Shown: positions 1 to 64,000 of the stretch, piece after piece | Layout: every line of letters starts with the position of its first letter | How positions within the stretch are numbered: the first letter of the stretch is position 1 | Source: Chloroflexota bacterium | Lineage (GTDB): Bacteria > Chloroflexota > Anaerolineae > JAAYEA01 | Assembly (NCBI GenBank): GCA_019873665.1 | Contig: JAIOAV010000007.1 | Span: 9,840-73,839 of the forward strand | Length of the DNA stretch: 64,000 bases | Direction: 5' to 3' | Notes under the pieces: generated by a model | The model's input: the letters and a program-made list of their open reading frames with translations, nothing else | Told to the model about the DNA's origin: nothing | The model's database searches: none | Position numbers and translations under genes: made by a program

Positions 1-2
1 CG

Positions 3-701
3 TTGCGTCACGTAACGCTTGATATCCCTGCCAATGCTATCACGGTCTTTTTGGGGCCGGCGAGCAGCGGCAAGACGACTCTGTTGCGCTTGATCAACCG
101 ACTGAATGATATGGTAGAAGGGACGCGGATGTCAGGCCAGATCCTGTTGGACGGGCACGACATCTATGCCCCGGGCGTCAATGTGCCGCAGCTACGTCGC
201 CGTGTGGGGATGGTGTTCGCGCTGCCGCTGCCATTGCCGGGCACGATCCGCGCGAACGTGACATACGGCCCACGCCTTGCGGGTGTCTCCGATCCCGCGA
301 GGTTGGATGAGATCACAGAGCGCAGCCTGACGCTGGCCGCATTGTGGGATGAGGTCAAGGATCGGTTGGATAGCCCGGCCAGCGCGCTTTCCGGCGGGCA
401 ACAGCAGCGGCTCTGCATCGCGCGGAGCCTGGCGCTAGAGCCGGAGGTGTTGCTGCTAGACGAGCCCACTTCTGGGCTAGACCCGATCTCGACAGGCAAG
501 GTGGAGGAGGCCCTCTTTCAGCTCAAGGAGCGATACACGATCGTCATCGTGCCGCATAGCATCCAGCAGGGCGCGCGTGTGGCGGATTATGCTGCGTTCC
601 TTCTCATGGGCGAATTGATCGAGTATGGCAAGGGGCATGACCTCTTTGTCGTGCCACGCGACAAACGCACGTCGGACTATATCACAGGCAGATTCGGTTA
701 G
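3..701 (+). CDS. pstB: Phosphate ABC transporter ATP-binding protein, PstB-like; divergent first copy of a tandem pair, 5' end cut by the window edge
   Basis: Walker A GPASSGKT, signature LSGGQQQR, Walker [12 protein letters not shown], PstB-type C-terminus DYITGRFG. Only ~17 aa precede Walker A versus ~40 in the next copy, so the true start lies upstream of the window. Confidence 0.8.
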
Positions 702-712
702 GAAGCGGACCG

Positions 713-1474
713 ATGGATCACGTCGACAAGATACGCGCCGAGCATCTCAGCGTGTACTATGGCAAGAAACCGGCGCTAAAGGACGTTTCCCTTGGCATTC
801 GAGATCGCGAGATCACAGCGTTGATCGGGCCCTCCGGGTGTGGCAAGTCCACCTTTCTGCGCTGCCTGAATCGCATGAATGATACGGTGTCATCGGCGCG
901 GATCGAGGGGCAGGTGCTTTTGGATGGCAAGAACATCTATGCGCCTGGCAGCGACGTGGTGGAGCTGCGCCGCCGAGTGGGGATGGTGTTTCAGCGGCCG
1001 AATCCCTTTCCACAGTCTATCTTTGACAATGTGGCGTTTGGCCCGCGCGTTCTCAGATTGGACAAAGGTGGCAACCTGGGTGAGATCGTGGAGCAGAGCC
1101 TGCGCGGCGCCGCGCTCTGGGACGAGGTGAAGGATAACCTCAAGCAAGATGCGCTGAGCTTGTCGTTGGGGCAGCAGCAACGGCTCTGCATCGCCCGCGT
1201 CCTTGCCGTCAAACCGGAAGTGATGCTGATGGATGAGCCGTGCTCAGCGCTGGATCCGATTGCCACGCTGGAGATCGAGGAGCTGATGCGCCGGCTCAAG
1301 GCGGACTATACCATCGTCATCGTAACGCACAATATGCAGCAGGCAGCCCGTGTGTCCGATTGGACCGGTTTCTTCTGGTTAGGCGAGCTGGTTGAGTTCG
1401 GCGCCACGCGCGAGCTGTTCACAAATCCGCGCCAGCAGTTGACGCAGGATTACATCCAGGGCCGTGCAGGATAA
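713..1474 (+). CDS. pstB: Phosphate ABC transporter ATP-binding protein PstB (canonical copy)
   Basis: 253-aa ORF with [36 protein letters not shown] and C-terminal QDYIQGRAG. Starts 11 nt after the previous pstB-like gene. Confidence 0.9.
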
Positions 1475-1521
1475 TCGGGAGAGCCGGTTTCTGGTACATT
1501 GGAGCGGAGGAGGGTATAAGG

Positions 1522-2325
1522 ATGGCAGAGCTACCGACCACGGTCCTCGGACGCACTGGACTTACCGTCACGCGGCTGGGCATTGGCGGCGCGTATGCCA
1601 AATCCGCGGATGACTATCGCGCCGCGCTGGATACTGGCGTAACCTACCTGGACACGGCGCGAAGCTATGCTGATGGCGAGGATGAGCGGCGGATTGGCGA
1701 GGCGCTCGTTGGCTGCCGCGATCGGATCACGCTGGCTACCAAGACGGCCCAGCGGGATGCAGCGGGTGCGCGGGCAGATCTGGAGACATCGCTGCACCTG
1801 CTGCGCACCGACCACATAGACATCTGGCAGCTTCACTATCTGAATACAGAGGCGGACCGCATGCAAGCGCTGGGGCCGGGAGGCGCGCTGGAGGCAGCGC
1901 TCAAGGCGCGGGACGAGGGACTGGTGCGCTTTATCGGCGTGACGGGACATGATTGGGCCCAAGTGGCGCTTGCGGTTCAGACCGGCGCGTTCGACACGGT
2001 GCTCTGCTGGTACAACTGCGCTATGCCCGAGCCGGAGACGCTCCTCTTTCCATACACGATAGCGCAGCGCATGGGCGTCGTGATCATGCAGACCACCCGC
2101 GTGGACAAACTGCTCAGCCCGGACGACAACCCGCCGCCGGAGGCATTCTATCGCTACGTATTGAGTCATCCCGCCGTGAGCGTGGCGCTGATGGGCCTGC
2201 GCGATCTCGACCGCTTCCGGCGCGTCGCCGCCGCGCTGGCCGAACGCGCGACGATGATGCCGAGCGAGAAGGAGTGGCTGGAGGCGTATGGCCGTGAGCT
2301 GCGCGCTGCGGGCAAGCTGGACTGA
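1522..2325 (+). CDS. Aldo/keto reductase family oxidoreductase
   Basis: 267-aa ORF with AKR-like N-terminus LGRTGLTVTRLGIGG, YLDTARSYADGEDE and IDIWQLH. RBS GGAGGAGGG lies upstream. Confidence 0.75.
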   Translation: MAELPTTVLGRTGLTVTRLGIGGAYAKSADDYRAALDTGVTYLDTARSYADGEDERRIGEALVGCRDRITLATKTAQRDAAGARADLETSLHLLRTDHIDIWQLHYLNTEADRMQALGPGGALEAALKARDEGLVRFIGVTGHDWAQVALAVQTGAFDTVLCWYNCAMPEPETLLFPYTIAQRMGVVIMQTTRVDKLLSPDDNPPPEAFYRYVLSHPAVSVALMGLRDLDRFRRVAAALAERATMMPSEKEWLEAYGRELRAAGKLD

Positions 2326-2440
2326 TGCGACATGATTTCGGAGACGGCATGACCGTCGCGAACAGGGCACAGCCGGTGGAGCGTACATAGGCTAGGGTGA
2401 GCGACAGGCGGCAGGCAAGTTGTAGTAGCGTGGGGGTGAT

Positions 2441-2851
2441 ATGGAGCACGTAACGGGACAGGTGAAGCGGGTCCACATCTGGCGCTTTGACATGGGGCGC
2501 GACCTACTGGGAGAGTTGAGCGCCGCTGTGCAAAGCGCGGGGATCCATTACGGCGTGATCGTCGCCGGCATCGGCTCGCTGGTTACATACCATGTGCATG
2601 TCGTGGGGGAAAAGAAACGCCCGGTACCCAACCTCTATATGCAGGGAGCGGGCGGTTACGATCTGTTAGCGATGCAGGGTTATATCATCGCCGGGCGCGT
2701 CCACGCGCATATCACCATCGCCAGTGAGGCCGATACCATAGGCGGCCACCTGGAGCCGGGATGCGAGATCTACACTTTTGCCATCGTTACCCTTGCCGAG
2801 TTGGAGGGCGTAACGCTGGATGGCTTTGATGGCGTGCGCTGGCCGGACTAG
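2441..2851 (+). CDS. PPC/DUF296-like small protein (uncertain)
   Basis: 136-aa ORF whose pattern (GIGSL..., YDLLAMQGYI..GRVHAHITI, GGHLEPG) resembles PPC (DUF296) domain proteins. RBS GGGGGTGAT precedes the ATG. Confidence 0.45.
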   Translation: MEHVTGQVKRVHIWRFDMGRDLLGELSAAVQSAGIHYGVIVAGIGSLVTYHVHVVGEKKRPVPNLYMQGAGGYDLLAMQGYIIAGRVHAHITIASEADTIGGHLEPGCEIYTFAIVTLAELEGVTLDGFDGVRWPD

Positions 2852-4173
2852 GGCGTGATAATGATCGGGCCGTAGAGGCCAAAGTTCAGCCTCAGCAGCG
2901 AAAAGTCCACGATGTCCACGATCCCGCTGCCGTCGAAGTCGCCGCGCGGGTCCGCGCTGCCAAAGAGCGTGCGAAAGAGCGAAAAGTCGAGGATGTCCAC
3001 CAGATCGTCTTCGTTGCCATCCCCCGTGCGCAGCACCCCCATGGACACCAAGTTCGCGTCTGGGCCGATGATCAGGTTCTCTCGTAAGTTGCTCAGCGTG
3101 TATGGCCCCTGCACCATCAGGTGGTATGTCCCCATCGAGAGGTTTTCCAGTCGTACTGCGCCATACGTGTCCGTCATCTCGGTCGCATCCAGCAGCGTGA
3201 TCTCGTCATTCCAGAGGCGAATGCGTAGCGGGATGCGCCAGGTCGGATCGGGCGCAGGCGGCCGCCCCTGCAGGCTGACGGTGAGATGCAGAAAGTTGAC
3301 AGGGGTGGCGGTCGGCGTGGGCGTCACCACCAGTGGCGCTAGCGTCAGGTTCACCGATTGCCCGGCATAAACCGAGAGTGCGCCGACGCTCGCCTGATCG
3401 TCAGCATGGCCGACAGCAGAAGCAGTGATATGACAGGTGTCGGTATCATAGAGCCCAAAACCGGTCGGCAAGCTGTAAGCGCCATCTGGTTGCGCGGTGA
3501 CTACCGGTAGCGCGCCGCCACCGCCGCGCATGCTCTGCACATAGCCGCTGACCACGGCGCCCGGCAGCGGGTGATCCGTGATCCCCTCGCGCACATAACC
3601 TGTTACCGTGAGCGGTCCCAGCCAGCCGGTGGGCACGGGCGTGGGGGTATGCGTGGCCGTGGGGCTCGGCGTGCAGGTGGGCAGCGTGATCACCCACACC
3701 GTGGTGACGAGCGTGTTGTTGGTCTCATCACTTTCAGCGACGGTATCTTCCACATCCACAGTGGCCGTATAAACGCTGGCACCCGGCATGGCCGCAGGAC
3801 AGAAGAAGAAACGATCCGCGCCCGGATCCAGCGTCATCGTATGCCATGGGGAGCAGCTCGTGAAGCCGCCGCTCAGGGTGGTGAGGAACTCGTCGGCAGG
3901 TGCAGTCCCCTGGTTATGGATGGTAACGATCAGCCCGGCGCTGGTGGTGGGGCAGCCGATGAGCCCCTGTGCCGAGATGATGGAGGTGACAACGAGATCG
4001 GGCGCGCCGTTGGCCAGTGCACCTGAGGCGTGCGCCGTTGGCTGATAGCGCCATACTCCCGCGATGAGCGCGAGGAGAAGGCATGCCGCCACCCACCCCC
4101 AGAGCCTCTGCGACGCCTGGCTGCCGGAAGATATGCTTGGCCGTGTGCCAGTCACTTGCGATACACTTGGCAT
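2848..4173 (-). CDS. Secreted or membrane-anchored protein: CARDB-like domain, Pro/Thr linkers, carboxypeptidase-regulatory-like domain, C-terminal dockerin-like EF-hand pair
   Basis: Start moved to MPSVSQ (hydrophobic segment WGWVAACLLLALIAGVW follows). CARDB-like PDLVVTSI...IHNQGTAPA...ESDETNNT; PT linkers TPSPTATHTPTPVPT and TPTPTATP; C-terminal GDGNEDDLVDILDFSLF / GDFDGSGIVDIVDFSLL. Confidence 0.65.
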   Translation of the reverse strand: MPSVSQVTGTRPSISSGSQASQRLWGWVAACLLLALIAGVWRYQPTAHASGALANGAPDLVVTSIISAQGLIGCPTTSAGLIVTIHNQGTAPADEFLTTLSGGFTSCSPWHTMTLDPGADRFFFCPAAMPGASVYTATVDVEDTVAESDETNNTLVTTVWVITLPTCTPSPTATHTPTPVPTGWLGPLTVTGYVREGITDHPLPGAVVSGYVQSMRGGGGALPVVTAQPDGAYSLPTGFGLYDTDTCHITASAVGHADDQASVGALSVYAGQSVNLTLAPLVVTPTPTATPVNFLHLTVSLQGRPPAPDPTWRIPLRIRLWNDEITLLDATEMTDTYGAVRLENLSMGTYHLMVQGPYTLSNLRENLIIGPDANLVSMGVLRTGDGNEDDLVDILDFSLFRTLFGSADPRGDFDGSGIVDIVDFSLLRLNFGLYGPIIITP

Positions 4174-4287
4174 CGTCGTCCCCTCCCCTCGTTGCGGCTG
4201 ATCCCTCGAGCCGCTACTGGAACATCCCTCCCCCAGGCCGATTATAACGTCAATGGCTGCGCCAGCCAACCGCCCGCGTGGCGTTGG

Positions 4288-5109
4288 CTAGATCAGCTTG
4301 GCGAGGAATTCCTTCCCCCTTTTGATGTCGGCGATCTGTTGCGGGCCGCTGATCTCCCGCTCGATGGTCAGCGCGCCCTCAAAGCCGAGCGACTTGAGCT
4401 TGGCAATCAGCGCGGGGAAGTTGACGCGCCCTTCGCCCAGCGGTTTTTCCTGCCCCAGGCTGCGGCCGTCGGTGGGGTACTCGCCATCCTTGGCGTGTAC
4501 CCCGCGCACATATTGCCCAAAGATGTCCAGCGCGTCCACCGGATTGGCTTTGCCATAAAGGAGCAGGTTCGCCGGGTCGAGATTGATTCCCACATTGTCC
4601 ATGCCGATATCCTGTATGGTGCGCAGCAGCGTGATGGGTGTCTCCTGGCCAGTCTCGAACCAGAACTCTAGGCCGCGCTCCTGGCAGTAGGCGACCAGCT
4701 CGCGCAAGGCGGAGAGGGTGCCAAGATAGGCGGGGTCGGTGGGGCTTTCCGGGATAAAGCCCACATGGGTGGTGATGCTGGGAATGCCCGCGCGCTTGGC
4801 GACATCTGCACCCTTCTTCAGCACGGATAGCCGATACGCCCGTGTCCACTCGGGCACCAGGCCGATGGTGATCGGCCCGTCGTAAAAGTTCCAGACGGTG
4901 CGACCGGGCGTGCCGGTCCAGAGGGTCGTGATCTCGATGTTGTAGGCGGCGGCAGCCTGTGCCAGTCGGTCCGCCATCTGCTCTGTCATCAACTCTTCGC
5001 GCCAGCAGGTAACCTGGCAGGTGGGAAAGCCGAGATCGTGTGGCTTCTTCAGCGCCTCCATTGGGTCTGCTGTGAGCCCGACCACCACACCAAGCTTGAT
5101 AGGCGACAT
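4288..5109 (-). CDS. Sugar phosphate isomerase/epimerase family protein (xylose-isomerase-like TIM barrel)
   Basis: 273-aa ORF with THVGFIPE, FWFETGQE, GINLDPANL, HAKDG and TIEREI patterns typical of this family. RBS GGAGGGAG upstream. Confidence 0.8.
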   Translation of the reverse strand: MSPIKLGVVVGLTADPMEALKKPHDLGFPTCQVTCWREELMTEQMADRLAQAAAAYNIEITTLWTGTPGRTVWNFYDGPITIGLVPEWTRAYRLSVLKKGADVAKRAGIPSITTHVGFIPESPTDPAYLGTLSALRELVAYCQERGLEFWFETGQETPITLLRTIQDIGMDNVGINLDPANLLLYGKANPVDALDIFGQYVRGVHAKDGEYPTDGRSLGQEKPLGEGRVNFPALIAKLKSLGFEGALTIEREISGPQQIADIKRGKEFLAKLI

Positions 5110-5130
5110 GTTCTCTCCCTCCTGTGCGGG

Positions 5131-6153
5131 TTACGCCACCGATACCGGCGCCAGACGGCGCACCGATTCCTGCTCCTTGAAGACGAGCGCCAGCGAATCG
5201 CGTGCAGACCGCGGCAGGCACCGTTCCGGCGATGTGCCGGTGGCGACGCAATTGAGGAAATAGCGCAGCTCGTTCGTGTAAGCGTCGCCGGAGGCGACCT
5301 CCGGATGCGTTGCCTCCTGAGCGTCGTTGAGGTAAAGGGTAAGCGTGGGCGTCTCCCATCCCTTGTATTGCAGGAAGCCGCCCTCGAACCAGGCATCGTA
5401 GCTGGCCTGGAAACCGAGTCCGGCACGCATCCAACCGCCCTCGATGGTCACCCGCGGCACGTGGCGATAGCGGTACGCGGCCATGACGAAATTTAGGCCC
5501 GTGGCGCCGCCTGCCTCGCCTCCCTGGGCGTCAATCACGGCGGGCTTGCCCAGCATATAATGGACAAAGTCCACGTCGTGAATGTGCAAGTCCAACACCG
5601 CGCCGCCGCTGCGTGCTGCATCCAGCATCCAGCCATTCCACGACCAGAGCGGCCCCGTCCCCAGACGAGACATGCGCAGCGAGAGAAGCTTGCCCAGCGT
5701 CTTGTTATCCACTAGTTCTTTCAGGTAGACGAATTCGGGCCAAAAGCGGATGCAGTGGCCGATCATCAACAGGCGACCCGCCCGGTCGGCGGCCTCCAGC
5801 ATGGTGTCCGCCTCGGCCAGGGAGAGTGCCATCGGCTTTTCGCAAAAGACATGTTTGCCTGCCTGCAGTGCTGCCACACTGTAACGGCTGTGCAGGTAGG
5901 TGGGCAGACAAACATCCACCACATCTACGTCCGCCTGCGCGATCAGCTCTTCCGCCGTGGCAAATGCCTGGACGCCGCTCATGTCCAGCCTGTTCAGTCC
6001 CAAGTCAATGTTGCCCTGCACTTGCATCTCACCGCGTCGCCGCTCCGGCTCGACATCGGCGATCGCCGTCACCTTGGCGTCCGGTATCGTCGCGTAACGG
6101 CCAAAATGGCCACGTCCCATAAACCCCATGCCCAAAATGCCGATCTTGATCAT
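5131..6153 (-). CDS. Gfo/Idh/MocA family NAD(P)-dependent oxidoreductase
   Basis: Rossmann N-terminus MIKIGILGMGFMGRGH, then EKPMA. Start set at the second ATG (AAGGAG lies inside the first 7 codons of the longer ORF, which would start at 6174). Confidence 0.85.
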   Translation of the reverse strand: MIKIGILGMGFMGRGHFGRYATIPDAKVTAIADVEPERRRGEMQVQGNIDLGLNRLDMSGVQAFATAEELIAQADVDVVDVCLPTYLHSRYSVAALQAGKHVFCEKPMALSLAEADTMLEAADRAGRLLMIGHCIRFWPEFVYLKELVDNKTLGKLLSLRMSRLGTGPLWSWNGWMLDAARSGGAVLDLHIHDVDFVHYMLGKPAVIDAQGGEAGGATGLNFVMAAYRYRHVPRVTIEGGWMRAGLGFQASYDAWFEGGFLQYKGWETPTLTLYLNDAQEATHPEVASGDAYTNELRYFLNCVATGTSPERCLPRSARDSLALVFKEQESVRRLAPVSVA

Positions 6154-6181
6154 TGCCTGTTTCTCCTTGCTCATTCGTTTT

Positions 6182-7015
6182 TCACATCTGGTAGATCAGA
6201 TCCATCGCCTCTTTGGCCCGCACGGGAACGGCCTGCGGCGCGATCTTGGTGGGAAAGACCTCGGCGATAGTGTAGCCGTCGTAGCCGATCCGGCGCAGCG
6301 CGGCCATCACCGCCGGATAGTCCACATCACCCTGCAACAGCTCCACAAAGCCGTCGAGCGTTCCCACGTTCACGCGGTAGTCCTTGAAATGGACGCAGGC
6401 GATGCGCGCGCCGAGCACCCCGATCCAGTGCTCTGGATAGCCGGTGCGCATCACGTTGCCGACGTCGAAATAGGCGCGGGCGCGGGGACTACCAATGCCA
6501 TCAATAAAGTCGCGCATCTCCCGCGGCGAGCCCAGGAACTTGTTCCAGACATTCTCGATGTCCATATTGACGCCGAGGTCTTCGGCGCGCGGCGCGGCCT
6601 CGCGCAGGATATCGGTGGCGCGCTGGTATGCAGCCTCATAGTCGGCCACGACGGGTGCACCGGCCTGGAATGGACCCATAAAGCCGGGGATGACGAGGAT
6701 GTCGGGCGCGCCCAGCGCGGCGGCCAGCTCGATCATCTTGTGCAGGTGCTTGGCCGCTGCTGCGCGTTCTGCCGTGTCATCCGACGCCATGTTGAACTGC
6801 CAAAAGATGCCGGATGCCAAGCTGGAGATGCCGATGCCGATATCGGTGGCCAGCGCTGCCAACGCCCTCATTTCGGCGACAGTGGCATCGGGGCCGATCT
6901 TCTCCGTGAGCGAGTAGGAAAGCTCGATACCGTCAAAGCCCGTCTTTTTGGCAGCGCGCAGGCATTCCTCCACCGGCGTGTTGCCATATGCCCAGATGTT
7001 GATGCCCTTCTTCAT
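6182..7015 (-). CDS. Sugar phosphate isomerase/epimerase family protein (xylose-isomerase-like TIM barrel)
   Basis: MKKGINIWAY start. Motifs GFDGIELS, ENVWN, YFDVGN and HFKDY are typical of the family. Confidence 0.8.
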   Translation of the reverse strand: MKKGINIWAYGNTPVEECLRAAKKTGFDGIELSYSLTEKIGPDATVAEMRALAALATDIGIGISSLASGIFWQFNMASDDTAERAAAAKHLHKMIELAAALGAPDILVIPGFMGPFQAGAPVVADYEAAYQRATDILREAAPRAEDLGVNMDIENVWNKFLGSPREMRDFIDGIGSPRARAYFDVGNVMRTGYPEHWIGVLGARIACVHFKDYRVNVGTLDGFVELLQGDVDYPAVMAALRRIGYDGYTIAEVFPTKIAPQAVPVRAKEAMDLIYQM

Positions 7016-7058
7016 GTGATTCACTCCTCTGTGTGATGTTCTCGCTGAGCTGCGCACA

Positions 7059-10000
7059 CTACTCAGCGGATTTCATGACCAGCGGCAGATGTAGTCGCCT
7101 TTCGGCGCCGCCGATTGCCAGTGGCGCGGAACGCATGAACGCAACGCCCACGCCGCCGCGAATGAGCGCCTCGTTCACGATCAAGCTCCCGGGCGCTGCA
7201 TTCTCTTCCACCTGCGCGGCAAAGCGGATGATCACCATGGATCGCTCCAGGGCGACTCCTTGCCAAGTGATGACGCCATCTTGTTCGCTCGCGATGCCGC
7301 TGCTGGCAAAGAGGGTATCCGGCACGTACACAAGGCCGGCAGGCAACACATCCGTCACGCGCGCCGACGTGGCCACGTCCGCCGCGTTGCGCACGAGGAT
7401 GGTGTAGGTAACCATCTCCCCTGGCAATGCGCTCGCCACGCTAGACTCCTTTGTCGAGGGCGACAGATCCGCCGAGCGCAAAGTGGTGCGTGCTGTGCGG
7501 CTCAGTGGCGCGGTGATCCCGTCGCTGATCCAGACGGTATTGGTGATGACGCTGCCATTCGCCGCCAGCGGATCGGTGCGCACGGCAAAGGCGATCGTCT
7601 GCTCTATACCGGGGCGAACGCTTCCTTGCCAGACGATGCGATGGCGCTCTGGCTCGTACACCGCGCCGGCAGTGGCGCTGTCCGCCACATAGGTTGCGCC
7701 CACGGGCAGTGGATCATGCACCACGACGCCCGGCGCGGTGCCGGTGCCGCGATTGCGCAGGGTGATGGTGTAACGCAGCGCCTCGCCCGCCGCGGCAACC
7801 TCATGATCCACACTCTTGCGGCTGGGCGATAGGTCCACTGTATTGGCCGTTACCGTGATGGCACGTGTGAAGGTGCTCTGCACGCCATCGCTGATGACGG
7901 CGCGATTGGTGATCTCATGCTGGAGCGGCGTATCCGCCGCAACGCGCACTTGGAAACTCACCTGATGCATGCCCAGTGTCGCGGGGCGCGGCGGCGTGAG
8001 GCGCACTGCGAGGTTGTCGTGAATGGCGTTGGCTGCGGGACTGCCGTCATATAGATATTGCAGCCCGTCGCTGCCGTCGGCGTTCTCGATGCCGACCGTA
8101 GCGCTGCTGCCACTGCCACTGGTGCCGGGCATCGTCAGGTATTGCAGCAGGATGTCTTCCTGTCCCTCGAACAGCACGATCTGAAAGGTCAGCAGGTCTT
8201 GCGAGCCGATCCGCCGTACCTGATGCCACTGGACGACAAGATAACGGTGCGGAGCCTCGCCCATCGTCCGGTAGTAGAGGCCGCCAGTCGTTGGGATGGT
8301 CAGGTCATCCCAGAAGGCAGCGATATAGTTGTTCGGCTCGCCGGGGTTCGGTATGCTGACGTTGCTGTAGCGATTGCTGCCCGCGCCAAAGAGCACCTGG
8401 CCGTTGCTGTTGATATAGAACTCGGCGTATTCCTGCCCGAAGAAGCGGAAGGAAAAGCCAATCGGGAAGGGTCCCAGCGCGACGTCATCGCCGCCGGGAA
8501 GCGACACGTCACCTGTGGCATCGCGCCAGGCGAAAGTCACCTGCCCGCTGTCGCTATCCACCCAGCTGGCAGGGATGGCGGGCTGTGTGCCGGGGATGCT
8601 CCCCTCCCAGATGATCTGGCGCTGTGCTGGATCGTATGCGGCGCCGCCGGTTACCGAATCGGTGATGTAAACGGTGCTCGTGGGCAACGCGTCCACAAGC
8701 CGCACATGCGGCGCAGGTTGAGAGCCCTGATTCTGCAACGTGATGGTATAGGTCAGCACATCGCCCGCTCCGGCACTGGTGGGTGAGACATCCTTGCGGG
8801 ACGGGCTGAGGTCCACTAGGTTGACAAGAGTGGTTACCGCGCGCGTGTAGGAGATGGCGCTCTGATAGCCGATGACGGCGCGGTTCACCAGCGCCGTATT
8901 CAGCGGCAGCCCATCGTCCACGGTAACCTGGAAGGAGATCACCTTCTCGCTGGGTTGCGGCACGGCGACAAAGCGGATCGCCAACTCGTCGGCCAGCAGC
9001 GGTTGCGCGCACGCATAGAGCGTGCCGGTGTGCTCGTCAGCCTGAATGCCGATCGTCGCCGATGATCCCTGATCGTACAGCGCGTTCCCGGTCATCACGT
9101 CACGGTACTGCAAGACGATATCGCGGCTCCCCTCGTGCAAGATCGCCTGAAAGCTGACTGGATCGCCGGTGGCGCTGGCGACGCCGTCCCACGAGACGAC
9201 CAGGCGACGCCGGGGCGCGTCCCCCAGGACCGCATAATAGACATGCCCCGCGGCAAAGGGATTCAGCTCGTCCCAAAAGACCGCGATGAGCGCAGGCACG
9301 CCGTAACTGTTGCCGCTGGGGAGACAGGTGTTATCGCGCCCCAGGTAGGTGTCGGCAAAGTGCAGCGTGCCGTTGGAGCCAACGGCGAGATGGCTGTATG
9401 TGGCATCATAGAACGACACCGCAAAGGGGAGTTCAAAATAGACATAATCGTCATCTGCCAGGCCCAGGTCTTGGCCAATATCCCGTATCTCGATCCAGTC
9501 AAAGACAACATCGGCACCTGTGCGGCTGTCTGCCCAGGTGTAGGTGGTCTGCGCCCACACCGCCGCGGAGATTGGGCCGGTCCAGGAGATGGCGTTATGC
9601 GCCGGATCGTATGTCGCGCCCCCCGTGACGCTGTCGGCGACATACGCTGTGTGTGCGGGCAACGGGTCCCACACCTGCACATCACCCGCGGGGACGGGCG
9701 CGCGGTTCACCACCGCGATCTCGTATGTCAGGATATCCCCGGACACTGCTGATGCTTTGTCTACCGTCTTGCGTGAAGATGAGAGATCAGCGGCTGCAAT
9801 GGTCGTCGTGGCATGGCGCTGCCAAGTCTCCCCGGCCGCGGCGATCTCCACCGTGTTGGTGATCATCTCACCGCTGCCCCAGGCCGCGCTGATCTGTGCC
9901 GCAAAGCCAAAGATCAGGTCGCTTTGCGGCGGGATATCCCCCCGCCACACGATCTGCTGGGTCACCGGATTGTAGGCTGCTCCCTCCGGCCCGGTGAACG

Positions 10001-13000
10001 TGTCAGTCAGATAGGTGATGGCTGTGGGCAGCGTGTCGGTCCAAACCACATGCGTGGCAATGCTGCCGCTATGGCGCAGGTGGATGGTGTAATGCAGCGT
10101 GTCGCCGGCCACAGCCCATGTCTTGTCCACCTCTTTGCTCGAATGTGATAGATCCACCACATTGACCGGCAGACTGGACGAGATGACCAGGGTGTGCTGT
10201 ACGCTGTCTGTGAGCCAAGCCGTGTTGACAATACGGCTGTTCACTGGCAACGCATCCGCAACGCGCGCCTGGAACTGGATGAGCTGCTCCCCGGGCACCA
10301 CCGGCGGCGCCGGCCGGAAACGGATGGCCAAGTTGTCGTGCGTTTGGCGATCTGCCGGCACGCCGTTTAGCAAGTACTCGATGCCGTCGGTACCACTCAG
10401 GTTCTCGATGCCGATGGCCATCGAATTCCCGCCGGCGTGCTCGCCCGTCATGGACAAATACTGCAACAGGATATCATTGCTCTCCTCGAAGAGCACCACC
10501 TCAAATGTGTAGCGGTCCATGCTGCGGAAGCGGCTCGCCTCGCGCCATTCGATCACCGTGTAGCGATGCGGCGCGACGCCAAAGGTCTGGTAGGTGAGGG
10601 TATTGGCTCCGCACACCAGATCGCCCCAGAAGGCTGCGATAAAGTTGTTCGGCAGCGCGGGGTTGGGTATTGGCATGCGCGCATACTGGCCGCTTCCCTG
10701 ACCAAAGAGCACCTGGCCATTCGTGTTGATATAGAACTCGCTGTAGTCATTGCCAAAAAACCGAAATGTGAAGCCGAGTGGAAATGGCCCCAAGCCCACG
10801 TCATCGCCACCTGGGACGCTAGTGCCGCCGCTGGCGTCTATCCAGCCAAAGGCAACGTTCCCCGTGTCGCTATCCGCCCACTCGTAACTTGCCGTCGCCC
10901 TCTGCCCGGCGGGGACGCTGCCCTGCCAGTGGAGCTTGTGACTGCTCGCGTCATACGCGGCGCCGACCGTGGCGCTGCCCGGCACGTATGCCATTTCTGC
11001 AGGCAACGGGTCGGCCAAAAGCACCCCATCGGCGCGCACCAGGCTGGCATTGCGCAGCGTGATGGTGTAGGTGAGGATATCGCCGCTCGTCGCCATCACA
11101 TGCGAGGCGTTCTTGGTGGAGAGCGATAGCTCCGGCAACGCGATCGTCGTGGCTGCATGGAACGTGTAGGGGCCGCAGACACCGTCATCTATCCGTGCTG
11201 TGGTGGAGATGATGTCGCCGGCGCCAACATCCAGCGCGATCTGCGCCTGGAAGGTGAACTGGCGCGCCGAGTGCGCTGGCATCACGCCGGCCCATTGCAC
11301 GCGATTGCTGGCGGCATCCAGGATCAGACCACCGGTGGCGCTCTCTGCCACGTAGGTCGTGTGCGGCGCGATCGGCACGACCGCAGAGGCATCCAAGTCG
11401 AGGCCACCCATATTGAGCAGTGAGATTGTGTATGTCAGCACGGCGCCGGGCTGTGCCAGCTCGGCGCTAACAGCAAAGCGCGAGTTGATCAGCGACGAAC
11501 TGATATGGAACGTCTCATTATAGCCGCGATAGTCGCCATCCCAGCCGGAGATGGCGTACAATCCGCCACACGCTGCTGCCAGCCCTAATGTGCGCCGGGG
11601 GTGGCGCAGCGATGGCAGCGTCTGCCAGGCGTCTGTGACGGGATCATAGCGCTCTACAAGAGAGAGATAGGATGTAGCGCCGCCGCCCACCAGGTAGAGA
11701 TACCCCTCTACGGCAGCCGCTGCCGCTCCCATCCGCGGGATCGTCAGGTCGCGTTTGATTGTCCAGCGATCAGTCTGCGGATCATACGCCTCCACATATG
11801 GCAGGTCGTCAATGGTGTTGTTTCGCCCACCGATGACATAGATCACGCCGTCCACGACAGCGGCCGCCGCAAAGGCGCGCGCGTGCGGCATGTTGGCCTT
11901 GACCGTCCACTGGTCGGTCGCAGGGTTGTATTCCCACGTGGTACTCACCACCTCGGCCCCATCCGAGCCGCCAATCACATAGAGGCGGCTCCCAACGGCG
12001 ACGGTGACGTGGCCGAGGCGCGGCGCGGGCATCCCGGCCTTGGATGTCCAGCTATCCGTTGCCGTGTCGTACACCTCCAGGATTGCCAGCGTGTTATCGT
12101 TATAGCCGCCCGGTGCATAGATCTTTTCGCCGATGGCGGCGATGGCGAGATTCGAAGCGCGTGTCGGCTTCGGCTGGCCGGACCGCCACTGTCTGGCCGT
12201 AGGGTCGTAGATGTCCACCAGATTCAGGTAGCCGCCGGCCCCCTCGCCGCCCACGACATAGACACGGCTGCCGACGGCGGTCACGCCGGCGCGGGAGCGG
12301 GGCACCGGCAACGGCGATTCCTCCTGCCAGGCCGGGAACGTGGTCGTATGCAGCACGGCCTGCGTGTGGCGGGCGGGATCGTGCTGAGAGGTCACGGTGA
12401 TCGTTACTATGTCGCTGTCGCCGATGGCGGCGGTGATCGGTATCGTTACGTGCAGGGCTATAGTGGCACTATCGCATGGCGCTAAGGACAATTCGGACAG
12501 TGCGCTTCCCGTGTCGGCAGAGATGATCACGGCGGGCCATCGGCGCTCTTCCGCCGCCAGGGAGAAGGTCTCCGCGAGCTGGCCGATGTTCGCCACCGTC
12601 GCCGTGTACACTACCGTAGAGCCCATCGCGCCGGCGCCGGTTTGATACGATGGCACGATCTGTGCGCCATAGGCGGGACGTACCGCGCCGAGCCATTCCA
12701 GGCTGCGGCGCATCACGTCCCAGCGCATCGCCTCCGGCCCGATCCCCTCCAGCCCGAACGCCAGATAGACGATGCGCGAGTCGCAGCGGTCGATCTGGAG
12801 CGCGCCATAGCCGTCTCCGGCGTAATACGCCAGCGGCAGGGCCAGTCCATCCAGTGGCGCGATCTCGCTGGGATAGCGCTGGTTCTGCGCGCTGTCCTCG
12901 GTGTTCAGCGAGAAGGAGAGTCCGGCAAAGATGCCGTCAGCAGTGCTAAATAGCTGCGCGATCTCCACATCGTCGCGGATGTAACGGCTGTGTAAATAGT

Positions 13001-15380
13001 CGCGATAGTATGCCGTGCCATAGCCTCGTTCCGAGTCCCAGTAGCCGATATCCTGGCCTGTGAGCAGCAGATGCCCACCGCCGTCGAGATATGCCGCCAG
13101 AGCGGCCCACGCGCCGATATAGCCGGGTGAGGTTTTGGGATGAGACCAGATGACGATGTCGTACCGCAGCAGGTCGGCGGCAGTGGGGTTGGCATTCGGT
13201 GGGTTCATGATGTCCAACGTGTCAAAAGCGTAGAGATCGTCCTTGAGCGCGCTCTCATAGTAGCGCGCCGGGCGCTCTTGCCGCCAGGCATCGCCATGCA
13301 CTACCAGGATCGTCGGCGCGTCTGCCAGTGCCACGTCCTGCCGCACATCCGCGCCCGATGTGATGGCGATTCCTTCCAGCAGCGCGCCGCGGTATCCTGA
13401 CGCGCTGCTCAGGACGCGCACGTCGTACGTGCCTACTGGCAAGGGAATGGCGTAAAAGCCCTGTGCGTCAGTCGTCACCGTAAGGGGTGTGTTCAGCACC
13501 TCGATGACCGCCAGCAGTGGTTGCCCGTCGCTGGCGGACGTGATCTGCCCACGCAATGTGCCGGAGGGCTGCGCCGACAGGGCGAAATCGAGTTGGGTGG
13601 CTGTGTCACGCAGGACGCGGATTTGGGTGACAGTCTTGGCCTGATAGCGAAAGTGGCTTGCGGTCGCGTCATATAGCCCGGTTGCCACCGCCAGACTATA
13701 GTCGCCGTTAGCATCTGTAACCGCTGTGACCATGCCGCTCCGCTCTAGGCTTACCAGCGTTACCAGCGCCCCTGCGATCGGCTGGCCGGTGGCCTGATCC
13801 ACCACGCGCCCACGGAATCGCCCATGCGGGATGACTGCGCCGACCGCCTGGTATGCATCAATCCGCCCCCAGCCATAGCTGTTGTCAGGACCGGCGTCAC
13901 CCAGGTCATGCGCCGTCTGCATGACGAGTTGTTCGGTCGCCGTGATGCTCAGCGTGGGATTGACGCCTGCGCCTTTGAGGCCCAGTGCGCGGTTGTATGT
14001 GCGGTCCGCCTCCCACAGGAGCGCGGCAAGTCCCGCCACGTGCGGCGTGGCCATGGAGGTGCCATTCCAGCCACGCTCATAGCCGCCGTTCGGCACAGAG
14101 GAGTAAATATCTACACCGGGAGCGACGACCTCCGGCTTGATCTCACCCCACGGAGAGGGGCCACGGCTGCTAAAGCTGGCAATCTGATCGAAGCTATCTA
14201 CCGCGCCGACCGCCAACGATTCGGCAAAACTGCCCGGGGAGCCGACCGTGCCGGGATCGGGGCCTTCGTTGCCCGCGGCGAAAACCGGCAGGATGCCTGT
14301 GGCACGCCAGGCGCGCACCGCCTGCAAAAAGGTGGTATCGGAGCTGATCTCGCTCCCCCAGGAGTTGGAGACGATGTCGGGCGCTTTGCTGGGATCGGGA
14401 CGCGTGCCGCGCAGGTCGGTGGGCGCCATAATCCACTGGAAACCGCGCAAGATAGCTGAATCGGTGGATTGGCCGTCGTCGGTGAACACCTTGGCGGCAA
14501 TCCAGCGCGCGCCGGGAGCTACGCCGATGGCATGCGAGCCGTCCGGCTCGATGCCGACGATGGTGCCCATCGTATGTGTGCCATGGCCGTTGCCGTCGGC
14601 GGGCACCATCGGCGACGTGCCGGTAGCATCGAACCAGTTGTAGTTGTGGTCGGTGCGATCTCCCTCATAGCCGCGATATTGTCTCAGGAGCGCGGGATGC
14701 TGGTAGGCCACACCGGTATCCATGTTCGCGACCACGATCCCTGCGCCGGTGATGCCAAAGCCGCCCCACACCAGCTCTGCACCGATCCTCTTGATGTTCC
14801 ATGGCACAACGCCATCCTGAAGCAGGGCAGGTTGGGTTTGTGTCTGGGGTGGGAGGTAGTGCGTGCGGTCGTAGCGGATGGCAGCGACATCGGCCCGCGC
14901 GGCGAGGGCGAGGATGGCATGCGCATCGCCCTGCACAGCAAGGGCGTTAACGATCCAATATGGCTCAAAGCTGGTCACGTGACCGGCGAGCGCCTCTTGC
15001 TGCAGAGCGGCCCGCACGCCCTGCTGGCTGCGGCTGGCCGTCTCTTGCAGCGTGGCTACAATCGCCTGCCGTCGCGGCAGGAGCGCCGCAATGCGCGCTG
15101 GCTCGTCCAGCGCGGCAACTTCGCGCATCCATACCAGGAAGGGGACGTGTCGGCTCGCGTCTGTGAGAGCCTGCGCGTCGGAGGCGATATCACCTGCCAA
15201 CGCTTTGAGCAACAACGGGTCGATTTTGAGGCGGATCTCCAGCGGCAACGATGTCAGCTCGTTTGCTGCGGCCGGAGCCAGTGTGTCTCCCCGCTGCGCG
15301 CGACTCACAGAGCTGGCTGACCAGAGCAATAGGATGCACAGCGTAACCAGAACCCATAAGCGAAGCGGCTTACGGCCCAT
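7059..15380 (-). CDS. Giant secreted subtilisin-like (S8) serine protease, 2,773 aa, with a long mosaic C-terminal region
   Basis: Signal peptide MGRKPLRLWVLVTLCILLLWSASSVSRA. Catalytic motifs VANMDTGV (D221, nt 14718-14720), GNGHGTH (H266, 14583-14585), GTSMATPH (S442, 14055-14057). Followed by two carboxypeptidase-regulatory-like domains, an alpha/beta module, Kelch-like repeats (nt ~11511-12299), DUF11-type repeats (DLSxSxK...GDxLTYTI) and three NIDO-like modules. Confidence 0.85.
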   Translation of the reverse strand: MGRKPLRLWVLVTLCILLLWSASSVSRAQRGDTLAPAAANELTSLPLEIRLKIDPLLLKALAGDIASDAQALTDASRHVPFLVWMREVAALDEPARIAALLPRRQAIVATLQETASRSQQGVRAALQQEALAGHVTSFEPYWIVNALAVQGDAHAILALAARADVAAIRYDRTHYLPPQTQTQPALLQDGVVPWNIKRIGAELVWGGFGITGAGIVVANMDTGVAYQHPALLRQYRGYEGDRTDHNYNWFDATGTSPMVPADGNGHGTHTMGTIVGIEPDGSHAIGVAPGARWIAAKVFTDDGQSTDSAILRGFQWIMAPTDLRGTRPDPSKAPDIVSNSWGSEISSDTTFLQAVRAWRATGILPVFAAGNEGPDPGTVGSPGSFAESLAVGAVDSFDQIASFSSRGPSPWGEIKPEVVAPGVDIYSSVPNGGYERGWNGTSMATPHVAGLAALLWEADRTYNRALGLKGAGVNPTLSITATEQLVMQTAHDLGDAGPDNSYGWGRIDAYQAVGAVIPHGRFRGRVVDQATGQPIAGALVTLVSLERSGMVTAVTDANGDYSLAVATGLYDATASHFRYQAKTVTQIRVLRDTATQLDFALSAQPSGTLRGQITSASDGQPLLAVIEVLNTPLTVTTDAQGFYAIPLPVGTYDVRVLSSASGYRGALLEGIAITSGADVRQDVALADAPTILVVHGDAWRQERPARYYESALKDDLYAFDTLDIMNPPNANPTAADLLRYDIVIWSHPKTSPGYIGAWAALAAYLDGGGHLLLTGQDIGYWDSERGYGTAYYRDYLHSRYIRDDVEIAQLFSTADGIFAGLSFSLNTEDSAQNQRYPSEIAPLDGLALPLAYYAGDGYGALQIDRCDSRIVYLAFGLEGIGPEAMRWDVMRRSLEWLGAVRPAYGAQIVPSYQTGAGAMGSTVVYTATVANIGQLAETFSLAAEERRWPAVIISADTGSALSELSLAPCDSATIALHVTIPITAAIGDSDIVTITVTSQHDPARHTQAVLHTTTFPAWQEESPLPVPRSRAGVTAVGSRVYVVGGEGAGGYLNLVDIYDPTARQWRSGQPKPTRASNLAIAAIGEKIYAPGGYNDNTLAILEVYDTATDSWTSKAGMPAPRLGHVTVAVGSRLYVIGGSDGAEVVSTTWEYNPATDQWTVKANMPHARAFAAAAVVDGVIYVIGGRNNTIDDLPYVEAYDPQTDRWTIKRDLTIPRMGAAAAAVEGYLYLVGGGATSYLSLVERYDPVTDAWQTLPSLRHPRRTLGLAAACGGLYAISGWDGDYRGYNETFHISSSLINSRFAVSAELAQPGAVLTYTISLLNMGGLDLDASAVVPIAPHTTYVAESATGGLILDAASNRVQWAGVMPAHSARQFTFQAQIALDVGAGDIISTTARIDDGVCGPYTFHAATTIALPELSLSTKNASHVMATSGDILTYTITLRNASLVRADGVLLADPLPAEMAYVPGSATVGAAYDASSHKLHWQGSVPAGQRATASYEWADSDTGNVAFGWIDASGGTSVPGGDDVGLGPFPLGFTFRFFGNDYSEFYINTNGQVLFGQGSGQYARMPIPNPALPNNFIAAFWGDLVCGANTLTYQTFGVAPHRYTVIEWREASRFRSMDRYTFEVVLFEESNDILLQYLSMTGEHAGGNSMAIGIENLSGTDGIEYLLNGVPADRQTHDNLAIRFRPAPPVVPGEQLIQFQARVADALPVNSRIVNTAWLTDSVQHTLVISSSLPVNVVDLSHSSKEVDKTWAVAGDTLHYTIHLRHSGSIATHVVWTDTLPTAITYLTDTFTGPEGAAYNPVTQQIVWRGDIPPQSDLIFGFAAQISAAWGSGEMITNTVEIAAAGETWQRHATTTIAAADLSSSRKTVDKASAVSGDILTYEIAVVNRAPVPAGDVQVWDPLPAHTAYVADSVTGGATYDPAHNAISWTGPISAAVWAQTTYTWADSRTGADVVFDWIEIRDIGQDLGLADDDYVYFELPFAVSFYDATYSHLAVGSNGTLHFADTYLGRDNTCLPSGNSYGVPALIAVFWDELNPFAAGHVYYAVLGDAPRRRLVVSWDGVASATGDPVSFQAILHEGSRDIVLQYRDVMTGNALYDQGSSATIGIQADEHTGTLYACAQPLLADELAIRFVAVPQPSEKVISFQVTVDDGLPLNTALVNRAVIGYQSAISYTRAVTTLVNLVDLSPSRKDVSPTSAGAGDVLTYTITLQNQGSQPAPHVRLVDALPTSTVYITDSVTGGAAYDPAQRQIIWEGSIPGTQPAIPASWVDSDSGQVTFAWRDATGDVSLPGGDDVALGPFPIGFSFRFFGQEYAEFYINSNGQVLFGAGSNRYSNVSIPNPGEPNNYIAAFWDDLTIPTTGGLYYRTMGEAPHRYLVVQWHQVRRIGSQDLLTFQIVLFEGQEDILLQYLTMPGTSGSGSSATVGIENADGSDGLQYLYDGSPAANAIHDNLAVRLTPPRPATLGMHQVSFQVRVAADTPLQHEITNRAVISDGVQSTFTRAITVTANTVDLSPSRKSVDHEVAAAGEALRYTITLRNRGTGTAPGVVVHDPLPVGATYVADSATAGAVYEPERHRIVWQGSVRPGIEQTIAFAVRTDPLAANGSVITNTVWISDGITAPLSRTARTTLRSADLSPSTKESSVASALPGEMVTYTILVRNAADVATSARVTDVLPAGLVYVPDTLFASSGIASEQDGVITWQGVALERSMVIIRFAAQVEENAAPGSLIVNEALIRGGVGVAFMRSAPLAIGGAERRLHLPLVMKSAE

Positions 15381-15434
15381 TGGCGCTCTCCTCTTTTGGC
15401 GAACCGCACGGTCCGTATGTAACGCGGCGATGCC

Positions 15435-15463
15435 ATTCTACTACGGGTGCAATGGGCTGTCAA
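15435..15463 (-). promoter_or_regulatory. Sigma-70-type promoter for the giant protease gene
   Basis: Minus strand reads TTGACA-N17-TAGAAT, ~55 nt upstream of the ATG at 15380. RBS AAGAGGAGAG. Confidence 0.55.
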
Positions 15464-15499
15464 TGACCGTGGCTACACTGCAAACGGTAATAGGCTTTT

Positions 15500-15528
15500 T
15501 TGACATCAATGGCGGTTTGCGATATAGT
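15500..15528 (+). promoter_or_regulatory. Sigma-70-type promoter for the nucleobase permease leader
   Basis: TTGACA (15500-15505), 17-nt spacer, TATAGT (15523-15528). Divergent and back-to-back with the protease promoter. Confidence 0.55.
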
Positions 15529-15683
15529 ATCGGAGGTTTGCAGGGCGTTCACCACTTGAGGAGCGACGTGAACGATGATGGGTGGAGGTCTGGGAAAGGC
15601 GAGGAAAAGTGTTCTGCGATATTCCCCCTTTCTCGGATATACCTCACCGGTGTACGCCTTCTGGCACAGGACGCTGTCGCCTT

Positions 15684-15717
15684 AACGGCGGGGATTCCCA
15701 TCCCTTGCCGTTTTTTT
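15684..15717 (+). terminator. Intrinsic-terminator-like hairpin plus T7 run inside the 5' leader of the permease gene (candidate attenuator)
   Basis: ACGGCGGGGA / TCCCTTGCCGT stem with loop TTCCCA, followed by TTTTTTT. It lies ~130 nt upstream of the ATG at 15845 and ~155 nt downstream of the promoter. Confidence 0.5.
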
Positions 15718-15844
15718 GTGCCTGCACGAGGCCAAGGGAAAGGAGGTAGGATCACTAGAAGAGCATGGATGCCGCGTTGGCATGGGGGGATCAAAGGTGA
15801 TTCGCAGTGGTTGTTTTTCACATTCCAAAACGGAGGAGACAAGA

Positions 15845-17167
15845 ATGAGCAAGCAAGGTCCAGTGTATGGCTATCTCCCGCCTGATGTGCCCAAGCCGGG
15901 CGCTCTCGTGAGCCTTGGGTTCCAGCATGTGCTTACGATGTTTCCTGCGACGGTACTGGTCGCCATCCTCACAGGCTTTGACGTCGGCGTGACGCTTTTT
16001 GCCAGCGGATTGGCCACTATCATAGCGCTGCTTGGCTCCGGTATGCGTATCCCCCTCTATTATGGCTCTAGCTTTAGCTATATCGCGGCGGTCGTGGCCG
16101 TCGTTGGGGCGGAGTGGGGCGGCCAGCAGGTGGCGCAGGTTGGCATTGTGGCAACCGCTTTTGTGTCCATCATCGCTGGCTTGGTGATCCGCTGGGTTGG
16201 CAAGGAGGCGCTGGACAAGGTGCTACCGCCGATCATCACCGGCTCAGTCGCCCTTGTCATCGGCATCGCGCTCGCCAAGACCGCGCTCGATATGGCGTCT
16301 GCCAACTGGGCAATCGCCATCATCACACTGCTGGCTACCATTCTCTTCTCAGTCTATCTGCGTGGGCGCGGGCTGATCGGCATGTTGCCCGTCCTTTTGG
16401 GTGCAGTTGTCGGCTACATCACCAGTTACATCGCGGGTATCGTAGACTTTACGCCGGTGGCTGAAGCCGCATGGTTCCGCGTGCCCAATTTCTCCTTCCC
16501 GGCCTTTACCAGCCCCAATGCCTGGCGGGCCGTCCTTGCCATCGCACCGATCGCTGTCGCCACCATTCCCGAATCTACTGCACACCTCTATCAGATCAGC
16601 CTCTATGTGGATCGCTTGGCCGAGGATTTGGGACGCCCGCCGCTCAATATCAAGCGCCTGATCGGGCTTAACCTTATTCTGGATGGCGTGGGAGACCTTG
16701 TCAACGGCTTGCTGGGCGGTTGCGCTGGCACCAACTATGGCGAGAACAACTCGCTGATGGCCATCACCCGTAACTACTCCGCGCCCGTGCTGGTGACCGC
16801 CGGCGTCATCGCCATGGCGCTCGGTTTCATTGGCAAGCTGGCCGCGTTGATTGGCACACTGCCCACTGCTGTTACGGGCGGTCTGGCGATCTATCTCTTT
16901 GGCGTCATTGGCCTGCAGGGCGTCGCGCTGATTCAAAGCGAGAAGGTTGACCTCTTCGACCCGCGACAGCTGGCCGTGGGCGCGGTCATCACTGTCATCG
17001 GCATCGGCGGTGCGGCGTTCCCGGGCGGCAACATCCCGCTGGGGAGCCTCCAGCTTCCCTCCATCGCCACATCTGCAGTGGTTGGCATCCTGGTGAATGC
17101 CATCTTCCTTCTCTTCCCGCCCCGCCCTCAGCCTGCATTACCGGATAGGGTGGCTGTGCCGCAATAA
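15845..17167 (+). CDS. NCS2-family nucleobase:cation symporter (uracil/xanthine permease type)
   Basis: Start at MSKQGPVYGY (RBS ACGGAGGAGA). NCS2 signature GFQHVLTMFPATVLV; many TM segments; ESTAHLY and NYGENNSLMAITR motifs. Confidence 0.85.
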   Translation: MSKQGPVYGYLPPDVPKPGALVSLGFQHVLTMFPATVLVAILTGFDVGVTLFASGLATIIALLGSGMRIPLYYGSSFSYIAAVVAVVGAEWGGQQVAQVGIVATAFVSIIAGLVIRWVGKEALDKVLPPIITGSVALVIGIALAKTALDMASANWAIAIITLLATILFSVYLRGRGLIGMLPVLLGAVVGYITSYIAGIVDFTPVAEAAWFRVPNFSFPAFTSPNAWRAVLAIAPIAVATIPESTAHLYQISLYVDRLAEDLGRPPLNIKRLIGLNLILDGVGDLVNGLLGGCAGTNYGENNSLMAITRNYSAPVLVTAGVIAMALGFIGKLAALIGTLPTAVTGGLAIYLFGVIGLQGVALIQSEKVDLFDPRQLAVGAVITVIGIGGAAFPGGNIPLGSLQLPSIATSAVVGILVNAIFLLFPPRPQPALPDRVAVPQ

Positions 17168-17186
17168 AGGACCTGGCGGAATGGCA

Positions 17187-17227
17187 AGTCTCCGGGGCCG
17201 AGCTGTTGTGGCTCCGGAGACTTTTTC
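17187..17227 (+). terminator. Rho-independent terminator after the permease gene
   Basis: AGTCTCCGG ... CCGGAGACT 9-bp stem followed by TTTTT, 20 nt after the stop codon. Confidence 0.65.
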
Positions 17228-17456
17228 TGCCTGGCGACACGGGGACACTGAAGAGTCAAGGTTATCGGTATTGCCGTCGTTGTGCTGCGAGTGCCAGTAT
17301 GTGGCGACAGGATGTCCAAATGGCCATGCGGCATGATGCCCGCCCGGTATTGCAGTATCCTGTTGATCAACAGGCGTTGATATTGCGCTCGCGGGGCTGA
17401 CAGCTTGGATCGTCTCACCCTGACCGCACAGGTTTCCCGCAGCTTTCGAAACTGAC

Positions 17457-17486
17457 TTGACAGGAAGGCGCGGTGTGCGCTATAAT
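17457..17486 (+). promoter_or_regulatory. Sigma-70-type promoter for the ABC-transporter operon leader
   Basis: TTGACA (17457-17462), 18-nt spacer, TATAAT (17481-17486). Confidence 0.55.
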
Positions 17487-17566
17487 GGAGAGCGACAATG
17501 GATATCGGGTGGATGGCGTCAGTCAAGGAGCTCAACGTGGGGCGCTTCTTGAGCGGCGAGGTACTT

Positions 17567-17634
17567 GCAGGCAGGATGCGGTGCTGGGATCTCCCAAGCG
17601 GGGATATCCCAGTCCGATATCCTGCCTGTTTTTT
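17567..17634 (+). terminator. Long terminator-like hairpin plus T6 run inside the 5' leader of the ABC operon (candidate attenuator)
   Basis: Outer stem GCAGGCAGGAT / ATCCTGCCTG and inner stem CTGGGAT / ATCCCAG, followed by TTTTTT. Sits ~80 nt after the promoter and ~155 nt before the SBP start. Confidence 0.5.
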
Positions 17635-17787
17635 GCTGCCTGCGTGGCGCAGGCGATGGACCTTGGAAAGGAGGTGACGAGGCATAAAATGGGCAGTACC
17701 CTCCCTCCGGCAAGGATGGGCGAAGGGAGGTTGGGTTTCATCGGCGAAACAAGTGCTGTGAGGCCTGTAGGGCAAGGAGAATGACAC

Positions 17788-19971
17788 ATGCCGGACAAGA
17801 ACTTGTCGCGCAAAGAGTTTCTGCGTGGGGCCGCGATGACCGCGGTGGGATTCGTGGCAGTCGCCTGCGCTGCGCCGACCCCACAAGTCATTGAAAAGCC
17901 GGTGACGGTCGTTGTCGAGAAACAGGTCCCGGTCGAAAAGCAGGTCGTGAGCACCGTCGTAGTCGAGAAGCAGGTGGCGGTTGAGAAGGTTGTCAAAGAG
18001 ACCGTCGTCGTCCAGAAAGAGGTTGAAAAGCAAGTTGTAGTCACGGCGACGCCGATTCCGCAACCGAAAGAAGCGCCGGAACTGGCCGAGCTGGTCAAGG
18101 CAGGCAAGCTGCCGCCGGTGGAACAGAGACTGCCCACTGAGCCCCTGGTGATCACTCCCTATAGCGAGATCGGCAAGTATGGCGGCACCTGGCATCGCGT
18201 GGACAACTCTGCCAACGGTAACCAGTTGGCCATGAGCATGTACGGCCACTCGCCGGTGCACTGGGTCAAAGATGGCCTGGATAAGCGCGGCGGCCTGGCC
18301 AAGGGTTGGGATTTTAACGCGGACAAGACGGAGTGGACCTTCTACTTCCGCAAGGGCACCAAATGGTCTGATGGTCAGCCTTTCACCGTGGACGATCTCA
18401 TCTACTGGTGGGAGGACCTGTGCCTCAACACGGATCACCCCTTCAACCCGCCCGACTGGCTGATCGCTGGCGGCAAGACGGCGGAACTGATCAAAGTGGA
18501 TGACTGGACGCTCAAGTTCAAGTTCGCTGCACCCGCACCGCTTCTGGCCGATCGCATGGCCATGTGGACCAAGGGTGTACCGACTGGCCTGGACGCGATG
18601 GTCGTCGTCTGCAGTCACTATATGAAGCAGTTCCACCCCAAGTATAACAAGCAGTACACCGACTTTAAGGAGCACGATCTAAAGCTCGACTGGCGCACCA
18701 ACGTTGACTACCCGGTCCTGAACCCCTGGAAGCCGGTGTTGTACGAGGCGGGCAAGCGGATCGTTCTCGATCGCAACCCCTATTACTATGCAGTGGATAC
18801 GGCGGGCAACCAGCTTCCTTACATAGACAAGGTAGATACCACCTATGTAGAGAACCTGGAGGTAGCCAAGCTCAAGGTGCTCGGCGGCGAGACGGAGATC
18901 TGCGTGCGTCCCTGCAAGTCCCTACCTCTCGCTGATCTGTCGCTCCTGCGGCAGAACGAGGTCCCGCAAGGCTATCAGGTTCACCTGTGGGACGGTGGTT
19001 CTGGTACTGGCTCCTGCTTCTTCTGCAACTGGAACCATGCCGATCCGGACAAGGTCAAAATCTACCGTGACCCCAAGTTCCGGCGCGCGCTCTCTCACGC
19101 CATAGATCGAGCCAGGATCCAGAAGATGACTTACTTTGGTCAAGGCTACCTGACCACTGGTACGATGAGCCCCAAGGCTGTCGAATACAACCGCACTCCG
19201 CGTGGCCGAGAGCTCTTTGCCAAGTGGCGCGATCTGGCGGTAACGTATGATCCCAATCTCGCCAAGAAACTGCTGGATGAGATCGGTGTGGTGGACAAGA
19301 ACAACGACGGTTGGCGCGAAATGCCCAATGGCAAGCCCCTGGAGCTGCGCATTGACTATAGCGCCACGACATCTAACGAGCACATCCAGAACAGCCAGCT
19401 CGTCAAGGAGGATTGGGAGGCGATCGGGCTCAAGACCATTCTCAACCCCGTACCGCCTTCTGATACTACCACCATCCGGACCAACGCCAACTTCGACATC
19501 TGGGATAGCTGGGAAGTGGGCGACGGGCCGAACCACCTGGTCTTCCCGGCTTGGGTGGTGCCGATCGAGAACCAGCGCTGGGCGCCGCTCTATGGCCAAT
19601 GGTACGCGCTGAAGGGTACCCCGAAGGAGGGCACCGAGCTCGACAAGGCCCCACGCGACCGCACTCCACCGCGTGAGGAGCCGCCCAAGGACGATCCGGT
19701 GTACAAGCTGCAAGAGATCTATGACAAGGCCAAGAGCGAGCCGGATGATGACAAGCGCGAGAACCTGGTCCTGGATCTGATTCAGGTCCACATAGACTAT
19801 GGCCCGTTCTTCATCGGCACGGTAGCCAATATTCCGACCATTGTTGTCTTCAAAAACAACGTCGGCAACGTGCCCACGCGCGAGCAGCTGGGTCTCGGCG
19901 GATTCACCAACCCATGGATCATGTCCTACATGGGTGCGGTATACCCGGAGCAGATGTACTTCAAGGATTAG
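17788..19971 (+). CDS. ABC transporter substrate-binding lipoprotein, family 5 (peptide/nickel/oligosaccharide type), with a long repetitive linker
   Basis: Signal with Tat-like SRKEFLRG and lipobox VAC|A. VEKQV-type linker, then a family-5 SBP-like body (e.g. DKTEWTFYFRKGTKWSDGQPFT). 727 aa. Confidence 0.8.
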   Translation: MPDKNLSRKEFLRGAAMTAVGFVAVACAAPTPQVIEKPVTVVVEKQVPVEKQVVSTVVVEKQVAVEKVVKETVVVQKEVEKQVVVTATPIPQPKEAPELAELVKAGKLPPVEQRLPTEPLVITPYSEIGKYGGTWHRVDNSANGNQLAMSMYGHSPVHWVKDGLDKRGGLAKGWDFNADKTEWTFYFRKGTKWSDGQPFTVDDLIYWWEDLCLNTDHPFNPPDWLIAGGKTAELIKVDDWTLKFKFAAPAPLLADRMAMWTKGVPTGLDAMVVVCSHYMKQFHPKYNKQYTDFKEHDLKLDWRTNVDYPVLNPWKPVLYEAGKRIVLDRNPYYYAVDTAGNQLPYIDKVDTTYVENLEVAKLKVLGGETEICVRPCKSLPLADLSLLRQNEVPQGYQVHLWDGGSGTGSCFFCNWNHADPDKVKIYRDPKFRRALSHAIDRARIQKMTYFGQGYLTTGTMSPKAVEYNRTPRGRELFAKWRDLAVTYDPNLAKKLLDEIGVVDKNNDGWREMPNGKPLELRIDYSATTSNEHIQNSQLVKEDWEAIGLKTILNPVPPSDTTTIRTNANFDIWDSWEVGDGPNHLVFPAWVVPIENQRWAPLYGQWYALKGTPKEGTELDKAPRDRTPPREEPPKDDPVYKLQEIYDKAKSEPDDDKRENLVLDLIQVHIDYGPFFIGTVANIPTIVVFKNNVGNVPTREQLGLGGFTNPWIMSYMGAVYPEQMYFKD
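17887..18045 (+). repeat. Coding low-complexity repeat (V-E-K-Q-V units) forming the SBP linker
   Basis: Protein segment VIEKPVTVVVEKQVPVEKQVVSTVVVEKQVAVEKVVKETVVVQKEVEKQVVV. At DNA level, gtcgagaa(a/g)cag-type units recur. Confidence 0.8.
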
Positions 19972-19996
19972 CCTGGGCAAGGCTCGAGGAATGACA

Positions 19997-20028
19997 GCAA
20001 GGGGGGAGTATAGATACTCCCCCCTTGC
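19997..20028 (+). promoter_or_regulatory. Perfect 14-15 bp stem-loop between the SBP gene and the first permease gene (no U-run)
   Basis: GCAAGGGGGGAGTAT-ag-ATACTCCCCCCTTGC, 26 nt after the SBP stop. Not followed by a T tract. Confidence 0.6.
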
Positions 20029-20145
20029 CAGCAATCGGCGCGGTATCGCGATCAGATCATGGCGCAGGCGCTACTCGCCTGTGGGGTCTCCGTAGACTCC
20101 GGCAAGACTTGATGGCGTAGTTCAAAACACGAGAAGGACGCGACA

Positions 20146-21129
20146 ATGCTAGCTTATATCGGTCGGCGTTTTCTGTACATGTTGAGCACGTTATTCCTCG
20201 TGTCTGTTGTCGGCTTTATTATCATCAACCTGCCGTCCGGGACTTATGTGGATTATTACATTCAGAACCTGCAGAATCAGGGGACTTTTACCGCACAAGA
20301 GCAGATCGACGCCATCACGAAGCGCTTTGGGCTGGATAAACCGCTGTATTGGCAATACGGCAAGTGGCTGTTTGGTTTTGTGCAGGGCGATTTCGGGCTC
20401 TCCTTCGAGTTCAATAAAGAGGTCAAGGAGCTGATCTGGGAACGCATAGGCTACACGGTGGTCATCTCGTTGGCCACTCTCCTCTTCACTTGGGTTGTCG
20501 CCATCCCAATCGGCATCTACTCGGCTACCCACCAGTACACACTGGGGGATCATTTCTTCACCCTCCTTGGCCTGGCCGGGCTTTCAGCGCCCAGCTTCTT
20601 ACTGGCCTTGGTGCTGATGGTGATCGCCCAGCGTGTCTTTGGCCAATCGGTGGGCGGGCTCTTCTCGCCCAAATATGTGGACGCACCCTGGAGTTGGAGC
20701 AAGGTGCTAGACCTGTTGCAACACCTTGTGGTGCCGGTTGTGGTAGTGGGCGCTAGCGGCACGGCCAGCCTGATTCGCATGATGCGCGGTAACCTACTGG
20801 ATATCCTCAACATGCAATATGTGCAGGCCGCGCGTGCCAGAGGGCTGCCAGAGAGTCTTGTGATTATCAAGCACGCAGTGCGTAACGCCGTGCACCCGCT
20901 GATTATGCTCCTGGGCATGAGCCTGCCAGGCATTATCTCTGGCGCGACGGTGGTCTCCATTGTGCTCAGCTTGCCGACCACAGGGCCAATGTACTTTCGT
21001 GCCTTGCAGCAACAGGACATGTACCTGGCCGTTACCTTTCTCGTGTTTATGGCGATTATGCTAGTGATCGGTAACTTCTTGGCTGATCTTCTTCTCGCCT
21101 GGGTGGACCCGCGTATTCGCTATGAATAG
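20146..21129 (+). CDS. ABC transporter permease (DppB/OppB type)
   Basis: 327 aa, multiple TM segments, EAA-type loop MQYVQAARARGLPESLVIIKHAVRNA. Confidence 0.85.
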   Translation: MLAYIGRRFLYMLSTLFLVSVVGFIIINLPSGTYVDYYIQNLQNQGTFTAQEQIDAITKRFGLDKPLYWQYGKWLFGFVQGDFGLSFEFNKEVKELIWERIGYTVVISLATLLFTWVVAIPIGIYSATHQYTLGDHFFTLLGLAGLSAPSFLLALVLMVIAQRVFGQSVGGLFSPKYVDAPWSWSKVLDLLQHLVVPVVVVGASGTASLIRMMRGNLLDILNMQYVQAARARGLPESLVIIKHAVRNAVHPLIMLLGMSLPGIISGATVVSIVLSLPTTGPMYFRALQQQDMYLAVTFLVFMAIMLVIGNFLADLLLAWVDPRIRYE

Positions 21130-21174
21130 CGTAGCGAGACAACCGATCTGCGGCCTGGATCTAAGGAGCAATGT

Positions 21175-22326
21175 ATGGGCAAGAGACCCGCTTCGACATC
21201 AGTCGTACCTGATGGCGCAGAGCGTGACGGCACTATTGTAGCGGATGTCGGCCGACTTTCCCTCTGGCAGCTGATGTGGCGGCGCTTTTTGCGCAACCGC
21301 CTTGCTGTTATTGGCACGATCATGCTCATCGTGCTCTATGTGTTGGCCATCTTTGCGGACTTTCTCTCGGCGTATGACTATCTGGAAAAGTCGCAGGACT
21401 ATGTCCTGTTGTCACCGCAGTTGCCGCGCTTTGTGGATGCGCAAGGGCGGTTTCATCTGCGCCCCTTTGTCTATGGCATACAAACAGAGTTGGACATCTA
21501 TAACATGCGGTACGTGCACAAACCGGACCCGAACACGATCTACCCTATTGGGTTCTTTGTGCGGGGCAAGCCATACAAACTGTTCGGCCTCATTCCTACC
21601 GATATCCGGCTGTTCGGCGTAGAGAAACCGGGCACGATTTACCTCCTGGGCACTGATCGCCTGGGTCAGGATATTTGGGCGCGCACGCTCCACGGCGGGC
21701 GCGTATCGCTTACCATAGGCCTTGTCGGCGTCGCGCTGACCATCATCTTTGGCTCCACATTTGGCACCGCTTCTGGATACTATGGTGGCATAACTGACAC
21801 GCTGATGCAGCGGGGTATCGAGATCCTGATGTCCTTTCCCCAGATTCCGCTTTGGGCGGCATTTGCCGCTGCTGTACCTCCCGAGTGGTCCACCGTCAAA
21901 CGTTACTTTGCTCTCTCGGTCATTTTGTCGCTGGTGAACTGGACGGGATTGGCGCGCCAGGTGCGCGCCAAGGTGTTGGCGTATCGCGAGATGGACTATA
22001 CTTCGGCGGCGCGAGCTGTTGGCGCCTCTGACTGGCGCATCATCCTTGTTCACATGCTGCCCAACGCCCTTAGCCATATTATTGTCGTGGCCACCCTCTC
22101 CATCCCAGGCATGATCTTGGCTGAGACCTCCCTTAGTTTCTTGGGCTTGGGCATCCAACCGCCGATGGTTAGCTGGGGCGTCCTACTGCAAGATGCCACA
22201 AACGTTACCGTCATTGTCATGCACCCATGGCTCCTGATTCCGGGCTTTTTCGTCATTCTCGCCGTGTTGGCTTTCAACTTTGTCGGCGATGGCCTGCGCG
22301 ACGCTGCCGACCCATTCGCGATCTAG
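21175..22326 (+). CDS. ABC transporter permease (DppC/OppC type)
   Basis: 383 aa with YTSAARAVGASDWRIILVHMLPNAL loop and several TM segments. The N-terminal ~30 aa are uncertain. Confidence 0.8.
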   Translation: MGKRPASTSVVPDGAERDGTIVADVGRLSLWQLMWRRFLRNRLAVIGTIMLIVLYVLAIFADFLSAYDYLEKSQDYVLLSPQLPRFVDAQGRFHLRPFVYGIQTELDIYNMRYVHKPDPNTIYPIGFFVRGKPYKLFGLIPTDIRLFGVEKPGTIYLLGTDRLGQDIWARTLHGGRVSLTIGLVGVALTIIFGSTFGTASGYYGGITDTLMQRGIEILMSFPQIPLWAAFAAAVPPEWSTVKRYFALSVILSLVNWTGLARQVRAKVLAYREMDYTSAARAVGASDWRIILVHMLPNALSHIIVVATLSIPGMILAETSLSFLGLGIQPPMVSWGVLLQDATNVTVIVMHPWLLIPGFFVILAVLAFNFVGDGLRDAADPFAI

Positions 22327-22344
22327 CCGAGCAGGAGGGGTACG

Positions 22345-23379
22345 GTGGTAGAACAGGAAGAAGTGCTGCGCGTAGAAGAGCTGCGCACCTATTTCTACAC
22401 CCAGGAAGGCGTGGTCCGGGCGGTGGACGGCGCCAGCTTTGCCGTGAAGAGACGGAAAGTGCTGGGGATCGTCGGCGAGAGCGGCTGTGGTAAGAGCGTG
22501 GCGGCGCAATCTATCCTGCGGATTGTGCCTCCTCCGGGCCGAATCGTAGGCGGCAAGATCCTCTATCAGCGCCCGCTCGACGGCGAGAAGATGGGCAGCG
22601 CTTTTGAGACGGTTGACCTCACGGAGCTCCATCCGCGTGGCCCGGAGATACGAGAGATTCGCGGTGGCGAGATCTCGATGGTGTTTCAGGAGCCGATGAC
22701 TTCATTGGATCCCGTGTACACGGTTGGCGACCAGATCATGGAGGCCATCACGCTCCATCAGAAGGTGAACAGGCGAGAGGCGCGGCTGAGAGCGATCGAC
22801 ATGCTGGATCAGGTGGGTATGCCGCGACCGGAGGAGACGGTGGATAGCTACCCACATCAGCTCAGCGGCGGGATGCGCCAGCGCGTCATGATCGCCATCG
22901 CGCTCAGTTGCCACCCTTCCCTGCTCATTGCCGACGAACCCACCACCGCTCTGGATGTAACCACTGAAGCGCAGATACTCGACCTGATGCGCAACTTGCA
23001 GCAGCAGATGGGTACAGCCATCATTTACATTACCCACAACCTGGGCGTGATCGCCGAGATGTGCGACGACGTGGCGGTAATGTATCTGGGCAAGGTGGTG
23101 GAACAGGCCGACGTGGATGCGATCTTCTATAATCCCAAGCATCCGTATACACAGGCGCTCTTGCGCTCCATCCCGCGCATTGGACAAAAGACCAAGAAAA
23201 GGCTAGAGCCTATCAAAGGCATCGTGCCTGATCCCTACGCGATACCGCAGGGATGTCCCTTCTGGCCTCGTTGCGCTCACGTCATGCCAGATCTATGCGA
23301 TCAGGTGCCGCCTGACTACGTGCCTGTTGCGCCGAATCACTCCGTCAGATGTCACCTCTACAGACAGGAGAAGATCTGA
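22345..23379 (+). CDS. ABC transporter ATP-binding protein (DppD/OppD type)
   Basis: [28 protein letters not shown] and the oligopeptide-type C-terminal domain ([17 protein letters not shown]). GTG start after GGAGGGG. Confidence 0.85.
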
Positions 23380-24404
23380 TGTCCATCCCTGCGGGCGATC
23401 ACGAGATCCTTCTTGAGGTCAAAGATCTCAAAAAGTACTTTCCCATCCGGCGTGGCTTCTTCCGGCGCGTGGCGGGTCATGTGAAAGCGGTGGATGGCGT
23501 CAGTTTTCGGATTCGGCGTGGGGAGACCTTCGGTCTGGTGGGTGAGAGCGGGTGTGGCAAGACGACTACGGGGCGTTGCATCTTGCGCCTGATTGAGCCG
23601 ACCAGCGGGGAGATCATCCTCTATGACCAAGACAGTGGCCCCATTCATGTGGAAAAGCTGGACAAGCAGAGCATGCGTGCGTTGCGCCGCGACATGCAGA
23701 TCGTCTTCCAGGACCCTTACTCCTCGCTGAACCCGCGACTCACTGTGCAGCAGATCGTGGGCGAGCCGCTGATCGTGAACAAGATCGCCAGAGGCGGCGA
23801 GTTACAGGATCGTGTTGCCGCGCTCCTGGAGTCGGTGGGGCTGCGCCCCGAGTTGATGGATCGTTATCCGCACGCCTTTAGCGGCGGGCAGCGCCAGCGC
23901 ATCAGCTTGGCGCGCGCTCTGGCGCTGAACCCCAAATTCATCGTCGCGGATGAGCCGGTCTCAGCTCTCGATGTCTCGGTGCAGGCGCAGGTGCTCAACC
24001 TAATGGAGGACCTGCAGGAAAGGCTCGGGCTAACCTATCTGTTCGTGGCACACGATCTGAGCGTCATCGAGCATATCAGCGAGCATGTGGCGGTGATGTA
24101 TGTGGGCAAGCTGGTAGAGAGCGCCGAGACAGGCGAGCTATTCACGAACCCACGGCATCCCTATACCGAAGCGCTGATGTCTGCTGTGCCCAAACCGGAT
24201 CCTCGGGCGCGCTCCGAGCGTATCGTCCTCACTGGAGATGTGGCGAACCCCGCCAAGCCACCTCCCGGCTGCTATTTTCACCCCCGCTGCCGCTATGCCA
24301 CTGATCAGTGCCGGGTTGAATATCCGCCCATGGTGGAGATCTCGCCCGGGCATCTGGTGGCGTGTTGGCGCGCGGAGGAGCTCACGCTCCGCGGCATCGG
24401 CTAG
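23379..24404 (+). CDS. ABC transporter ATP-binding protein (DppF/OppF type)
   Basis: Start ATG overlaps the previous stop (TGATG). [46 protein letters not shown]. Confidence 0.85.
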
Positions 24405-24455
24405 GGCAAGCGCCCCTTTCTGGCGACGCGGGAGCGGAGAGCGCTCCTCGCTGGT

Positions 24456-24484
24456 TTGCCGTGCACCTCAGAGGTGGTTATACT
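24456..24484 (+). promoter_or_regulatory. Possible internal sigma-70-type promoter upstream of the HpcH aldolase gene
   Basis: TTGCCG-N17-TATACT in the 240-nt gap after the ABC ATPase gene. Confidence 0.35.
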
Positions 24485-24644
24485 GCCTCGTGTTACCGCA
24501 ATATCTGATCTGCAAAGTGCCATACCACGCGCCCGAACGCAAGGATCGTGTCCTCGCCAGACCGGGGCCGATCTGACGCGCAGCAGCCTGGGTGAGGTAT
24601 CTGTGGTTTTGACTGGGTGGGAAGACAGAATAGGGGAAGCGACG

Positions 24645-25418
24645 GTGTTGAACCGGGCGTTACAGCAGATGCGTGAAGGCAAGCCGGCCCTGGGTGCTAG
24701 CGCGCGGCTGGGAAGCCTGCTGGCGGCAGAGGCGCTGGCGCGCGCGGGTTTCGATCTTGTGCTGGTGGACGCGCAGCACGGCGCATGGGACGAAGCGCGC
24801 GCCATGGTCGCGTTTCGCGGCATCTATACCGCGGGAGCGACGCCGATGGTGCGCGTGCCAGGGAACGATTTCGCCACCATTGGCCGCTATCTGGATGCGG
24901 GAGCATTGGGTATCGTCGTGCCGATGGTGAACTCGGCGGCGGATGCGCGGGCAGCGGCTCTTGCCGCGCGCTACCCGCCGCGCGGGGGACGCTCCTGGGG
25001 GCCGTTTGGCGCCGAGTTCTATGGGCCAGAGTACGCACAGCGGATAGATGAGCAGGTCTTTCTCGCTGTGCAGATCGAGACGGCAGAGGCGGTGCAACAC
25101 GCTGTGGAGATTCTGAGCGTGCAAGGAGTAGATGGGTGCTGGATCGGCCCGAATGACCTGGCGCGCTCGATGGGCGTGAATACGAACACAGCAGAGGGCG
25201 CTACGGCGTTGGAGCAAGCGATCGCACATGTGCTGACGGCCTGTCGCCAGATGGGCAAGATCCCTGGCATCGCTGCCGGAGGCGCTGCCAGGCAGCGATT
25301 GGCCCAGGGGTTTCTGTTCGTCGTCGCCGGGCGCGACGACGAGTATCTGCTGCAGAAGGCGCAACAGGTGGCAAAAGAGCTGCGATTGACCTGCTCTCCG
25401 GCTGGAGAGAGCAGATAA
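24645..25418 (+). CDS. HpcH/HpaI-family 2-keto-3-deoxy-acid aldolase
   Basis: GTG start after AGGGGAAG. Motifs AGFDLVLVDAQHG, MVRVPGND, GIVVPMV, QIET and WIGPNDLA are typical of HpcH/HpaI (class II pyruvate) aldolases. Confidence 0.75.
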   Translation: MLNRALQQMREGKPALGASARLGSLLAAEALARAGFDLVLVDAQHGAWDEARAMVAFRGIYTAGATPMVRVPGNDFATIGRYLDAGALGIVVPMVNSAADARAAALAARYPPRGGRSWGPFGAEFYGPEYAQRIDEQVFLAVQIETAEAVQHAVEILSVQGVDGCWIGPNDLARSMGVNTNTAEGATALEQAIAHVLTACRQMGKIPGIAAGGAARQRLAQGFLFVVAGRDDEYLLQKAQQVAKELRLTCSPAGESR

Positions 25419-25433
25419 CTAGAGGAGGTCGAG

Positions 25434-26408
25434 ATGGAGTATCGTCTGTTGGGCAAGACCGGTATCCGCGTGTCCAGGCTCTGCTTTGGTACCATGTCGT
25501 TTGGTGGGGACGCGGATGAGGAGACATCGGCGGCCATGTTCCGCCGCTGCCGTGAGGTGGGCATCAACTTCTTCGACTGTGCCAACGTCTATGCCAAAGG
25601 GCGCTCGGAGGAGATCCTCGGGCGCTTGATCGCCGACTGCCGTGAGGAGGTGATCATCACCAGCAAGGTGGGGATGGTGATGAGTGATGATCCGAACGGC
25701 AGAGGCGCGTCGCGCCGTCATATCGTGCGCTCTCTGGAAGGGAGCCTGCGTCGCCTGAACACCGACTATGTTGACATATACTTCATCCATCGCTTTGATC
25801 AGGATGCGGCGCTCGACGAGACGATGCGCGCGCTGGAAGACCTGGTCCGGCAGGGGAAGGTGCTGTACGCTGGCGCCAGCAACTTTGCCGCATGGCAGAT
25901 CATGAAGGCGCAAGGGATAGCAGCAGGGCAGGGGTGGCCAGGCTTTTCCTGCCTGCAGCCGATGTACAACCTGGTCAAACGGCAGGCCGAGGTGGAAATC
26001 CTGCCAATGGCACAGTCAGAACGGCTTGGCGTGATCACCTATAGCCCGCTGGGCGGCGGCCTGCTGAGCGGCAAGTACGGCGTTACGCGCCGCCCGCCGG
26101 CAGGGCGCTTGGTGGAGAACAGCATGTACGCCGCGCGCTACGGCGCCGACTGGGTCTATGAGACGGCGGATAGGTTCACGCAGTTCGCGCAGGAGCGCGG
26201 CTACGATCCAGCGGCGCTGGCGGTGGCGTGGGTGGGAAGTCATCCCGCTGTTACCGCGCCCATCATCGGCGCGCGCAACCTGACCCAATTGGAGGGCTCG
26301 CTCAAGTCACTGGAGGTCAATATGACGCCCGAGCTGCGCGCCGAGATCTCGGCCCTCTCGCCCGAGCCACCTCTTGCCACTGACCGCAGCGAAGAGCAAA
26401 AGCGATAA
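25434..26408 (+). CDS. Aldo/keto reductase (Tas/YghZ-like subgroup)
   Basis: MEYRLLGKTGIRVSRLCFGTMSFGG, INFFDCANVYAKGRSEE, YVDIYFIHRFD, SNFAAWQ. 324 aa. Confidence 0.85.
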   Translation: MEYRLLGKTGIRVSRLCFGTMSFGGDADEETSAAMFRRCREVGINFFDCANVYAKGRSEEILGRLIADCREEVIITSKVGMVMSDDPNGRGASRRHIVRSLEGSLRRLNTDYVDIYFIHRFDQDAALDETMRALEDLVRQGKVLYAGASNFAAWQIMKAQGIAAGQGWPGFSCLQPMYNLVKRQAEVEILPMAQSERLGVITYSPLGGGLLSGKYGVTRRPPAGRLVENSMYAARYGADWVYETADRFTQFAQERGYDPAALAVAWVGSHPAVTAPIIGARNLTQLEGSLKSLEVNMTPELRAEISALSPEPPLATDRSEEQKR

Positions 26409-26433
26409 AAGCCCCTGGCATCTGGAGAGATAG

Positions 26434-26469
26434 AGGCCCAGCGGCGAGCGTCACTTTGCCGGTGGGCCT
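26434..26469. terminator. Hairpin between convergent genes (possible bidirectional terminator)
   Basis: AGGCCCAGCGGC ... GCCGGTGGGCCT imperfect inverted repeat. No clear U-run on either strand. Confidence 0.35.
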
Positions 26470-26479
26470 GTCGTGCTTT

Positions 26480-27265
26480 CTATGGCCTATCGCTGCGCGG
26501 CGTGTGAATGCAGAGGCGCGCCATAGTGCCACCGTCCACCACCAGTACCGACCCCACTACAAAGTCAGCATCGTCTGAGGCGAGATACACGCACGCTTTG
26601 GCAATGTCGAGCGGCTGGCCGAGACGTTGCCGGGGGATCGTCCGACCAGCGGCAGAAAAGTCTATATCAGGGGCCTCTATATGGTTGCGTGGCACGTCAA
26701 TCCAGCCCGGCGCGATGGCATTAACGCGGATGTTCATAGGTGCCAGCTCTAACGCGACCTCGCGCGTCCAGGCGGCGATAGCGCCCTTTGTCCCGGCATA
26801 GACTGAGTGGCCGTGCATACTGGCGAGGCCGTGCACAGATGTCATGTTGATGATGGCCCCACCGCCACGGGATAGCATGTGCTTGCAGGCGCGCTGTGCG
26901 CAAAAGAACTGACCACGGATGTTGATATGGTAGAGCATGTCGAACTGCGCTGGCGTGACGTCGAGGAACTCCCATCTCTGCGTCACGCCCGCGTTGTTGA
27001 CGAGCACATCCAAGCCACCAAGCCAGTGAGCCGCCTCATCCACCACGCGCAGGCACTCGCTGACCTCGCCAAGGTCGGCCTGTATGACGTGCGCTCTGCC
27101 GCCAGCGGCAAGGATCTCTGCCGCAGCGCTGTCCGCACCGCTGCGACTGCTCGCGTAATGCAAGACGACTGCCGCTCCTTGCCGAGCAAACTCCAGTGCC
27201 ACTTCTCTCCCGATGCCCGTGCCAGCTCCCGTTACCAGAGCCAGCTTACCCTCGAGTCTTCTCAT
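26480..27265 (-). CDS. Short-chain dehydrogenase/reductase (SDR) family oxidoreductase
   Basis: Start MRRLEGKLALVTGAGTGIG (RBS AGGAGGGAA). NNAG motif and YAGTK catalytic motif. Confidence 0.85.
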   Translation of the reverse strand: MRRLEGKLALVTGAGTGIGREVALEFARQGAAVVLHYASSRSGADSAAAEILAAGGRAHVIQADLGEVSECLRVVDEAAHWLGGLDVLVNNAGVTQRWEFLDVTPAQFDMLYHINIRGQFFCAQRACKHMLSRGGGAIINMTSVHGLASMHGHSVYAGTKGAIAAWTREVALELAPMNIRVNAIAPGWIDVPRNHIEAPDIDFSAAGRTIPRQRLGQPLDIAKACVYLASDDADFVVGSVLVVDGGTMARLCIHTPRSDRP

Positions 27266-27387
27266 GCATTCCCTCCTGTCGAAAACGTTCACAGCGGTAG
27301 CAGTCTAATCCGATCCGGCCTGAATGCCAAGGCAGCAGGTGGATCAGATAGTGAGGAAAGCTGAGAAGATGTTAAACGGGGAGCCTG

Positions 27388-30300
27388 CTATCTTGGCCCA
27401 CTACCTCGCTGCCCAACGGTCGTCCAGAGGCTCGGCTCTAACGTCTCTTTGATGGCGCGCAACAGCGTCGCAACATCGTAGGGCTTCTGCAAGAAGCGAA
27501 ACCCCTTTTCCTCGATCACTGTCCAATTGGCATCGCGGTCAGTATAGCCGCTGCTCAGAAGAACCGGCAGATTCGGCTGTTGCATGCGAAGCTTCTCCGC
27601 GAGCTGGATGCCGCTTTCGCCGGGCAGGACCACATCGCTGAAGAGGAGGTCAACTCGCCCCTCCTCTCGCTCGTAGATCTGCATCGCCTCCACCGCGTTG
27701 GGCGCATCCAACACCGTATAGCCATTCTCGACAAGCGCCCGGCGTAGCGCGCTGCAGACACTCTTCTCGTCTTCCACAAGGAGCACGCGCTCCTGTTTCC
27801 CCTGTAACCACTCGAGCGAGATCTCCTTCTCGCCTTCTTCCTCCAGGTTGACGAGCGCTGCCGGCAGGTATGCGCGGAATACAGATCCCCGATCTCGCTT
27901 GCTCTCAACGCTGACCCATCCGGCATGTTGGGCAACGATGCCGTATACGACGGCTAGCCCGAGGCCGGTTCCTTTGCCTGCCTCTTTTGTGGTGAAGAAC
28001 GGCTCGAATAGGTGTTGCAGGACCTCTTCATCCATGCCGATACCTGTGTCCTCCACCGAAAGACATGCGAACCTGCCCTTGCGCGATCCGACGGCCCCTG
28101 TTGGGCCATCCAGTGAGACGTTCTCGGTACGGATGGTGAGCTTCCCTCCGTCTGGCATGGCGTCGCGGCCATTGATGGCCAGGTTGATGACCACCTGCTC
28201 GATCTGGCCCAGATCGGCCCTCACGGGATCGAGGGAGGGATCGAGTGCCATGATCAGCCTGACATCCTCGCCGATCAGTCGCTGCAACAACTTGCCCATG
28301 TCCAACACAACATCGTTGAGGTTCAACACGCGCGGCTGCAGCATCTGCCGACGGCTGAACGCCAGCAACTGGCCGGTCAAGGCCGCTGCTCGTTCGCCCG
28401 CCTTTCTGATCTCCTCGACATCCAGCCGGCGTGCGTCATCCACAGGGAGGTTCTTGAGCAGGAAATCGCTGTAACTGATGATCGCGGTGAGCAAGTTGTT
28501 GAAATCGTGAGCCACACCCCCGGCAAGCCGCCCCACAGCTTCCATCTTTTGCGCCTGGAGGAGTTGCACCTGCATCTTCTTCCGCTCCTCTTCAGATTGC
28601 TTGCGGATGATGATGCCGGCCAGCGCGTTGGCCACCGCCGAAAGGAACTCCATCTCCTGCGAGTCAGGTTGGTGTCCTGCGCGCAGCCGCAGCGCGATCA
28701 AGCCGATCATCTTGTCGGCAGACAGGATGGGAACGCCGCAGTGCCCACCCTTGTCATCCTCGCCAAAGTAGGGCTCCTCATCCACACACCTGGTGATTTG
28801 GACACGCTGTGTGCCGATGAATCGTCCATACGGGCGGTTGTCTGCCGTCACGCGGGCGCATCGTTCGTGTATATGACTGTCAAGGCCGCGCCAGACCCTC
28901 ATGACCAACACCTCTGGCCCTTCGGCAAGAAAAATCGCGCCGCTGGGCGCAAATGCCTCGCTGAGCGTTGCCAGGATCGCATCCAGAGCGCGCTCCAGCA
29001 TCTGATCCAGGTTCATCTCTTCCAGCGAGAGCCGCAACAGCAGATTGATCACCGTCTGCGCCTCGTGGCTGCGGACCAACTCCTCTTGCGCCTGCTTGCG
29101 CTCAGTGATATCTTCGAGGCTCCCCTCGTAGTATAGCGTGCGGCCTGCCTCGTCCCGCACGATGCGAAAGCTATCGCGCACCCAGATGACCGCGCCATCG
29201 CGACGACGCAATTGCAGCTCGAAATCGCTCACCAGCCCGCGCTGCTCAACCTCGGTCAGCTCACGCTGCCGGTCTCTGGGTTCCAAGCATAGGTCGTTCA
29301 CGTTGGTCGCCAGAAGGCTCGCCTGGTCAGCAAAGCCCAACATCTGCACCAACGCAGGGTTTGCTTCCAGGATCTTGCCTTCCGGCGTGGTGCGATAGAG
29401 CCCGACCGGCACATCGTCAAACAGGCTGTGATAGCGCGCTTCGCTGACGCGGAGCTCTGCTTCGGCGCGTCGCCGCTCGGCCACCTCTTGCCGCGCTGCT
29501 TCATAGAGGCGGGCGTTGTCAATGGCCATAGCTGTTTGGCTGGCCAATGTGGTCAGCGTCAACCGGTCATCCAGCGAGTGCGGCTCGCCTGAGAGTTTCG
29601 GGCCCACAACCAGAATGCCCACTAACTCCCCCTTGACCTTGAGCGGAATCCAGGTCTCCGCTTGGAGCTGCACCAGGTCCTCCCGCTCTTCACGCCAGAG
29701 CGCCCGGAACTGTGGTATGACCTCGACATCCTGCTTGGTCAGCGTGTTCTCGTGGGTCAAGAGCCAGTGCACCAACGGATGGTCTGCGCGGATGCGAATC
29801 TCACGAGAGATATCCAACCCTTGTTGCGCTGCCAGACTGAACGCGCCACTCTTTTCGTGCCTGAGAAGAAAGGCAGCGTGTGCAATGTGCATCGTCTGAG
29901 TGATCTCGTTGAGGATCATGTTCGTAAGCACGTTAATGTCCAAAACCGAAGCCACTCTCTGGCCCAGTCGCTGCAACATGAGACTGGAATCGTATCTCTC
30001 GCGGAAGAAGATGCTATCTATCCAAAGCTGGATTCGGCTGCGCAATGGCTCTGCGACGAGAGCCGTCACAAGCGCTGCAGCAAAAGAGAGGAGGAAGAAC
30101 TGTGGACCGCTGGTATCATGCACTACCCGCGCTGCCAGCGAGATCATCAAGAAATAGCTGGTGCCGATGATGACGGTAGGCACCGAGTAGAGAAGGCCCT
30201 TGCGCACGACGAGAGTGATATCCAACAGCTGGTGGCGCAGGATCGCATAGGTGATCAAGAGGGCGCCAATCGCGTTGCACGTAATGTCCACCGGATAGTG

Positions 30301-30867
30301 CTGCAACACGGTGGCGTTGGTGAGCGCGCCGATGGCGATAACCAGGACGACAAGGAAGAGGTACTTGATCCGCTCGCGATGCAGGCTATCCTTTGCCTGG
30401 CGATACCCGCGCCACAGATCGAGTGCCGAGTGGCCGACAAAGAAAGCCCATGAGCCGCCGATGAGCGCGAGGAAGGGTCCATATTCGTTGTGGAATTGCC
30501 CGTTCACCACATAGGCATTTCGGACGCCGTAGCCGAGCACGTTGATGACCTGTATGATCGCATAGGAGACGAGCCCCCATCTGAGTAGGTCTCTGTGCCG
30601 TCTTTGCAGGAACTCCTGCACGAAGGCAAAGAAGGTGATGGGCATGGCAGTAGCGGGAGGGATGAGGAGCCGGTTCCAAAACAGCGGCGTCATGATCCCT
30701 GTGTTCAGGTGCATCATAAAGGAGCAGAAGCTCCAGAGCAACATCGAGAGCAGATACAGCCCAAAAAGCCGGCCCATCTTGCCAGCGATGCGGCCCCTGG
30801 CGACGACGAGTAGCAGAATGGCATAACAGAGTAGGGAGACGAGCGGGATCAATGCAGCAGGGTTCAT
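27388..30867 (-). CDS. Hybrid sensor histidine kinase: N-terminal multi-TM (7TM-type) sensor, GAF, PAS, GAF, HisKA, HATPase, receiver
   Basis: About 7 hydrophobic helices in the first ~280 aa. PAS RYHSLFDDVPVGLYRTTPEGKILEANPA; H-box VAHDFNNLLTAI; ATPase boxes INGRDAM, DTGIGM, GTGLGLA; receiver RVLLVEDE...LLFSDVVLPGESG. Confidence 0.85.
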   Translation of the reverse strand: MNPAALIPLVSLLCYAILLLVVARGRIAGKMGRLFGLYLLSMLLWSFCSFMMHLNTGIMTPLFWNRLLIPPATAMPITFFAFVQEFLQRRHRDLLRWGLVSYAIIQVINVLGYGVRNAYVVNGQFHNEYGPFLALIGGSWAFFVGHSALDLWRGYRQAKDSLHRERIKYLFLVVLVIAIGALTNATVLQHYPVDITCNAIGALLITYAILRHQLLDITLVVRKGLLYSVPTVIIGTSYFLMISLAARVVHDTSGPQFFLLSFAAALVTALVAEPLRSRIQLWIDSIFFRERYDSSLMLQRLGQRVASVLDINVLTNMILNEITQTMHIAHAAFLLRHEKSGAFSLAAQQGLDISREIRIRADHPLVHWLLTHENTLTKQDVEVIPQFRALWREEREDLVQLQAETWIPLKVKGELVGILVVGPKLSGEPHSLDDRLTLTTLASQTAMAIDNARLYEAARQEVAERRRAEAELRVSEARYHSLFDDVPVGLYRTTPEGKILEANPALVQMLGFADQASLLATNVNDLCLEPRDRQRELTEVEQRGLVSDFELQLRRRDGAVIWVRDSFRIVRDEAGRTLYYEGSLEDITERKQAQEELVRSHEAQTVINLLLRLSLEEMNLDQMLERALDAILATLSEAFAPSGAIFLAEGPEVLVMRVWRGLDSHIHERCARVTADNRPYGRFIGTQRVQITRCVDEEPYFGEDDKGGHCGVPILSADKMIGLIALRLRAGHQPDSQEMEFLSAVANALAGIIIRKQSEEERKKMQVQLLQAQKMEAVGRLAGGVAHDFNNLLTAIISYSDFLLKNLPVDDARRLDVEEIRKAGERAAALTGQLLAFSRRQMLQPRVLNLNDVVLDMGKLLQRLIGEDVRLIMALDPSLDPVRADLGQIEQVVINLAINGRDAMPDGGKLTIRTENVSLDGPTGAVGSRKGRFACLSVEDTGIGMDEEVLQHLFEPFFTTKEAGKGTGLGLAVVYGIVAQHAGWVSVESKRDRGSVFRAYLPAALVNLEEEGEKEISLEWLQGKQERVLLVEDEKSVCSALRRALVENGYTVLDAPNAVEAMQIYEREEGRVDLLFSDVVLPGESGIQLAEKLRMQQPNLPVLLSSGYTDRDANWTVIEEKGFRFLQKPYDVATLLRAIKETLEPSLWTTVGQRGSGPR

Positions 30868-30882
30868 GCTCGTTTGTCCTTG

Positions 30883-32499
30883 CTAGGACGGAACAGTTCC
30901 TCCGTTTTCAGCGCTGAGCCTCATCAAGAGGGTAATGTCGTTATCAGTCGCATTCATGTGCGGCGGCTTGAGGTGCGCCAGATCCGCTCCCGCTGCCTGT
31001 TTCGCCATCATGTAGGCGCGGAAGGTGCCCCTGTTAAACAGCGTTACTTGCAGGGCCCGCGCCTCGATCATTGACTCGTAATCGGCGTAGAACGGGTTCA
31101 GCTCGCGCAGGCGCTGCCGGACTAGGCTCTCAACAACCTCTTGATCTACCGAATCCTGTGGCTCGATGTATAGATGCAGGATCGGGCGATTCTCGATGTA
31201 CTCCTTGCGTATGGACCACTCCTCATACGGGATACCTGTGCGGATGATCGCCTGCCAGACCATTTTTTCGTCTATCAGCCCTGTGAAACCGGCAAGGTCT
31301 ATAAAGTCGCCGGATCGCCCGACGAACTCGAACTGCGGCAGGTTCACACCCGTTTCTTCATCTCGCAGCGCGATGAACTTGATGACATCGTGCGTGCGAT
31401 AGCGCAAGAGCGGCTTGCCATAGTAGTTGGTCACCACCAGCTCGTACCGCTTGTCAGTTCTCACCTGGTTCAGCAGGACAGTGCTAGGCATATAAGACGG
31501 ATCACGCCGCCACTTCACCCACTCCTCATCCGGAATGAACTCGAGAAAGTCGGCATCGGGGAAGAAGGTCATCCCCTTGACGTTCCACGTCTGCGTGGCC
31601 AGCACGCCGCCCTCCGTGCTGCCGTACTGCTCAAAGGGGATGACTCCCCAATAGTGTGCGATCTTGTCTTTGTAGATGGAGGTGTCCATGCCGCCGCATT
31701 GTAGTGCCTTGACCCTCCAGATATCCTTGGGCAGCATAGGTCTACCTTCGAGCTTGCTGCGCAGCCATCCTCGCGCTAGTCGCGCCAGTGCCCGCGGGTG
31801 TAGCATCCGCGCCGAGGGCTTGGTGCTCTGCGCGCCCTCGGCAAAACGCTCCGCCATTTTGACCAGCACCACCGAGATCGAGCCCAGCACATCAATGCCG
31901 GTAACCAGCGCGGTCTCAAAGCTCTTTTCGATGCGCTCCTGAAAACTCATCTGCTCCGTCTCTTCTAGCGACGGCACAAAGTGAAAGCTAAAATGCTCGG
32001 CCAACGCTCGCAGCACCACGCCGCTCAGATAAGGGCGCGGTGGGGTGTTGTAGACGAGCACATCATTCTCTTCCAGACGCACGTCCCCCTTCCAGCGAGC
32101 GGAAGCCAGGATGATGCCAGCAAGAGTCCCCTCACCCAACTGATTATAGGCGAGCCGCGTGTATGGGACCCACTTGAGTGTGCCGGAGCGTCCAGAGGTG
32201 TGCGCCCACGTATACGGCTCCTCCGGCAACATGTCTGTCCGGCGATCTTCCAGATATGGCTGGTAGTCCTCGTAGGTGGTGATGGGCACAATCTCACGGA
32301 ACTCGGCCACTGTTGATAGCTTGCTATCTCCCATGAAGCGTCGCCCGATCCCACAGTTGCTCAGAAGCCCAATCTGCTCGCGCAATAGGCGCTCCTGAAT
32401 CGCCATGAACTCGTCTAGGCTGAGGTCTAGGAAACCGCAGTATTTGGTCCAGATCTCGTCTCTACGACCGCGCCGCAATAGCTCATTCGCTGTTGGCAT
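30883..32499 (-). CDS. GH3-family (auxin-responsive-GH3-like) adenylate-forming acyl-acid amido synthetase homologue
   Basis: 538 aa. Motifs HTSGRSGTLKWVP, EQYGSTEG and LLRYRTHDVI correspond to the three adenylation motifs of plant GH3 enzymes. N-terminus is typical of bacterial GH3-like proteins. Confidence 0.75.
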   Translation of the reverse strand: MPTANELLRRGRRDEIWTKYCGFLDLSLDEFMAIQERLLREQIGLLSNCGIGRRFMGDSKLSTVAEFREIVPITTYEDYQPYLEDRRTDMLPEEPYTWAHTSGRSGTLKWVPYTRLAYNQLGEGTLAGIILASARWKGDVRLEENDVLVYNTPPRPYLSGVVLRALAEHFSFHFVPSLEETEQMSFQERIEKSFETALVTGIDVLGSISVVLVKMAERFAEGAQSTKPSARMLHPRALARLARGWLRSKLEGRPMLPKDIWRVKALQCGGMDTSIYKDKIAHYWGVIPFEQYGSTEGGVLATQTWNVKGMTFFPDADFLEFIPDEEWVKWRRDPSYMPSTVLLNQVRTDKRYELVVTNYYGKPLLRYRTHDVIKFIALRDEETGVNLPQFEFVGRSGDFIDLAGFTGLIDEKMVWQAIIRTGIPYEEWSIRKEYIENRPILHLYIEPQDSVDQEVVESLVRQRLRELNPFYADYESMIEARALQVTLFNRGTFRAYMMAKQAAGADLAHLKPPHMNATDNDITLLMRLSAENGGTVPS

Positions 32500-33253
32500 C
32501 TGTTGCCTCCCTCGCTTCAGTTGTACCTCTTCTTGCCGTGATGGCGAATGGCATCGGAGACCAGGGACGCTGGCCCAGAGGCTGAGCCACCCGAATCTCC
32601 GTAAAGCCGCACTCGCTGAGCAGCGCGCGCCATTCGTCTACAGTATGAACGCGGGCCACGGCAGCAGCTTCTGCCCGGGCGCGAGCGATATTACGCGAGG
32701 GAAGAAAGTAAAGAAACGCAAAGAGACGTAGTATCGTCCCAATGCCCGGCCATTTCCATGCTGAATGAGCGGCAACATCTGCGATGGCCAGCACACCTTT
32801 GGGCGCAAGCATGCGATGCATCTCACTGATCAGCGTCCTCGCCTCCATGTGGTGTGTGCCCAGGGCGCAGATCGCTACATCAAAGACCCCATCGACCAGT
32901 GGCAACGCCATCGCTGACCCGCACACCAGGGTGATACGCGAGTTGAATGGAGCGATCATCTGTCGAGCCGCGTAGAGCATGCCGGGTGTGATATCCACTC
33001 CCACAACCTGCCCTACCGGTTCTGGCCCACTTACCAGCTTGCGCGGGATCAGTGCTGTCCCTGTGGCGATATCCAGCACAAGACTATCTTGCCGGAGAGA
33101 GCCCTCATGAAGACGCACCAGATCGAGCAACCACTCGACAAAGCGCTCATAGCTCCATCCCCAAAAACGACGCAACTCAGCATCAACCACCGCCTCGTAA
33201 TTCGCTGCGAGGTCTGCGAATGCCTTGATGATCGCGTGCGAGTCCGTTGACAT
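32483..33253 (-). CDS. Class I SAM-dependent methyltransferase
   Basis: Start at MSTDSHAIIKAF (RBS GAGAAGG). Motif I VLDIATGTA, then VVGVDITPGML and DVAICALGTHH. Its stop overlaps the GH3 start by 17 nt. Confidence 0.8.
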   Translation of the reverse strand: MSTDSHAIIKAFADLAANYEAVVDAELRRFWGWSYERFVEWLLDLVRLHEGSLRQDSLVLDIATGTALIPRKLVSGPEPVGQVVGVDITPGMLYAARQMIAPFNSRITLVCGSAMALPLVDGVFDVAICALGTHHMEARTLISEMHRMLAPKGVLAIADVAAHSAWKWPGIGTILRLFAFLYFLPSRNIARARAEAAAVARVHTVDEWRALLSECGFTEIRVAQPLGQRPWSPMPFAITARRGTTEAREATDANSE

Positions 33254-33762
33254 GTTACCTTCTCGGATGGAAATGACCTGGAAGGGACTGTGCGATAAGG
33301 TTGGCTTCTTTTCCCTCCATAGAAAAAGTCGCGGGGTACACCACGACATGACCGTCGCCGCTGCGTTCTTCAACTATCATGACGCGAAAGCGGCGCTCTG
33401 GTTACTCTGATTATAGGACGAAACGCCAAGAGGCGAGAAACGGGGATGCAGAAATGGCGAAAGCGGTGCACCGTATCGCGCGGGGCGCTGCTGATGCAGT
33501 GAGGCTCACGAGTTTGGTCGTGCTGGGGATAACTCGCAGATCTGCAGAGGGCAACGACCGGGTGCATCCCGCGTCCTCTTCTTGGGCCCCCCACAGTGTA
33601 TTCGCTGGCGTTGGTCGAGCAGTATGACGTGGCTATTCGGACGATTGGACAGGAGCCGATCGGCCGTCCCCCTGGTTGAGGTTGATGTCGCGAAGAGTGA
33701 TCAGAGTGGATCGGCAAACGGGAAGCACGGCTCGCTGCCGCGTCGGGCGTGCGTGGGACATG

Positions 33763-34167
33763 TCACAGCAGCGCCCAGGCATGCAGCGAGCCAACCGCAT
33801 TCCTGTTATGGCTTGTGTCCAGACCTCCCAGTAATTCGCAAAAGCCCGCGTTATAGTGCTCTCGGATCTGATCATCGATCACATCGCTCGCCAGTGCCTC
33901 TTCCAGCGCTAATCGCACGCTGGTTGTGCCGTTGGGCAGCGGCTGGCAGTAAATACACACCCATATGGGCAATGCTCTTGGGCCTGGCAGCCAGCCGCCG
34001 ATTACTCTGGTGATGAACTGCGATCCCTGATAGCCCTCGATCTCCTGATCGATCTCGTGTCGCACCTTCATGCCGCCCTTGAGCAAATACTGCCGCAGCA
34101 TGTCAATACATCCGGCGGGATCCTCTGCCAGTGTGAAACTCAGAGTGCGAGATACACGTGATATCAT
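33763..34167 (-). CDS. Hypothetical protein, 134 aa, no family recognised
   Basis: Strong RBS GGAAGGAG 7 nt before the ATG and protein-like composition. No motif I can assign. Confidence 0.5.
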   Translation of the reverse strand: MISRVSRTLSFTLAEDPAGCIDMLRQYLLKGGMKVRHEIDQEIEGYQGSQFITRVIGGWLPGPRALPIWVCIYCQPLPNGTTSVRLALEEALASDVIDDQIREHYNAGFCELLGGLDTSHNRNAVGSLHAWALL

Positions 34168-34373
34168 GTTGATAGCTCCTTCCCCAGGGGCTAAACGTGC
34201 GCCGTGAATAGCCGCAGGCGGTGCCCCGATCTCGACCCATGGCTATTCTCATGCAATGCGATGATTGCTGCTATTATGCTATCTCCTGCTATGCTGGGTC
34301 AATAGTACTCCAGTACTGCATGAGAGCGGGCGGGATGCTGGCGTGACGTTGGCGGCTGTAATGGCAAGCCTGG

Positions 34374-34402
34374 TTGCGTCGGGGTTCATCCTATGCTAAT
34401 AT
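34374..34402 (+). promoter_or_regulatory. Sigma-70-type promoter for the fucosidase gene
   Basis: TTGCGT-N17-TAATAT, ~35 nt upstream of the ATG at 34438. Confidence 0.45.
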
Positions 34403-34437
34403 GGGCCGTCCTATGAGAAAAAGGGAGGAGACAGGCG

Positions 34438-35688
34438 ATGATGGACAATGCAATTCGGGCGGGACGATCGCAGCGCGAGGGCGTGCAACAGGACCCGCGT
34501 CTCGACTGGTGGCGGGACGCCAAGTTTGGCATGTTTATCCACTGGGGGTTGTATGCGATCCCCGCCGGCATCTGGAAAGGAGCAGAGATTCCGGGCATCG
34601 GCGAGTGGATCATGTATCGGGCGCAGATCCCGGTGCGCGAGTATGAACAGCTTGCCAAAGAGTTCAACCCTGTCCAGTTCGACGCCGCGCAGTGGGTCTC
34701 GCTTGCCAAGCGCGCCGGACAAAAGTACATGGTGATCACAGCCAAACACCACGATGGCTTTTGCCTGTTTGACTCGAAGGTTACCGACTATGACGTAGTG
34801 GATGCCACGCCTTTTGGCCGTGACATCCTGAAGGAGCTGGCAGCCGAGTGCCAAAGGCAAGGGATGAGGCTTGGCTTCTACTATTCCCAGACGCAAGACT
34901 GGCATCACCCAGACGGGGACGGCAATTCGTGGGACTATGATGAGAGCCAGAAGGATTTCGCCGGCTATGTCGAGAACTATGTCAAACCACAGGTGCGCGA
35001 GCTCCTCTCCCACTATGGCCCGGTCTGCCTCATCTGGTTCGATACGCCGAAGGGAATGACCGCGCCCCAGAGCCGCTCGTTGGTGGAGCTGGTGCACGAG
35101 CTCCAGCCAGAGTGCCTGGTGTGTGGGCGTGTAGGGAACGACATGGGTGATTATGCTTCGGCGGGCGACAACCAGATCCCGGCGGCAGCGGTCGCGCTGG
35201 ACTGGGAGACGCCGGCTACCATCAACGACACCTGGGGCTACAAATCTTATGACCACAACTGGAAGTCAGTGCCGGACTTGGTGCACAAGCTGGTGGACAT
35301 TGTGAGCAAAGGGGGCAACTATCTGCTCAACGTCGGGCCGACAGCGGAGGGCGTGATCCCACTGCCAAGCGTGGAGCGGTTGCTGGCGATGGGGGCGTGG
35401 CTGGAAGCGAACGGGGAAGCGGTATATGGCACACGGCCGGGGCCTGTGCAAGGCTTGGCCTGGTGCCGTACGACGCAGAAAGACGGCTGCATCTATCTGC
35501 ACGTGTTCGAGTGGCCCGCAGACGGGGCGCTGCGTGTGCCCGGCTTGGCGGGACGGGTCTCGGCGGCGTATCTGCTGACCGATCTGGCTCGGCTGCTACA
35601 GGTCGGCGCTGCGGCGGACGATCTGCTGGTGCAAGGCCCTGCCGTTGCGCCGGATCCGACCGACACGGTGGTCGTGCTGCGCGTCTAG
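34438..35688 (+). CDS. Alpha-L-fucosidase (glycoside hydrolase family 29)
   Basis: WWRDAKFGMFIHWGLYA, AKRAGQKYMVITAKHHDGFCLFDS, LGFYYS, IWFD and NYLLNVGPT are hallmark GH29 blocks. Confidence 0.9.
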   Translation: MMDNAIRAGRSQREGVQQDPRLDWWRDAKFGMFIHWGLYAIPAGIWKGAEIPGIGEWIMYRAQIPVREYEQLAKEFNPVQFDAAQWVSLAKRAGQKYMVITAKHHDGFCLFDSKVTDYDVVDATPFGRDILKELAAECQRQGMRLGFYYSQTQDWHHPDGDGNSWDYDESQKDFAGYVENYVKPQVRELLSHYGPVCLIWFDTPKGMTAPQSRSLVELVHELQPECLVCGRVGNDMGDYASAGDNQIPAAAVALDWETPATINDTWGYKSYDHNWKSVPDLVHKLVDIVSKGGNYLLNVGPTAEGVIPLPSVERLLAMGAWLEANGEAVYGTRPGPVQGLAWCRTTQKDGCIYLHVFEWPADGALRVPGLAGRVSAAYLLTDLARLLQVGAAADDLLVQGPAVAPDPTDTVVVLRV

Positions 35689-35710
35689 CACGTTGTACCA
35701 CGCCGTTGGC

Positions 35711-37762
35711 TCAGCGAACCTCGTTCACGGTCTCGAACATGGCGATGATGTTCTGCGGCGGCACGTCCGCCAGGATATTGTGCACCTGTTGAAAAACAAA
35801 GCCTCCGCCCGGCCTGAGCAGGGCGATCTGCTGACGGACGTGCTGGCGCACCTGGTCGGGCGTGCCGCGCGAGAGGATTGTCTGTGTGTCGCACCCGCCG
35901 CCCCAGAAGGTCAGCGCGTCCCCGAAATCGCGCTTCAGCCCTTCAGCCTCCATGCCGACGCAACTGATCTGCACCGGATTCGTGGCATCCAGCCCCGCGG
36001 CGATGAGGTCGGGGAGGAGCATGCGAATGCTGCCGCACGAATGGAGCATGACCTTGACATTCGCCAGCTCCTTGGCGCGGTGCCAGAGGCGAGCGTGTCG
36101 CGGCTGGAAGAATTCGCGGTACATGGCCGGGGAGATCTGTGGCCCGTTCTGTGATCCCAGGTCATCGCCAAAGAGGATGATGTCAATGTAAGGGCCAACA
36201 GACGCCAGGTAACGTTCCAGGTTCTCCAGATGAAGCTCGGTCAGCCGCTCGAGGAACGCATGGGCGCGCGGCGCATCCGCTGCCAGGAGCATAAGAAAGT
36301 TGTCCATGCGATAGAGGAATTGCCCGTTCTCGAAAAGGTTGCCGCCGAAAAGGCCCACGATGGCGCGGTCGGTCTGCGCGCGCAGGCGGCGCGCGCCTTC
36401 GGCCAGACGCTGCGCGCCATCCGGCCCTGCCACCAACGGCCCGGGTGGTGAGGCCACGCCACCCCACATGTTGTCCTCCAGCGCCTCCGGCAGGCGATCC
36501 AGATCATCATCCTCTAGGAATGGCCAGTAGCATTGCTCGAAATAGAGCGCGCCATCTGGCATGCGACCCAGGATGTGCCCGCTCTTGCCGCGTAGCACCC
36601 ACTCTCCCTCGTGGCGCTCTGGCATCGCCCAGGCGGGCATCAGGCACGGCGTGCCATCCGGCAGCGTCCAGGGGGCCCAATTCTCTTCCTCCAGCGCAAA
36701 GCCGCGTCCTAGCTCGACCGTGTCCACGCCGAACAGGTCCAATACATCCTCATCTATGATCGCCAGTTGTTGCACCGGATCATAGACCCGCACCGGTCGC
36801 GGCGGCAGCCCCAGTGCCTGTCGCAGTTTGGGATACGCCAGCGCTGCGATGCCCGACGAGCGGTGCGCGCCGAAATCCAGCGGCACGCGATCCGGCGGCA
36901 CATGGTTCAGCGCCGCCAACACGCGCTCGCGGCAGGTCATGAAGTGGGAGGAAAAGACGGCTGACGCCTTGTGCTTTTGTGCGGCGAAGTGGAACGGCTG
37001 TCCGCCGATGATCTGGTCGCTCGTCAGCGTCGGACACCAGTGCGCCTCGATGTGCGCATGCATCAGCTCGGTCCCCGCGAAATGATCCACAAACGGGCGC
37101 TGGCGCGAGTTGTACATCGTATCGGTCATGTCGCGCACGAGCGCTACATCCATCCCTTGCAGCACAAGCTGGCGGATGCCAAAAGGGCGGCCCAGCACGC
37201 ACATGTTCTCGTGCACGCCCATGATGATGACGTGGCGGATGCCACGCTGGCGCAGGAGGTAGTACGCCTCGATGCTGTCGGTGATGGCGTCACCCTCGGC
37301 GATCTCTATGGTTGCGATCTGGCACGTCCACGGCCTCCCCTTGGGGCACGGCGGGTCGTCATCGCAGCCGCCGTCGGCGTCATCAATGGGCAACTTCCCC
37401 TCGCGCTCTGGCATCAGGTGTACCCAGTTCTGCAGCGGGATCGCGACCTCCACTGGCGGGGCGCTTTGCGCTAGGATGCGGCCCGGATGCCCGCGATAGA
37501 AATCCATCGTCCCACTGGGCGCGTGGATGATCAGCACGCCACGGTGGCGCAACTCGGCGGCCAGCGTGTTCATGTGTGGCGCCATCTCCGCGACGCGCGC
37601 AGCAGCCCCGCGGCACCAGTGGGTGTCCCACATGTCGCAGATGATGGCGGCTGTTTCCGCTGCCCGCCACGACACCACCTCCGTCACGATCGCGTACTGG
37701 CCGCTGCCCGCCGCTGTCTCTCGACGCGAGCGCAACTTCAGGGTGAGTATCTGGTCTGTCAC
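35711..37762 (-). CDS. Fusion protein: N-terminal isochorismatase-like (cysteine hydrolase fold) domain + C-terminal uroporphyrinogen-decarboxylase (URO-D)-like domain
   Basis: GTG start 7 nt after GGGAGGTGA (alternative ATG at 37777). N-terminal half AIICDMWDTHWC ... HVIIMGVHENMCVLGRPFG. C-terminal half RERVLAALNHVPPDRVPLDFG ... MLHSCGS ... NPVQ ... FQQVHNILADVP. No stop or RBS at the junction (~36940-36955). Confidence 0.7.
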   Translation of the reverse strand: MTDQILTLKLRSRRETAAGSGQYAIVTEVVSWRAAETAAIICDMWDTHWCRGAAARVAEMAPHMNTLAAELRHRGVLIIHAPSGTMDFYRGHPGRILAQSAPPVEVAIPLQNWVHLMPEREGKLPIDDADGGCDDDPPCPKGRPWTCQIATIEIAEGDAITDSIEAYYLLRQRGIRHVIIMGVHENMCVLGRPFGIRQLVLQGMDVALVRDMTDTMYNSRQRPFVDHFAGTELMHAHIEAHWCPTLTSDQIIGGQPFHFAAQKHKASAVFSSHFMTCRERVLAALNHVPPDRVPLDFGAHRSSGIAALAYPKLRQALGLPPRPVRVYDPVQQLAIIDEDVLDLFGVDTVELGRGFALEEENWAPWTLPDGTPCLMPAWAMPERHEGEWVLRGKSGHILGRMPDGALYFEQCYWPFLEDDDLDRLPEALEDNMWGGVASPPGPLVAGPDGAQRLAEGARRLRAQTDRAIVGLFGGNLFENGQFLYRMDNFLMLLAADAPRAHAFLERLTELHLENLERYLASVGPYIDIILFGDDLGSQNGPQISPAMYREFFQPRHARLWHRAKELANVKVMLHSCGSIRMLLPDLIAAGLDATNPVQISCVGMEAEGLKRDFGDALTFWGGGCDTQTILSRGTPDQVRQHVRQQIALLRPGGGFVFQQVHNILADVPPQNIIAMFETVNEVR

Positions 37763-37793
37763 AGTATCACCTCCCATTGTCTCAAACGACCGC

Positions 37794-38078
37794 CTAGCCC
37801 TGGTGCGAGACGTTGAAGCGCTTGCGCGGCGCATAGACGCGCGTGCCTGCAACCAGGGGTTCCGCCTGGGTCACGATGTTCACTACGCCGCGCGCGTTCA
37901 TGATGATCTCGTCCCGCGGGTCGCCGAGCACATCCTGGCAGAAGTAGAGCGAGCCACGCAGATTGAAGACATCCTCGCCATTCGGCAGAAACGGCGTCAG
38001 ATCCGGCAGGCGCCGCCCGCGATAGTCATACGCCCCCGCACGCGCCGCGTCGGCAACGATCAGCTCTCACGCTAGCAT
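37794..38078 (-). pseudogene. Promoter-proximal 94-codon reading frame interrupted by an in-frame TGA at codon 4 (possible gene remnant)
   Basis: ATG (38078-38076) CTA GCG TGA, then 90 sense codons ELIVADAARAGAYDYRGRRLPDLTPFLPNGEDVFNLRGSLYFCQDVLGDPRDEIIMNARGVVNIVTQAEPLVAGTRVYAPRKRFNVSHQG and TAG at 37796-37794. Verified codon by codon. Confidence 0.45.
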
Positions 38079-38128
38079 TTCCGCTTCTTTCCCGCCTTGG
38101 GCTCAAACTTTTCATCACTCGTGGGGCC

Positions 38129-38157
38129 ATTCTATGACAGGAGGGAGATGCTGTCAA
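38129..38157 (-). promoter_or_regulatory. Sigma-70-type promoter reading leftwards into the interrupted ORF and the isochorismatase::URO-D gene
   Basis: Minus strand reads TTGACA-N17-TAGAAT. Confidence 0.55.
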
Positions 38158-38180
38158 TCAAATGTATCGCCTGCGAGCGG

Positions 38181-38208
38181 TTGACAGTCGCCGCTGGCGC
38201 GCTAGAAT
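38181..38208 (+). promoter_or_regulatory. Sigma-70-type promoter for the GH35-like hydrolase gene
   Basis: TTGACA-N16-TAGAAT, ~38 nt before the ATG at 38247 (RBS GAGGAAGGAGG). Confidence 0.55.
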
Positions 38209-38246
38209 GAGCCCAAATATGTGCGAGCAAGAGGAAGGAGGCTGAG

Positions 38247-39845
38247 ATGACACCGATCAAGCGCGTCTTCATGGTGGATGGCAAGCCGTTCTTTCCCGTA
38301 GGTGGGCAGGCGCGCAATTCCAGCGGCTACAATGCCGCCGAAGCAGAGACCGCTTTCCGCGCCATCAAGCTGATTCACGGCAATACGGTGGAGATCCCGG
38401 TGTACTGGGAGCAAGTGGAACCAGAAGAGGGGCGCTTTGACTTTGCACCTGTCCAGACGTTGCTGGAGCTGGCGCGTGGATATGGCGTCAGGCTGGTGCT
38501 GCTCTGGTTTGGCACGTGGAAGAACGGCGACATGGACTATGTGCCGGCATGGGTCAAGACCAACCCACAGCGCTTTCAGCGCGTGATTTCACCCGGCGGC
38601 AAGGACCTGTGGGTTCTGTCATCGCATTGCTCGACCACGTGGGAGGCGGACCGCAACGCCTTTGTCGCGCTCTGCCGCTATCTGCGCGAACACGATGGCG
38701 CGGAGCATACCGTGATTGCGCTGCAGATCGAAAACGAGCCGGGCATCCTGGGCAGCGACCGCGACTATAGCCTGGCCGGGGAGGCGGCATTCCGCTCGCC
38801 CGTGCCGGCGGCGCTGCTGGATCAGATCAAGATGGTGCAGCAAAGCCGCCTGCATCCCATATGGCAGGCCGCAGGGGCGCGTGCGGCGGGCACATGGCCG
38901 GAGGTTTTCGGCGATGCCGCGGGAGAGCTAATGACCGCCTGGAGCATCGCCACTTACATTGACGGGCTGGCGGCGGCGGGCAAGGCGGTGCACGACATCC
39001 CGATGTACGTCAACGTCTGGTTGGGCGAATCGGGATGGGCTATCCCCGGCGAGAGCTATCCCTCCGGCGGCGCGGTGAGCAAGGTACTGGATATCTATCG
39101 CTGGTGCGCGCCGCATCTCGACCTGATCGCGCCGGACATCTATATCGCCGACAGCCGCACCTACGAGGCGGTCTGCGCCACCTATGCGCGAGACGACAAT
39201 CCGCTCTTCGTGCCCGAATCGGCGCCGGGCGGCGCCAATGCCTGGAACATGTTCCGCGCCGTTGCCGAGTATGGCGCTATCGGCTATCACTTTTTCGCCG
39301 TGGAGCATATCGTGGCCGAGGATGGCGGGGTGCGGCCGGAGGCGCGATCGCTAGTGGATAGCTTCCGCTGCCTGGCCGCGGCTGCGCCGCTCCTGTTGCG
39401 CTATCAGGGCACAGAGCAGATACATGCCGTGGTGCAGGAGGAAAACCTGCACGCGCAGCGGCTGGATCTGGGCGCATATATCGGCCTAGTCGAACTCGGC
39501 GACGGGCCGCGCATCCACAAGGACTGGCGGCATCGCGATGCCCCCACGCAGGGCGAGAGAGGACGCGGTATCGTGGTGCAGGCGGGGCCGCACGAGTTCT
39601 ATCTGGTGGGCGCGGGCTACCGCTTGATCTTGCGACCCAAGCTGCCGCCGGCGCAGGCGCTGGACGCCTCGGTTTCCCGCGAACACTTGCTCACGCGCTT
39701 GGCGCACTATGTCCAGGTGGATGAGGGCCACTTCGACGCGGATGGCACATTTGTGGTGGATCGGCGGCGCAATGGAGATGAGGTGGATCACGGCGTGTGG
39801 GTGGAGGCGGACGTGGGCGTGGTGCGCGCTATCCTGTGCGAATGA
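38247..39845 (+). CDS. Clan GH-A glycoside hydrolase, GH35-like beta-galactosidase family with an extra C-terminal beta-domain
   Basis: 532 aa. NTVEIPVYWEQVEPEEGRFDF, LLWFGTWKNG and IALQIENEPG (acid/base Glu context) resemble GH35/GH42-type TIM barrels. The exact family needs a search. Confidence 0.65.
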   Translation: MTPIKRVFMVDGKPFFPVGGQARNSSGYNAAEAETAFRAIKLIHGNTVEIPVYWEQVEPEEGRFDFAPVQTLLELARGYGVRLVLLWFGTWKNGDMDYVPAWVKTNPQRFQRVISPGGKDLWVLSSHCSTTWEADRNAFVALCRYLREHDGAEHTVIALQIENEPGILGSDRDYSLAGEAAFRSPVPAALLDQIKMVQQSRLHPIWQAAGARAAGTWPEVFGDAAGELMTAWSIATYIDGLAAAGKAVHDIPMYVNVWLGESGWAIPGESYPSGGAVSKVLDIYRWCAPHLDLIAPDIYIADSRTYEAVCATYARDDNPLFVPESAPGGANAWNMFRAVAEYGAIGYHFFAVEHIVAEDGGVRPEARSLVDSFRCLAAAAPLLLRYQGTEQIHAVVQEENLHAQRLDLGAYIGLVELGDGPRIHKDWRHRDAPTQGERGRGIVVQAGPHEFYLVGAGYRLILRPKLPPAQALDASVSREHLLTRLAHYVQVDEGHFDADGTFVVDRRRNGDEVDHGVWVEADVGVVRAILCE

Positions 39846-39848
39846 GAA

Positions 39849-39878
39849 GGTAGGGGCATCGCGCGCGATGCCCCTACC
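39849..39878. terminator. Perfect 30-nt palindrome between convergent genes (bidirectional terminator-like)
   Basis: GGTAGGGGCATCGCG|CGCGATGCCCCTACC, located between the stops at 39845 (+) and 39890 (-). Confidence 0.55.
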
Positions 39879-39889
39879 CGGTTGTCGCT

Positions 39890-41083
39890 CTAGCCGAAGG
39901 TAACCTCTTCCTGCGACTCGATGGCCGCCTCGTCCAGCTCCATGCTTAGGCCGGGAGCGGTTGGCAGCGCGATATAGCCGTTCGCCGGCTGGATCTTGTG
40001 CTTGAGAAAGACGTTGCCCGTCAGCCCATACTGCAACAGCCACTCCTGCATCGGGCAGGTGGTGATCGCTTGCGACGCGATGAGGTGCGTCGAGGCGAGG
40101 CCGCCGTGATGCGGGATGACCGGAATGCCGTAGGCAGATGCCAGCGCGCAAATCTTAACCATCTCGCTCAGGCCACCCGCCCATGTGGGATCCGGCTGCA
40201 AGATGTCCACCGCACCCGCATCCAGTAGTGCCTTGATCCCCCAGCGCGTGTATTCGTGTTCGCCGCCGGCGATGGCGATGCCGCGCACGTTGCGCCGGAT
40301 CTCGGCGTATTGCGGGATCATATCCGCCAACACCGGCTCCTCGAACCACCAGGGGCGATACGGCTTGGCCAGCTCTGCCATGCGAATCGTGTACGGCACA
40401 TCCCAACTGCTCCACGCATCGAACATGATCTCCACATCCGGCCCCACTGCTTCCCGCACGGCGCGGATCAGCGCCAGGTTCTGGCGGACTCCCTCCTCGC
40501 CCTCTGTCGGGTCGTGTCGGAAGAACCACTTGGTGGCGGTGTAGCCCTGCGCCACTACCTCCCTGGCCCGTTGGGCCGCCAGCTCCGGCGCGATCGAGTA
40601 ACCGAGCATCGAGGCATAGACGCGAATCTTGTCGCGGCTGGGGCCGCCCAGCAACTGGTACACCGGCACATTGAGCAGCTTGCCTTTCAGGTCCCAGAGC
40701 GCCAGATCCACGTTGCTGATCGCCATCATGGTTGGCCCCTTGCGGCCGTGGATGGCGTGGCGATACATCTTGTCCCAGAGCCGCTCGATGGCGTGTGGGT
40801 CCTCGCCGATGAGGATCGGCGCGAGCTGCCCGGCGATGATGCGCGCGTTCTCGTCCCCGATGGGGCCAAACACGCCGCTAACACCAGCATTGGTGTCTAT
40901 GTAGAGAAAGAGCGCCTGCATGTGATACGGTGGGCCGCCACCGGCGGGACGTGGCCCCGGCCCGGCCTGCGCACGAAATTCCGGGTAGATGTCCACGGGG
41001 CGCACGAGTCGCTCTTCGCCCAGCGGCCCTTGGTAATCCCACGTCCCTCTGACGCGAACGAAACGCACACCGCTGATCTTCAT
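39890..41083 (-). CDS. Enolase-superfamily acid-sugar dehydratase, L-rhamnonate dehydratase (RhmD/YfaW)-like
   Basis: 397 aa. ISNVDLALWDLKGKLLNVPVYQLLGG, MFDAWSSWDV, WWFEEP, GGEHEYT and DILQPDPTWAGGLSEMVKICALASAYGIPVIPHHGG parallel E. coli RhmD blocks as I recall them. Confidence 0.7.
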   Translation of the reverse strand: MKISGVRFVRVRGTWDYQGPLGEERLVRPVDIYPEFRAQAGPGPRPAGGGPPYHMQALFLYIDTNAGVSGVFGPIGDENARIIAGQLAPILIGEDPHAIERLWDKMYRHAIHGRKGPTMMAISNVDLALWDLKGKLLNVPVYQLLGGPSRDKIRVYASMLGYSIAPELAAQRAREVVAQGYTATKWFFRHDPTEGEEGVRQNLALIRAVREAVGPDVEIMFDAWSSWDVPYTIRMAELAKPYRPWWFEEPVLADMIPQYAEIRRNVRGIAIAGGEHEYTRWGIKALLDAGAVDILQPDPTWAGGLSEMVKICALASAYGIPVIPHHGGLASTHLIASQAITTCPMQEWLLQYGLTGNVFLKHKIQPANGYIALPTAPGLSMELDEAAIESQEEVTFG

Positions 41084-41124
41084 CGCTTTCCTCCTTGCCT
41101 GAACCTCGTATTGGCCGTGGCCTG

Positions 41125-42000
41125 TTAGCGCACCGCCTCAGCCACGTCCTGGCGTGTTGCCGCGCTCAGGTGGCTGAAGCGGCGCACATATTCGGCGTTC
41201 AGCGCTACTTGATCCTCATATTCCGTGTACATGCCGACGACAACCGCATCGTTTGGCTTGATCTGGCGGAAGGTGTCCTGGAAGGCCTGCTCCACCCACT
41301 CCTGCCTGTCACACAGCCGACCTGCTGCGAGGATCTTGAACGCGAGGCACGGCTTGTCTGTCTGGCGCATGGCGGCGAACATGCGTGGCGGATCACTCTC
41401 CAAATACACCTCCCGGATCGGGATCGGCACATCGCCCAGCAGCGCCTTCAGCTCCTCGCGGGTGCGGTGCCGCTCATAGACGCAGCACATGAAAAAGTCC
41501 ACATCCCAGTCATGCGAAACGACATAATCCACGACAGCGGGCATATGCGTGGAGATGCCGACGAGGACCCCGGCATCGCGCACCTTGCGACAATACTCGT
41601 GCACCGCCTCGATCTGGCCGCCCTTGAACAGGCGGTCGGTAACCTCGCCGTGGTGGGCAATGCCGATGGCGCCGCCAGCCACCAGTTGCGCCAGCGTGTC
41701 CGGATGGGCGGGATCGTCGTGATCCAGCGAGATAAAGTGCATCCGGCCGCCCCGGGCGCGAAACGTTTTGTACGCCTCCAGGTTGATGAGGCCTGACTGC
41801 CACGCGTTGATCCCCACACTCTCGCACTCCTTTAGGAATGCCTGTATCCGCTCCGGGGTAAAGTAGCGCCGCATCTGCTGGTTGACAAAGCGCGAGAGGT
41901 GCGAGCCGCCATTGATGGGGTTCGCGCCAGCGATCAGGCGGGATAGCCGATATGGGCCAAACTCGATCTGCGGCATGCTTGGTGCTACGACGTCGGTCAT
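41125..42000 (-). CDS. Conserved-looking hypothetical protein, 291 aa, no family recognised; co-transcribed with the RhmD-like gene
   Basis: RBS GGAGGTGAAAG before the ATG. 41-nt gap to the dehydratase gene. Alternating beta/alpha-like pattern (GANPINGGSH, GIAHHGE, VGISTH, AFKILAAGR) hints at a TIM-barrel-type fold. Confidence 0.55.
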   Translation of the reverse strand: MTDVVAPSMPQIEFGPYRLSRLIAGANPINGGSHLSRFVNQQMRRYFTPERIQAFLKECESVGINAWQSGLINLEAYKTFRARGGRMHFISLDHDDPAHPDTLAQLVAGGAIGIAHHGEVTDRLFKGGQIEAVHEYCRKVRDAGVLVGISTHMPAVVDYVVSHDWDVDFFMCCVYERHRTREELKALLGDVPIPIREVYLESDPPRMFAAMRQTDKPCLAFKILAAGRLCDRQEWVEQAFQDTFRQIKPNDAVVVGMYTEYEDQVALNAEYVRRFSHLSAATRQDVAEAVR

Positions 42001-42045
42001 CTTTCACCTCCAAAATCGCCGGCAGCGCTGCCAGTGCGTGTGGTC

Positions 42046-42074
42046 AGTATATGCCGAGATGCTCTCCCCGTCAA
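42046..42074 (-). promoter_or_regulatory. Sigma-70-type promoter for the hypothetical/RhmD-like operon
   Basis: Minus strand reads TTGACG-N17-TATACT, ~45 nt upstream of the ATG at 42000. Confidence 0.5.
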
Positions 42075-42114
42075 TACGATGCGCGATTAGCCAGGACGGT
42101 GCGTCCTTTCGCTT

Positions 42115-42143
42115 TTGACACATCGGGCACTTTGCGGTAGAGT
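42115..42143 (+). promoter_or_regulatory. Sigma-70-type promoter for the 12.7-kb plus-strand carbohydrate operon
   Basis: TTGACA-N17-TAGAGT, ~42 nt before the ATG at 42186. A small palindrome AGGACG-gtg-CGTCCT (42093-42107) sits just upstream. Confidence 0.55.
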
Positions 42144-42185
42144 GCGCGGCAGCTATTGCGCCTCTACCCCAGAAAGGAGAGAACG

Positions 42186-42971
42186 ATGAGGGTTTCTGTG
42201 CTTTCATACTCATTCCGCGGTCTTTACAACAGGGGAATGATGGACATTTTCGGCTATCTGGAGACCTGCAAGTATCGCTACCACCTGGATGCGGCAGACC
42301 TCTGGGGCGGCTTTTTCCCGACGACGGATGAGGCGTTCATTCAGAAGGTGCGGGAGGCGCTGCACGAAAAGGGCCTGACACTGGCGGATATCGCCGTGGA
42401 TGAAGCGCACATCTGGGAGCCGGAAGCCGAAGTGCGCGAACATCACTACCAGCGGGCCAAGCGCTTCCTGCAGATCGCGGATACGCTGGGCGCGCGCTTT
42501 GTGCGCATTGACGCCGGCGGCGACCGCGACGCCGGCACGTGGACAGCGGAGCAATTCGATTTCATCGTCAGACGCTACCGGGAGTATGCACAGTGGGCGT
42601 ATGATCACGGCTTCAAGGTGGGCATCGAAAATCACTGGGGCCCGGAGCGGGAGTGGGCTAACCTGAAAGCGGTGTATGAGGCGGTGGATCACCCCGGTTT
42701 TGGCGTCTCCTGCCATCTGGGAGGGTGGAAAGGCACACCAGAGGAGCAGGCAGAGGCGGACAGGCTCGTTGCGCCTTGGGTGTCACACACGCATATCCCC
42801 TGGAACATCACGGAGGGGCCGCTGATGGAACGGCTCGGCAACCTGTGGCGCGTGAACTATGGTGGCTACTATAGCGTGGAGCACCACTCGGCCAAGAACG
42901 AGTATAGCGAGGTGGGCATCCAGTTGGCGCGAGTGCGCGACGCGCTTGACAAATTGCGTTTGGGCGAATAG
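42186..42971 (+). CDS. Sugar phosphate isomerase/epimerase family protein (xylose-isomerase-like TIM barrel)
   Basis: Start MRVSVLSYSF after [25 protein letters not shown] and YSVEHH are family-typical. Confidence 0.75.
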   Translation: MRVSVLSYSFRGLYNRGMMDIFGYLETCKYRYHLDAADLWGGFFPTTDEAFIQKVREALHEKGLTLADIAVDEAHIWEPEAEVREHHYQRAKRFLQIADTLGARFVRIDAGGDRDAGTWTAEQFDFIVRRYREYAQWAYDHGFKVGIENHWGPEREWANLKAVYEAVDHPGFGVSCHLGGWKGTPEEQAEADRLVAPWVSHTHIPWNITEGPLMERLGNLWRVNYGGYYSVEHHSAKNEYSEVGIQLARVRDALDKLRLGE

Positions 42972-42988
42972 GCCAAGAGGAGCGGGAA

Positions 42989-44092
42989 ATGACAGACAAG
43001 GTCAAACTGGGCATCATCGGCGTGGGTCAGATCGGCAAGAGTCATCTCAGGACCTACCAGACAATCCCGGAGGCGGAGGTGGTGGCTGCTGCCGACATCC
43101 AGCAGGATGAGCTACAACGCGTGGCAGAGCAGTACGGCATCCCCTATACCTACACAGACTATCATGAGCTGCTGAAAAGGGACGATATCCAGGCGGTGGA
43201 CATTTGCCTGCACAATCGCCTGCACCGACCGGTTACGGTGGATGTGCTACAGGCCGGGAAGCACGCCTACTGCGAGAAACCGATGTCGTGGACATACCAG
43301 GATGCCAAGGCGATGTACGATACCGCCAAGGCCACCGGCAAGATGTTGCACATCCAGCTGGCGCGCCTCTACCAGCCCACCACCGTGTGCGCCAAGCGCA
43401 TCATCGGCGAAGGCCATCTCGGCGAGATCTATGCGGTGCGCTCTATCCACTACCGTCGTCGCGGGCGGCCCTGGGTGGATGGCTACGGCTCCAAGGCGTT
43501 CGTTAACACCCAGACGTCGGGGGGTGGCGCTGTGATTGATATGGGGGTCTATAACATCTCGCGCATGCTCTACCTGCTGGGCAATCCGTCGCCCGTCAGC
43601 GTCTCTGGCGTCACTTATCAAAAGGTGGCCAACATGTACGAGGATCGGCGACTGAGCGGCAACTATAACGTCGAAGAGCTGGGCATGGCGTTCATTCGGC
43701 TGGCGGGCGGCATTACCTTTAGCCTGGAAGAGGCGTGGGCGATCCATGCGCAAAGCCCGGATGACGACCACATCCTGGGCAGCAAAGGAGGCTTGCGGCT
43801 GGAGCCGCTCACCTACTATACGACACTGGCCGATATCGAAATGAACGGCACGTTCGACGTGGATCAGGCGGTCTGGCGCTGGAACCAGTGCGATCCCACC
43901 ATGCAGCACTATGCCAACTCACAGCGCCATTGGATTTCGGCGTTGCTGGGCTACGTGCCGCTCTTAGACACGGCAGGGATCGCGCTCAACACCAGCTTTA
44001 TCAGCGAGGGCGTCTATATCTCCAGCTATCTGGGGCGAGAGGTCACTGCCGATGAGATCGCCGCAGCCAAGCCGGGCCTAGGCCGGGTGTAG
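42989..44092 (+). CDS. Gfo/Idh/MocA family oxidoreductase
   Basis: VKLGIIGVGQIGKSH Rossmann N-terminus and CEKPMS motif. 367 aa. Confidence 0.85.
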   Translation: MTDKVKLGIIGVGQIGKSHLRTYQTIPEAEVVAAADIQQDELQRVAEQYGIPYTYTDYHELLKRDDIQAVDICLHNRLHRPVTVDVLQAGKHAYCEKPMSWTYQDAKAMYDTAKATGKMLHIQLARLYQPTTVCAKRIIGEGHLGEIYAVRSIHYRRRGRPWVDGYGSKAFVNTQTSGGGAVIDMGVYNISRMLYLLGNPSPVSVSGVTYQKVANMYEDRRLSGNYNVEELGMAFIRLAGGITFSLEEAWAIHAQSPDDDHILGSKGGLRLEPLTYYTTLADIEMNGTFDVDQAVWRWNQCDPTMQHYANSQRHWISALLGYVPLLDTAGIALNTSFISEGVYISSYLGREVTADEIAAAKPGLGRV

Positions 44093-44111
44093 TGGCGCAG
44101 AGGCTCGCACA

Positions 44112-45038
44112 ATGACAATGGAGAGCCAGATGATCAAGCTGGGATGTTGTGCGTTCAATTTTGGCTGGCTGGACCTGGAGAGCGCGCTGCGCCTGGTCAG
44201 CCAATTGGGCTTCCGCTATGTTGACATTGGCGCGAACAGCCCGACGGCGCAGGTGAACCAGGAGGCAGCTGCCGCTGATCCGATGCGCGTGGGCGCGGAG
44301 ATCCGCGAGGCGGCGCACCGCTATGGTCTGGAGCCGATCGAGTTGTTTGCCCTGACGATCCATGTGGACGGCCAGCCGGTAGATGTCAATGATCCAGACC
44401 CCGCGCGCAGGCGCAGGCTGTTGCGGCAGTTCCGTGGCCTTTGCCAGTGCGCCGCGGCGGCAGGGATGCAGAGCGTGCTGGGTCTCCCCGGCAAGCTGCA
44501 GCCGGGCTGGGAGGCCGGACGTTCGTGGCAAGTCGCGGCAGAGACGTTGACCGAGATGGTGGCTGTGGCGCGAGCGGAAGGCGTGCGCTTCAATCTGGAG
44601 GCCGCCAAAGGCTCGCTGCTGGAGCACCCGGCTGCCGCGCTGCGCATGGCGCAGCAGGTGCCGGGCCTCGGCTATACGATTGACTACGGGCACTTTGTTG
44701 GGCAGGGCATCGCGCAGGAAGAGGTCACGCCGCTTCTTCCTTTTGCGTCGCACATCCACGGCAAGCAGGCGCGGCCTGGCTACATCAAGTGCCTGTGCCA
44801 CGATGGCACGGTGGACTTTGCCGCCGTCATCCGCGAGCTGCGGGCGCGCGAATGGGATGGTGTCATCGCCATGGAGTGCATCGGGCGCCTCCTGCCGCCG
44901 TCCAACCAGCCCGCATATCAGAATGTGCGCGTTACTGGCGAAGCAGAGCCACCCACGTCCGGCTTGCTCAATCACCCGGCGTTTCAGACAGTGCAGCTGG
45001 CATATGAATTGCAGCGTATCCTCAACAGCGCGAGCTAG
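44112..45038 (+). CDS. Sugar phosphate isomerase/epimerase family protein (xylose-isomerase-like TIM barrel)
   Basis: IKLGCCAFNFGW, GFRYVDIG, FNLEA, DYGHF and HIHGKQ patterns. The start could instead be the ATG at 44130. Confidence 0.7.
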   Translation: MTMESQMIKLGCCAFNFGWLDLESALRLVSQLGFRYVDIGANSPTAQVNQEAAAADPMRVGAEIREAAHRYGLEPIELFALTIHVDGQPVDVNDPDPARRRRLLRQFRGLCQCAAAAGMQSVLGLPGKLQPGWEAGRSWQVAAETLTEMVAVARAEGVRFNLEAAKGSLLEHPAAALRMAQQVPGLGYTIDYGHFVGQGIAQEEVTPLLPFASHIHGKQARPGYIKCLCHDGTVDFAAVIRELRAREWDGVIAMECIGRLLPPSNQPAYQNVRVTGEAEPPTSGLLNHPAFQTVQLAYELQRILNSAS

Positions 45039-45060
45039 ACGCCACATCGAGGAGGGTTTC

Positions 45061-46023
45061 GTGCGCGTTCTCGTCGGCCCGAATGGATTCGGATTGGAGC
45101 AGGTGATCCGCGAGTTGCAGGACATCTACCCACAGGTGGAACTGGCCTATTGCACCCAGCGGGAGGATCTAGCGCGGCAGATCGCCGATGTGGAGGTGTA
45201 TTTTGGCTGGCTGAGCCGCGACGAATTCCTCGCAGCGCGCAAGCTGCGCTGGATCCAGTCGCCCAGCAGCGGCGTGGATCGCTTTCTGGCGATCCCAGAA
45301 CTCAAGGCGGGGGACGTCATCCTGACCAGTGCCGTGGGCACGCATGGCGCGTGCCTGGCCGAGCACGCCCTGGCCATGATCTTCAGTTTCACGCGGGGCA
45401 TCATCGGCGCAGTGCAGGCACAGCGAGAGCGACGCTGGGCGATCGGCGCACTGCGCCCGCGCGTCGTCGAGTTGACCGGCAGCACGCTGGGCATCATCGG
45501 CCTGGGCACTGTGGGCCGGGCGCTGGCCAAGCGGGCGCAGGCGTTCGACATGCGCATCATCGCTGTGGACATGTACCCGACCAACAAGCCAGAGTACGTG
45601 GAGCACTTGGCGGGGCGGGATGGGCTGGAAGCACTGCTGCGCGAGTCAGACTATGTGGTGGTAACGGTGCCCTGGACCGCCGAGACGGACGGCATGATCG
45701 GGGCTGCCCAACTGGCGTTGATGAAGCCATCAGCGATGTTGATCGGCATCTCGCGCGGCGGCATCATTGACGAGGCGGCGCTGACCTCCGCGCTGCAAGA
45801 GGGTCGGCTAGCGGCAGCAGGACTGGACGTTTTCGCCACCGAGCCACTGCCGGCGGATAGCCCCCTCTGGGAATTGGAGAACCTGCTCATCACACCGCAC
45901 ATCGCGGGAGGCAGCCAGTTCGAAAGCCAAAACATCCGCGCCATCTTTGCCGAGAACCTGGGGCGCTATCTGCGCGGTGAGTTCCCGCTGCGCAATCAGG
46001 TGGACAAGGTGCGCGGCTTCTAG
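45061..46023 (+). CDS. D-isomer-specific 2-hydroxyacid dehydrogenase family protein
   Basis: GTG start after GAGGAGGG. NAD-binding GIIGLGTVGRALAKR and catalytic-region SRGGIIDE ... LDVF..EPLP ... TPHIAG. Confidence 0.85.
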   Translation: MRVLVGPNGFGLEQVIRELQDIYPQVELAYCTQREDLARQIADVEVYFGWLSRDEFLAARKLRWIQSPSSGVDRFLAIPELKAGDVILTSAVGTHGACLAEHALAMIFSFTRGIIGAVQAQRERRWAIGALRPRVVELTGSTLGIIGLGTVGRALAKRAQAFDMRIIAVDMYPTNKPEYVEHLAGRDGLEALLRESDYVVVTVPWTAETDGMIGAAQLALMKPSAMLIGISRGGIIDEAALTSALQEGRLAAAGLDVFATEPLPADSPLWELENLLITPHIAGGSQFESQNIRAIFAENLGRYLRGEFPLRNQVDKVRGF

Positions 46024-46039
46024 GCGTGAGGAGGATGTC

Positions 46040-47227
46040 ATGGTAAGCGAGATGACGCATCGCGAACGGGTGATGGCGGCGCTGTCGCATCGCCAGCCGG
46101 ACAAGGTGCCGGTTGACCTGGGGGGCACACGCGACTCGACTATCGTGGTCGAGGGATACGAGCGGCTGAAGGCGCACTTTGGCGTGCGCGACGCGAATCC
46201 GCTCACCAGCCGCATGATGCAGGTGGTTGACGTGCACGAGACCATCTTGCAGGCGCTCGACATTGACACGCGCGGCATCTTTCCTCGCACGCCGCCCGAT
46301 GTGTTGCTCGGCGAGGATCGCTACCGCGACGAGTGGGGCGTGGAGCGGGTGCGACCGCCTGGCTCGCACTATTTTGACCAGGTGACATTCCCGCTTTCCG
46401 GTGAGATCACCGTGCGCGATATCGCGCGGTATCGCTGGCCTGACCCGACCGCGCCGATACGGCGCGAGGGACTCAAGGAGCGGGTGCAGCAGATTCGCCG
46501 CGCCGGCTGCGCTGCCGTGCTGAACCTGCAAAGCGGCTTTGTACACGTCAGCCAGTACCTGCGCGGCTTTGCCGACTGGTTCATGGACCTCGCCAGTGAC
46601 AAGAAGCTGGCCGCCGCGCTCTTTGATGCTGTGTTGGAGGTCAACCTGGGCATCAATCGTGCGCTCTTGGAGGAGGTGGGCGCCGAGGTGGACGTGGTGA
46701 TGGCCTCCGATGACCTGGGTCTGCAGAATGGGCTGATGATGTCGCCGGAGCTATACCGCGAGCTTTTCAAGCCGCGTCAGCGCCGCTATTTTCAGCAGAT
46801 GCACGATCTATCTCCGGCTAAGCTCTTCTTCCACACCTGCGGCTCTGTGGCGGCCATCCTCGACGACCTCATCGAGATCGGCGTCGAGGTGCTGAACCCG
46901 GTGCAGGTGACGGCGGCCGGCATGGACCCACTCACGCTCAAGGGCCGCTATGGCGATCGCTTGGCTTTCTGGGGCGCGATCGACACGCAATACGTCTTGC
47001 CTCGCGGTAGCGTGGCAGAGGTCAAGGCTGAGGTGGAACGGCGCATCGAGGAGCTGGGCGCGGGCGGCGGTTACGTCCTTGGTGCGGTGCATAACATCCA
47101 GCCGGACGTGCCGGTGGAGAACATCATCGCCATGTATCGGCATGCACGGGAGTACGTGCCTTCTTTTGCCCGGCGGCATGGCACACGTGGCATTTCTGCG
47201 CAGACTAGAGAGGGGAAAGCGACATGA
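46040..47227 (+). CDS. Uroporphyrinogen decarboxylase (URO-D)-like family protein; paralogue of the C-terminal half of the 35711-37762 fusion
   Basis: Start MVSEMTHRERVMAALSHRQPDKVPVDLGG after GAGGAGGA. FFHTCGS, LNPVQ and LGAVHNIQPDVPVENIIAM parallel the fusion protein's RERVLAALNHVPPDRVPLDFG ... MLHSCGS ... NPVQ ... VHNILADVPPQNIIAM. Confidence 0.75.
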   Translation: MVSEMTHRERVMAALSHRQPDKVPVDLGGTRDSTIVVEGYERLKAHFGVRDANPLTSRMMQVVDVHETILQALDIDTRGIFPRTPPDVLLGEDRYRDEWGVERVRPPGSHYFDQVTFPLSGEITVRDIARYRWPDPTAPIRREGLKERVQQIRRAGCAAVLNLQSGFVHVSQYLRGFADWFMDLASDKKLAAALFDAVLEVNLGINRALLEEVGAEVDVVMASDDLGLQNGLMMSPELYRELFKPRQRRYFQQMHDLSPAKLFFHTCGSVAAILDDLIEIGVEVLNPVQVTAAGMDPLTLKGRYGDRLAFWGAIDTQYVLPRGSVAEVKAEVERRIEELGAGGGYVLGAVHNIQPDVPVENIIAMYRHAREYVPSFARRHGTRGISAQTREGKAT

Positions 47228-48039
47228 GAGGCAGAGATATCATTGCCGCGCTGCACGCTGGCAAGCGGGTCTATGGCACATGTGCCCTGTCCACGTCGCC
47301 GGCGTGGCCGGGTGCCGTGCGCAGCGCCGGCGCCGATCTCGTCTTTATTGATACCGAGCACACGCCCATTGACCGCACGCTGCTGTCGTGGATGTGCCGC
47401 ACGTACCAGGCTTTGGGAGTCGCGCCCATCGTGCGTATCCCCAAGCCAGACCCGTATTGGGCGTGCATGGCGCTGGACGGTGGCGCCAGCGGCATCATCG
47501 CGCCTTACATCGAGAACGCGGCCCAGGTGCGTGAGCTGCGCGGCGCTGTGAAATGGCGACCGCTCAAGGGGCAGCGGCTGGCATCCATCCTCGCCGGCGA
47601 AGCAGAGCCAGAGCCGGAGCTGGGCGCGTATCTGGTGGAGCGCAACGCTGACAATATCATGGTGGCGATGATCGAAAGCGTGCATGGCATCGCAGCCCTA
47701 GAGGAGATCCTCGCTGTGCCGCAGCTCGACGCAGTGCTCATCGGCCCGCACGACCTGTCGTTAAGCCTCGGTATCCCGGAGCAGTATCGCCATCCGCGTT
47801 TTGACGAAGCGGTGCGCACGATCATCCGCCAATGCCGCGCGCATCAGGTGGGCGTGGGGATTCACTTTTCCAGCGGCATCGAGCAGGAGATCGCTTGGGC
47901 GCGGGCGGGTGCTAACCTGATTATGCACAGCAATGACGTATCCCTCTTTCGCAACGCGCTGGCCGCCGATCTGGCGGCATTCCACGAGGCGCTAGACGAA
48001 AAGCGCGACGCGCCGGAAGAGGACAAAACGCGTATCTGA
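47224..48039 (+). CDS. HpcH/HpaI-family aldolase (second copy in the window)
   Basis: ATGA overlap with the previous gene. GADLVFIDTEHTP, IVRIPKPD, GIIAPYIE, MIES and LIGPHDLS. Confidence 0.8.
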   Translation: MRGRDIIAALHAGKRVYGTCALSTSPAWPGAVRSAGADLVFIDTEHTPIDRTLLSWMCRTYQALGVAPIVRIPKPDPYWACMALDGGASGIIAPYIENAAQVRELRGAVKWRPLKGQRLASILAGEAEPEPELGAYLVERNADNIMVAMIESVHGIAALEEILAVPQLDAVLIGPHDLSLSLGIPEQYRHPRFDEAVRTIIRQCRAHQVGVGIHFSSGIEQEIAWARAGANLIMHSNDVSLFRNALAADLAAFHEALDEKRDAPEEDKTRI

Positions 48040-48096
48040 CCACGCGGTGTGGAGGTGCGCTCTGTTGCGCTCCGTGTCAGGAAAGGATCCAACCAA

Positions 48097-49086
48097 ATGC
48101 AGAAACGACGTATCGGCGATTCAGGCCTGATCTGTTCGGCGATTGGTTTTGGCACATGGGAGATGAGCACCACACAGTACGGTGCGATTGATGTCCAGGA
48201 GGCGAGCGCTGCTGTGAACGCGGCGATTGACGCCGGCATCAACCTCTTTGATACCGCAGAGGTCTATGGTCCGTTCCATGCAGAAGAGATTCTGGGCAGG
48301 GCGCTGGGCGCACGGCGCAAGGATGTCATCGTCGTGACCAAGGTAGGATTCCAGTATGACGAGGCGGGCAAGAACATCGGCCGTAACGCCAAGTACGACC
48401 ATATCCTGGCGCGCACAGAGGGGTGTCTGAGGCGGCTCCAGACTGACTGGATTGATTTGCTGCTGATCCACTGGCCGGACCACCAGACGCCGCTGGATGA
48501 GACCATGCGTGCGCTGGAGGCGCTGCAGGCCGCGGGCAAGATTCGCTACTATGGTGTCTCCAATTTCACCGTGGAGATGATGGAGGAATGCCAGCGCCAT
48601 GGCCACCTTACCGCTAATCAGGTGGGCTACAACCTTTTCGATCGCCGCATGGAGGCACAGGTGCTGCCCTACTGCCTGCAGCACAACATCGGCTTTATGG
48701 CGTACGGCACACTCTGTTACGGCCTTTGCACGGGTGCCTTTACGCCGGAGACGACCTTTGTGGAATGGGACTGGCGCAGCAAGGGGCGGGCGTTTGGCCT
48801 GCCACTCTTTGAACGCGAGGATTTCCTCAAGGAGCTGCGCGTGGTAGAGCGGCTGCGCACGCTGGCGGCGGGATACGGCAAATCTGTGGCGCAACTTGCC
48901 ATCGCCTGGGTGCTGGGGCATCCGGTGGTGTCGGTGGCGCTGGTGGGAATGCGCAACGAGCGAGAGCTGTGCGAGAACGTGGCCGCGGCAGACTGGCAAT
49001 TGACCGCCGCGGATCGCGCCGAGATTGACCGTATCTTTGCCGAAGAGGGGGTGCCCACATATGTGGATGCCAAGCAGGCTATCTAG
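48097..49086 (+). CDS. Aldo/keto reductase
   Basis: Start MQKRRIGDSGLICSAIGFGTW. NLFDTAEVYGPFHAEE, WIDLLLIHWPD and GVSNF. Confidence 0.85.
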   Translation: MQKRRIGDSGLICSAIGFGTWEMSTTQYGAIDVQEASAAVNAAIDAGINLFDTAEVYGPFHAEEILGRALGARRKDVIVVTKVGFQYDEAGKNIGRNAKYDHILARTEGCLRRLQTDWIDLLLIHWPDHQTPLDETMRALEALQAAGKIRYYGVSNFTVEMMEECQRHGHLTANQVGYNLFDRRMEAQVLPYCLQHNIGFMAYGTLCYGLCTGAFTPETTFVEWDWRSKGRAFGLPLFEREDFLKELRVVERLRTLAAGYGKSVAQLAIAWVLGHPVVSVALVGMRNERELCENVAAADWQLTAADRAEIDRIFAEEGVPTYVDAKQAI

Positions 49087-49101
49087 CAGAGGGAGCAGCC
49101 T

Positions 49102-50053
49102 GTGAGCGCGCCGCTGCAGGTGGTAGGCTTGGGGCTGGCGACATTGGATATCCTGTTGCGCCTGCACGACATGCCCACGTGGGAGCGCGGCGCGCCGATC
49201 GAGGCGCTGCGCTTTGATGGCGGTGGACTGGTGGGCACGGCAATTGTCGCAGCGGCCAAGCTGGGCGCGCGCCGGCTTCATTGGCACAGCGGGCACCGAT
49301 GATGCGGCCGAGCTGAAACTCCGCTCCATGGTAGAAGCAGGCGTGGATCTGAGCCGGCTGGTGCGGCGGGATGGCCCGGACGACCAGGTGATTGTCGTTC
49401 ACGTCCATGCCGGCACGGGAGAGCGCGTCTTTAGCTCCGTGGGACGCGGCAGCCGCAGGCCCCTCTCACCGGACGAGCTAGACCGCGACTATATCACGTC
49501 CGCCGACTATCTGCATCTGGATGGCTTTCACGCCGAGGCGGCGCTGGCGGCGGCGCGCTGGATGAAAGAGGCGGGCAAGACGGTGGTCTTTGATGGTAGC
49601 CGCACAAGCGGGTACATCGGGGAGCATCAGCGCGTCCTGATCCCCTACGTGGATGTGCTGATCACCGGCGCCGGCTTTGGACGGGCGCTCACCGGGCGCA
49701 CTGACATCTGGAAGGCTGGGGATGCCATTCTGCAGATGGGGCCGCGCATCTTTGTGGAGACCGTGGGTGAGGCGGGCAGCTATACGGTTACGGCGAGTGA
49801 GCGCTTTCACACGCCCGCTTTTCGCGTGCCGGTGGTGGATACAACCGGCGCGGGCGATGTCTTTCATGGCGCGTACATTGTCGGCCTGCTGCGCGGCTGG
49901 ACGCCGCGCCAGATCGCGCTCTTTGCCGCGGCGGTCGCCGCCCTGAAATGCACGCAGCTCGGCGGCCGCGCCGGCATCCCTACCCTGGCGGCGACGATGG
50001 CGTTTCTGCGCGAGCGTGGCATCACGTTCGAAGACGAAAGGAGCGTGAGATGA
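49102..50053 (+). pseudogene. PfkB-family carbohydrate kinase split by a frameshift in a GCGCGC tract
   Basis: The N-terminal frame (VVGLGLATLDIL...GGGLVGTAIVAAAKLGAR) runs into a stop at 49300-49302. The family-consistent continuation AGFIGTAGTDDAAE...DTTGAGDVFHGA is in the +1 frame from ~49270. The junction lies in ggcgcgcgcc (49264-49273). Confidence 0.75.
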
Positions 50054-50715
50054 ATGTCCTGATGGTGTGCTATTCCGGTGGCTTTGAGCACAGCTACTTG
50101 CCCGATGCCGAGGTGGCGATCAAACAGCTCGGCCAGCAGTTTGGCTGGAAGGTGACGACCACGCACCTGCTCCGCCTGCTGACGCCGGAAAACCTGGCCA
50201 AGCTGGATATGCTGATCTTTGCCACTAGCGGTAACCTGCCGCTGGATGATGCGCAGAAAGAGGCAATGCTCGCCTTTGTGCGGGGCGGCAAGGCGTTCGT
50301 GGGCATCCACAACGCGGCGGACACGAGCTACGATTGGCCGGAATACAGCGCAATGCTGGGCGGGTGGTTCGCCGGGCACCCCTGGACGCAGGAGGTGAAT
50401 ATCATCGTGGATGATCCGGCACACCCGGCGATGCGCCCGCTGCCGCGCCAGTTCAGGGTATACGATGAGATCTACACCTTCAAGAACTGGGATCGCGCCA
50501 GGACACACGTGTTGATGCACTTGGGCAACAGCTCGGTGGATGTCAGCAAAGGAACACGAGCCGATCACGATTATGCATTGGCATGGTGTCACGATTACGG
50601 TGCGGGGCGTGTCATCTATACGGCGCTGGGTCATCCGGATACGCTGTGGCATGAACCGTGGTTCCTGGCGCATATCGCGGGCTGTCTCAAATGGGCTGCA
50701 CGCCTGGAGGAGTAG
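50050..50715 (+). CDS. ThuA-domain (trehalose-utilisation-like) protein
   Basis: ATGA overlap with the kinase stop. 221 aa with LIFATSGNLPLDDAQKEAMLAFVRGGKAFVGIHNA, GHPW, YDEIY and YTALGH blocks typical of ThuA-like proteins. Confidence 0.75.
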   Translation: MNVLMVCYSGGFEHSYLPDAEVAIKQLGQQFGWKVTTTHLLRLLTPENLAKLDMLIFATSGNLPLDDAQKEAMLAFVRGGKAFVGIHNAADTSYDWPEYSAMLGGWFAGHPWTQEVNIIVDDPAHPAMRPLPRQFRVYDEIYTFKNWDRARTHVLMHLGNSSVDVSKGTRADHDYALAWCHDYGAGRVIYTALGHPDTLWHEPWFLAHIAGCLKWAARLEE

Positions 50716-50771
50716 GCAGCCCGTCGTCCACACGGCGGATGATCTCATAGCGGAGAGTCGGACAGAAACCG

Positions 50772-50903
50772 AATGATGTTGCACAGCCTGGGTCATTCGT
50801 GTCACTGCGAGGGGCAAAGCGACCAAAGCAATCACCTTTCGAACCTCATGGGGGATTGCTTTGCCGCTGTGCGGTTCGCCATGACAGACCAGGTTGCTCA
50901 ACT
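50772..50903 (+). repeat. Interspersed repeat element, copy A (one direct plus one inverted 'gtcaYNgcgagg...aagcaatc' unit forming a hairpin)
   Basis: Shares its 5' flank (atgatgttgcacagcctgggtcattcgtgtcactgcgagg), internal units and 3' end (ggttgctcaact) with the element at 59741-59957. Internal arms AAAGCAATCACC / GGGGATTGCTTT. Confidence 0.75.
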
Positions 50904-50933
50904 TCATGCTCACAGAGAAGGGTAACAGACAAC

Positions 50934-51818
50934 ATGTCATTGGTCTCGATGATCAGAGAGCTGGAAAAGGCACGGGCAGGGGGCTATGCGGTCCCGTGCT
51001 TTGACACATTTGACATGATGGGCGCGGCGGGGATCATCTCCGCGCTGGAGGCCAGACGCGCACCGGGGATCATTGGCCTCTATACGCGGTGGATGGAGCA
51101 GACGGAAGGGCGCGCCTTTGTGCAGTTGGTGCGCGCGATGGCCGAGGATGCGACGGTGCCCGTGTCGCTTGTGTTGGATCACGGCGCTAGCTTTGAGCAC
51201 TGCGTCAAGGCGCTGGCGCTGGGCTTTTCCGATGTCATGTACGATGGCTCCAAGCTGCCGCTGGATGAGAACATCGCGCAGACCAAGCTGATCGTGCGCG
51301 CGGCGCACGCTGTCGGCGCGGGCGTGGAGGCCGAGCTGGGGCACGTCGGCTCAGGGCACGACTATCAGTCGTTCGGCGCGCTGGGCAAGGGCTTTACCGA
51401 TCCCGCGGCGGCGGAGCGTTTTGTCGCCGAAACCGGCGTGGACGCGCTGGCCGTCGCCATCGGCACGGCGCATGGCCAATACCAGGGCGAGCCTCGGCTC
51501 GCCCTGGATCTGCTGGCCGAGATTCGCGCGCGAGTGGCCATCCCGTTGGTACTACATGGCGGCTCTGGGCTTGCCGCGACGCAGTTCCGCAACGCCATAG
51601 AAGGCGGCGTTGCCAAAATCAACATCTTCACGGAGTTGGCTATCGAGGCCAGAGACCGGCTTTTGGCCGAGGCGGGGCGTGGGGAAGCAACCCTACTCAG
51701 CCTCTTGGCGCAGGTACGCGAGGGGTTCCAGCATCAGTGTGAACGCCACATTGACATGTTCGGCGCGGCGGGAAAAGCGACTTTGGATCACGACGGCCAG
51801 TCGGGTGCGGAGGGATAA
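50934..51818 (+). CDS. Class II (metal-dependent) fructose/tagatose-bisphosphate aldolase family protein
   Basis: Start MSLVSMIRELEKA. YAVPCFDT, LVLDHG, VMYDGS, EAELGHVG, AIGTAHG and LVLHGGSG are hallmarks of the class II aldolase family. Confidence 0.85.
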   Translation: MSLVSMIRELEKARAGGYAVPCFDTFDMMGAAGIISALEARRAPGIIGLYTRWMEQTEGRAFVQLVRAMAEDATVPVSLVLDHGASFEHCVKALALGFSDVMYDGSKLPLDENIAQTKLIVRAAHAVGAGVEAELGHVGSGHDYQSFGALGKGFTDPAAAERFVAETGVDALAVAIGTAHGQYQGEPRLALDLLAEIRARVAIPLVLHGGSGLAATQFRNAIEGGVAKINIFTELAIEARDRLLAEAGRGEATLLSLLAQVREGFQHQCERHIDMFGAAGKATLDHDGQSGAEG

Positions 51819-51821
51819 TAG

Positions 51822-52880
51822 ATGGACAACCACGTTCTCATCGAGGCAGCGCCCTTGCGGCAGTTCACAAGAGATGTTTTTGTCGCAGTCGGCCTGCCGC
51901 CGGAAGAGGCTGAGATCGAGGCAGATGTCCTAGTGTGGGCGAACCTGCGCGGTGTGGACTCGCACGGCGTGCAGCGCATCCCGATCTACGTGCGGGAGGC
52001 CAGGGCGGGACGTATCAAGGTCGTGCCGGATATACGGATCGAGAGGGAGACCCCCTGCCTGGCGCTCCTGGATGCCGACCACGCCTTTGGCCCGGTGGTA
52101 ACGGTGCGGGCCATGGAGATGGCGATGGAGAAGGCCGCTCAGGTGGGCGTCGGCTGGGTGCTGATCCGCAACACGACGCACCAGGGAGCGATAGGCTACT
52201 ATGCGTTGCTGGCGGCGCAGCGCGATATGGCGGGCATGGCGTGGGTATGTGGCCCGCCGAATATGGCGCCCTATGGCGCTAGGGCAGCGGGTGTGCATAA
52301 CAGTCCCATCGCCATCGCCGTGCCGGGCAAGACGCATCCACCTTTGCTGCTGGATATGGCCACCAGTGTTGCCGCGCAGGGGAAGGTTACGCTGGCATTG
52401 GAAAAGGGCATCCCGATCCCTGATACGTGGGCGCTGGACAAGGAGGGAAGGCCGACGACCGACCCGCAACAGGCAGTGATCATGCGCCCAGCCGGCCTTT
52501 ACAAGGGCTCCGATCTGGCCCTGATGCTCGAGTGCCTGTCCGGCCTGATGGTGGGGAACCCGCTGATCTACCCGCGGCTGATGGGGCTGGACACACCGTC
52601 GCCGGGGACACAAAACAGCGTCGTTGTGGCTATCAACATCGCCCTTTGCACCGATATCGAGCTGTACAAACAGCACATTGACGAGTTGGCGAGCGCCATC
52701 AAGTCGCTGCCTCCGGCAGAAGGCTTTGGCGAAGTGCTGCTGCCCGGCGAGCCAGAAGACCGCGTGGCAGCACGGCGGCGGCAGGAGGGGATTCCGATCC
52801 CGCTAGGGACAGCGCGGCGACTGCACGAAGTGGCGACCGATCTGCAGGTGTCGCTGCCGGCGGCGTTGCAGGCCGGCTGA
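51822..52880 (+). CDS. Ldh_2 family (malate/L-lactate/sulfolactate dehydrogenase-type) oxidoreductase
   Basis: LRGVDSHGVQRIPIYV, THQGAIGYYA, NSPIAIAVP, DMATSVAAQGKV and WALDKEGRPTTDP. Confidence 0.8.
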   Translation: MDNHVLIEAAPLRQFTRDVFVAVGLPPEEAEIEADVLVWANLRGVDSHGVQRIPIYVREARAGRIKVVPDIRIERETPCLALLDADHAFGPVVTVRAMEMAMEKAAQVGVGWVLIRNTTHQGAIGYYALLAAQRDMAGMAWVCGPPNMAPYGARAAGVHNSPIAIAVPGKTHPPLLLDMATSVAAQGKVTLALEKGIPIPDTWALDKEGRPTTDPQQAVIMRPAGLYKGSDLALMLECLSGLMVGNPLIYPRLMGLDTPSPGTQNSVVVAINIALCTDIELYKQHIDELASAIKSLPPAEGFGEVLLPGEPEDRVAARRRQEGIPIPLGTARRLHEVATDLQVSLPAALQAG

Positions 52881-52952
52881 GATGAGAAGAATGGAGACAG
52901 GGGCGCTTGTTGCGTTCGTCCAAGAGAACCACACTGTTGCTGGAGGGAGTGA

Positions 52953-54848
52953 ATGTCTGAGCAGAAACCAGAGATACAGATCAAGGGGTACACTGGCAAG
53001 ATCCTGAAGGTTGATCTCACCACTGGCGCGATGGAGGTGGAGACACCATTGCCCGATTTCTACCGGCGTTATCTTGGCGGCAACGGCTTTATTGCCTACT
53101 ATTTGCTGAAAGAGGTTCCCAAAGGTGCCGACCCACTCGGCCCGGAGAACCGCCTGGTCATCGCCGGCGGCACGCTTACCGGCGTGCCGGTGGCTGGCGC
53201 GGGGCGCAATCACGTCGGGGCCAAGTCGCCGCTCACCGGTGGCTACGGCGAGGCGGATGTGGGAGGCTTTTTCGGCGCAGAGCTGCGACGCGCGGGGTTC
53301 GATGCCGTCGTCATCAGAGGCGAAGCGGCCAAGCCGGTCTATCTCTGGATCCACGACGGCCAGGCGGAGATCAAACCCGCCGATCATCTGTGGGGCACGG
53401 CGACCGCTGCCTGCTACGCGGCGATCCGCGAAGAGCTGGGAGAGAGGCGCGCTCGCATGGCGCTGATCGGCCCAGGCGGGGAAAAGATGGTGCGCTTTGC
53501 CTGCGTGATCAATGACCTGAAACACGCGGCGGGCCGCACCGGCCTCGGCGCTGTGATGGGCGCGAAAAAGCTCAAAGCTGTCGTGGCGCTGGGTCGCGAG
53601 GCGGTGCCCGTCGCCAACGCCGACAAGGTCAAAGAGCTGGCTGCTTGGTATCGCGATCACTGGCGCGAGAAACAGGAGCGGATGCACGATCTGGGCACGC
53701 CCGGTGGCATCATGGACTTGAACACGACCGGCGCACTGCCCACGCGCAACTTTCAGGATGGGCAGTTCGAAGGCGCGGAGAAGATCAGCGGCGAGAGCTT
53801 GCGCGACACCATCACGATCGATCGCGGCGGCTGCTTTGCCTGCCCGGTGCGTTGCAAGCGCGTGGTCAAAGTAAATGACGCGGACTATCAGGTGGACCCT
53901 GAGTATGGTGGGCCTGAATACGAGACGATTGGCGCTTTCGGCTCCAACTGCGGCGTGGACGATCTGCGCGCCATCGCCAAGGCAAACGAGATCTGCAACG
54001 CCTCCGGTCTGGATACGATCGCGACAGGCATGGCGGTGTCCTTTGCCATGGAGTGTTTCGAGAATGGGCTGCTGACGCTGCAGGATACGGGCGGCCTGGA
54101 CCTGCATTTCGGCAACGCGGCGGCCATGGTGGAGCTGACCCGTCGCCTCGCTGCGCGCGAGGGGATCGGCGACCTGCTGGCGGAAGGACCGGCGCGAGCG
54201 GCGCGCGTGATCGGCCCTGCGGCCGAGCCTTTCGTGCTGTGCGTCAAGGACCAGCCATTCCCGATGCATGAATGCCGTACCCGGCACGGTCAGGCACTGG
54301 GCTATGCGGTCTCGCCGACCGGCGCCGATCACATGCACAACTTTTGGGATGGCGGGCTTGCCAAGTCGCCGCTGGGCGAAGACCTGCAGGGGTTAGGCGT
54401 CTATGTGTCGGTGCCGCAGACCGAGCTGAACGCGGACAAGGTGCGCGCTTACACCGTCAACGTGAACAGGCGCTGGCTGGCAAATCACATCGGCCTCTGC
54501 ATGTTAATCAGCTGGTCCAACCAGCAGCTCATTGATCTGCTCGGGGCTATCACCGGCTGGCAGACCAATCTCTTTGAGCTGATGCAGACCTGCGAGCGCG
54601 GCGTAACCATGGCGCGCGCCTTCAACCTGCGCGAGGGGCTGACGCGAGCCGATGACACGCTGCCGCTGCGCATACAGCAGCCGCACAAGAGCGGCACCGT
54701 CAACGAGAAACCGGTAGACCCGGAGGTGTTGCAGGAGGCCATCACGACCTTCTACGGCATGATGGGCTGGGATCCGCAGACCGGCGTGCCCACCAGGGCT
54801 AAGCTGCAAGAGCTGGACATCGCCTGGGTTGAGGACGCGATGCGATAG
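52953..54848 (+). CDS. Aldehyde:ferredoxin oxidoreductase (AOR) family, tungsto/molybdopterin enzyme
   Basis: 631 aa. GYTGKILKVDLTTG, LGGNGF, GRNHVGAKSPLTGG, AVVIRGEA, CFACPVRCKR and GLDTI blocks are typical of AOR-family enzymes. Confidence 0.85.
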   Translation: MSEQKPEIQIKGYTGKILKVDLTTGAMEVETPLPDFYRRYLGGNGFIAYYLLKEVPKGADPLGPENRLVIAGGTLTGVPVAGAGRNHVGAKSPLTGGYGEADVGGFFGAELRRAGFDAVVIRGEAAKPVYLWIHDGQAEIKPADHLWGTATAACYAAIREELGERRARMALIGPGGEKMVRFACVINDLKHAAGRTGLGAVMGAKKLKAVVALGREAVPVANADKVKELAAWYRDHWREKQERMHDLGTPGGIMDLNTTGALPTRNFQDGQFEGAEKISGESLRDTITIDRGGCFACPVRCKRVVKVNDADYQVDPEYGGPEYETIGAFGSNCGVDDLRAIAKANEICNASGLDTIATGMAVSFAMECFENGLLTLQDTGGLDLHFGNAAAMVELTRRLAAREGIGDLLAEGPARAARVIGPAAEPFVLCVKDQPFPMHECRTRHGQALGYAVSPTGADHMHNFWDGGLAKSPLGEDLQGLGVYVSVPQTELNADKVRAYTVNVNRRWLANHIGLCMLISWSNQQLIDLLGAITGWQTNLFELMQTCERGVTMARAFNLREGLTRADDTLPLRIQQPHKSGTVNEKPVDPEVLQEAITTFYGMMGWDPQTGVPTRAKLQELDIAWVEDAMR

Positions 54849-54864
54849 ATGTGTCCCGGCATGC

Positions 54865-54892
54865 TGGACAGCACAGGTGTGTGGGCTATAAT
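54865..54892 (+). promoter_or_regulatory. Sigma-70-type promoter upstream of the Crp/Fnr regulator gene
   Basis: TGGACA-N16-TATAAT, immediately after the AOR stop. Confidence 0.45.
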
Positions 54893-54923
54893 GAACGAGG
54901 GTGGCTATAAGCTGCCCTCGTTC
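54893..54923 (+). promoter_or_regulatory. Perfect 9-bp stem-loop at the very start of the regulator leader, or terminator of the upstream operon
   Basis: GAACGAGGG-N13-CCCTCGTTC, directly abutting the -10 hexamer. Confidence 0.45.
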
Positions 54924-54951
54924 TGCATTTGATACGCGAGGTAGGTTGCAC

Positions 54952-55614
54952 GTGTCAGGGGAAAGGTCGCCATTCCAACAGATCAGGCTCCTTTGCAGGC
55001 TCGCGCCAGCGACTCTGCGCAAGCTGGACGCGGTGGCGCACATGCGCCGCTATGCCGACGGCGAGATGATCATGTGGGAGGGGGAGGAGGATGTCCCCGT
55101 GTTCTTTGTGCTGGAAGGCGCCGTCTGTGCATTTCACGTGAACTCTAATGGGCGGGAGCAGACGGTCAACCAGCTTGGGCCGGGAGACGCCTTCAACCTG
55201 CCACAGGCCTTTGCCGGCGACCACCGCGCGCCACTCAGCGCGGTGGCGGTCGGCGCGGTGCGGCTGTTGGCAATCGCCGGCGCGGATTTCCGGCGGGTGG
55301 TGATCGCCACGCCGGAGCTGGCGGCAGCCGTGTTGCAGGAGCTATCGGATCGTCTGCGCTATCTCGTGGGCCTGACGTATGACCTCAGCCTGCGCAGCGT
55401 GCGCGGGCGGCTGGCCCGCTTTCTGCTGATGCAGGCCAACTCTCCCTCGCCGGCGCGTTGGACACACGAGCAGACCGCCGCGCAAATCGGCACCGTGCGC
55501 GAGGTGGTGAGCCGTACCATGCTGGCATTCGTGAAAGAGGGGCTCGTCCGTCTGGAGCGTGGGCGGATCGTCATCGCCGATGCAGAGCGGTTGAGCCGCG
55601 AGGCCGAGAGCTAA
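54952..55614 (+). CDS. Crp/Fnr-family transcriptional regulator (HcpR-like by context)
   Basis: GTG start after GAGGTAGG (alternative GTG at 54901). cNMP-binding-type beta-roll (VFFVLEG...GPGDAFN) and C-terminal HTH TAAQIGTVREVVSRTM. Confidence 0.8.
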   Translation: MSGERSPFQQIRLLCRLAPATLRKLDAVAHMRRYADGEMIMWEGEEDVPVFFVLEGAVCAFHVNSNGREQTVNQLGPGDAFNLPQAFAGDHRAPLSAVAVGAVRLLAIAGADFRRVVIATPELAAAVLQELSDRLRYLVGLTYDLSLRSVRGRLARFLLMQANSPSPARWTHEQTAAQIGTVREVVSRTMLAFVKEGLVRLERGRIVIADAERLSREAES

Positions 55615-55620
55615 TGACTG

Positions 55621-55654
55621 GCGCCTGTTACCACGGAGGTAATGGGCGCTTTTT
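55621..55654 (+). terminator. Rho-independent terminator after the regulator gene
   Basis: GCGCCTGTTACC-acgga-GGTAATGGGCGC (12 bp including 2 G-U pairs) followed by TTTTT. Confidence 0.55.
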
Positions 55655-55696
55655 GTGACTTCAGTCACAGACGCGCGCGCACGACTGTGCTATCCT
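55653..55696 (+). promoter_or_regulatory. CRP/FNR-type palindromic operator centred ~41.5 nt upstream of the predicted start site, plus an extended -10
   Basis: TTGTGActtcagTCACAg (55653-55670) and TGcTATCCT (55688-55696). The geometry matches a class II Crp/Fnr-activated promoter. Confidence 0.6.
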
Positions 55697-55721
55697 GGTA
55701 GGTAGATCGGGAGGTGATCAC

Positions 55722-55970
55722 GTGGCAGAGTGGGTGTTACCGACGATCTACACGGATCGTTGTACAGCGTGTGCGCAATGTGTCTCGTATTGCCCGACGC
55801 ACGCCGTGGAGATGATACAGTCGCAGCCGGTCATCGTGCGGCCGGAGGACTGCGCCTATTGCGGCCTGTGCGAAGAGGTATGCCCGACCGGCGCCATCGC
55901 GCTCTCCTATGAGATCGCCCCGCTGACTTGGGAAGGAGACGAAATTGATTCGACAGATCGTGCGGATTGA
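55722..55970 (+). CDS. 2x[4Fe-4S] ferredoxin
   Basis: 82 aa. CTACAQCVSYCP and CAYCGLCEEVCP. GTG start after GGGAGGTGA. Confidence 0.8.
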   Translation: MAEWVLPTIYTDRCTACAQCVSYCPTHAVEMIQSQPVIVRPEDCAYCGLCEEVCPTGAIALSYEIAPLTWEGDEIDSTDRAD

Positions 55971-56319
55971 CGAGAGCAAGTGCAACGGCTGTGGTGCGTG
56001 CGTGACCCCTTGCGCGGAGGGTGCGATTCGGATGGTGAATGGCAAGGCGCGAGTGTTGCGGGAGGAGCTGTGCGATGGCGCGGGCTTCTGCCTGGGTATC
56101 TGTCCTACTGGCGCGCTGACCGTCGAGGCACGGGAAGCGCCTGCCTTCGATAGGCATGCCGCCGAGGCCGAGATGGCTTGGTGCGGTGCGACATACATCG
56201 CGCAGACATGTCACGTCTGCGGCGCGGGAGAAGATACCCGCGTGTTGCTCCCTTGCCGCAAGGCGGGCCAGAGCCTCTGGGTATGCACGTGCTGCCTGCC
56301 GGCGTTGATCCACGGCTAA
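55945..56319 (+). CDS. 4Fe-4S dicluster-domain protein with Cys-rich C-terminal extension
   Basis: TTG start 6 nt after GGAAGGAG, overlapping the previous gene by 26 nt. CNGCGACVTPC and CDGAGFCLGICP, plus C-terminal CHVCG...CTCC. Confidence 0.7.
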   Translation: MIRQIVRIDESKCNGCGACVTPCAEGAIRMVNGKARVLREELCDGAGFCLGICPTGALTVEAREAPAFDRHAAEAEMAWCGATYIAQTCHVCGAGEDTRVLLPCRKAGQSLWVCTCCLPALIHG

Positions 56320-56327
56320 GGAGGCGG

Positions 56328-57101
56328 ATGGTGGCAACCTCGCTTTACGATGACTTTAGCAGCGACTATGACCGCTTTGTGAACTGGCCCAGCCGTCTGG
56401 CCTATGAACTCCCTTTCATCGAGCAGCAGTTGGCCTCTGTGGGCGCGCACCGCGTGCTGGATACAGCGTGTGGCACCGGGATGCACGCCATCGCGCTGGC
56501 GCGGGCGGGCTATAATGTTACTGGCACTGACGTGAGCATCAGCATGATCGAGCGAGCGCGGCAGAACGCTGCTGCCGCGGGCGTTCAGGTTACCCTTGCC
56601 GTCGCGGGATTCGGCGACATCGCGGCCCAGGTGGGCAGTGGCTTCGACGCGGTCCTCTGTCTGGGCAACAGCCTGCCGCACGCGCTGACGCCGGCGGCGC
56701 TGGCCGCAGCGCTGGCCGATTTCCGCGCCTGCCTGCGTTCGGGCGGATTGCTGCTCATCCAGAACCGGAATTTCGACGCGGTGCTGGCGCAGCGCGAGCG
56801 TTGGATGGGCCCGCAGGCGTATCGCGAGGGGGACCGTGAATGGTTATTCATCCGCTTCTACGATTTTCACGATGATGGCCTGCTAACCTTCAACGTCATG
56901 ACGCTGCGGCGACAGGGTGACGGCGACTGGCAACAGCAGGTATCCAGCACGCAGCTCTGGCCGCAGCGGCGGGCGGAGCTGGCGCGGGCGCTGGCTGCGG
57001 TGGGGTTTGCGGACATCACCTCTTGGGGCGACATGCGGGGTGCGCCCTTTGCGGCGGCGACCAGCCCCAATCTCATTATCAGCACTCGCCGGACAGCGTG
57101 A
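56328..57101 (+). CDS. Class I SAM-dependent methyltransferase
   Basis: Start [10 protein letters not shown] after TAAGGAGG. Motif [13 protein letters not shown], then [10 protein letters not shown] and [11 protein letters not shown]. Confidence 0.8.
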
Positions 57102-57147
57102 TTCGTCCGGCGCAAGCGGTATCATTTTCAGGGAAAAGGAGCTAAGG

Positions 57148-58803
57148 ATGAGCATGTTTTGTTACCAGTGCCAGGAAGCGGCGCGAAACGAAGGGTGCAA
57201 GCTGCGCGGCGTGTGCGGCAAGAGTCCCGATGTCGCCGCGTTGCAGGATCTGCTGGTCTGGTTGTTGAAGGGGATCTCGTTCTATGGCGTCCCGGCGCGG
57301 GCGCAGGGCATTTCCGATCCCGAGACCGACCTTTTCGTGGCAGAGGCGCTCTTTGCCACCATTACTAACGCCAACTTTGATCCTGATCGGTTCGCGGTCC
57401 TCATCAAAGAGGCGATTGCCCGCCGCGACGCGCTGGCAGCCCGTGTCGCGTTGCCCGCCGGCACGCCACGCCCGCCCATGGCGACCTGGGCTCCCGCAGG
57501 AGGCAACGTGGATGAGCTGGTGGCGCAGGGAATGCAGGTCGGCGTGCTGGCGGATCCAGATCTGCACCCGGACATCCGCTCGTTGCGCGAGCTTGTCATC
57601 TATGGCCTCAAAGGCATGGCCGCTTACACGGATCACGCTTACGTGCTCGGTTACCGCGACGACGACATCTTGGCGTTCATGCAGGAAGCATTGCTCGCCG
57701 CGGCGGATGACACCGCGACGGCGAACGATCTGATCAAGATGGTGCTGCGCTGCGGCCAAGTGGGCGTGCGGGCGATGGCGCTCTTGGACAAGGCCAACAC
57801 CGAGACGTACGGAAATCCTGAGCCAACGCGGGTCAATATCGGCGTGCGGGAAGGCCCGGCGATCCTGGTCAGCGGGCACGATCTGCGCGACTTGGACGAG
57901 CTGCTGCAGCAGACGGCAGGCACCGGCGTCAATGTCTATACGCACGGCGAGATGCTGCCAGCGAACGCCTACCCGGCCTTTAAGAAGTACCCGCACTTTG
58001 TGGGCAATTACGGCGGCTCGTGGTGGCGTCAGCAGGACGAATTCGAGAAGTTCGGCGGCGCTATCCTGATGACCACCAACTGCATCGTGCCGCCGCGCGA
58101 CAGCTATAAGGATCGGCTCTTTACCACCGGCATGGCTGGCTGGCCCGGCGCCACGCATATTCCGGATCGCGCGCCTGGCCAGCAGAAGGATTTCAGCCCC
58201 GTCATCGCCAAGGCAAAGGCATCCGGCTCGCCGCAGTCGCTGGAAGAAGGGCAGATCCCCATCGGGTTTGCCCACGCCACCGTGCTGAGCGTGGCGGATA
58301 AGGTGGTGGACGCGATCAAGGCTGGCGCCATCAAGCGCTTTGTGGTGATGGCCGGGTGCGACGGCCGGCAAAAGTCGCGGGCATACTATACAGAGGTTGC
58401 GGCGAAACTGCCCAGAGACGCGGTGATCCTCACCGCCGGCTGCGCCAAGTACCGTTACAACAAGCTCGATCTGGGGGACATCGGCGGCATCCCCCGCGTG
58501 CTGGATGCCGGGCAATGCAACGACTCCTACTCGCTGGTCGTCATCGCGCAAAAGCTGGCAGAGGTCTTTGGCCTGGAGGATATCAACGACCTGCCGGTGT
58601 CATATGACATCGCCTGGTACGAGCAGAAGGCGGTGATCGTGCTGCTGGCGCTGCTATCGCTGGGCGTCAAGCACATCCGCCTTGGCCCCACACTCCCGGC
58701 GTTCCTCTCGCCTGGCGTGGCCAAGGTGCTGGTGGAAAACTTCGATATCAAGCCGATCGGCGAGGTGGAGGCGGACGTCGCCGCCATCATGGCCGGAAAG
58801 TAG
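57148..58803 (+). CDS. hcp: Hybrid-cluster protein (hydroxylamine reductase / NO-stress protein Hcp)
   Basis: Start [25 protein letters not shown] (N-terminal Cys cluster of Hcp) after AAGGAG. 551 aa; GHDL, NCIVPP, AGCDG, GCAKYR and [10 protein letters not shown] blocks. Confidence 0.9.
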
Positions 58804-58840
58804 GCCGGCGATAACCGGCATCATCCGGCCGTCAAGATAG

Positions 58841-58871
58841 GGACGCCGAGGGCCTGTGAGCCTCGGCGTCC
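58841..58871. terminator. 11-bp-stem hairpin between convergent hcp and SDR genes (bidirectional terminator-like)
   Basis: GGACGCCGAGG-N9-CCTCGGCGTCC. Confidence 0.5.
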
Positions 58872-58900
58872 TTGGCATCTCCGTAGTGCTTTCCGGCACC

Positions 58901-59671
58901 CTATCGCCCCAGCCAGCCGCCATCTACCGGCAGGATGGCACCGTGCACGTAATTCGCCGCCTCGGAACAGAGGAAGACGATCGCCCCCTTCAGATCGTCG
59001 GGCAAGCCCCAGCGACCCGCCGGGATACGGGCCAGGATCGCCTCGCTGCGTACCGGGTCGGCACGCAACGTCGCGGTGTTGTCGGTGGCAATATAGCCCG
59101 GCGCGATGGCATTGACGTTGACGCCCTTGCTCGCCCACTCGTTCGCCAGCGCCATCGTGAGCTGCCCCACACCACCCTTGCTGGCCGCGTAGCTGGGCAC
59201 GAGGATGCCTCCCTGAAAGGTGAGAAGAGAGGCGGTGAACACGATCTTGCCCTTGCCTCGCGCCACCATCTCCTTGCCGATCTCGCGGGCGAGGATGAAC
59301 TGCGCGGTCAGATTGACCTCGATCACCTGATCCCAGTACTCGTCCGGATGCTCGATGGCGGCCTTGCGCAGGATGGTGCCAGCGTTGTTGACCAGGATGT
59401 CAATGCGTGGAAAGTCGCGCTTGACCTGGTGGATAAAGGTGTAGAGCGCCTTGCGGTCAGCGAAATCGCAGGCATATCCCCTGAACTGGCGGCCGCGCGC
59501 CAACACGTCTTGCTCCACTTCGCTGCCGCTCGTCTCCAACGTCGCACTGACGCCGATAATATCGGCGCCCGCCTCTGCCAGCGCCTGGGCAAAGCCGCGG
59601 CCCATGCCACGACGGCAGCCGGTAACCAGCGCGATCCTGCCATCCAGCCGGAACTGATCCAGGATGCCCAT
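58901..59671 (-). CDS. kduD: 2-dehydro-3-deoxy-D-gluconate 5-dehydrogenase-like SDR (KduD-like)
   Basis: Start MGILDQFRLDGRIALVTGC after GGGAGGAG. FTASLLTFQGGILVPSYAASK, VNVNAIAPGYIATDNT, IPAGRWGLPDDL and VDGGWLGR closely follow E. coli KduD as I recall it. Confidence 0.7.
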   Translation of the reverse strand: MGILDQFRLDGRIALVTGCRRGMGRGFAQALAEAGADIIGVSATLETSGSEVEQDVLARGRQFRGYACDFADRKALYTFIHQVKRDFPRIDILVNNAGTILRKAAIEHPDEYWDQVIEVNLTAQFILAREIGKEMVARGKGKIVFTASLLTFQGGILVPSYAASKGGVGQLTMALANEWASKGVNVNAIAPGYIATDNTATLRADPVRSEAILARIPAGRWGLPDDLKGAIVFLCSEAANYVHGAILPVDGGWLGR

Positions 59672-59740
59672 GAAGCTCCTCCCTCTGCTAACTACTGATA
59701 TACGCAAACCGAAGGCGCTAATGAAGTCAACTAGGAATCG

Positions 59741-59957
59741 GATGATTGTGCACAGCTTGGACCGTTCGTGTCGTGGCGAGGGAACGAAGCGACTGTAGCG
59801 CTTGCTCCCGTGTCATGGCGAGGGCAAAGCCCGAAGCGATCTCCTGCCGCATGTCATGACGGGGTAGCAAAGCGCTGAAGCAATCCCCTCCTACGCTAGC
59901 GGGGGATTGCTTCGCTCCCTTCGGTCGCTCGCAATGAAAGGGTGGGTTGTTCAACTC
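59741..59957 (+). repeat. Interspersed repeat element, copy B (three direct plus one inverted 'gtcaYNgcgagg...gaagcRatc' units)
   Basis: Same 5' flank and 3' end as copy A. Perfect internal hairpin GAAGCAATCCCC-N12-GGGGATTGCTTC (59877-59913). Intergenic. Confidence 0.75.
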
Positions 59958-60086
59958 CTATTTGTCTTCTCCATAAGGCTCAACGGGCACGAAGGTATGA
60001 GCTGTTTGTGGCGTGCTTCGCCCTCGAGTCTCGGCGGTTTCTTTCGGCGGATGCCGCGTCTGGACCGCACGCTGCCCGGCGAGCCT

Positions 60087-61778
60087 CTACTTGAGGATAG
60101 CACCCTCCATCGCCGTGCTGACCATGCGGCGGTAGCGCTCCAGCAGCGAGCCTTTGACAAGGCGCGTGCGCGCTGGAAGCCGCCAGCGCGCACGCCGCGC
60201 CGCCAATAGCTCCGCCGGCACGTCCAGATCAACGCGCCCCGCAGGGATGTTGATGCGGATGATGTCGCCCTCCTCGACCAGCGCGATCGGCCCGCCCAGG
60301 AACGCTTCTGGCGTCACGTGGCCGATACACGCGCCCTGCGTGGCGCCAGAAAAGCGCCCGTCGGTGATCAGTGCCACGGAGCGTCCCAGTCCCATGCCGA
60401 TGATGGCCGAGGTGGGCAAGAGCTGCTCACGCATGCCGGGGCCGCCCTTGGGCCCCTCGTAGCGGATGACGACCACATCGCCGGGTCTGATCTCCCCGCC
60501 AAAGATGGCGGCCAGCGCCGCTTCCTCCTGGTCAAAGACGCGCGCCGGGCCGCTGTGCACCATCATCTCCGGCGCGACGGCGGCGCTTTTGACCACTGCG
60601 CCGTCCGGCGCCAACGTACCATGCAGGATGGCGATGCCACCCTGGGGATGGATCGGGTTCTCCGCAGAATGGATCACCTCAGGGCGACCGATCTCCCGGC
60701 CGGCGATGTTCTCCGCAACGCTCTTTGTGCTGACGGTGCGGCAGTCAGGGTGGACCAAGCCGTGTCGGTGCAACTCGTTCAGCACGGCAGGGATGCCTCC
60801 CGCCTCATATAGATCGGTGGCAAAGTAGCTGCCTGCTGGTTTGAGCAGCACCAGGTGGGGCGTGCGCGCCGCGATCTCCGCAAAGCGCTCCATGCCCAGT
60901 TCGATGCCGACTTCGTGGGCGATGGCGGGCAGATGCAGGCAGGTATTCGTGGAGCCGCCGATCGCCATATCCACGGCGATGGCGTTATCGAATGCCTCCC
61001 GCGTCATGATGTCGCGCGGCAGGATCTGCTGTCGGTATAGCTCCATGATCTGGCGTCCCGCACGCCGCGCCAGCGCTACGCGGGCGCCATGCGTCGCCGG
61101 GATCAGCGCGCCATCCGGCAGCGTCATGCCCAGCGCTTCGGTGAGCATGTTCATGGTGTTGGCGGTGCCCATCATGGCGCACGACCCGGCGCCCGGGTTT
61201 GCCGCCAGCTCAAAAGCCGCCAACGCCGCTTCGCTCATCTCTCCCCTTGCCACACGTCCCTCGGCCTCGATCAGATCGGTATAACATACGGCGCGTCCCT
61301 CATAGCAGCCGGCTTCCATCGGGCCACCTGTGACGACGATGGTGGGGATATTGAGCCGCCCCGCGGCCATTAACATGCCGGGGGTGATCTTGTCGCAATT
61401 GGTCAACAGCACCATGGCGTCCAGCGCGTGTGCTGTGATCATCACCTCGATCATGTCGGCGATCATCTCGCGGCTGATCATCGGCATCCGCATGCCAGGA
61501 TGCCCGGTGGCCAGCCCGTCGCAAATGGCGATACATGGGAACTCGAGTGGGGTACCGCCCGCCTCGGCGATGCCCAGCTTGATCGCCTGCGCCAGCGGCT
61601 GCAGGTGGATGTGGCCGGGAACCAGCTCGTTGAACGAGTTGACCACCGCCACCAGCGGCTTGCGCAGATCCTCTGCACTCCATCCCATGGCATACATCAA
61701 GGAGCGATGCGTGGCCCGATCTACCCCTTCGGTGATCAGCGAGCTGCGACGCGGCCCACGGCGCTTTTCCTCGGGCAT
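60087..61778 (-). CDS. ilvD: Dihydroxy-acid dehydratase
   Basis: Start [13 protein letters not shown] after [40 protein letters not shown] and GHVTPEA. Confidence 0.9.
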
Positions 61779-61795
61779 ATCTATCCTCCTGCTGG

Positions 61796-62641
61796 CTAGT
61801 CTGGGTAGAGCTTCTGTATCTCGTCCCCGCCAGTAAAGCACTCCTCAGCGGCTGGGTAGTCGCCGGAGCGCACATCCGCGGCGAATGCATCGAAACTGGT
61901 GATGATCTCTGGCGCAAGATGCGCGTACTGCCGGACGAACTTGGGCACGAACTTCTCGAACAGGCCCAGGATGTCGTATGCGTTGAGATTGTGGCCGTCC
62001 ACATGTGGGCCAGCGCCGCACCCGATGGTAACCGCGCCGACCGATGCGGTGATGGCTTTGGCCACACCGCGCGGGATGCACTCCAGCACCATCGCGAACA
62101 CGCCCGCCTCATCCAGCGCCTTGGCATCGGCGATCAGTTGCTCCGCCTCCGCTGGGGTCCGCCCCTGCATCTTGAAACCGCCCAGCGCCGCAGCGCTTTG
62201 TGGGGTTAGGCCGATGTGGCCCATTACCGGGATGCCCGCCTTGACGATCTTGGCGATGTAGGGGGCGAAGTAAGCGCCTCCTTCCATCTTGACGCAGTCC
62301 GCGCCCCCCTCTTTGATGATCCGTCCGGCGCTGGCCAGCGCCTGCTCCGGGCTGATCTGATAGCTCATGAACGGCATATCGCCGACGATGAGCGTGTTGG
62401 GCGCACCGCGCCGCACCGCACGGGTATGATAGATGATCTCATCCAGCGTGACGGGGTTCGTCAGCTCCAGCCCCTGGATCACCATCCCCAGCGAGTCACC
62501 GACGAGGATGATCTCGGCCGTGGAGCGATCCACCAGCCGCGCAAAAGGGTAATCATACACAGTGATCATGGTGTACTTTTTGCGGCCCTTGGTCTCGCGG
62601 AACGATGGGATGGTCGTCTTTTTTTTGGTGGCCTCAGGCAT
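61796..62641 (-). CDS. panB: 3-methyl-2-oxobutanoate hydroxymethyltransferase
   Basis: Start MPEATKKK after [48 protein letters not shown] and LECIP. Confidence 0.9.
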
Positions 62642-62724
62642 ATGCACCTCCAGCGGCAATCTCTCCCACGCGGGTTTCGCATGTCACGGCTGTTCGCCGA
62701 CTCTCCGCAGCGGCGTGCGTGGCG

Positions 62725-63588
62725 CTACTCCAGGATGCTGATCGCGGCGCAATCCTCCAACGTAATCTGCGGCGAGTCGTTGTATAGCTCGATTGTGCCG
62801 GAGACCCACACTCTTTTCTGCAGGAAGAGCCTCTCCGGCGCGATTGGCCAGCAGCTCCACCGAGTGCGCTCGATAACGACCTCCAGGTGCCCCTGATAAG
62901 GATTGCGCGAGTTGAGATAGACACGCCGTCCTGAATTGTGCGTGCGCACGACGAGGAACTCAACGCAGACCCGCTTCCCGACATGCGCCCGCGCGTCATC
63001 CGGGCCGATGCACGCCGGGCTGCGCGTCGGCGTCGCCCCCACGCAGGCGCTCCACAGCCCGCGCGCGTTCCCTTGCGCCTCGCGTTCGAGTTCCGCCAGC
63101 AGGTCGGTGTAACGCACGTCCGGGGGATAGACTCGCGCCCGCGCATATCCCAGCCGCACAAGCTCACCGTTCACAAAGAGATCGTCCACATAGACGTAAC
63201 GCAGCAGCCGACCATAGTCGTCGGTCTCGCGGGTATCTTTCTCCAGCCGCACTGGCCTGCCCGCTACCAGCTCGGCGTTCTTGGCAGTAGCTTCGCGGGC
63301 ATAGCACTCGGCATTGGTGGGTTCGGGGGCGTTTATACCAATATAGCGCACATGTTCTCCCGTCGCCAGGACGATGGTGTCGCCATCAATCACCTCGGCA
63401 ACCAGATACTGGTCAGCCGGGAGCGTGGCGATGATCGGCGTGGGCGCAGCAGCTGTTGAGATAGGCTCGGCGGGAGGCGGCATGACCTTGCAGGATGTCA
63501 GCATCAGCACGCTCGTGATCACAAGAAAAACTGCCATGATCCGGTAGTGCCATCCGCTCTGAGCTTCCAAGGGCCCGCATCTCCTCAT
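62725..63588 (-). CDS. Staphylococcal-nuclease (SNase/thermonuclease)-like secreted lipoprotein with an extra C-terminal domain
   Basis: VIDGDTIVLATGEHVRYIGINAPE, DDYGRLLRYVY and NGELVRLGYA. Lipobox-like LTSC. Start placed at MRRCGPLE because the promoter at 63622-63650 lies inside the longer ORF; an alternative start is at 63537. Confidence 0.7.
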   Translation of the reverse strand: MRRCGPLEAQSGWHYRIMAVFLVITSVLMLTSCKVMPPPAEPISTAAAPTPIIATLPADQYLVAEVIDGDTIVLATGEHVRYIGINAPEPTNAECYAREATAKNAELVAGRPVRLEKDTRETDDYGRLLRYVYVDDLFVNGELVRLGYARARVYPPDVRYTDLLAELEREAQGNARGLWSACVGATPTRSPACIGPDDARAHVGKRVCVEFLVVRTHNSGRRVYLNSRNPYQGHLEVVIERTRWSCWPIAPERLFLQKRVWVSGTIELYNDSPQITLEDCAAISILE

Positions 63589-63621
63589 CTGACTTGCCCA
63601 CTCGCGAGCGAGCTTGTACTG

Positions 63622-63650
63622 ATTGTAAACTCCGCCCCCCGACATGTCAA
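63622..63650 (-). promoter_or_regulatory. Sigma-70-type promoter for the nuclease gene
   Basis: Minus strand reads TTGACA-N17-TACAAT. Confidence 0.5.
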
Positions 63651-63741
63651 ACGTCTCGCACTCCGGCTGGCGTGCCCGCCGGTTTTCGCATATCATGAGC
63701 GGCGAAGCAATCGGTTCTATCCAGGCTGTGGAGGGGGTGAC

Positions 63742-64000
63742 ATGAAAACTATGCACATCGGCAAGACGCCGTTGGTTGTCTCGCGCCTCGCGTTTGGCTG
63801 CATGCGGCTGAGCGACAACCGCCGCGAGGCGCTCGCGTCAATTCAGACCGCGCTGGAGGCGGGGATCACCTTTTTCGATCACGCGGATATCTACGGCAAC
63901 GGCAGCAAGGAGGATGTATTCTCTGCCATCTGGGAGGCCGTCCCTGGCCTGCGCGACAAGATCATCCTGCAATCCAAATGCGGCATCCGTCGCCGCGGCG
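63742..64000 (+). CDS. Aldo/keto reductase, 3' end cut by the window edge
   Basis: ATG after GGAGGGGG. MKTMHIGKTPLVVSRLAFGCMRL ... ITFFDHADIYGNGSKE is an AKR N-terminus. Absent from the ORF track because no stop lies in the window. Confidence 0.75.
   Translation, partial: MKTMHIGKTPLVVSRLAFGCMRLSDNRREALASIQTALEAGITFFDHADIYGNGSKEDVFSAIWEAVPGLRDKIILQSKCGIRRRG

Follow-up and report, generated by a model that had tools for sequence, protein, structure and literature searches.

What is a homologue of the plant GH3 acyl acid amido synthetases doing in a bacterial genome, between a gene for a methyltransferase and a gene for a membrane-bound sensor kinase? In a preliminary description of the 64-kb window (the whole stretch of Chloroflexota bacterium DNA analysed here) the three genes were suggested to act together as a module in which a carboxylate signal is made, modified and sensed. 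Several details of this idea had to be revised, but no other reading fits the comparative data presented below as well.

Organization of the locus

All three ORFs, for the methyltransferase, GH3 and hybrid histidine kinase, lie on the minus strand, to which all coordinates below refer. The first gene (32483..33253) encodes a class-I SAM-dependent methyltransferase of 256 aa, of the UbiE/Methyltransf_11/25 type, with the SAM motif VLDIATGTA and Pfam scores of 62.6 bits (Methyltransf_25) and 61.7 bits (Methyltransf_11). Its start is the ATG chosen in the preliminary description, and homologues align from residues 1–8. At the junction with the GH3 gene (32483..32511) the 3' end of the methyltransferase gene overlaps the 5' end of the GH3 gene: the TGA stop codon (32485–32483) falls 17 nt within the latter, and a GGGAGG Shine-Dalgarno sequence (32511–32506) is located inside the methyltransferase gene, 6 nt ahead of the GH3 ATG. 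The identical 17-nt overlap is found in a relative (locus L171). Such an overlap with an internal ribosome-binding site is consistent with translational coupling. The GH3 gene (30883..32499) codes for a protein of 538 aa, identified by Pfam, Foldseek and motifs as a GH3-family adenylate-forming acyl acid amido synthetase homologue, and its stop codon is separated from the ATG of the kinase gene (30867..27388; 1159 aa) by a spacer of 15 nt (30868..30882), in which AAGGA precedes the kinase gene. The sequence bears out the three packed co-directional genes, the 17-nt overlap and the 15-nt gap of the preliminary description, and, judging from their spacing, the three genes are probably co-transcribed in the Chloroflexota bacterium.

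The GH3 protein

The N-terminal and GH3_M models of Pfam match the protein above their cut-offs (46.3 and 48.9 bits, respectively), and GH3_C falls slightly below (20.3 vs 23.6 bits). The three adenylation motifs described earlier are all present, at aa 100–112 (HTSGRSGTLKWVP), aa 292–297 (YGSTEG) and aa 366–372 (RYRTHDV), and residues T101, S102, G103, K109, T295, E296, R366, Y367 and D371 are 93–100% conserved among 130 sequences. When the structural model, which is of moderate confidence (pLDDT 72), was compared with the PDB using Foldseek, the top 20 matches were all plant GH3 enzymes (E ~1e-19), with which the protein shares 15–18% sequence identity. Profile and structure therefore agree on the family fold, which had been proposed as a test. 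With its conserved catalytic motifs and predicted plant-GH3 fold the protein looks like a working enzyme, and it is presumably catalytically active.

The statement that no substrate had been established for a bacterial GH3 homologue is outdated: OlsH, characterised in 2025, joins a fatty acid and ornithine (PMC12493201). OlsH was considered as an equivalog of the window protein and rejected, the NCBIfam OlsH model giving 15.7 bits, far short of its cut-off of 620; GH3 relatives score 34–37 bits on the same model.

Conservation of the GH3-sensor pairing

Linkage across genomes was assessed in 80 genome loci whose GH3 proteins are 43–66% identical to that of the window and which span Chloroflexota (Anaerolineae, Dehalococcoidia) and Spirochaetota, including the complete chromosome CP070841.1. 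A sensor with HisKA_7TM and GAF domains is encoded directly downstream of GH3 in 78 of them, a count that, like those given below, is inflated by close relatives, many of the loci coming from MAGs in which mis-binning is possible. Of the two exceptions, one (L057) has no room for a downstream gene and the other (L001) is ordered sensor-methyltransferase-GH3. The spacer between the two genes has a median of 17.5 nt in the 78 loci; it is 50 nt or less in 66 and in 11 the genes overlap (-4/-1 nt). Searches from the sensor side, seeded with a motif from GH3-linked sensors, placed GH3 immediately upstream of the sensor in 63 of the 71 metagenome loci that had room for it, a reciprocity that holds for the GH3-linked sub-family only (members 39% or more identical to the window module) and not for all HisKA_7TM proteins. 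Four to five further metagenome loci have the order sensor-methyltransferase-GH3, and an independently sampled sensor, P0240, lies in the order methyltransferase-GH3-sensor. The linkage suggested earlier is thus conserved on both sides.

The pairing is also kept in GH3 relatives of 32–36% identity (L162, L164, L165 and L168/L169), with whose sensors the input-module profile aligns along its entire length (152–398 bits). Distance matrices of GH3 and sensor are correlated (r = 0.85, Mantel p = 0.001), and in paralogous pairs from the same MAG (L058/L079, L027/L080 and L022/L065) both genes share nearest neighbours. GH3 and sensor have diverged together. No third conserved gene, including one for an OlsI-like O-acyltransferase (alpha/beta-hydrolase), was found in the neighbourhoods, and we found no description of a GH3-sensor pairing in the literature. 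Taken together, the data point to GH3 and sensor, usually with a methyltransferase, being an undescribed signal-making and signal-sensing cassette of Chloroflexota and some Spirochaetota.

The methyltransferase component

The trio of methyltransferase, GH3 and kinase envisaged at first is frequent but not universal. Of 119 related loci with room for it, 82 have a class-I methyltransferase homologue as the gene directly preceding GH3, at a median spacing of 13 nt (30 nt or less in 46 of 72). In 11 of the loci that lack it, the same position is filled by an ICMT/PEMT-like membrane methyltransferase unrelated to the class-I type; both types occur together in two loci. Natural ICMT-like::GH3 fusions form three 50%-identity clusters, and the gene for one such fusion (L162) overlaps the sensor gene by 4 nt. 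Judging from the non-homologous replacement and the fusions, methylation appears to be part of the GH3 pathway. Most Dehalococcoidia loci, however, lack a methyltransferase, and the core therefore does not require methylation.

Domain architecture of the sensor

The Pfam architecture of the kinase is HisKA_7TM-GAF-PAS-GAF-HisKA-HATPase_c-Response_reg. Its membrane domain (aa 1–287; 30007..30867) is composed of HisKA_7TM (aa 10–218, 45.1 bits), a conserved cytoplasmic loop, two further helices and the juxtamembrane motif Q..IDS.FFRERYD. Rather than the seven transmembrane helices counted previously, the AlphaFold model (pLDDT 82) has nine long helices, a conserved two-helix hairpin (aa 223–287) supplementing the Pfam 7TM region; Foldseek found no solved structure resembling this domain. 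The first GAF domain (aa 300–460; 29488..29970; Pfam GAF/GAF_2/GAF_3) matches GAF domains with target-normalised TM-scores of 0.7–0.77 in Foldseek and carries the motif G.L..GPKLS...(H/Y)S..D, which includes K424 and S426. It is followed by a PAS domain (aa 474–597; 29077..29448; Pfam PAS_9, TIGR00229), lineage-specific and outside the conserved core, and by a variable second GAF domain (aa 618–753; 28609..29016; Pfam GAF_2). The histidine-kinase core (27859..28533) consists of HisKA (aa 779–841, H-box AHDFNN) and HATPase_c (aa 887–1003), assigned by Pfam, and resembles that of CckA (NCBIfam, 419 bits, under the equivalog cut-off). A receiver domain (aa 1028–1140; 27448..27786; Response_reg, 71.9 bits), with the acceptor Asp in FSDVVLP, ends the protein. 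No second REC domain, no Hpt domain and no separate response regulator were found in the 64-kb window; the output reported missing is so in this last respect, but the kinase has a receiver of its own.

In the alignment the cytoplasmic loops of the sensor are highly conserved (R..YR.......RNR..Y, AILR..LLDI..V.RKG and DR.FFRE.YD). These loops, or the GAF domain, could serve as a docking site for GH3, which would then act as a co-sensor (trigger enzyme) reporting the availability of substrate, ATP or amino acid by protein-protein contact, its product being no free ligand. The strictly upstream position of GH3 and the 11 overlapping pairs of 78 would suit 1:1 co-production, the co-divergence of the two proteins agrees with contact between them, and the ICMT-like::GH3 fusions put GH3 at the membrane. 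However, no GH3::sensor fusion is present among the matches listed (120 + 150 GH3 homologues and 120 sensor homologues), and the fully conserved catalytic motifs and the associated methyltransferase argue that chemistry matters, so we regard this arrangement as distinctly unlikely.

Exchange of outputs

Across partner sensors, conservation is confined to the membrane domain and the first GAF domain: HisKA_7TM was found in 50 of 54 and the first GAF in 42–46, the PAS domain in only ∼15. The GAF-PAS-GAF sensor module of the preliminary description therefore survives in its membrane domain and first GAF, whereas PAS, second GAF and kinase output vary. Among the 54 partner sensors the output domains are HATPase_c in 35, HD_5 (HD-GYP type) in 16, REC in 8, and GGDEF and STAS in one each; the kinases use HisKA, HisKA_2/HWE or HisKA_3, and further GGDEF and HD-GYP forms are present among the listed sensor homologues. 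Since the membrane domain and first GAF alone are conserved, GH3 is tied to the input side and not to one output pathway. The conserved core would accordingly be a putative GH3-type ATP-dependent amide-forming ligase, encoded immediately upstream of a predicted nine-helix membrane and GAF input module, and the three window genes would be one copy of this widespread cassette. In other lineages response regulators (OmpR-type or REC-GAF-HD-GYP) adjoin the cassette, and loci L164 and L168 encode GH3, sensor kinase and an HD-GYP protein.

The diversity of outputs bears on whether GH3 and methyltransferase are ordinary metabolic or membrane-lipid genes (for aminolipids, for example) whose operon also includes a two-component sensor that regulates them or senses membrane state, with no ligand relationship. 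OlsH yields a structural lipid precursor (PMC12493201), and the downstream OmpR-type regulator of some lineages could autoregulate the operon. Yet the HD-GYP-type (16/54), GGDEF and STAS outputs do not regulate transcription directly, the linkage outlasts both output swapping and ancient duplication, no OlsI-like O-acyltransferase or other third gene is conserved, and the OlsH model gives only 15.7–37 bits against its cut-off of 620. We consider such simple regulation quite improbable.

In one GH3 sub-clade (L160) the sensor is replaced by a B12-radical-SAM enzyme and a MATE exporter, and GH3 itself is a fusion; this neighbourhood fits a small-molecule product. It also weighs on the proposal that GH3 and methyltransferase modify the sensor covalently, at K424 or juxtamembrane acidic residues, for an adaptation resembling the methylation of chemoreceptors by CheR/CheB. 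K424 and S426 in the GAF loop and D284 and E290 past the last helix are near-invariant, and ICMT-family enzymes can modify protein carboxylates. The L160 context, however, has no sensor, ligand binding explains the conserved GAF-loop residues equally well, and characterised GH3 enzymes all use small-molecule acids (PMC12493201; plant GH3 structures); covalent modification is very improbable indeed.

Proposed mechanism

The best reading, which we favour tentatively and at a little under an even chance, is that the adjacent sensor perceives a lipophilic acyl-amino-acid conjugate which GH3 produces and which, in loci with a methyltransferase, is also methylated. The carboxylic acid adenylated by GH3 would most likely be lipophilic (a fatty acid, for instance), and GH3 would then couple it to an amine, such as an amino acid; the methyltransferase, where encoded, would methylate the conjugate. 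The latter would enter the membrane or bind the GAF domain as the cognate ligand of the neighbouring sensor, which would relay to the output attached in a given lineage, here a hybrid histidine kinase and elsewhere a kinase of another type or a c-di-GMP enzyme (HD-GYP-type or GGDEF). In this scheme we infer both the nature of the GH3 substrates and the identity of the GH3 product with the sensor ligand. The fusion of a membrane methyltransferase to GH3, the polytopic sensor module and the use of a fatty acid by OlsH are hints of a lipophilic product; by analogy, the OlsH precedent favours lipid-like over auxin-like chemistry.

The linkage data would also suit a role in signal turnover or adaptation, in which a free carboxylic acid (fatty or aromatic, for example) from the environment or membrane is what the sensor detects, and GH3 with the methyltransferase conjugates and inactivates it as negative feedback, in the way that IAA is inactivated by plant GH3s. 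Co-expression of a ligand-removing enzyme with a sensor is a known design, as in the Rpf cluster, where RpfB turns over DSF. Hormone inactivation is, moreover, the role of most plant GH3s (PMC10747189). The L160 neighbourhood nevertheless looks biosynthetic, not catabolic, and a constitutively co-translated ligand-destroying enzyme would blunt signalling unless further regulated; turnover is accordingly unlikely in our view.

Comparison with known systems

No bacterial GH3 other than OlsH has been characterised, and in the OlsH-OlsG-OlsI pathway of Singulisphaera acidiphila, as in the window, GH3 is encoded beside a methyltransferase, there in an operon; OlsG is a lipid methyltransferase acting on the lipid product, and the acyl substrate of OlsH is a fatty acid (PMC12493201; PMC12971839). 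In contrast to that pathway, the obligatory partner of the window GH3 relatives is a sensor and no OlsI-like alpha/beta-hydrolase is conserved nearby; the orders listed for OlsH homologues do not include those of Chloroflexota and Spirochaetota (PMC12971839). The N-terminal region of the sensor matches the HisKA_7TM family (PF16927; PMC5847659), for which the two papers that mention it give neither a ligand nor a protein partner, and to which the GH3-linked sub-family adds the conserved two-helix hairpin, the DR.FFRE.YD motif and the GAF domain.

Plant GH3s, including JAR1/GH3.11, share family, fold and the three nucleotide-binding motifs with the window protein. The COI1-JAZ receptor has JA-Ile, the product of JAR1, as its active ligand, so that the proposed cassette would follow the same logic of a receptor perceiving an amide conjugate. 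Unlike the plant enzymes, the window gene is bacterial and in a putative operon with its presumed receptor, a polytopic membrane and GAF sensor instead of an F-box co-receptor. NAMEs are bacterial metabolites with the chemistry expected of an acyl-amino-acid ligase and a carboxyl methyltransferase, and are structurally analogous to AHL signals; their producers are unrelated Alphaproteobacteria, we know of no synthase genes for them, and the analogy to the cassette is chemical only.

The Rpf/DSF system of Xanthomonas comprises the acyl-CoA ligase RpfB, RpfF, the hybrid kinase RpfC and the HD-GYP protein RpfG. It resembles the cassette in that genes for an adenylate-forming enzyme, a hybrid sensor kinase in the membrane and an HD-GYP output are clustered (among cassette loci, L164 and L168), but the cassette has no RpfF-like enoyl-CoA hydratase, its adenylating enzyme is an amide-forming GH3 and not a FadD-type CoA ligase, and its sensor membrane domain is of a different family. 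In LuxM-LuxN and CqsA-CqsS, an autoinducer synthase gene lies beside a sensor kinase gene, and the multi-helix membrane kinase perceives the lipophilic product of the synthase. These systems employ acyl-transfer or PLP enzymes instead of a GH3 ligase, and their receptor module is unrelated to the nine predicted helices and GAF of the cassette, which, unlike them, freely swaps kinase, HD-GYP and GGDEF outputs. Common to both are an enzyme gene beside a membrane sensor gene and paralogous pairs that diversify together.

Gene organization and domain assignments

The cassette comprises three genes on the minus strand, encoding a methyltransferase (MT; 33253-32483, 256 aa), a GH3 homologue (32499-30883, 538 aa) and a sensor kinase (30867-27388, 1159 aa). 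Translation of the MT ends at a stop codon (32485-32483) 17 nt within GH3, whose ATG is preceded at 6 nt by a GGGAGG ribosome-binding site located inside the MT gene; 15 nt separate the GH3 stop from the kinase ATG. The three ORFs, their overlap and their gap, re-read from the sequence, are exactly as given in the preliminary description.

The GH3 homologue matched the Pfam models for the N-terminal (46.3 bits) and central (GH3_M, 48.9 bits) domains above the cut-off of 23.6 bits, with the C-terminal domain (GH3_C, 20.3 bits) falling slightly under it; matches to all three domains are precomputed for many close homologues. The nucleotide-binding motifs HTSGRSGTLKWVP, YGSTEG and RYRTHDV (patterns TSG..G..K, YG.(S/T)E and (Y/F)R.GD), all three of which had been named previously, were found in the protein. 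Their key residues are 93–100% conserved among 130 homologues, indicating that the chemistry matters. An AlphaFold model (18 homologues as input; pLDDT 72) displayed the two-domain adenylate-forming fold of GH3 type, and in a Foldseek search against the PDB its best 20 matches were plant GH3 proteins (E 2e-19 to 2e-15), with PaaK-like ligases ranking next. Since the HMM, motif and fold levels agree, the assignment to the GH3 family holds. Membership in the DVU_1553 ligase family was rejected (18 bits against an NCBIfam cut-off of 300), the similarity being at superfamily level only.

The MT matched Methyltransf_25 (62.6 bits) and Methyltransf_11 (61.7 bits) in Pfam and possesses a Rossmann-type SAM-binding core with motif I VLDIATGTA. 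It had no equivalog-level match in NCBIfam, all scores being far under the cut-offs; the DVU_1556 methyltransferase family (46 bits against 155) was likewise rejected as a superfamily-level similarity. The best PDB sequence match was to LahSB, a peptide C-terminal carboxyl methyltransferase (E 2e-8), but the similarity is confined to the SAM core, and LahSB was therefore rejected as a guide to what the MT methylates.

In the sensor, Pfam identified HisKA_7TM (aa 10-218; 45.1 bits, cut-off 28.6), GAF, PAS and GAF domains, followed by HisKA (35.9 bits), HATPase_c (77.2 bits) and Response_reg (71.9 bits). The translation contains the H-box AHDFNN and the receiver acceptor-Asp motif FSDVVLP, and by domain criteria the protein is predicted to be a hybrid sensor histidine kinase. 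None of the window proteins scanned matched the Pfam Hpt domain, and no second REC domain is present within the 64 kb, in agreement with the earlier observation that no response-regulator output domain is encoded nearby. Genes for an Hpt protein and a response regulator may lie elsewhere in the genome.

Flanking genes and other features of the window

Several neighbouring genes were considered as members of the system and rejected because their positions are not kept in other loci: the SDR gene (26480-27292) and the genes for an aldo/keto reductase, an HpcH aldolase, Opp-type ABC components and a fucosidase. A fucosidase homologue does occur near three related cassettes, on the opposite side from the window arrangement. 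Upstream of the MT lies a gene-poor region of about 1.2 kb (33254-34437), containing an orphan 134-aa ORF on the minus strand (33763-34167) with an RBS-like GGAGC and no Pfam match, a sigma-70-like promoter match (34302-34273) and, about 75 nt ahead of the MT start, a terminator-like hairpin with a T-run (33347-33328). The scan for promoters and terminators gave little information: terminator-like matches numbered 11 against 5.2 ± 2.7 expected, the majority within coding sequence. Rfam returned no match in the whole window, and no known riboswitch or leader is present in the 1.2-kb region.

Elsewhere in the window, a 2773-aa ORF on the minus strand (7059-15380) combines Peptidase_S8, CarboxypepD_reg, Kelch beta-propeller repeats and six DUF11 repeats, and probably specifies a large protease that is either secreted or located at the cell surface. 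Genes encoding an aldehyde:ferredoxin oxidoreductase and a protein of the prismane/CO-dehydrogenase family (52953-54848 and 56917-58803) fit an anaerobic host within the Chloroflexota. The closest relatives of the window GH3 come from Anaerolineae-type genomes.

Linkage of GH3 and sensor genes

In order to follow the linkage in related genomes, we scanned GTDB, one genome per species, with an alignment of GH3 homologues. This yielded 80 loci with GH3 proteins 43–66% identical to that of the window, mainly from Anaerolineae and Dehalococcoidia and also from Spirochaetota, a complete chromosome (CP070841.1) and a 3.2-Mb contig being among them. Of the 80 loci, 78 have, directly 3' of GH3, an ORF with homology to the membrane and GAF part at the N-terminus of the window kinase, with a median gap of 17.5 nt (66 gaps of 50 nt or less; 11 pairs overlap). 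The two exceptions are L057, where no downstream sequence is left, and L001, which has the order sensor-MT-GH3.

The reverse scan of metagenome contigs was performed with the juxtamembrane motif [IV]D[RS][LIM]FFRE[KR], taken from an Anaerolineae-type subset of the sensor alignment, as the broader alignment had no sufficiently conserved stretch. GH3 was found immediately 5' of the sensor in 63 of the 71 loci with upstream room, a reciprocity limited to one sensor sub-family because the motif was derived from GH3-linked sensors. A further 4–5 loci have the sensor-MT-GH3 order, and only two are clearly devoid of GH3: in L118 the sensor (1522-4929) follows PAS-STAS and STAS genes, a partner-switching context, and in L138 (2564-7021) a DEAD-box helicase gene lies upstream. 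An independently sampled sensor, P0240 (38% identity, 19 contigs), is again encoded in MT-GH3-sensor order with a 17-nt MT/GH3 overlap, as in the window. The linkage noted in a single genome is thus conserved from both sides. No GH3::sensor fusion was present among the homologues listed.

The distance matrices of GH3 and sensor at the 68 loci where both genes are complete are correlated (r = 0.85, Mantel p = 0.001), a value inflated by shared phylogeny. The paralogues in MAGs that carry two cassettes each (L058/L079, L027/L080 and L022/L065) are more telling: each GH3 shares its set of nearest relatives in other genomes with its own sensor. The two genes have descended, and have been duplicated, together. 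Adjacency together with such co-divergence is what would be expected of a cognate signal synthase and its receptor.

Conserved input and exchanged outputs of the sensors

Among 54 complete partner sensors scanned with Pfam, the input side is nearly constant (HisKA_7TM in 50, GAF in 42–46). The output side comprises HATPase_c in 35 (with HisKA in 29, HisKA_3 in 5 and HisKA_2/HWE in 2), HD_5 of the HD-GYP type in 16, GGDEF in one and STAS in one; receivers are found in 8 and PAS domains in roughly 15. Protein searches for homologues yielded many additional GGDEF and HD-GYP forms. Given this variability, the PAS domain, second GAF domain and CckA-like kinase core of the window sensor are lineage-specific additions. 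The two GAF domains and the PAS domain emphasized in the preliminary description are present, but PAS and the second GAF do not belong to the conserved core.

A model of sensor residues 1-460 (AlphaFold, pLDDT 82) consists of seven helices, a conserved cytoplasmic loop, two more helices and the GAF domain, so that the original 7TM designation falls two helices short. The loop is positively charged (AILR..LLDI..V.RKG), the last helices are followed by Q...DR.FFRE.YD, and the GAF domain carries a near-invariant G.L..GPKLS...YS..D. Applying the positive-inside rule, we infer that the N-terminus would be outside and the GAF domain cytoplasmic. Foldseek searches against solved structures matched the GAF part alone, the membrane domain being without a match. 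In the literature searched, HisKA_7TM figures in two papers only, as an uncharacterised sensor domain, and no link of GH3 to histidine kinases, GAF or HisKA_7TM was found there.

A GH3 gene bound to a sensor input module amid freely exchanged outputs carries, as judged from gene content, the signature expected of a component of the signal-input side. Synthesis of the signal is one such role; GH3 may alternatively serve in signal turnover, form a protein complex with the sensor or take part in its covalent modification. A simple metabolic operon under the control of its own regulator fits worst, because many of the sensor outputs are c-di-GMP enzymes.

In a Dehalococcoidia sub-clade (L065, L071, L072, L076 and L078-L080) a 679-aa sensor is always followed by a protein of 190–235 aa without Pfam match (neighbour clusters 20 and 32), which could be an unrecognised partner of the short-sensor variant.

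Methyltransferases of the cassette

A class-I MT homologous to that of the window is located directly 5' of GH3 in 82 of the 119 loci with room for it, at a median spacing of 13 nt. In 11 loci without it (L066, L013, L136, L067, L082, L085, L137, L074, L110, L157 and L113) the same position is in each case occupied by an integral-membrane methyltransferase unrelated to the class-I enzyme and belonging to the PEMT/ICMT superfamily, which matches PF04191, contains an RHPG motif and has weak NCBIfam matches to isoprenylcysteine O-methyltransferase, LmtA and MddA. Both enzymes occur together in L009 and L102. In three separate 50%-identity clusters (P0265, P0293 and P0303) GH3 carries the membrane MT as a natural N-terminal fusion. 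That a non-homologous enzyme can stand in for the class-I MT, and that fusions occur, argues for methylation as part of the GH3 chemistry in these lineages and for a location of this chemistry at the membrane. Apparent in-frame fusions of the class-I MT to GH3 in L002 and L114 were rejected, since translation reveals an intervening stop codon. Most Dehalococcoidia cassettes lack an MT and have an OmpR-type regulator downstream; a methyltransferase is accordingly a frequent member of the module, as first described, but not a universal one.

In one Anaerolineales sub-clade the genes for two CoA-transferase subunits occupy the roughly 2 kb just 5' of the MT (L033, L037, L040, L041, L044-L046, L052 and L053), and in seven loci a gene for an ADP-forming acyl-CoA synthetase lies just 3' of the sensor (L029, L037, L041, L044, L046 and L053; on the opposite strand in L001). 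These may hint at organic-acid metabolism or be mere inherited synteny.

Distant GH3 relatives

HMMER, run exhaustively against 1.84 billion cluster representatives, retrieved 195 GH3 representatives at E <= 1e-30, corresponding to clusters at 50% identity, and 1369 at E <= 1e-3. The pairing extends to GH3 proteins of 32–36% identity: L164 (36%) encodes an ICMT-like MT, GH3, a sensor kinase with receiver and an HD-GYP protein; L165 (35%) a response regulator, an ICMT-like MT, GH3 and a sensor; L162 (35%) an MT::GH3 fusion and, with a 4-nt gene overlap, the sensor; and L168/L169 (32%) GH3, a sensor kinase and a REC-GAF-HD-GYP regulator. The proteins encoded 3' of GH3 in all of these loci matched the input-module profile over its full length (152–398 bits). 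Just after the sensor kinase genes lie those for an RpfG-like REC-GAF-HD-GYP response regulator in L168 (6933-8498) and L169 (4921-6486), and for a stand-alone HD-GYP protein in L164 (5331-5909); such neighbours would also tie the kinase-type sensors to c-di-GMP.

One sub-clade departs from the pairing. The gene for P0265, a 744-aa ICMT/PEMT-like::GH3 fusion, is followed by those for a B12-binding radical-SAM enzyme, with a 4-nt overlap, and a MATE exporter, without a sensor (L160, 5001-10603; L161, 153-3862). The arrangement resembles a small biosynthetic cluster whose metabolite would be exported and is possibly lipid-like.

A cassette flanked by two sensors in Anaerolinea thermolimosa

The locus of the cultured species Anaerolinea thermolimosa IMO-1 (L006, NZ_DF967965.1) encodes a membrane-GAF-GAF-GGDEF sensor (3327-6218), an MT (6230-6988), GH3 (6992-8590) and a membrane-GAF-GAF-HD-GYP-type sensor (8626-11133). 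MT-GH3 is thus flanked by two proteins with like input modules, one a diguanylate cyclase and the other a putative c-di-GMP phosphodiesterase, and these opposite outputs, GGDEF upstream and HD-GYP-type downstream, suggest a push-pull switch. The same layout, with sensors of ~970 and ~840 aa, recurs in L005, L007, L010 and L016, and a related one with a shorter upstream sensor (685–708 aa) in L008, L011 and L014.

A model for the cassette and its significance

In the most economical model, GH3 would make an amide conjugate, which would be methylated where an MT is present and would act as the ligand of the adjacent sensor. A lipophilic acyl-amino-acid product is favoured, considering the OlsH precedent, the membrane-embedded and fused MT, the polytopic nature of the receptor and the company of radical-SAM and MATE genes in the one sensor-less sub-clade. 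The initial proposal of a module that makes, modifies and perceives a carboxylate signal is supported in outline by the conserved linkage, while its details required correction: the MT is not universal, and PAS and the second GAF are variable. Tentatively, and with more doubt than confidence, we propose a new small-molecule signalling system in which GH3, often tethered to the membrane through a fused or adjacent ICMT-like MT, would make a lipo-amino-acid or its methyl ester, and a nine-helix plus GAF receptor would perceive the product and drive a phosphorelay or c-di-GMP turnover, as in the putative A. thermolimosa switch, in a manner resembling JAR1/JA-Ile.

The cassette appears to be undescribed. 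As far as gene content can tell, it is a variant of the design that joins an enzyme to its cognate membrane sensor, with a real chance of new signalling chemistry. It is frequent in Anaerolineae and Dehalococcoidia, which are dominant and poorly understood in anaerobic digesters, sediments and soils, and to our knowledge almost nothing has been reported on cell-cell or environmental signalling in these bacteria. The orphan sensor family with HisKA_7TM and GAF domains gains a candidate source of its ligand, and the whole GH3 clade (about 195 clusters, 50% identity, E <= 1e-30) would be placed in a signalling rather than a lipid-structural context. If the model is true, the signal chemistry and the type of receptor paired with it would both be new, and hormone conjugation in plants would have an evolutionary parallel in bacteria. 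The presence of the cassette in cultured A. thermolimosa IMO-1 and the small, soluble nature of the enzymes make the hypothesis directly testable.

Comparison with known systems

GH3 homologues abound in bacteria, and hardly any have been characterised. The one function known so far, published in 2025, is that of OlsH (PMC12493201). In Singulisphaera acidiphila this enzyme couples fatty acids to ornithine at the expense of ATP, and its operon also encodes OlsG, a lipid N-methyltransferase, and OlsI, an O-acyltransferase (PMC12493201; PMC12971839). The premise that no substrate had been established for a bacterial GH3 is thereby outdated (PMC12493201). The window GH3 was nevertheless rejected as an equivalog of this lyso-ornithine lipid synthetase, scoring 15.7 bits against the cut-off of 620 for NF052613 (NCBIfam); its relatives in L066 and L079 scored 37 and 33.6 bits. 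No OlsI-like alpha/beta-hydrolase was found among the recurrent neighbour clusters of the 80 GH3 loci scanned with Pfam, and around GH3 in these loci no gene family is conserved beyond the MT, the sensor and lineage-specific genes. The distributions differ as well: unlike the cassette, OlsH is not listed from orders of Chloroflexota or Spirochaetota (PMC12971839). Unlike in the Rpf/DSF system, an RpfF-type enoyl-CoA hydratase is not conserved among the cassette neighbours. By analogy, the proposed logic of the cassette would be a prokaryotic counterpart of JAR1 and JA-Ile in plants.
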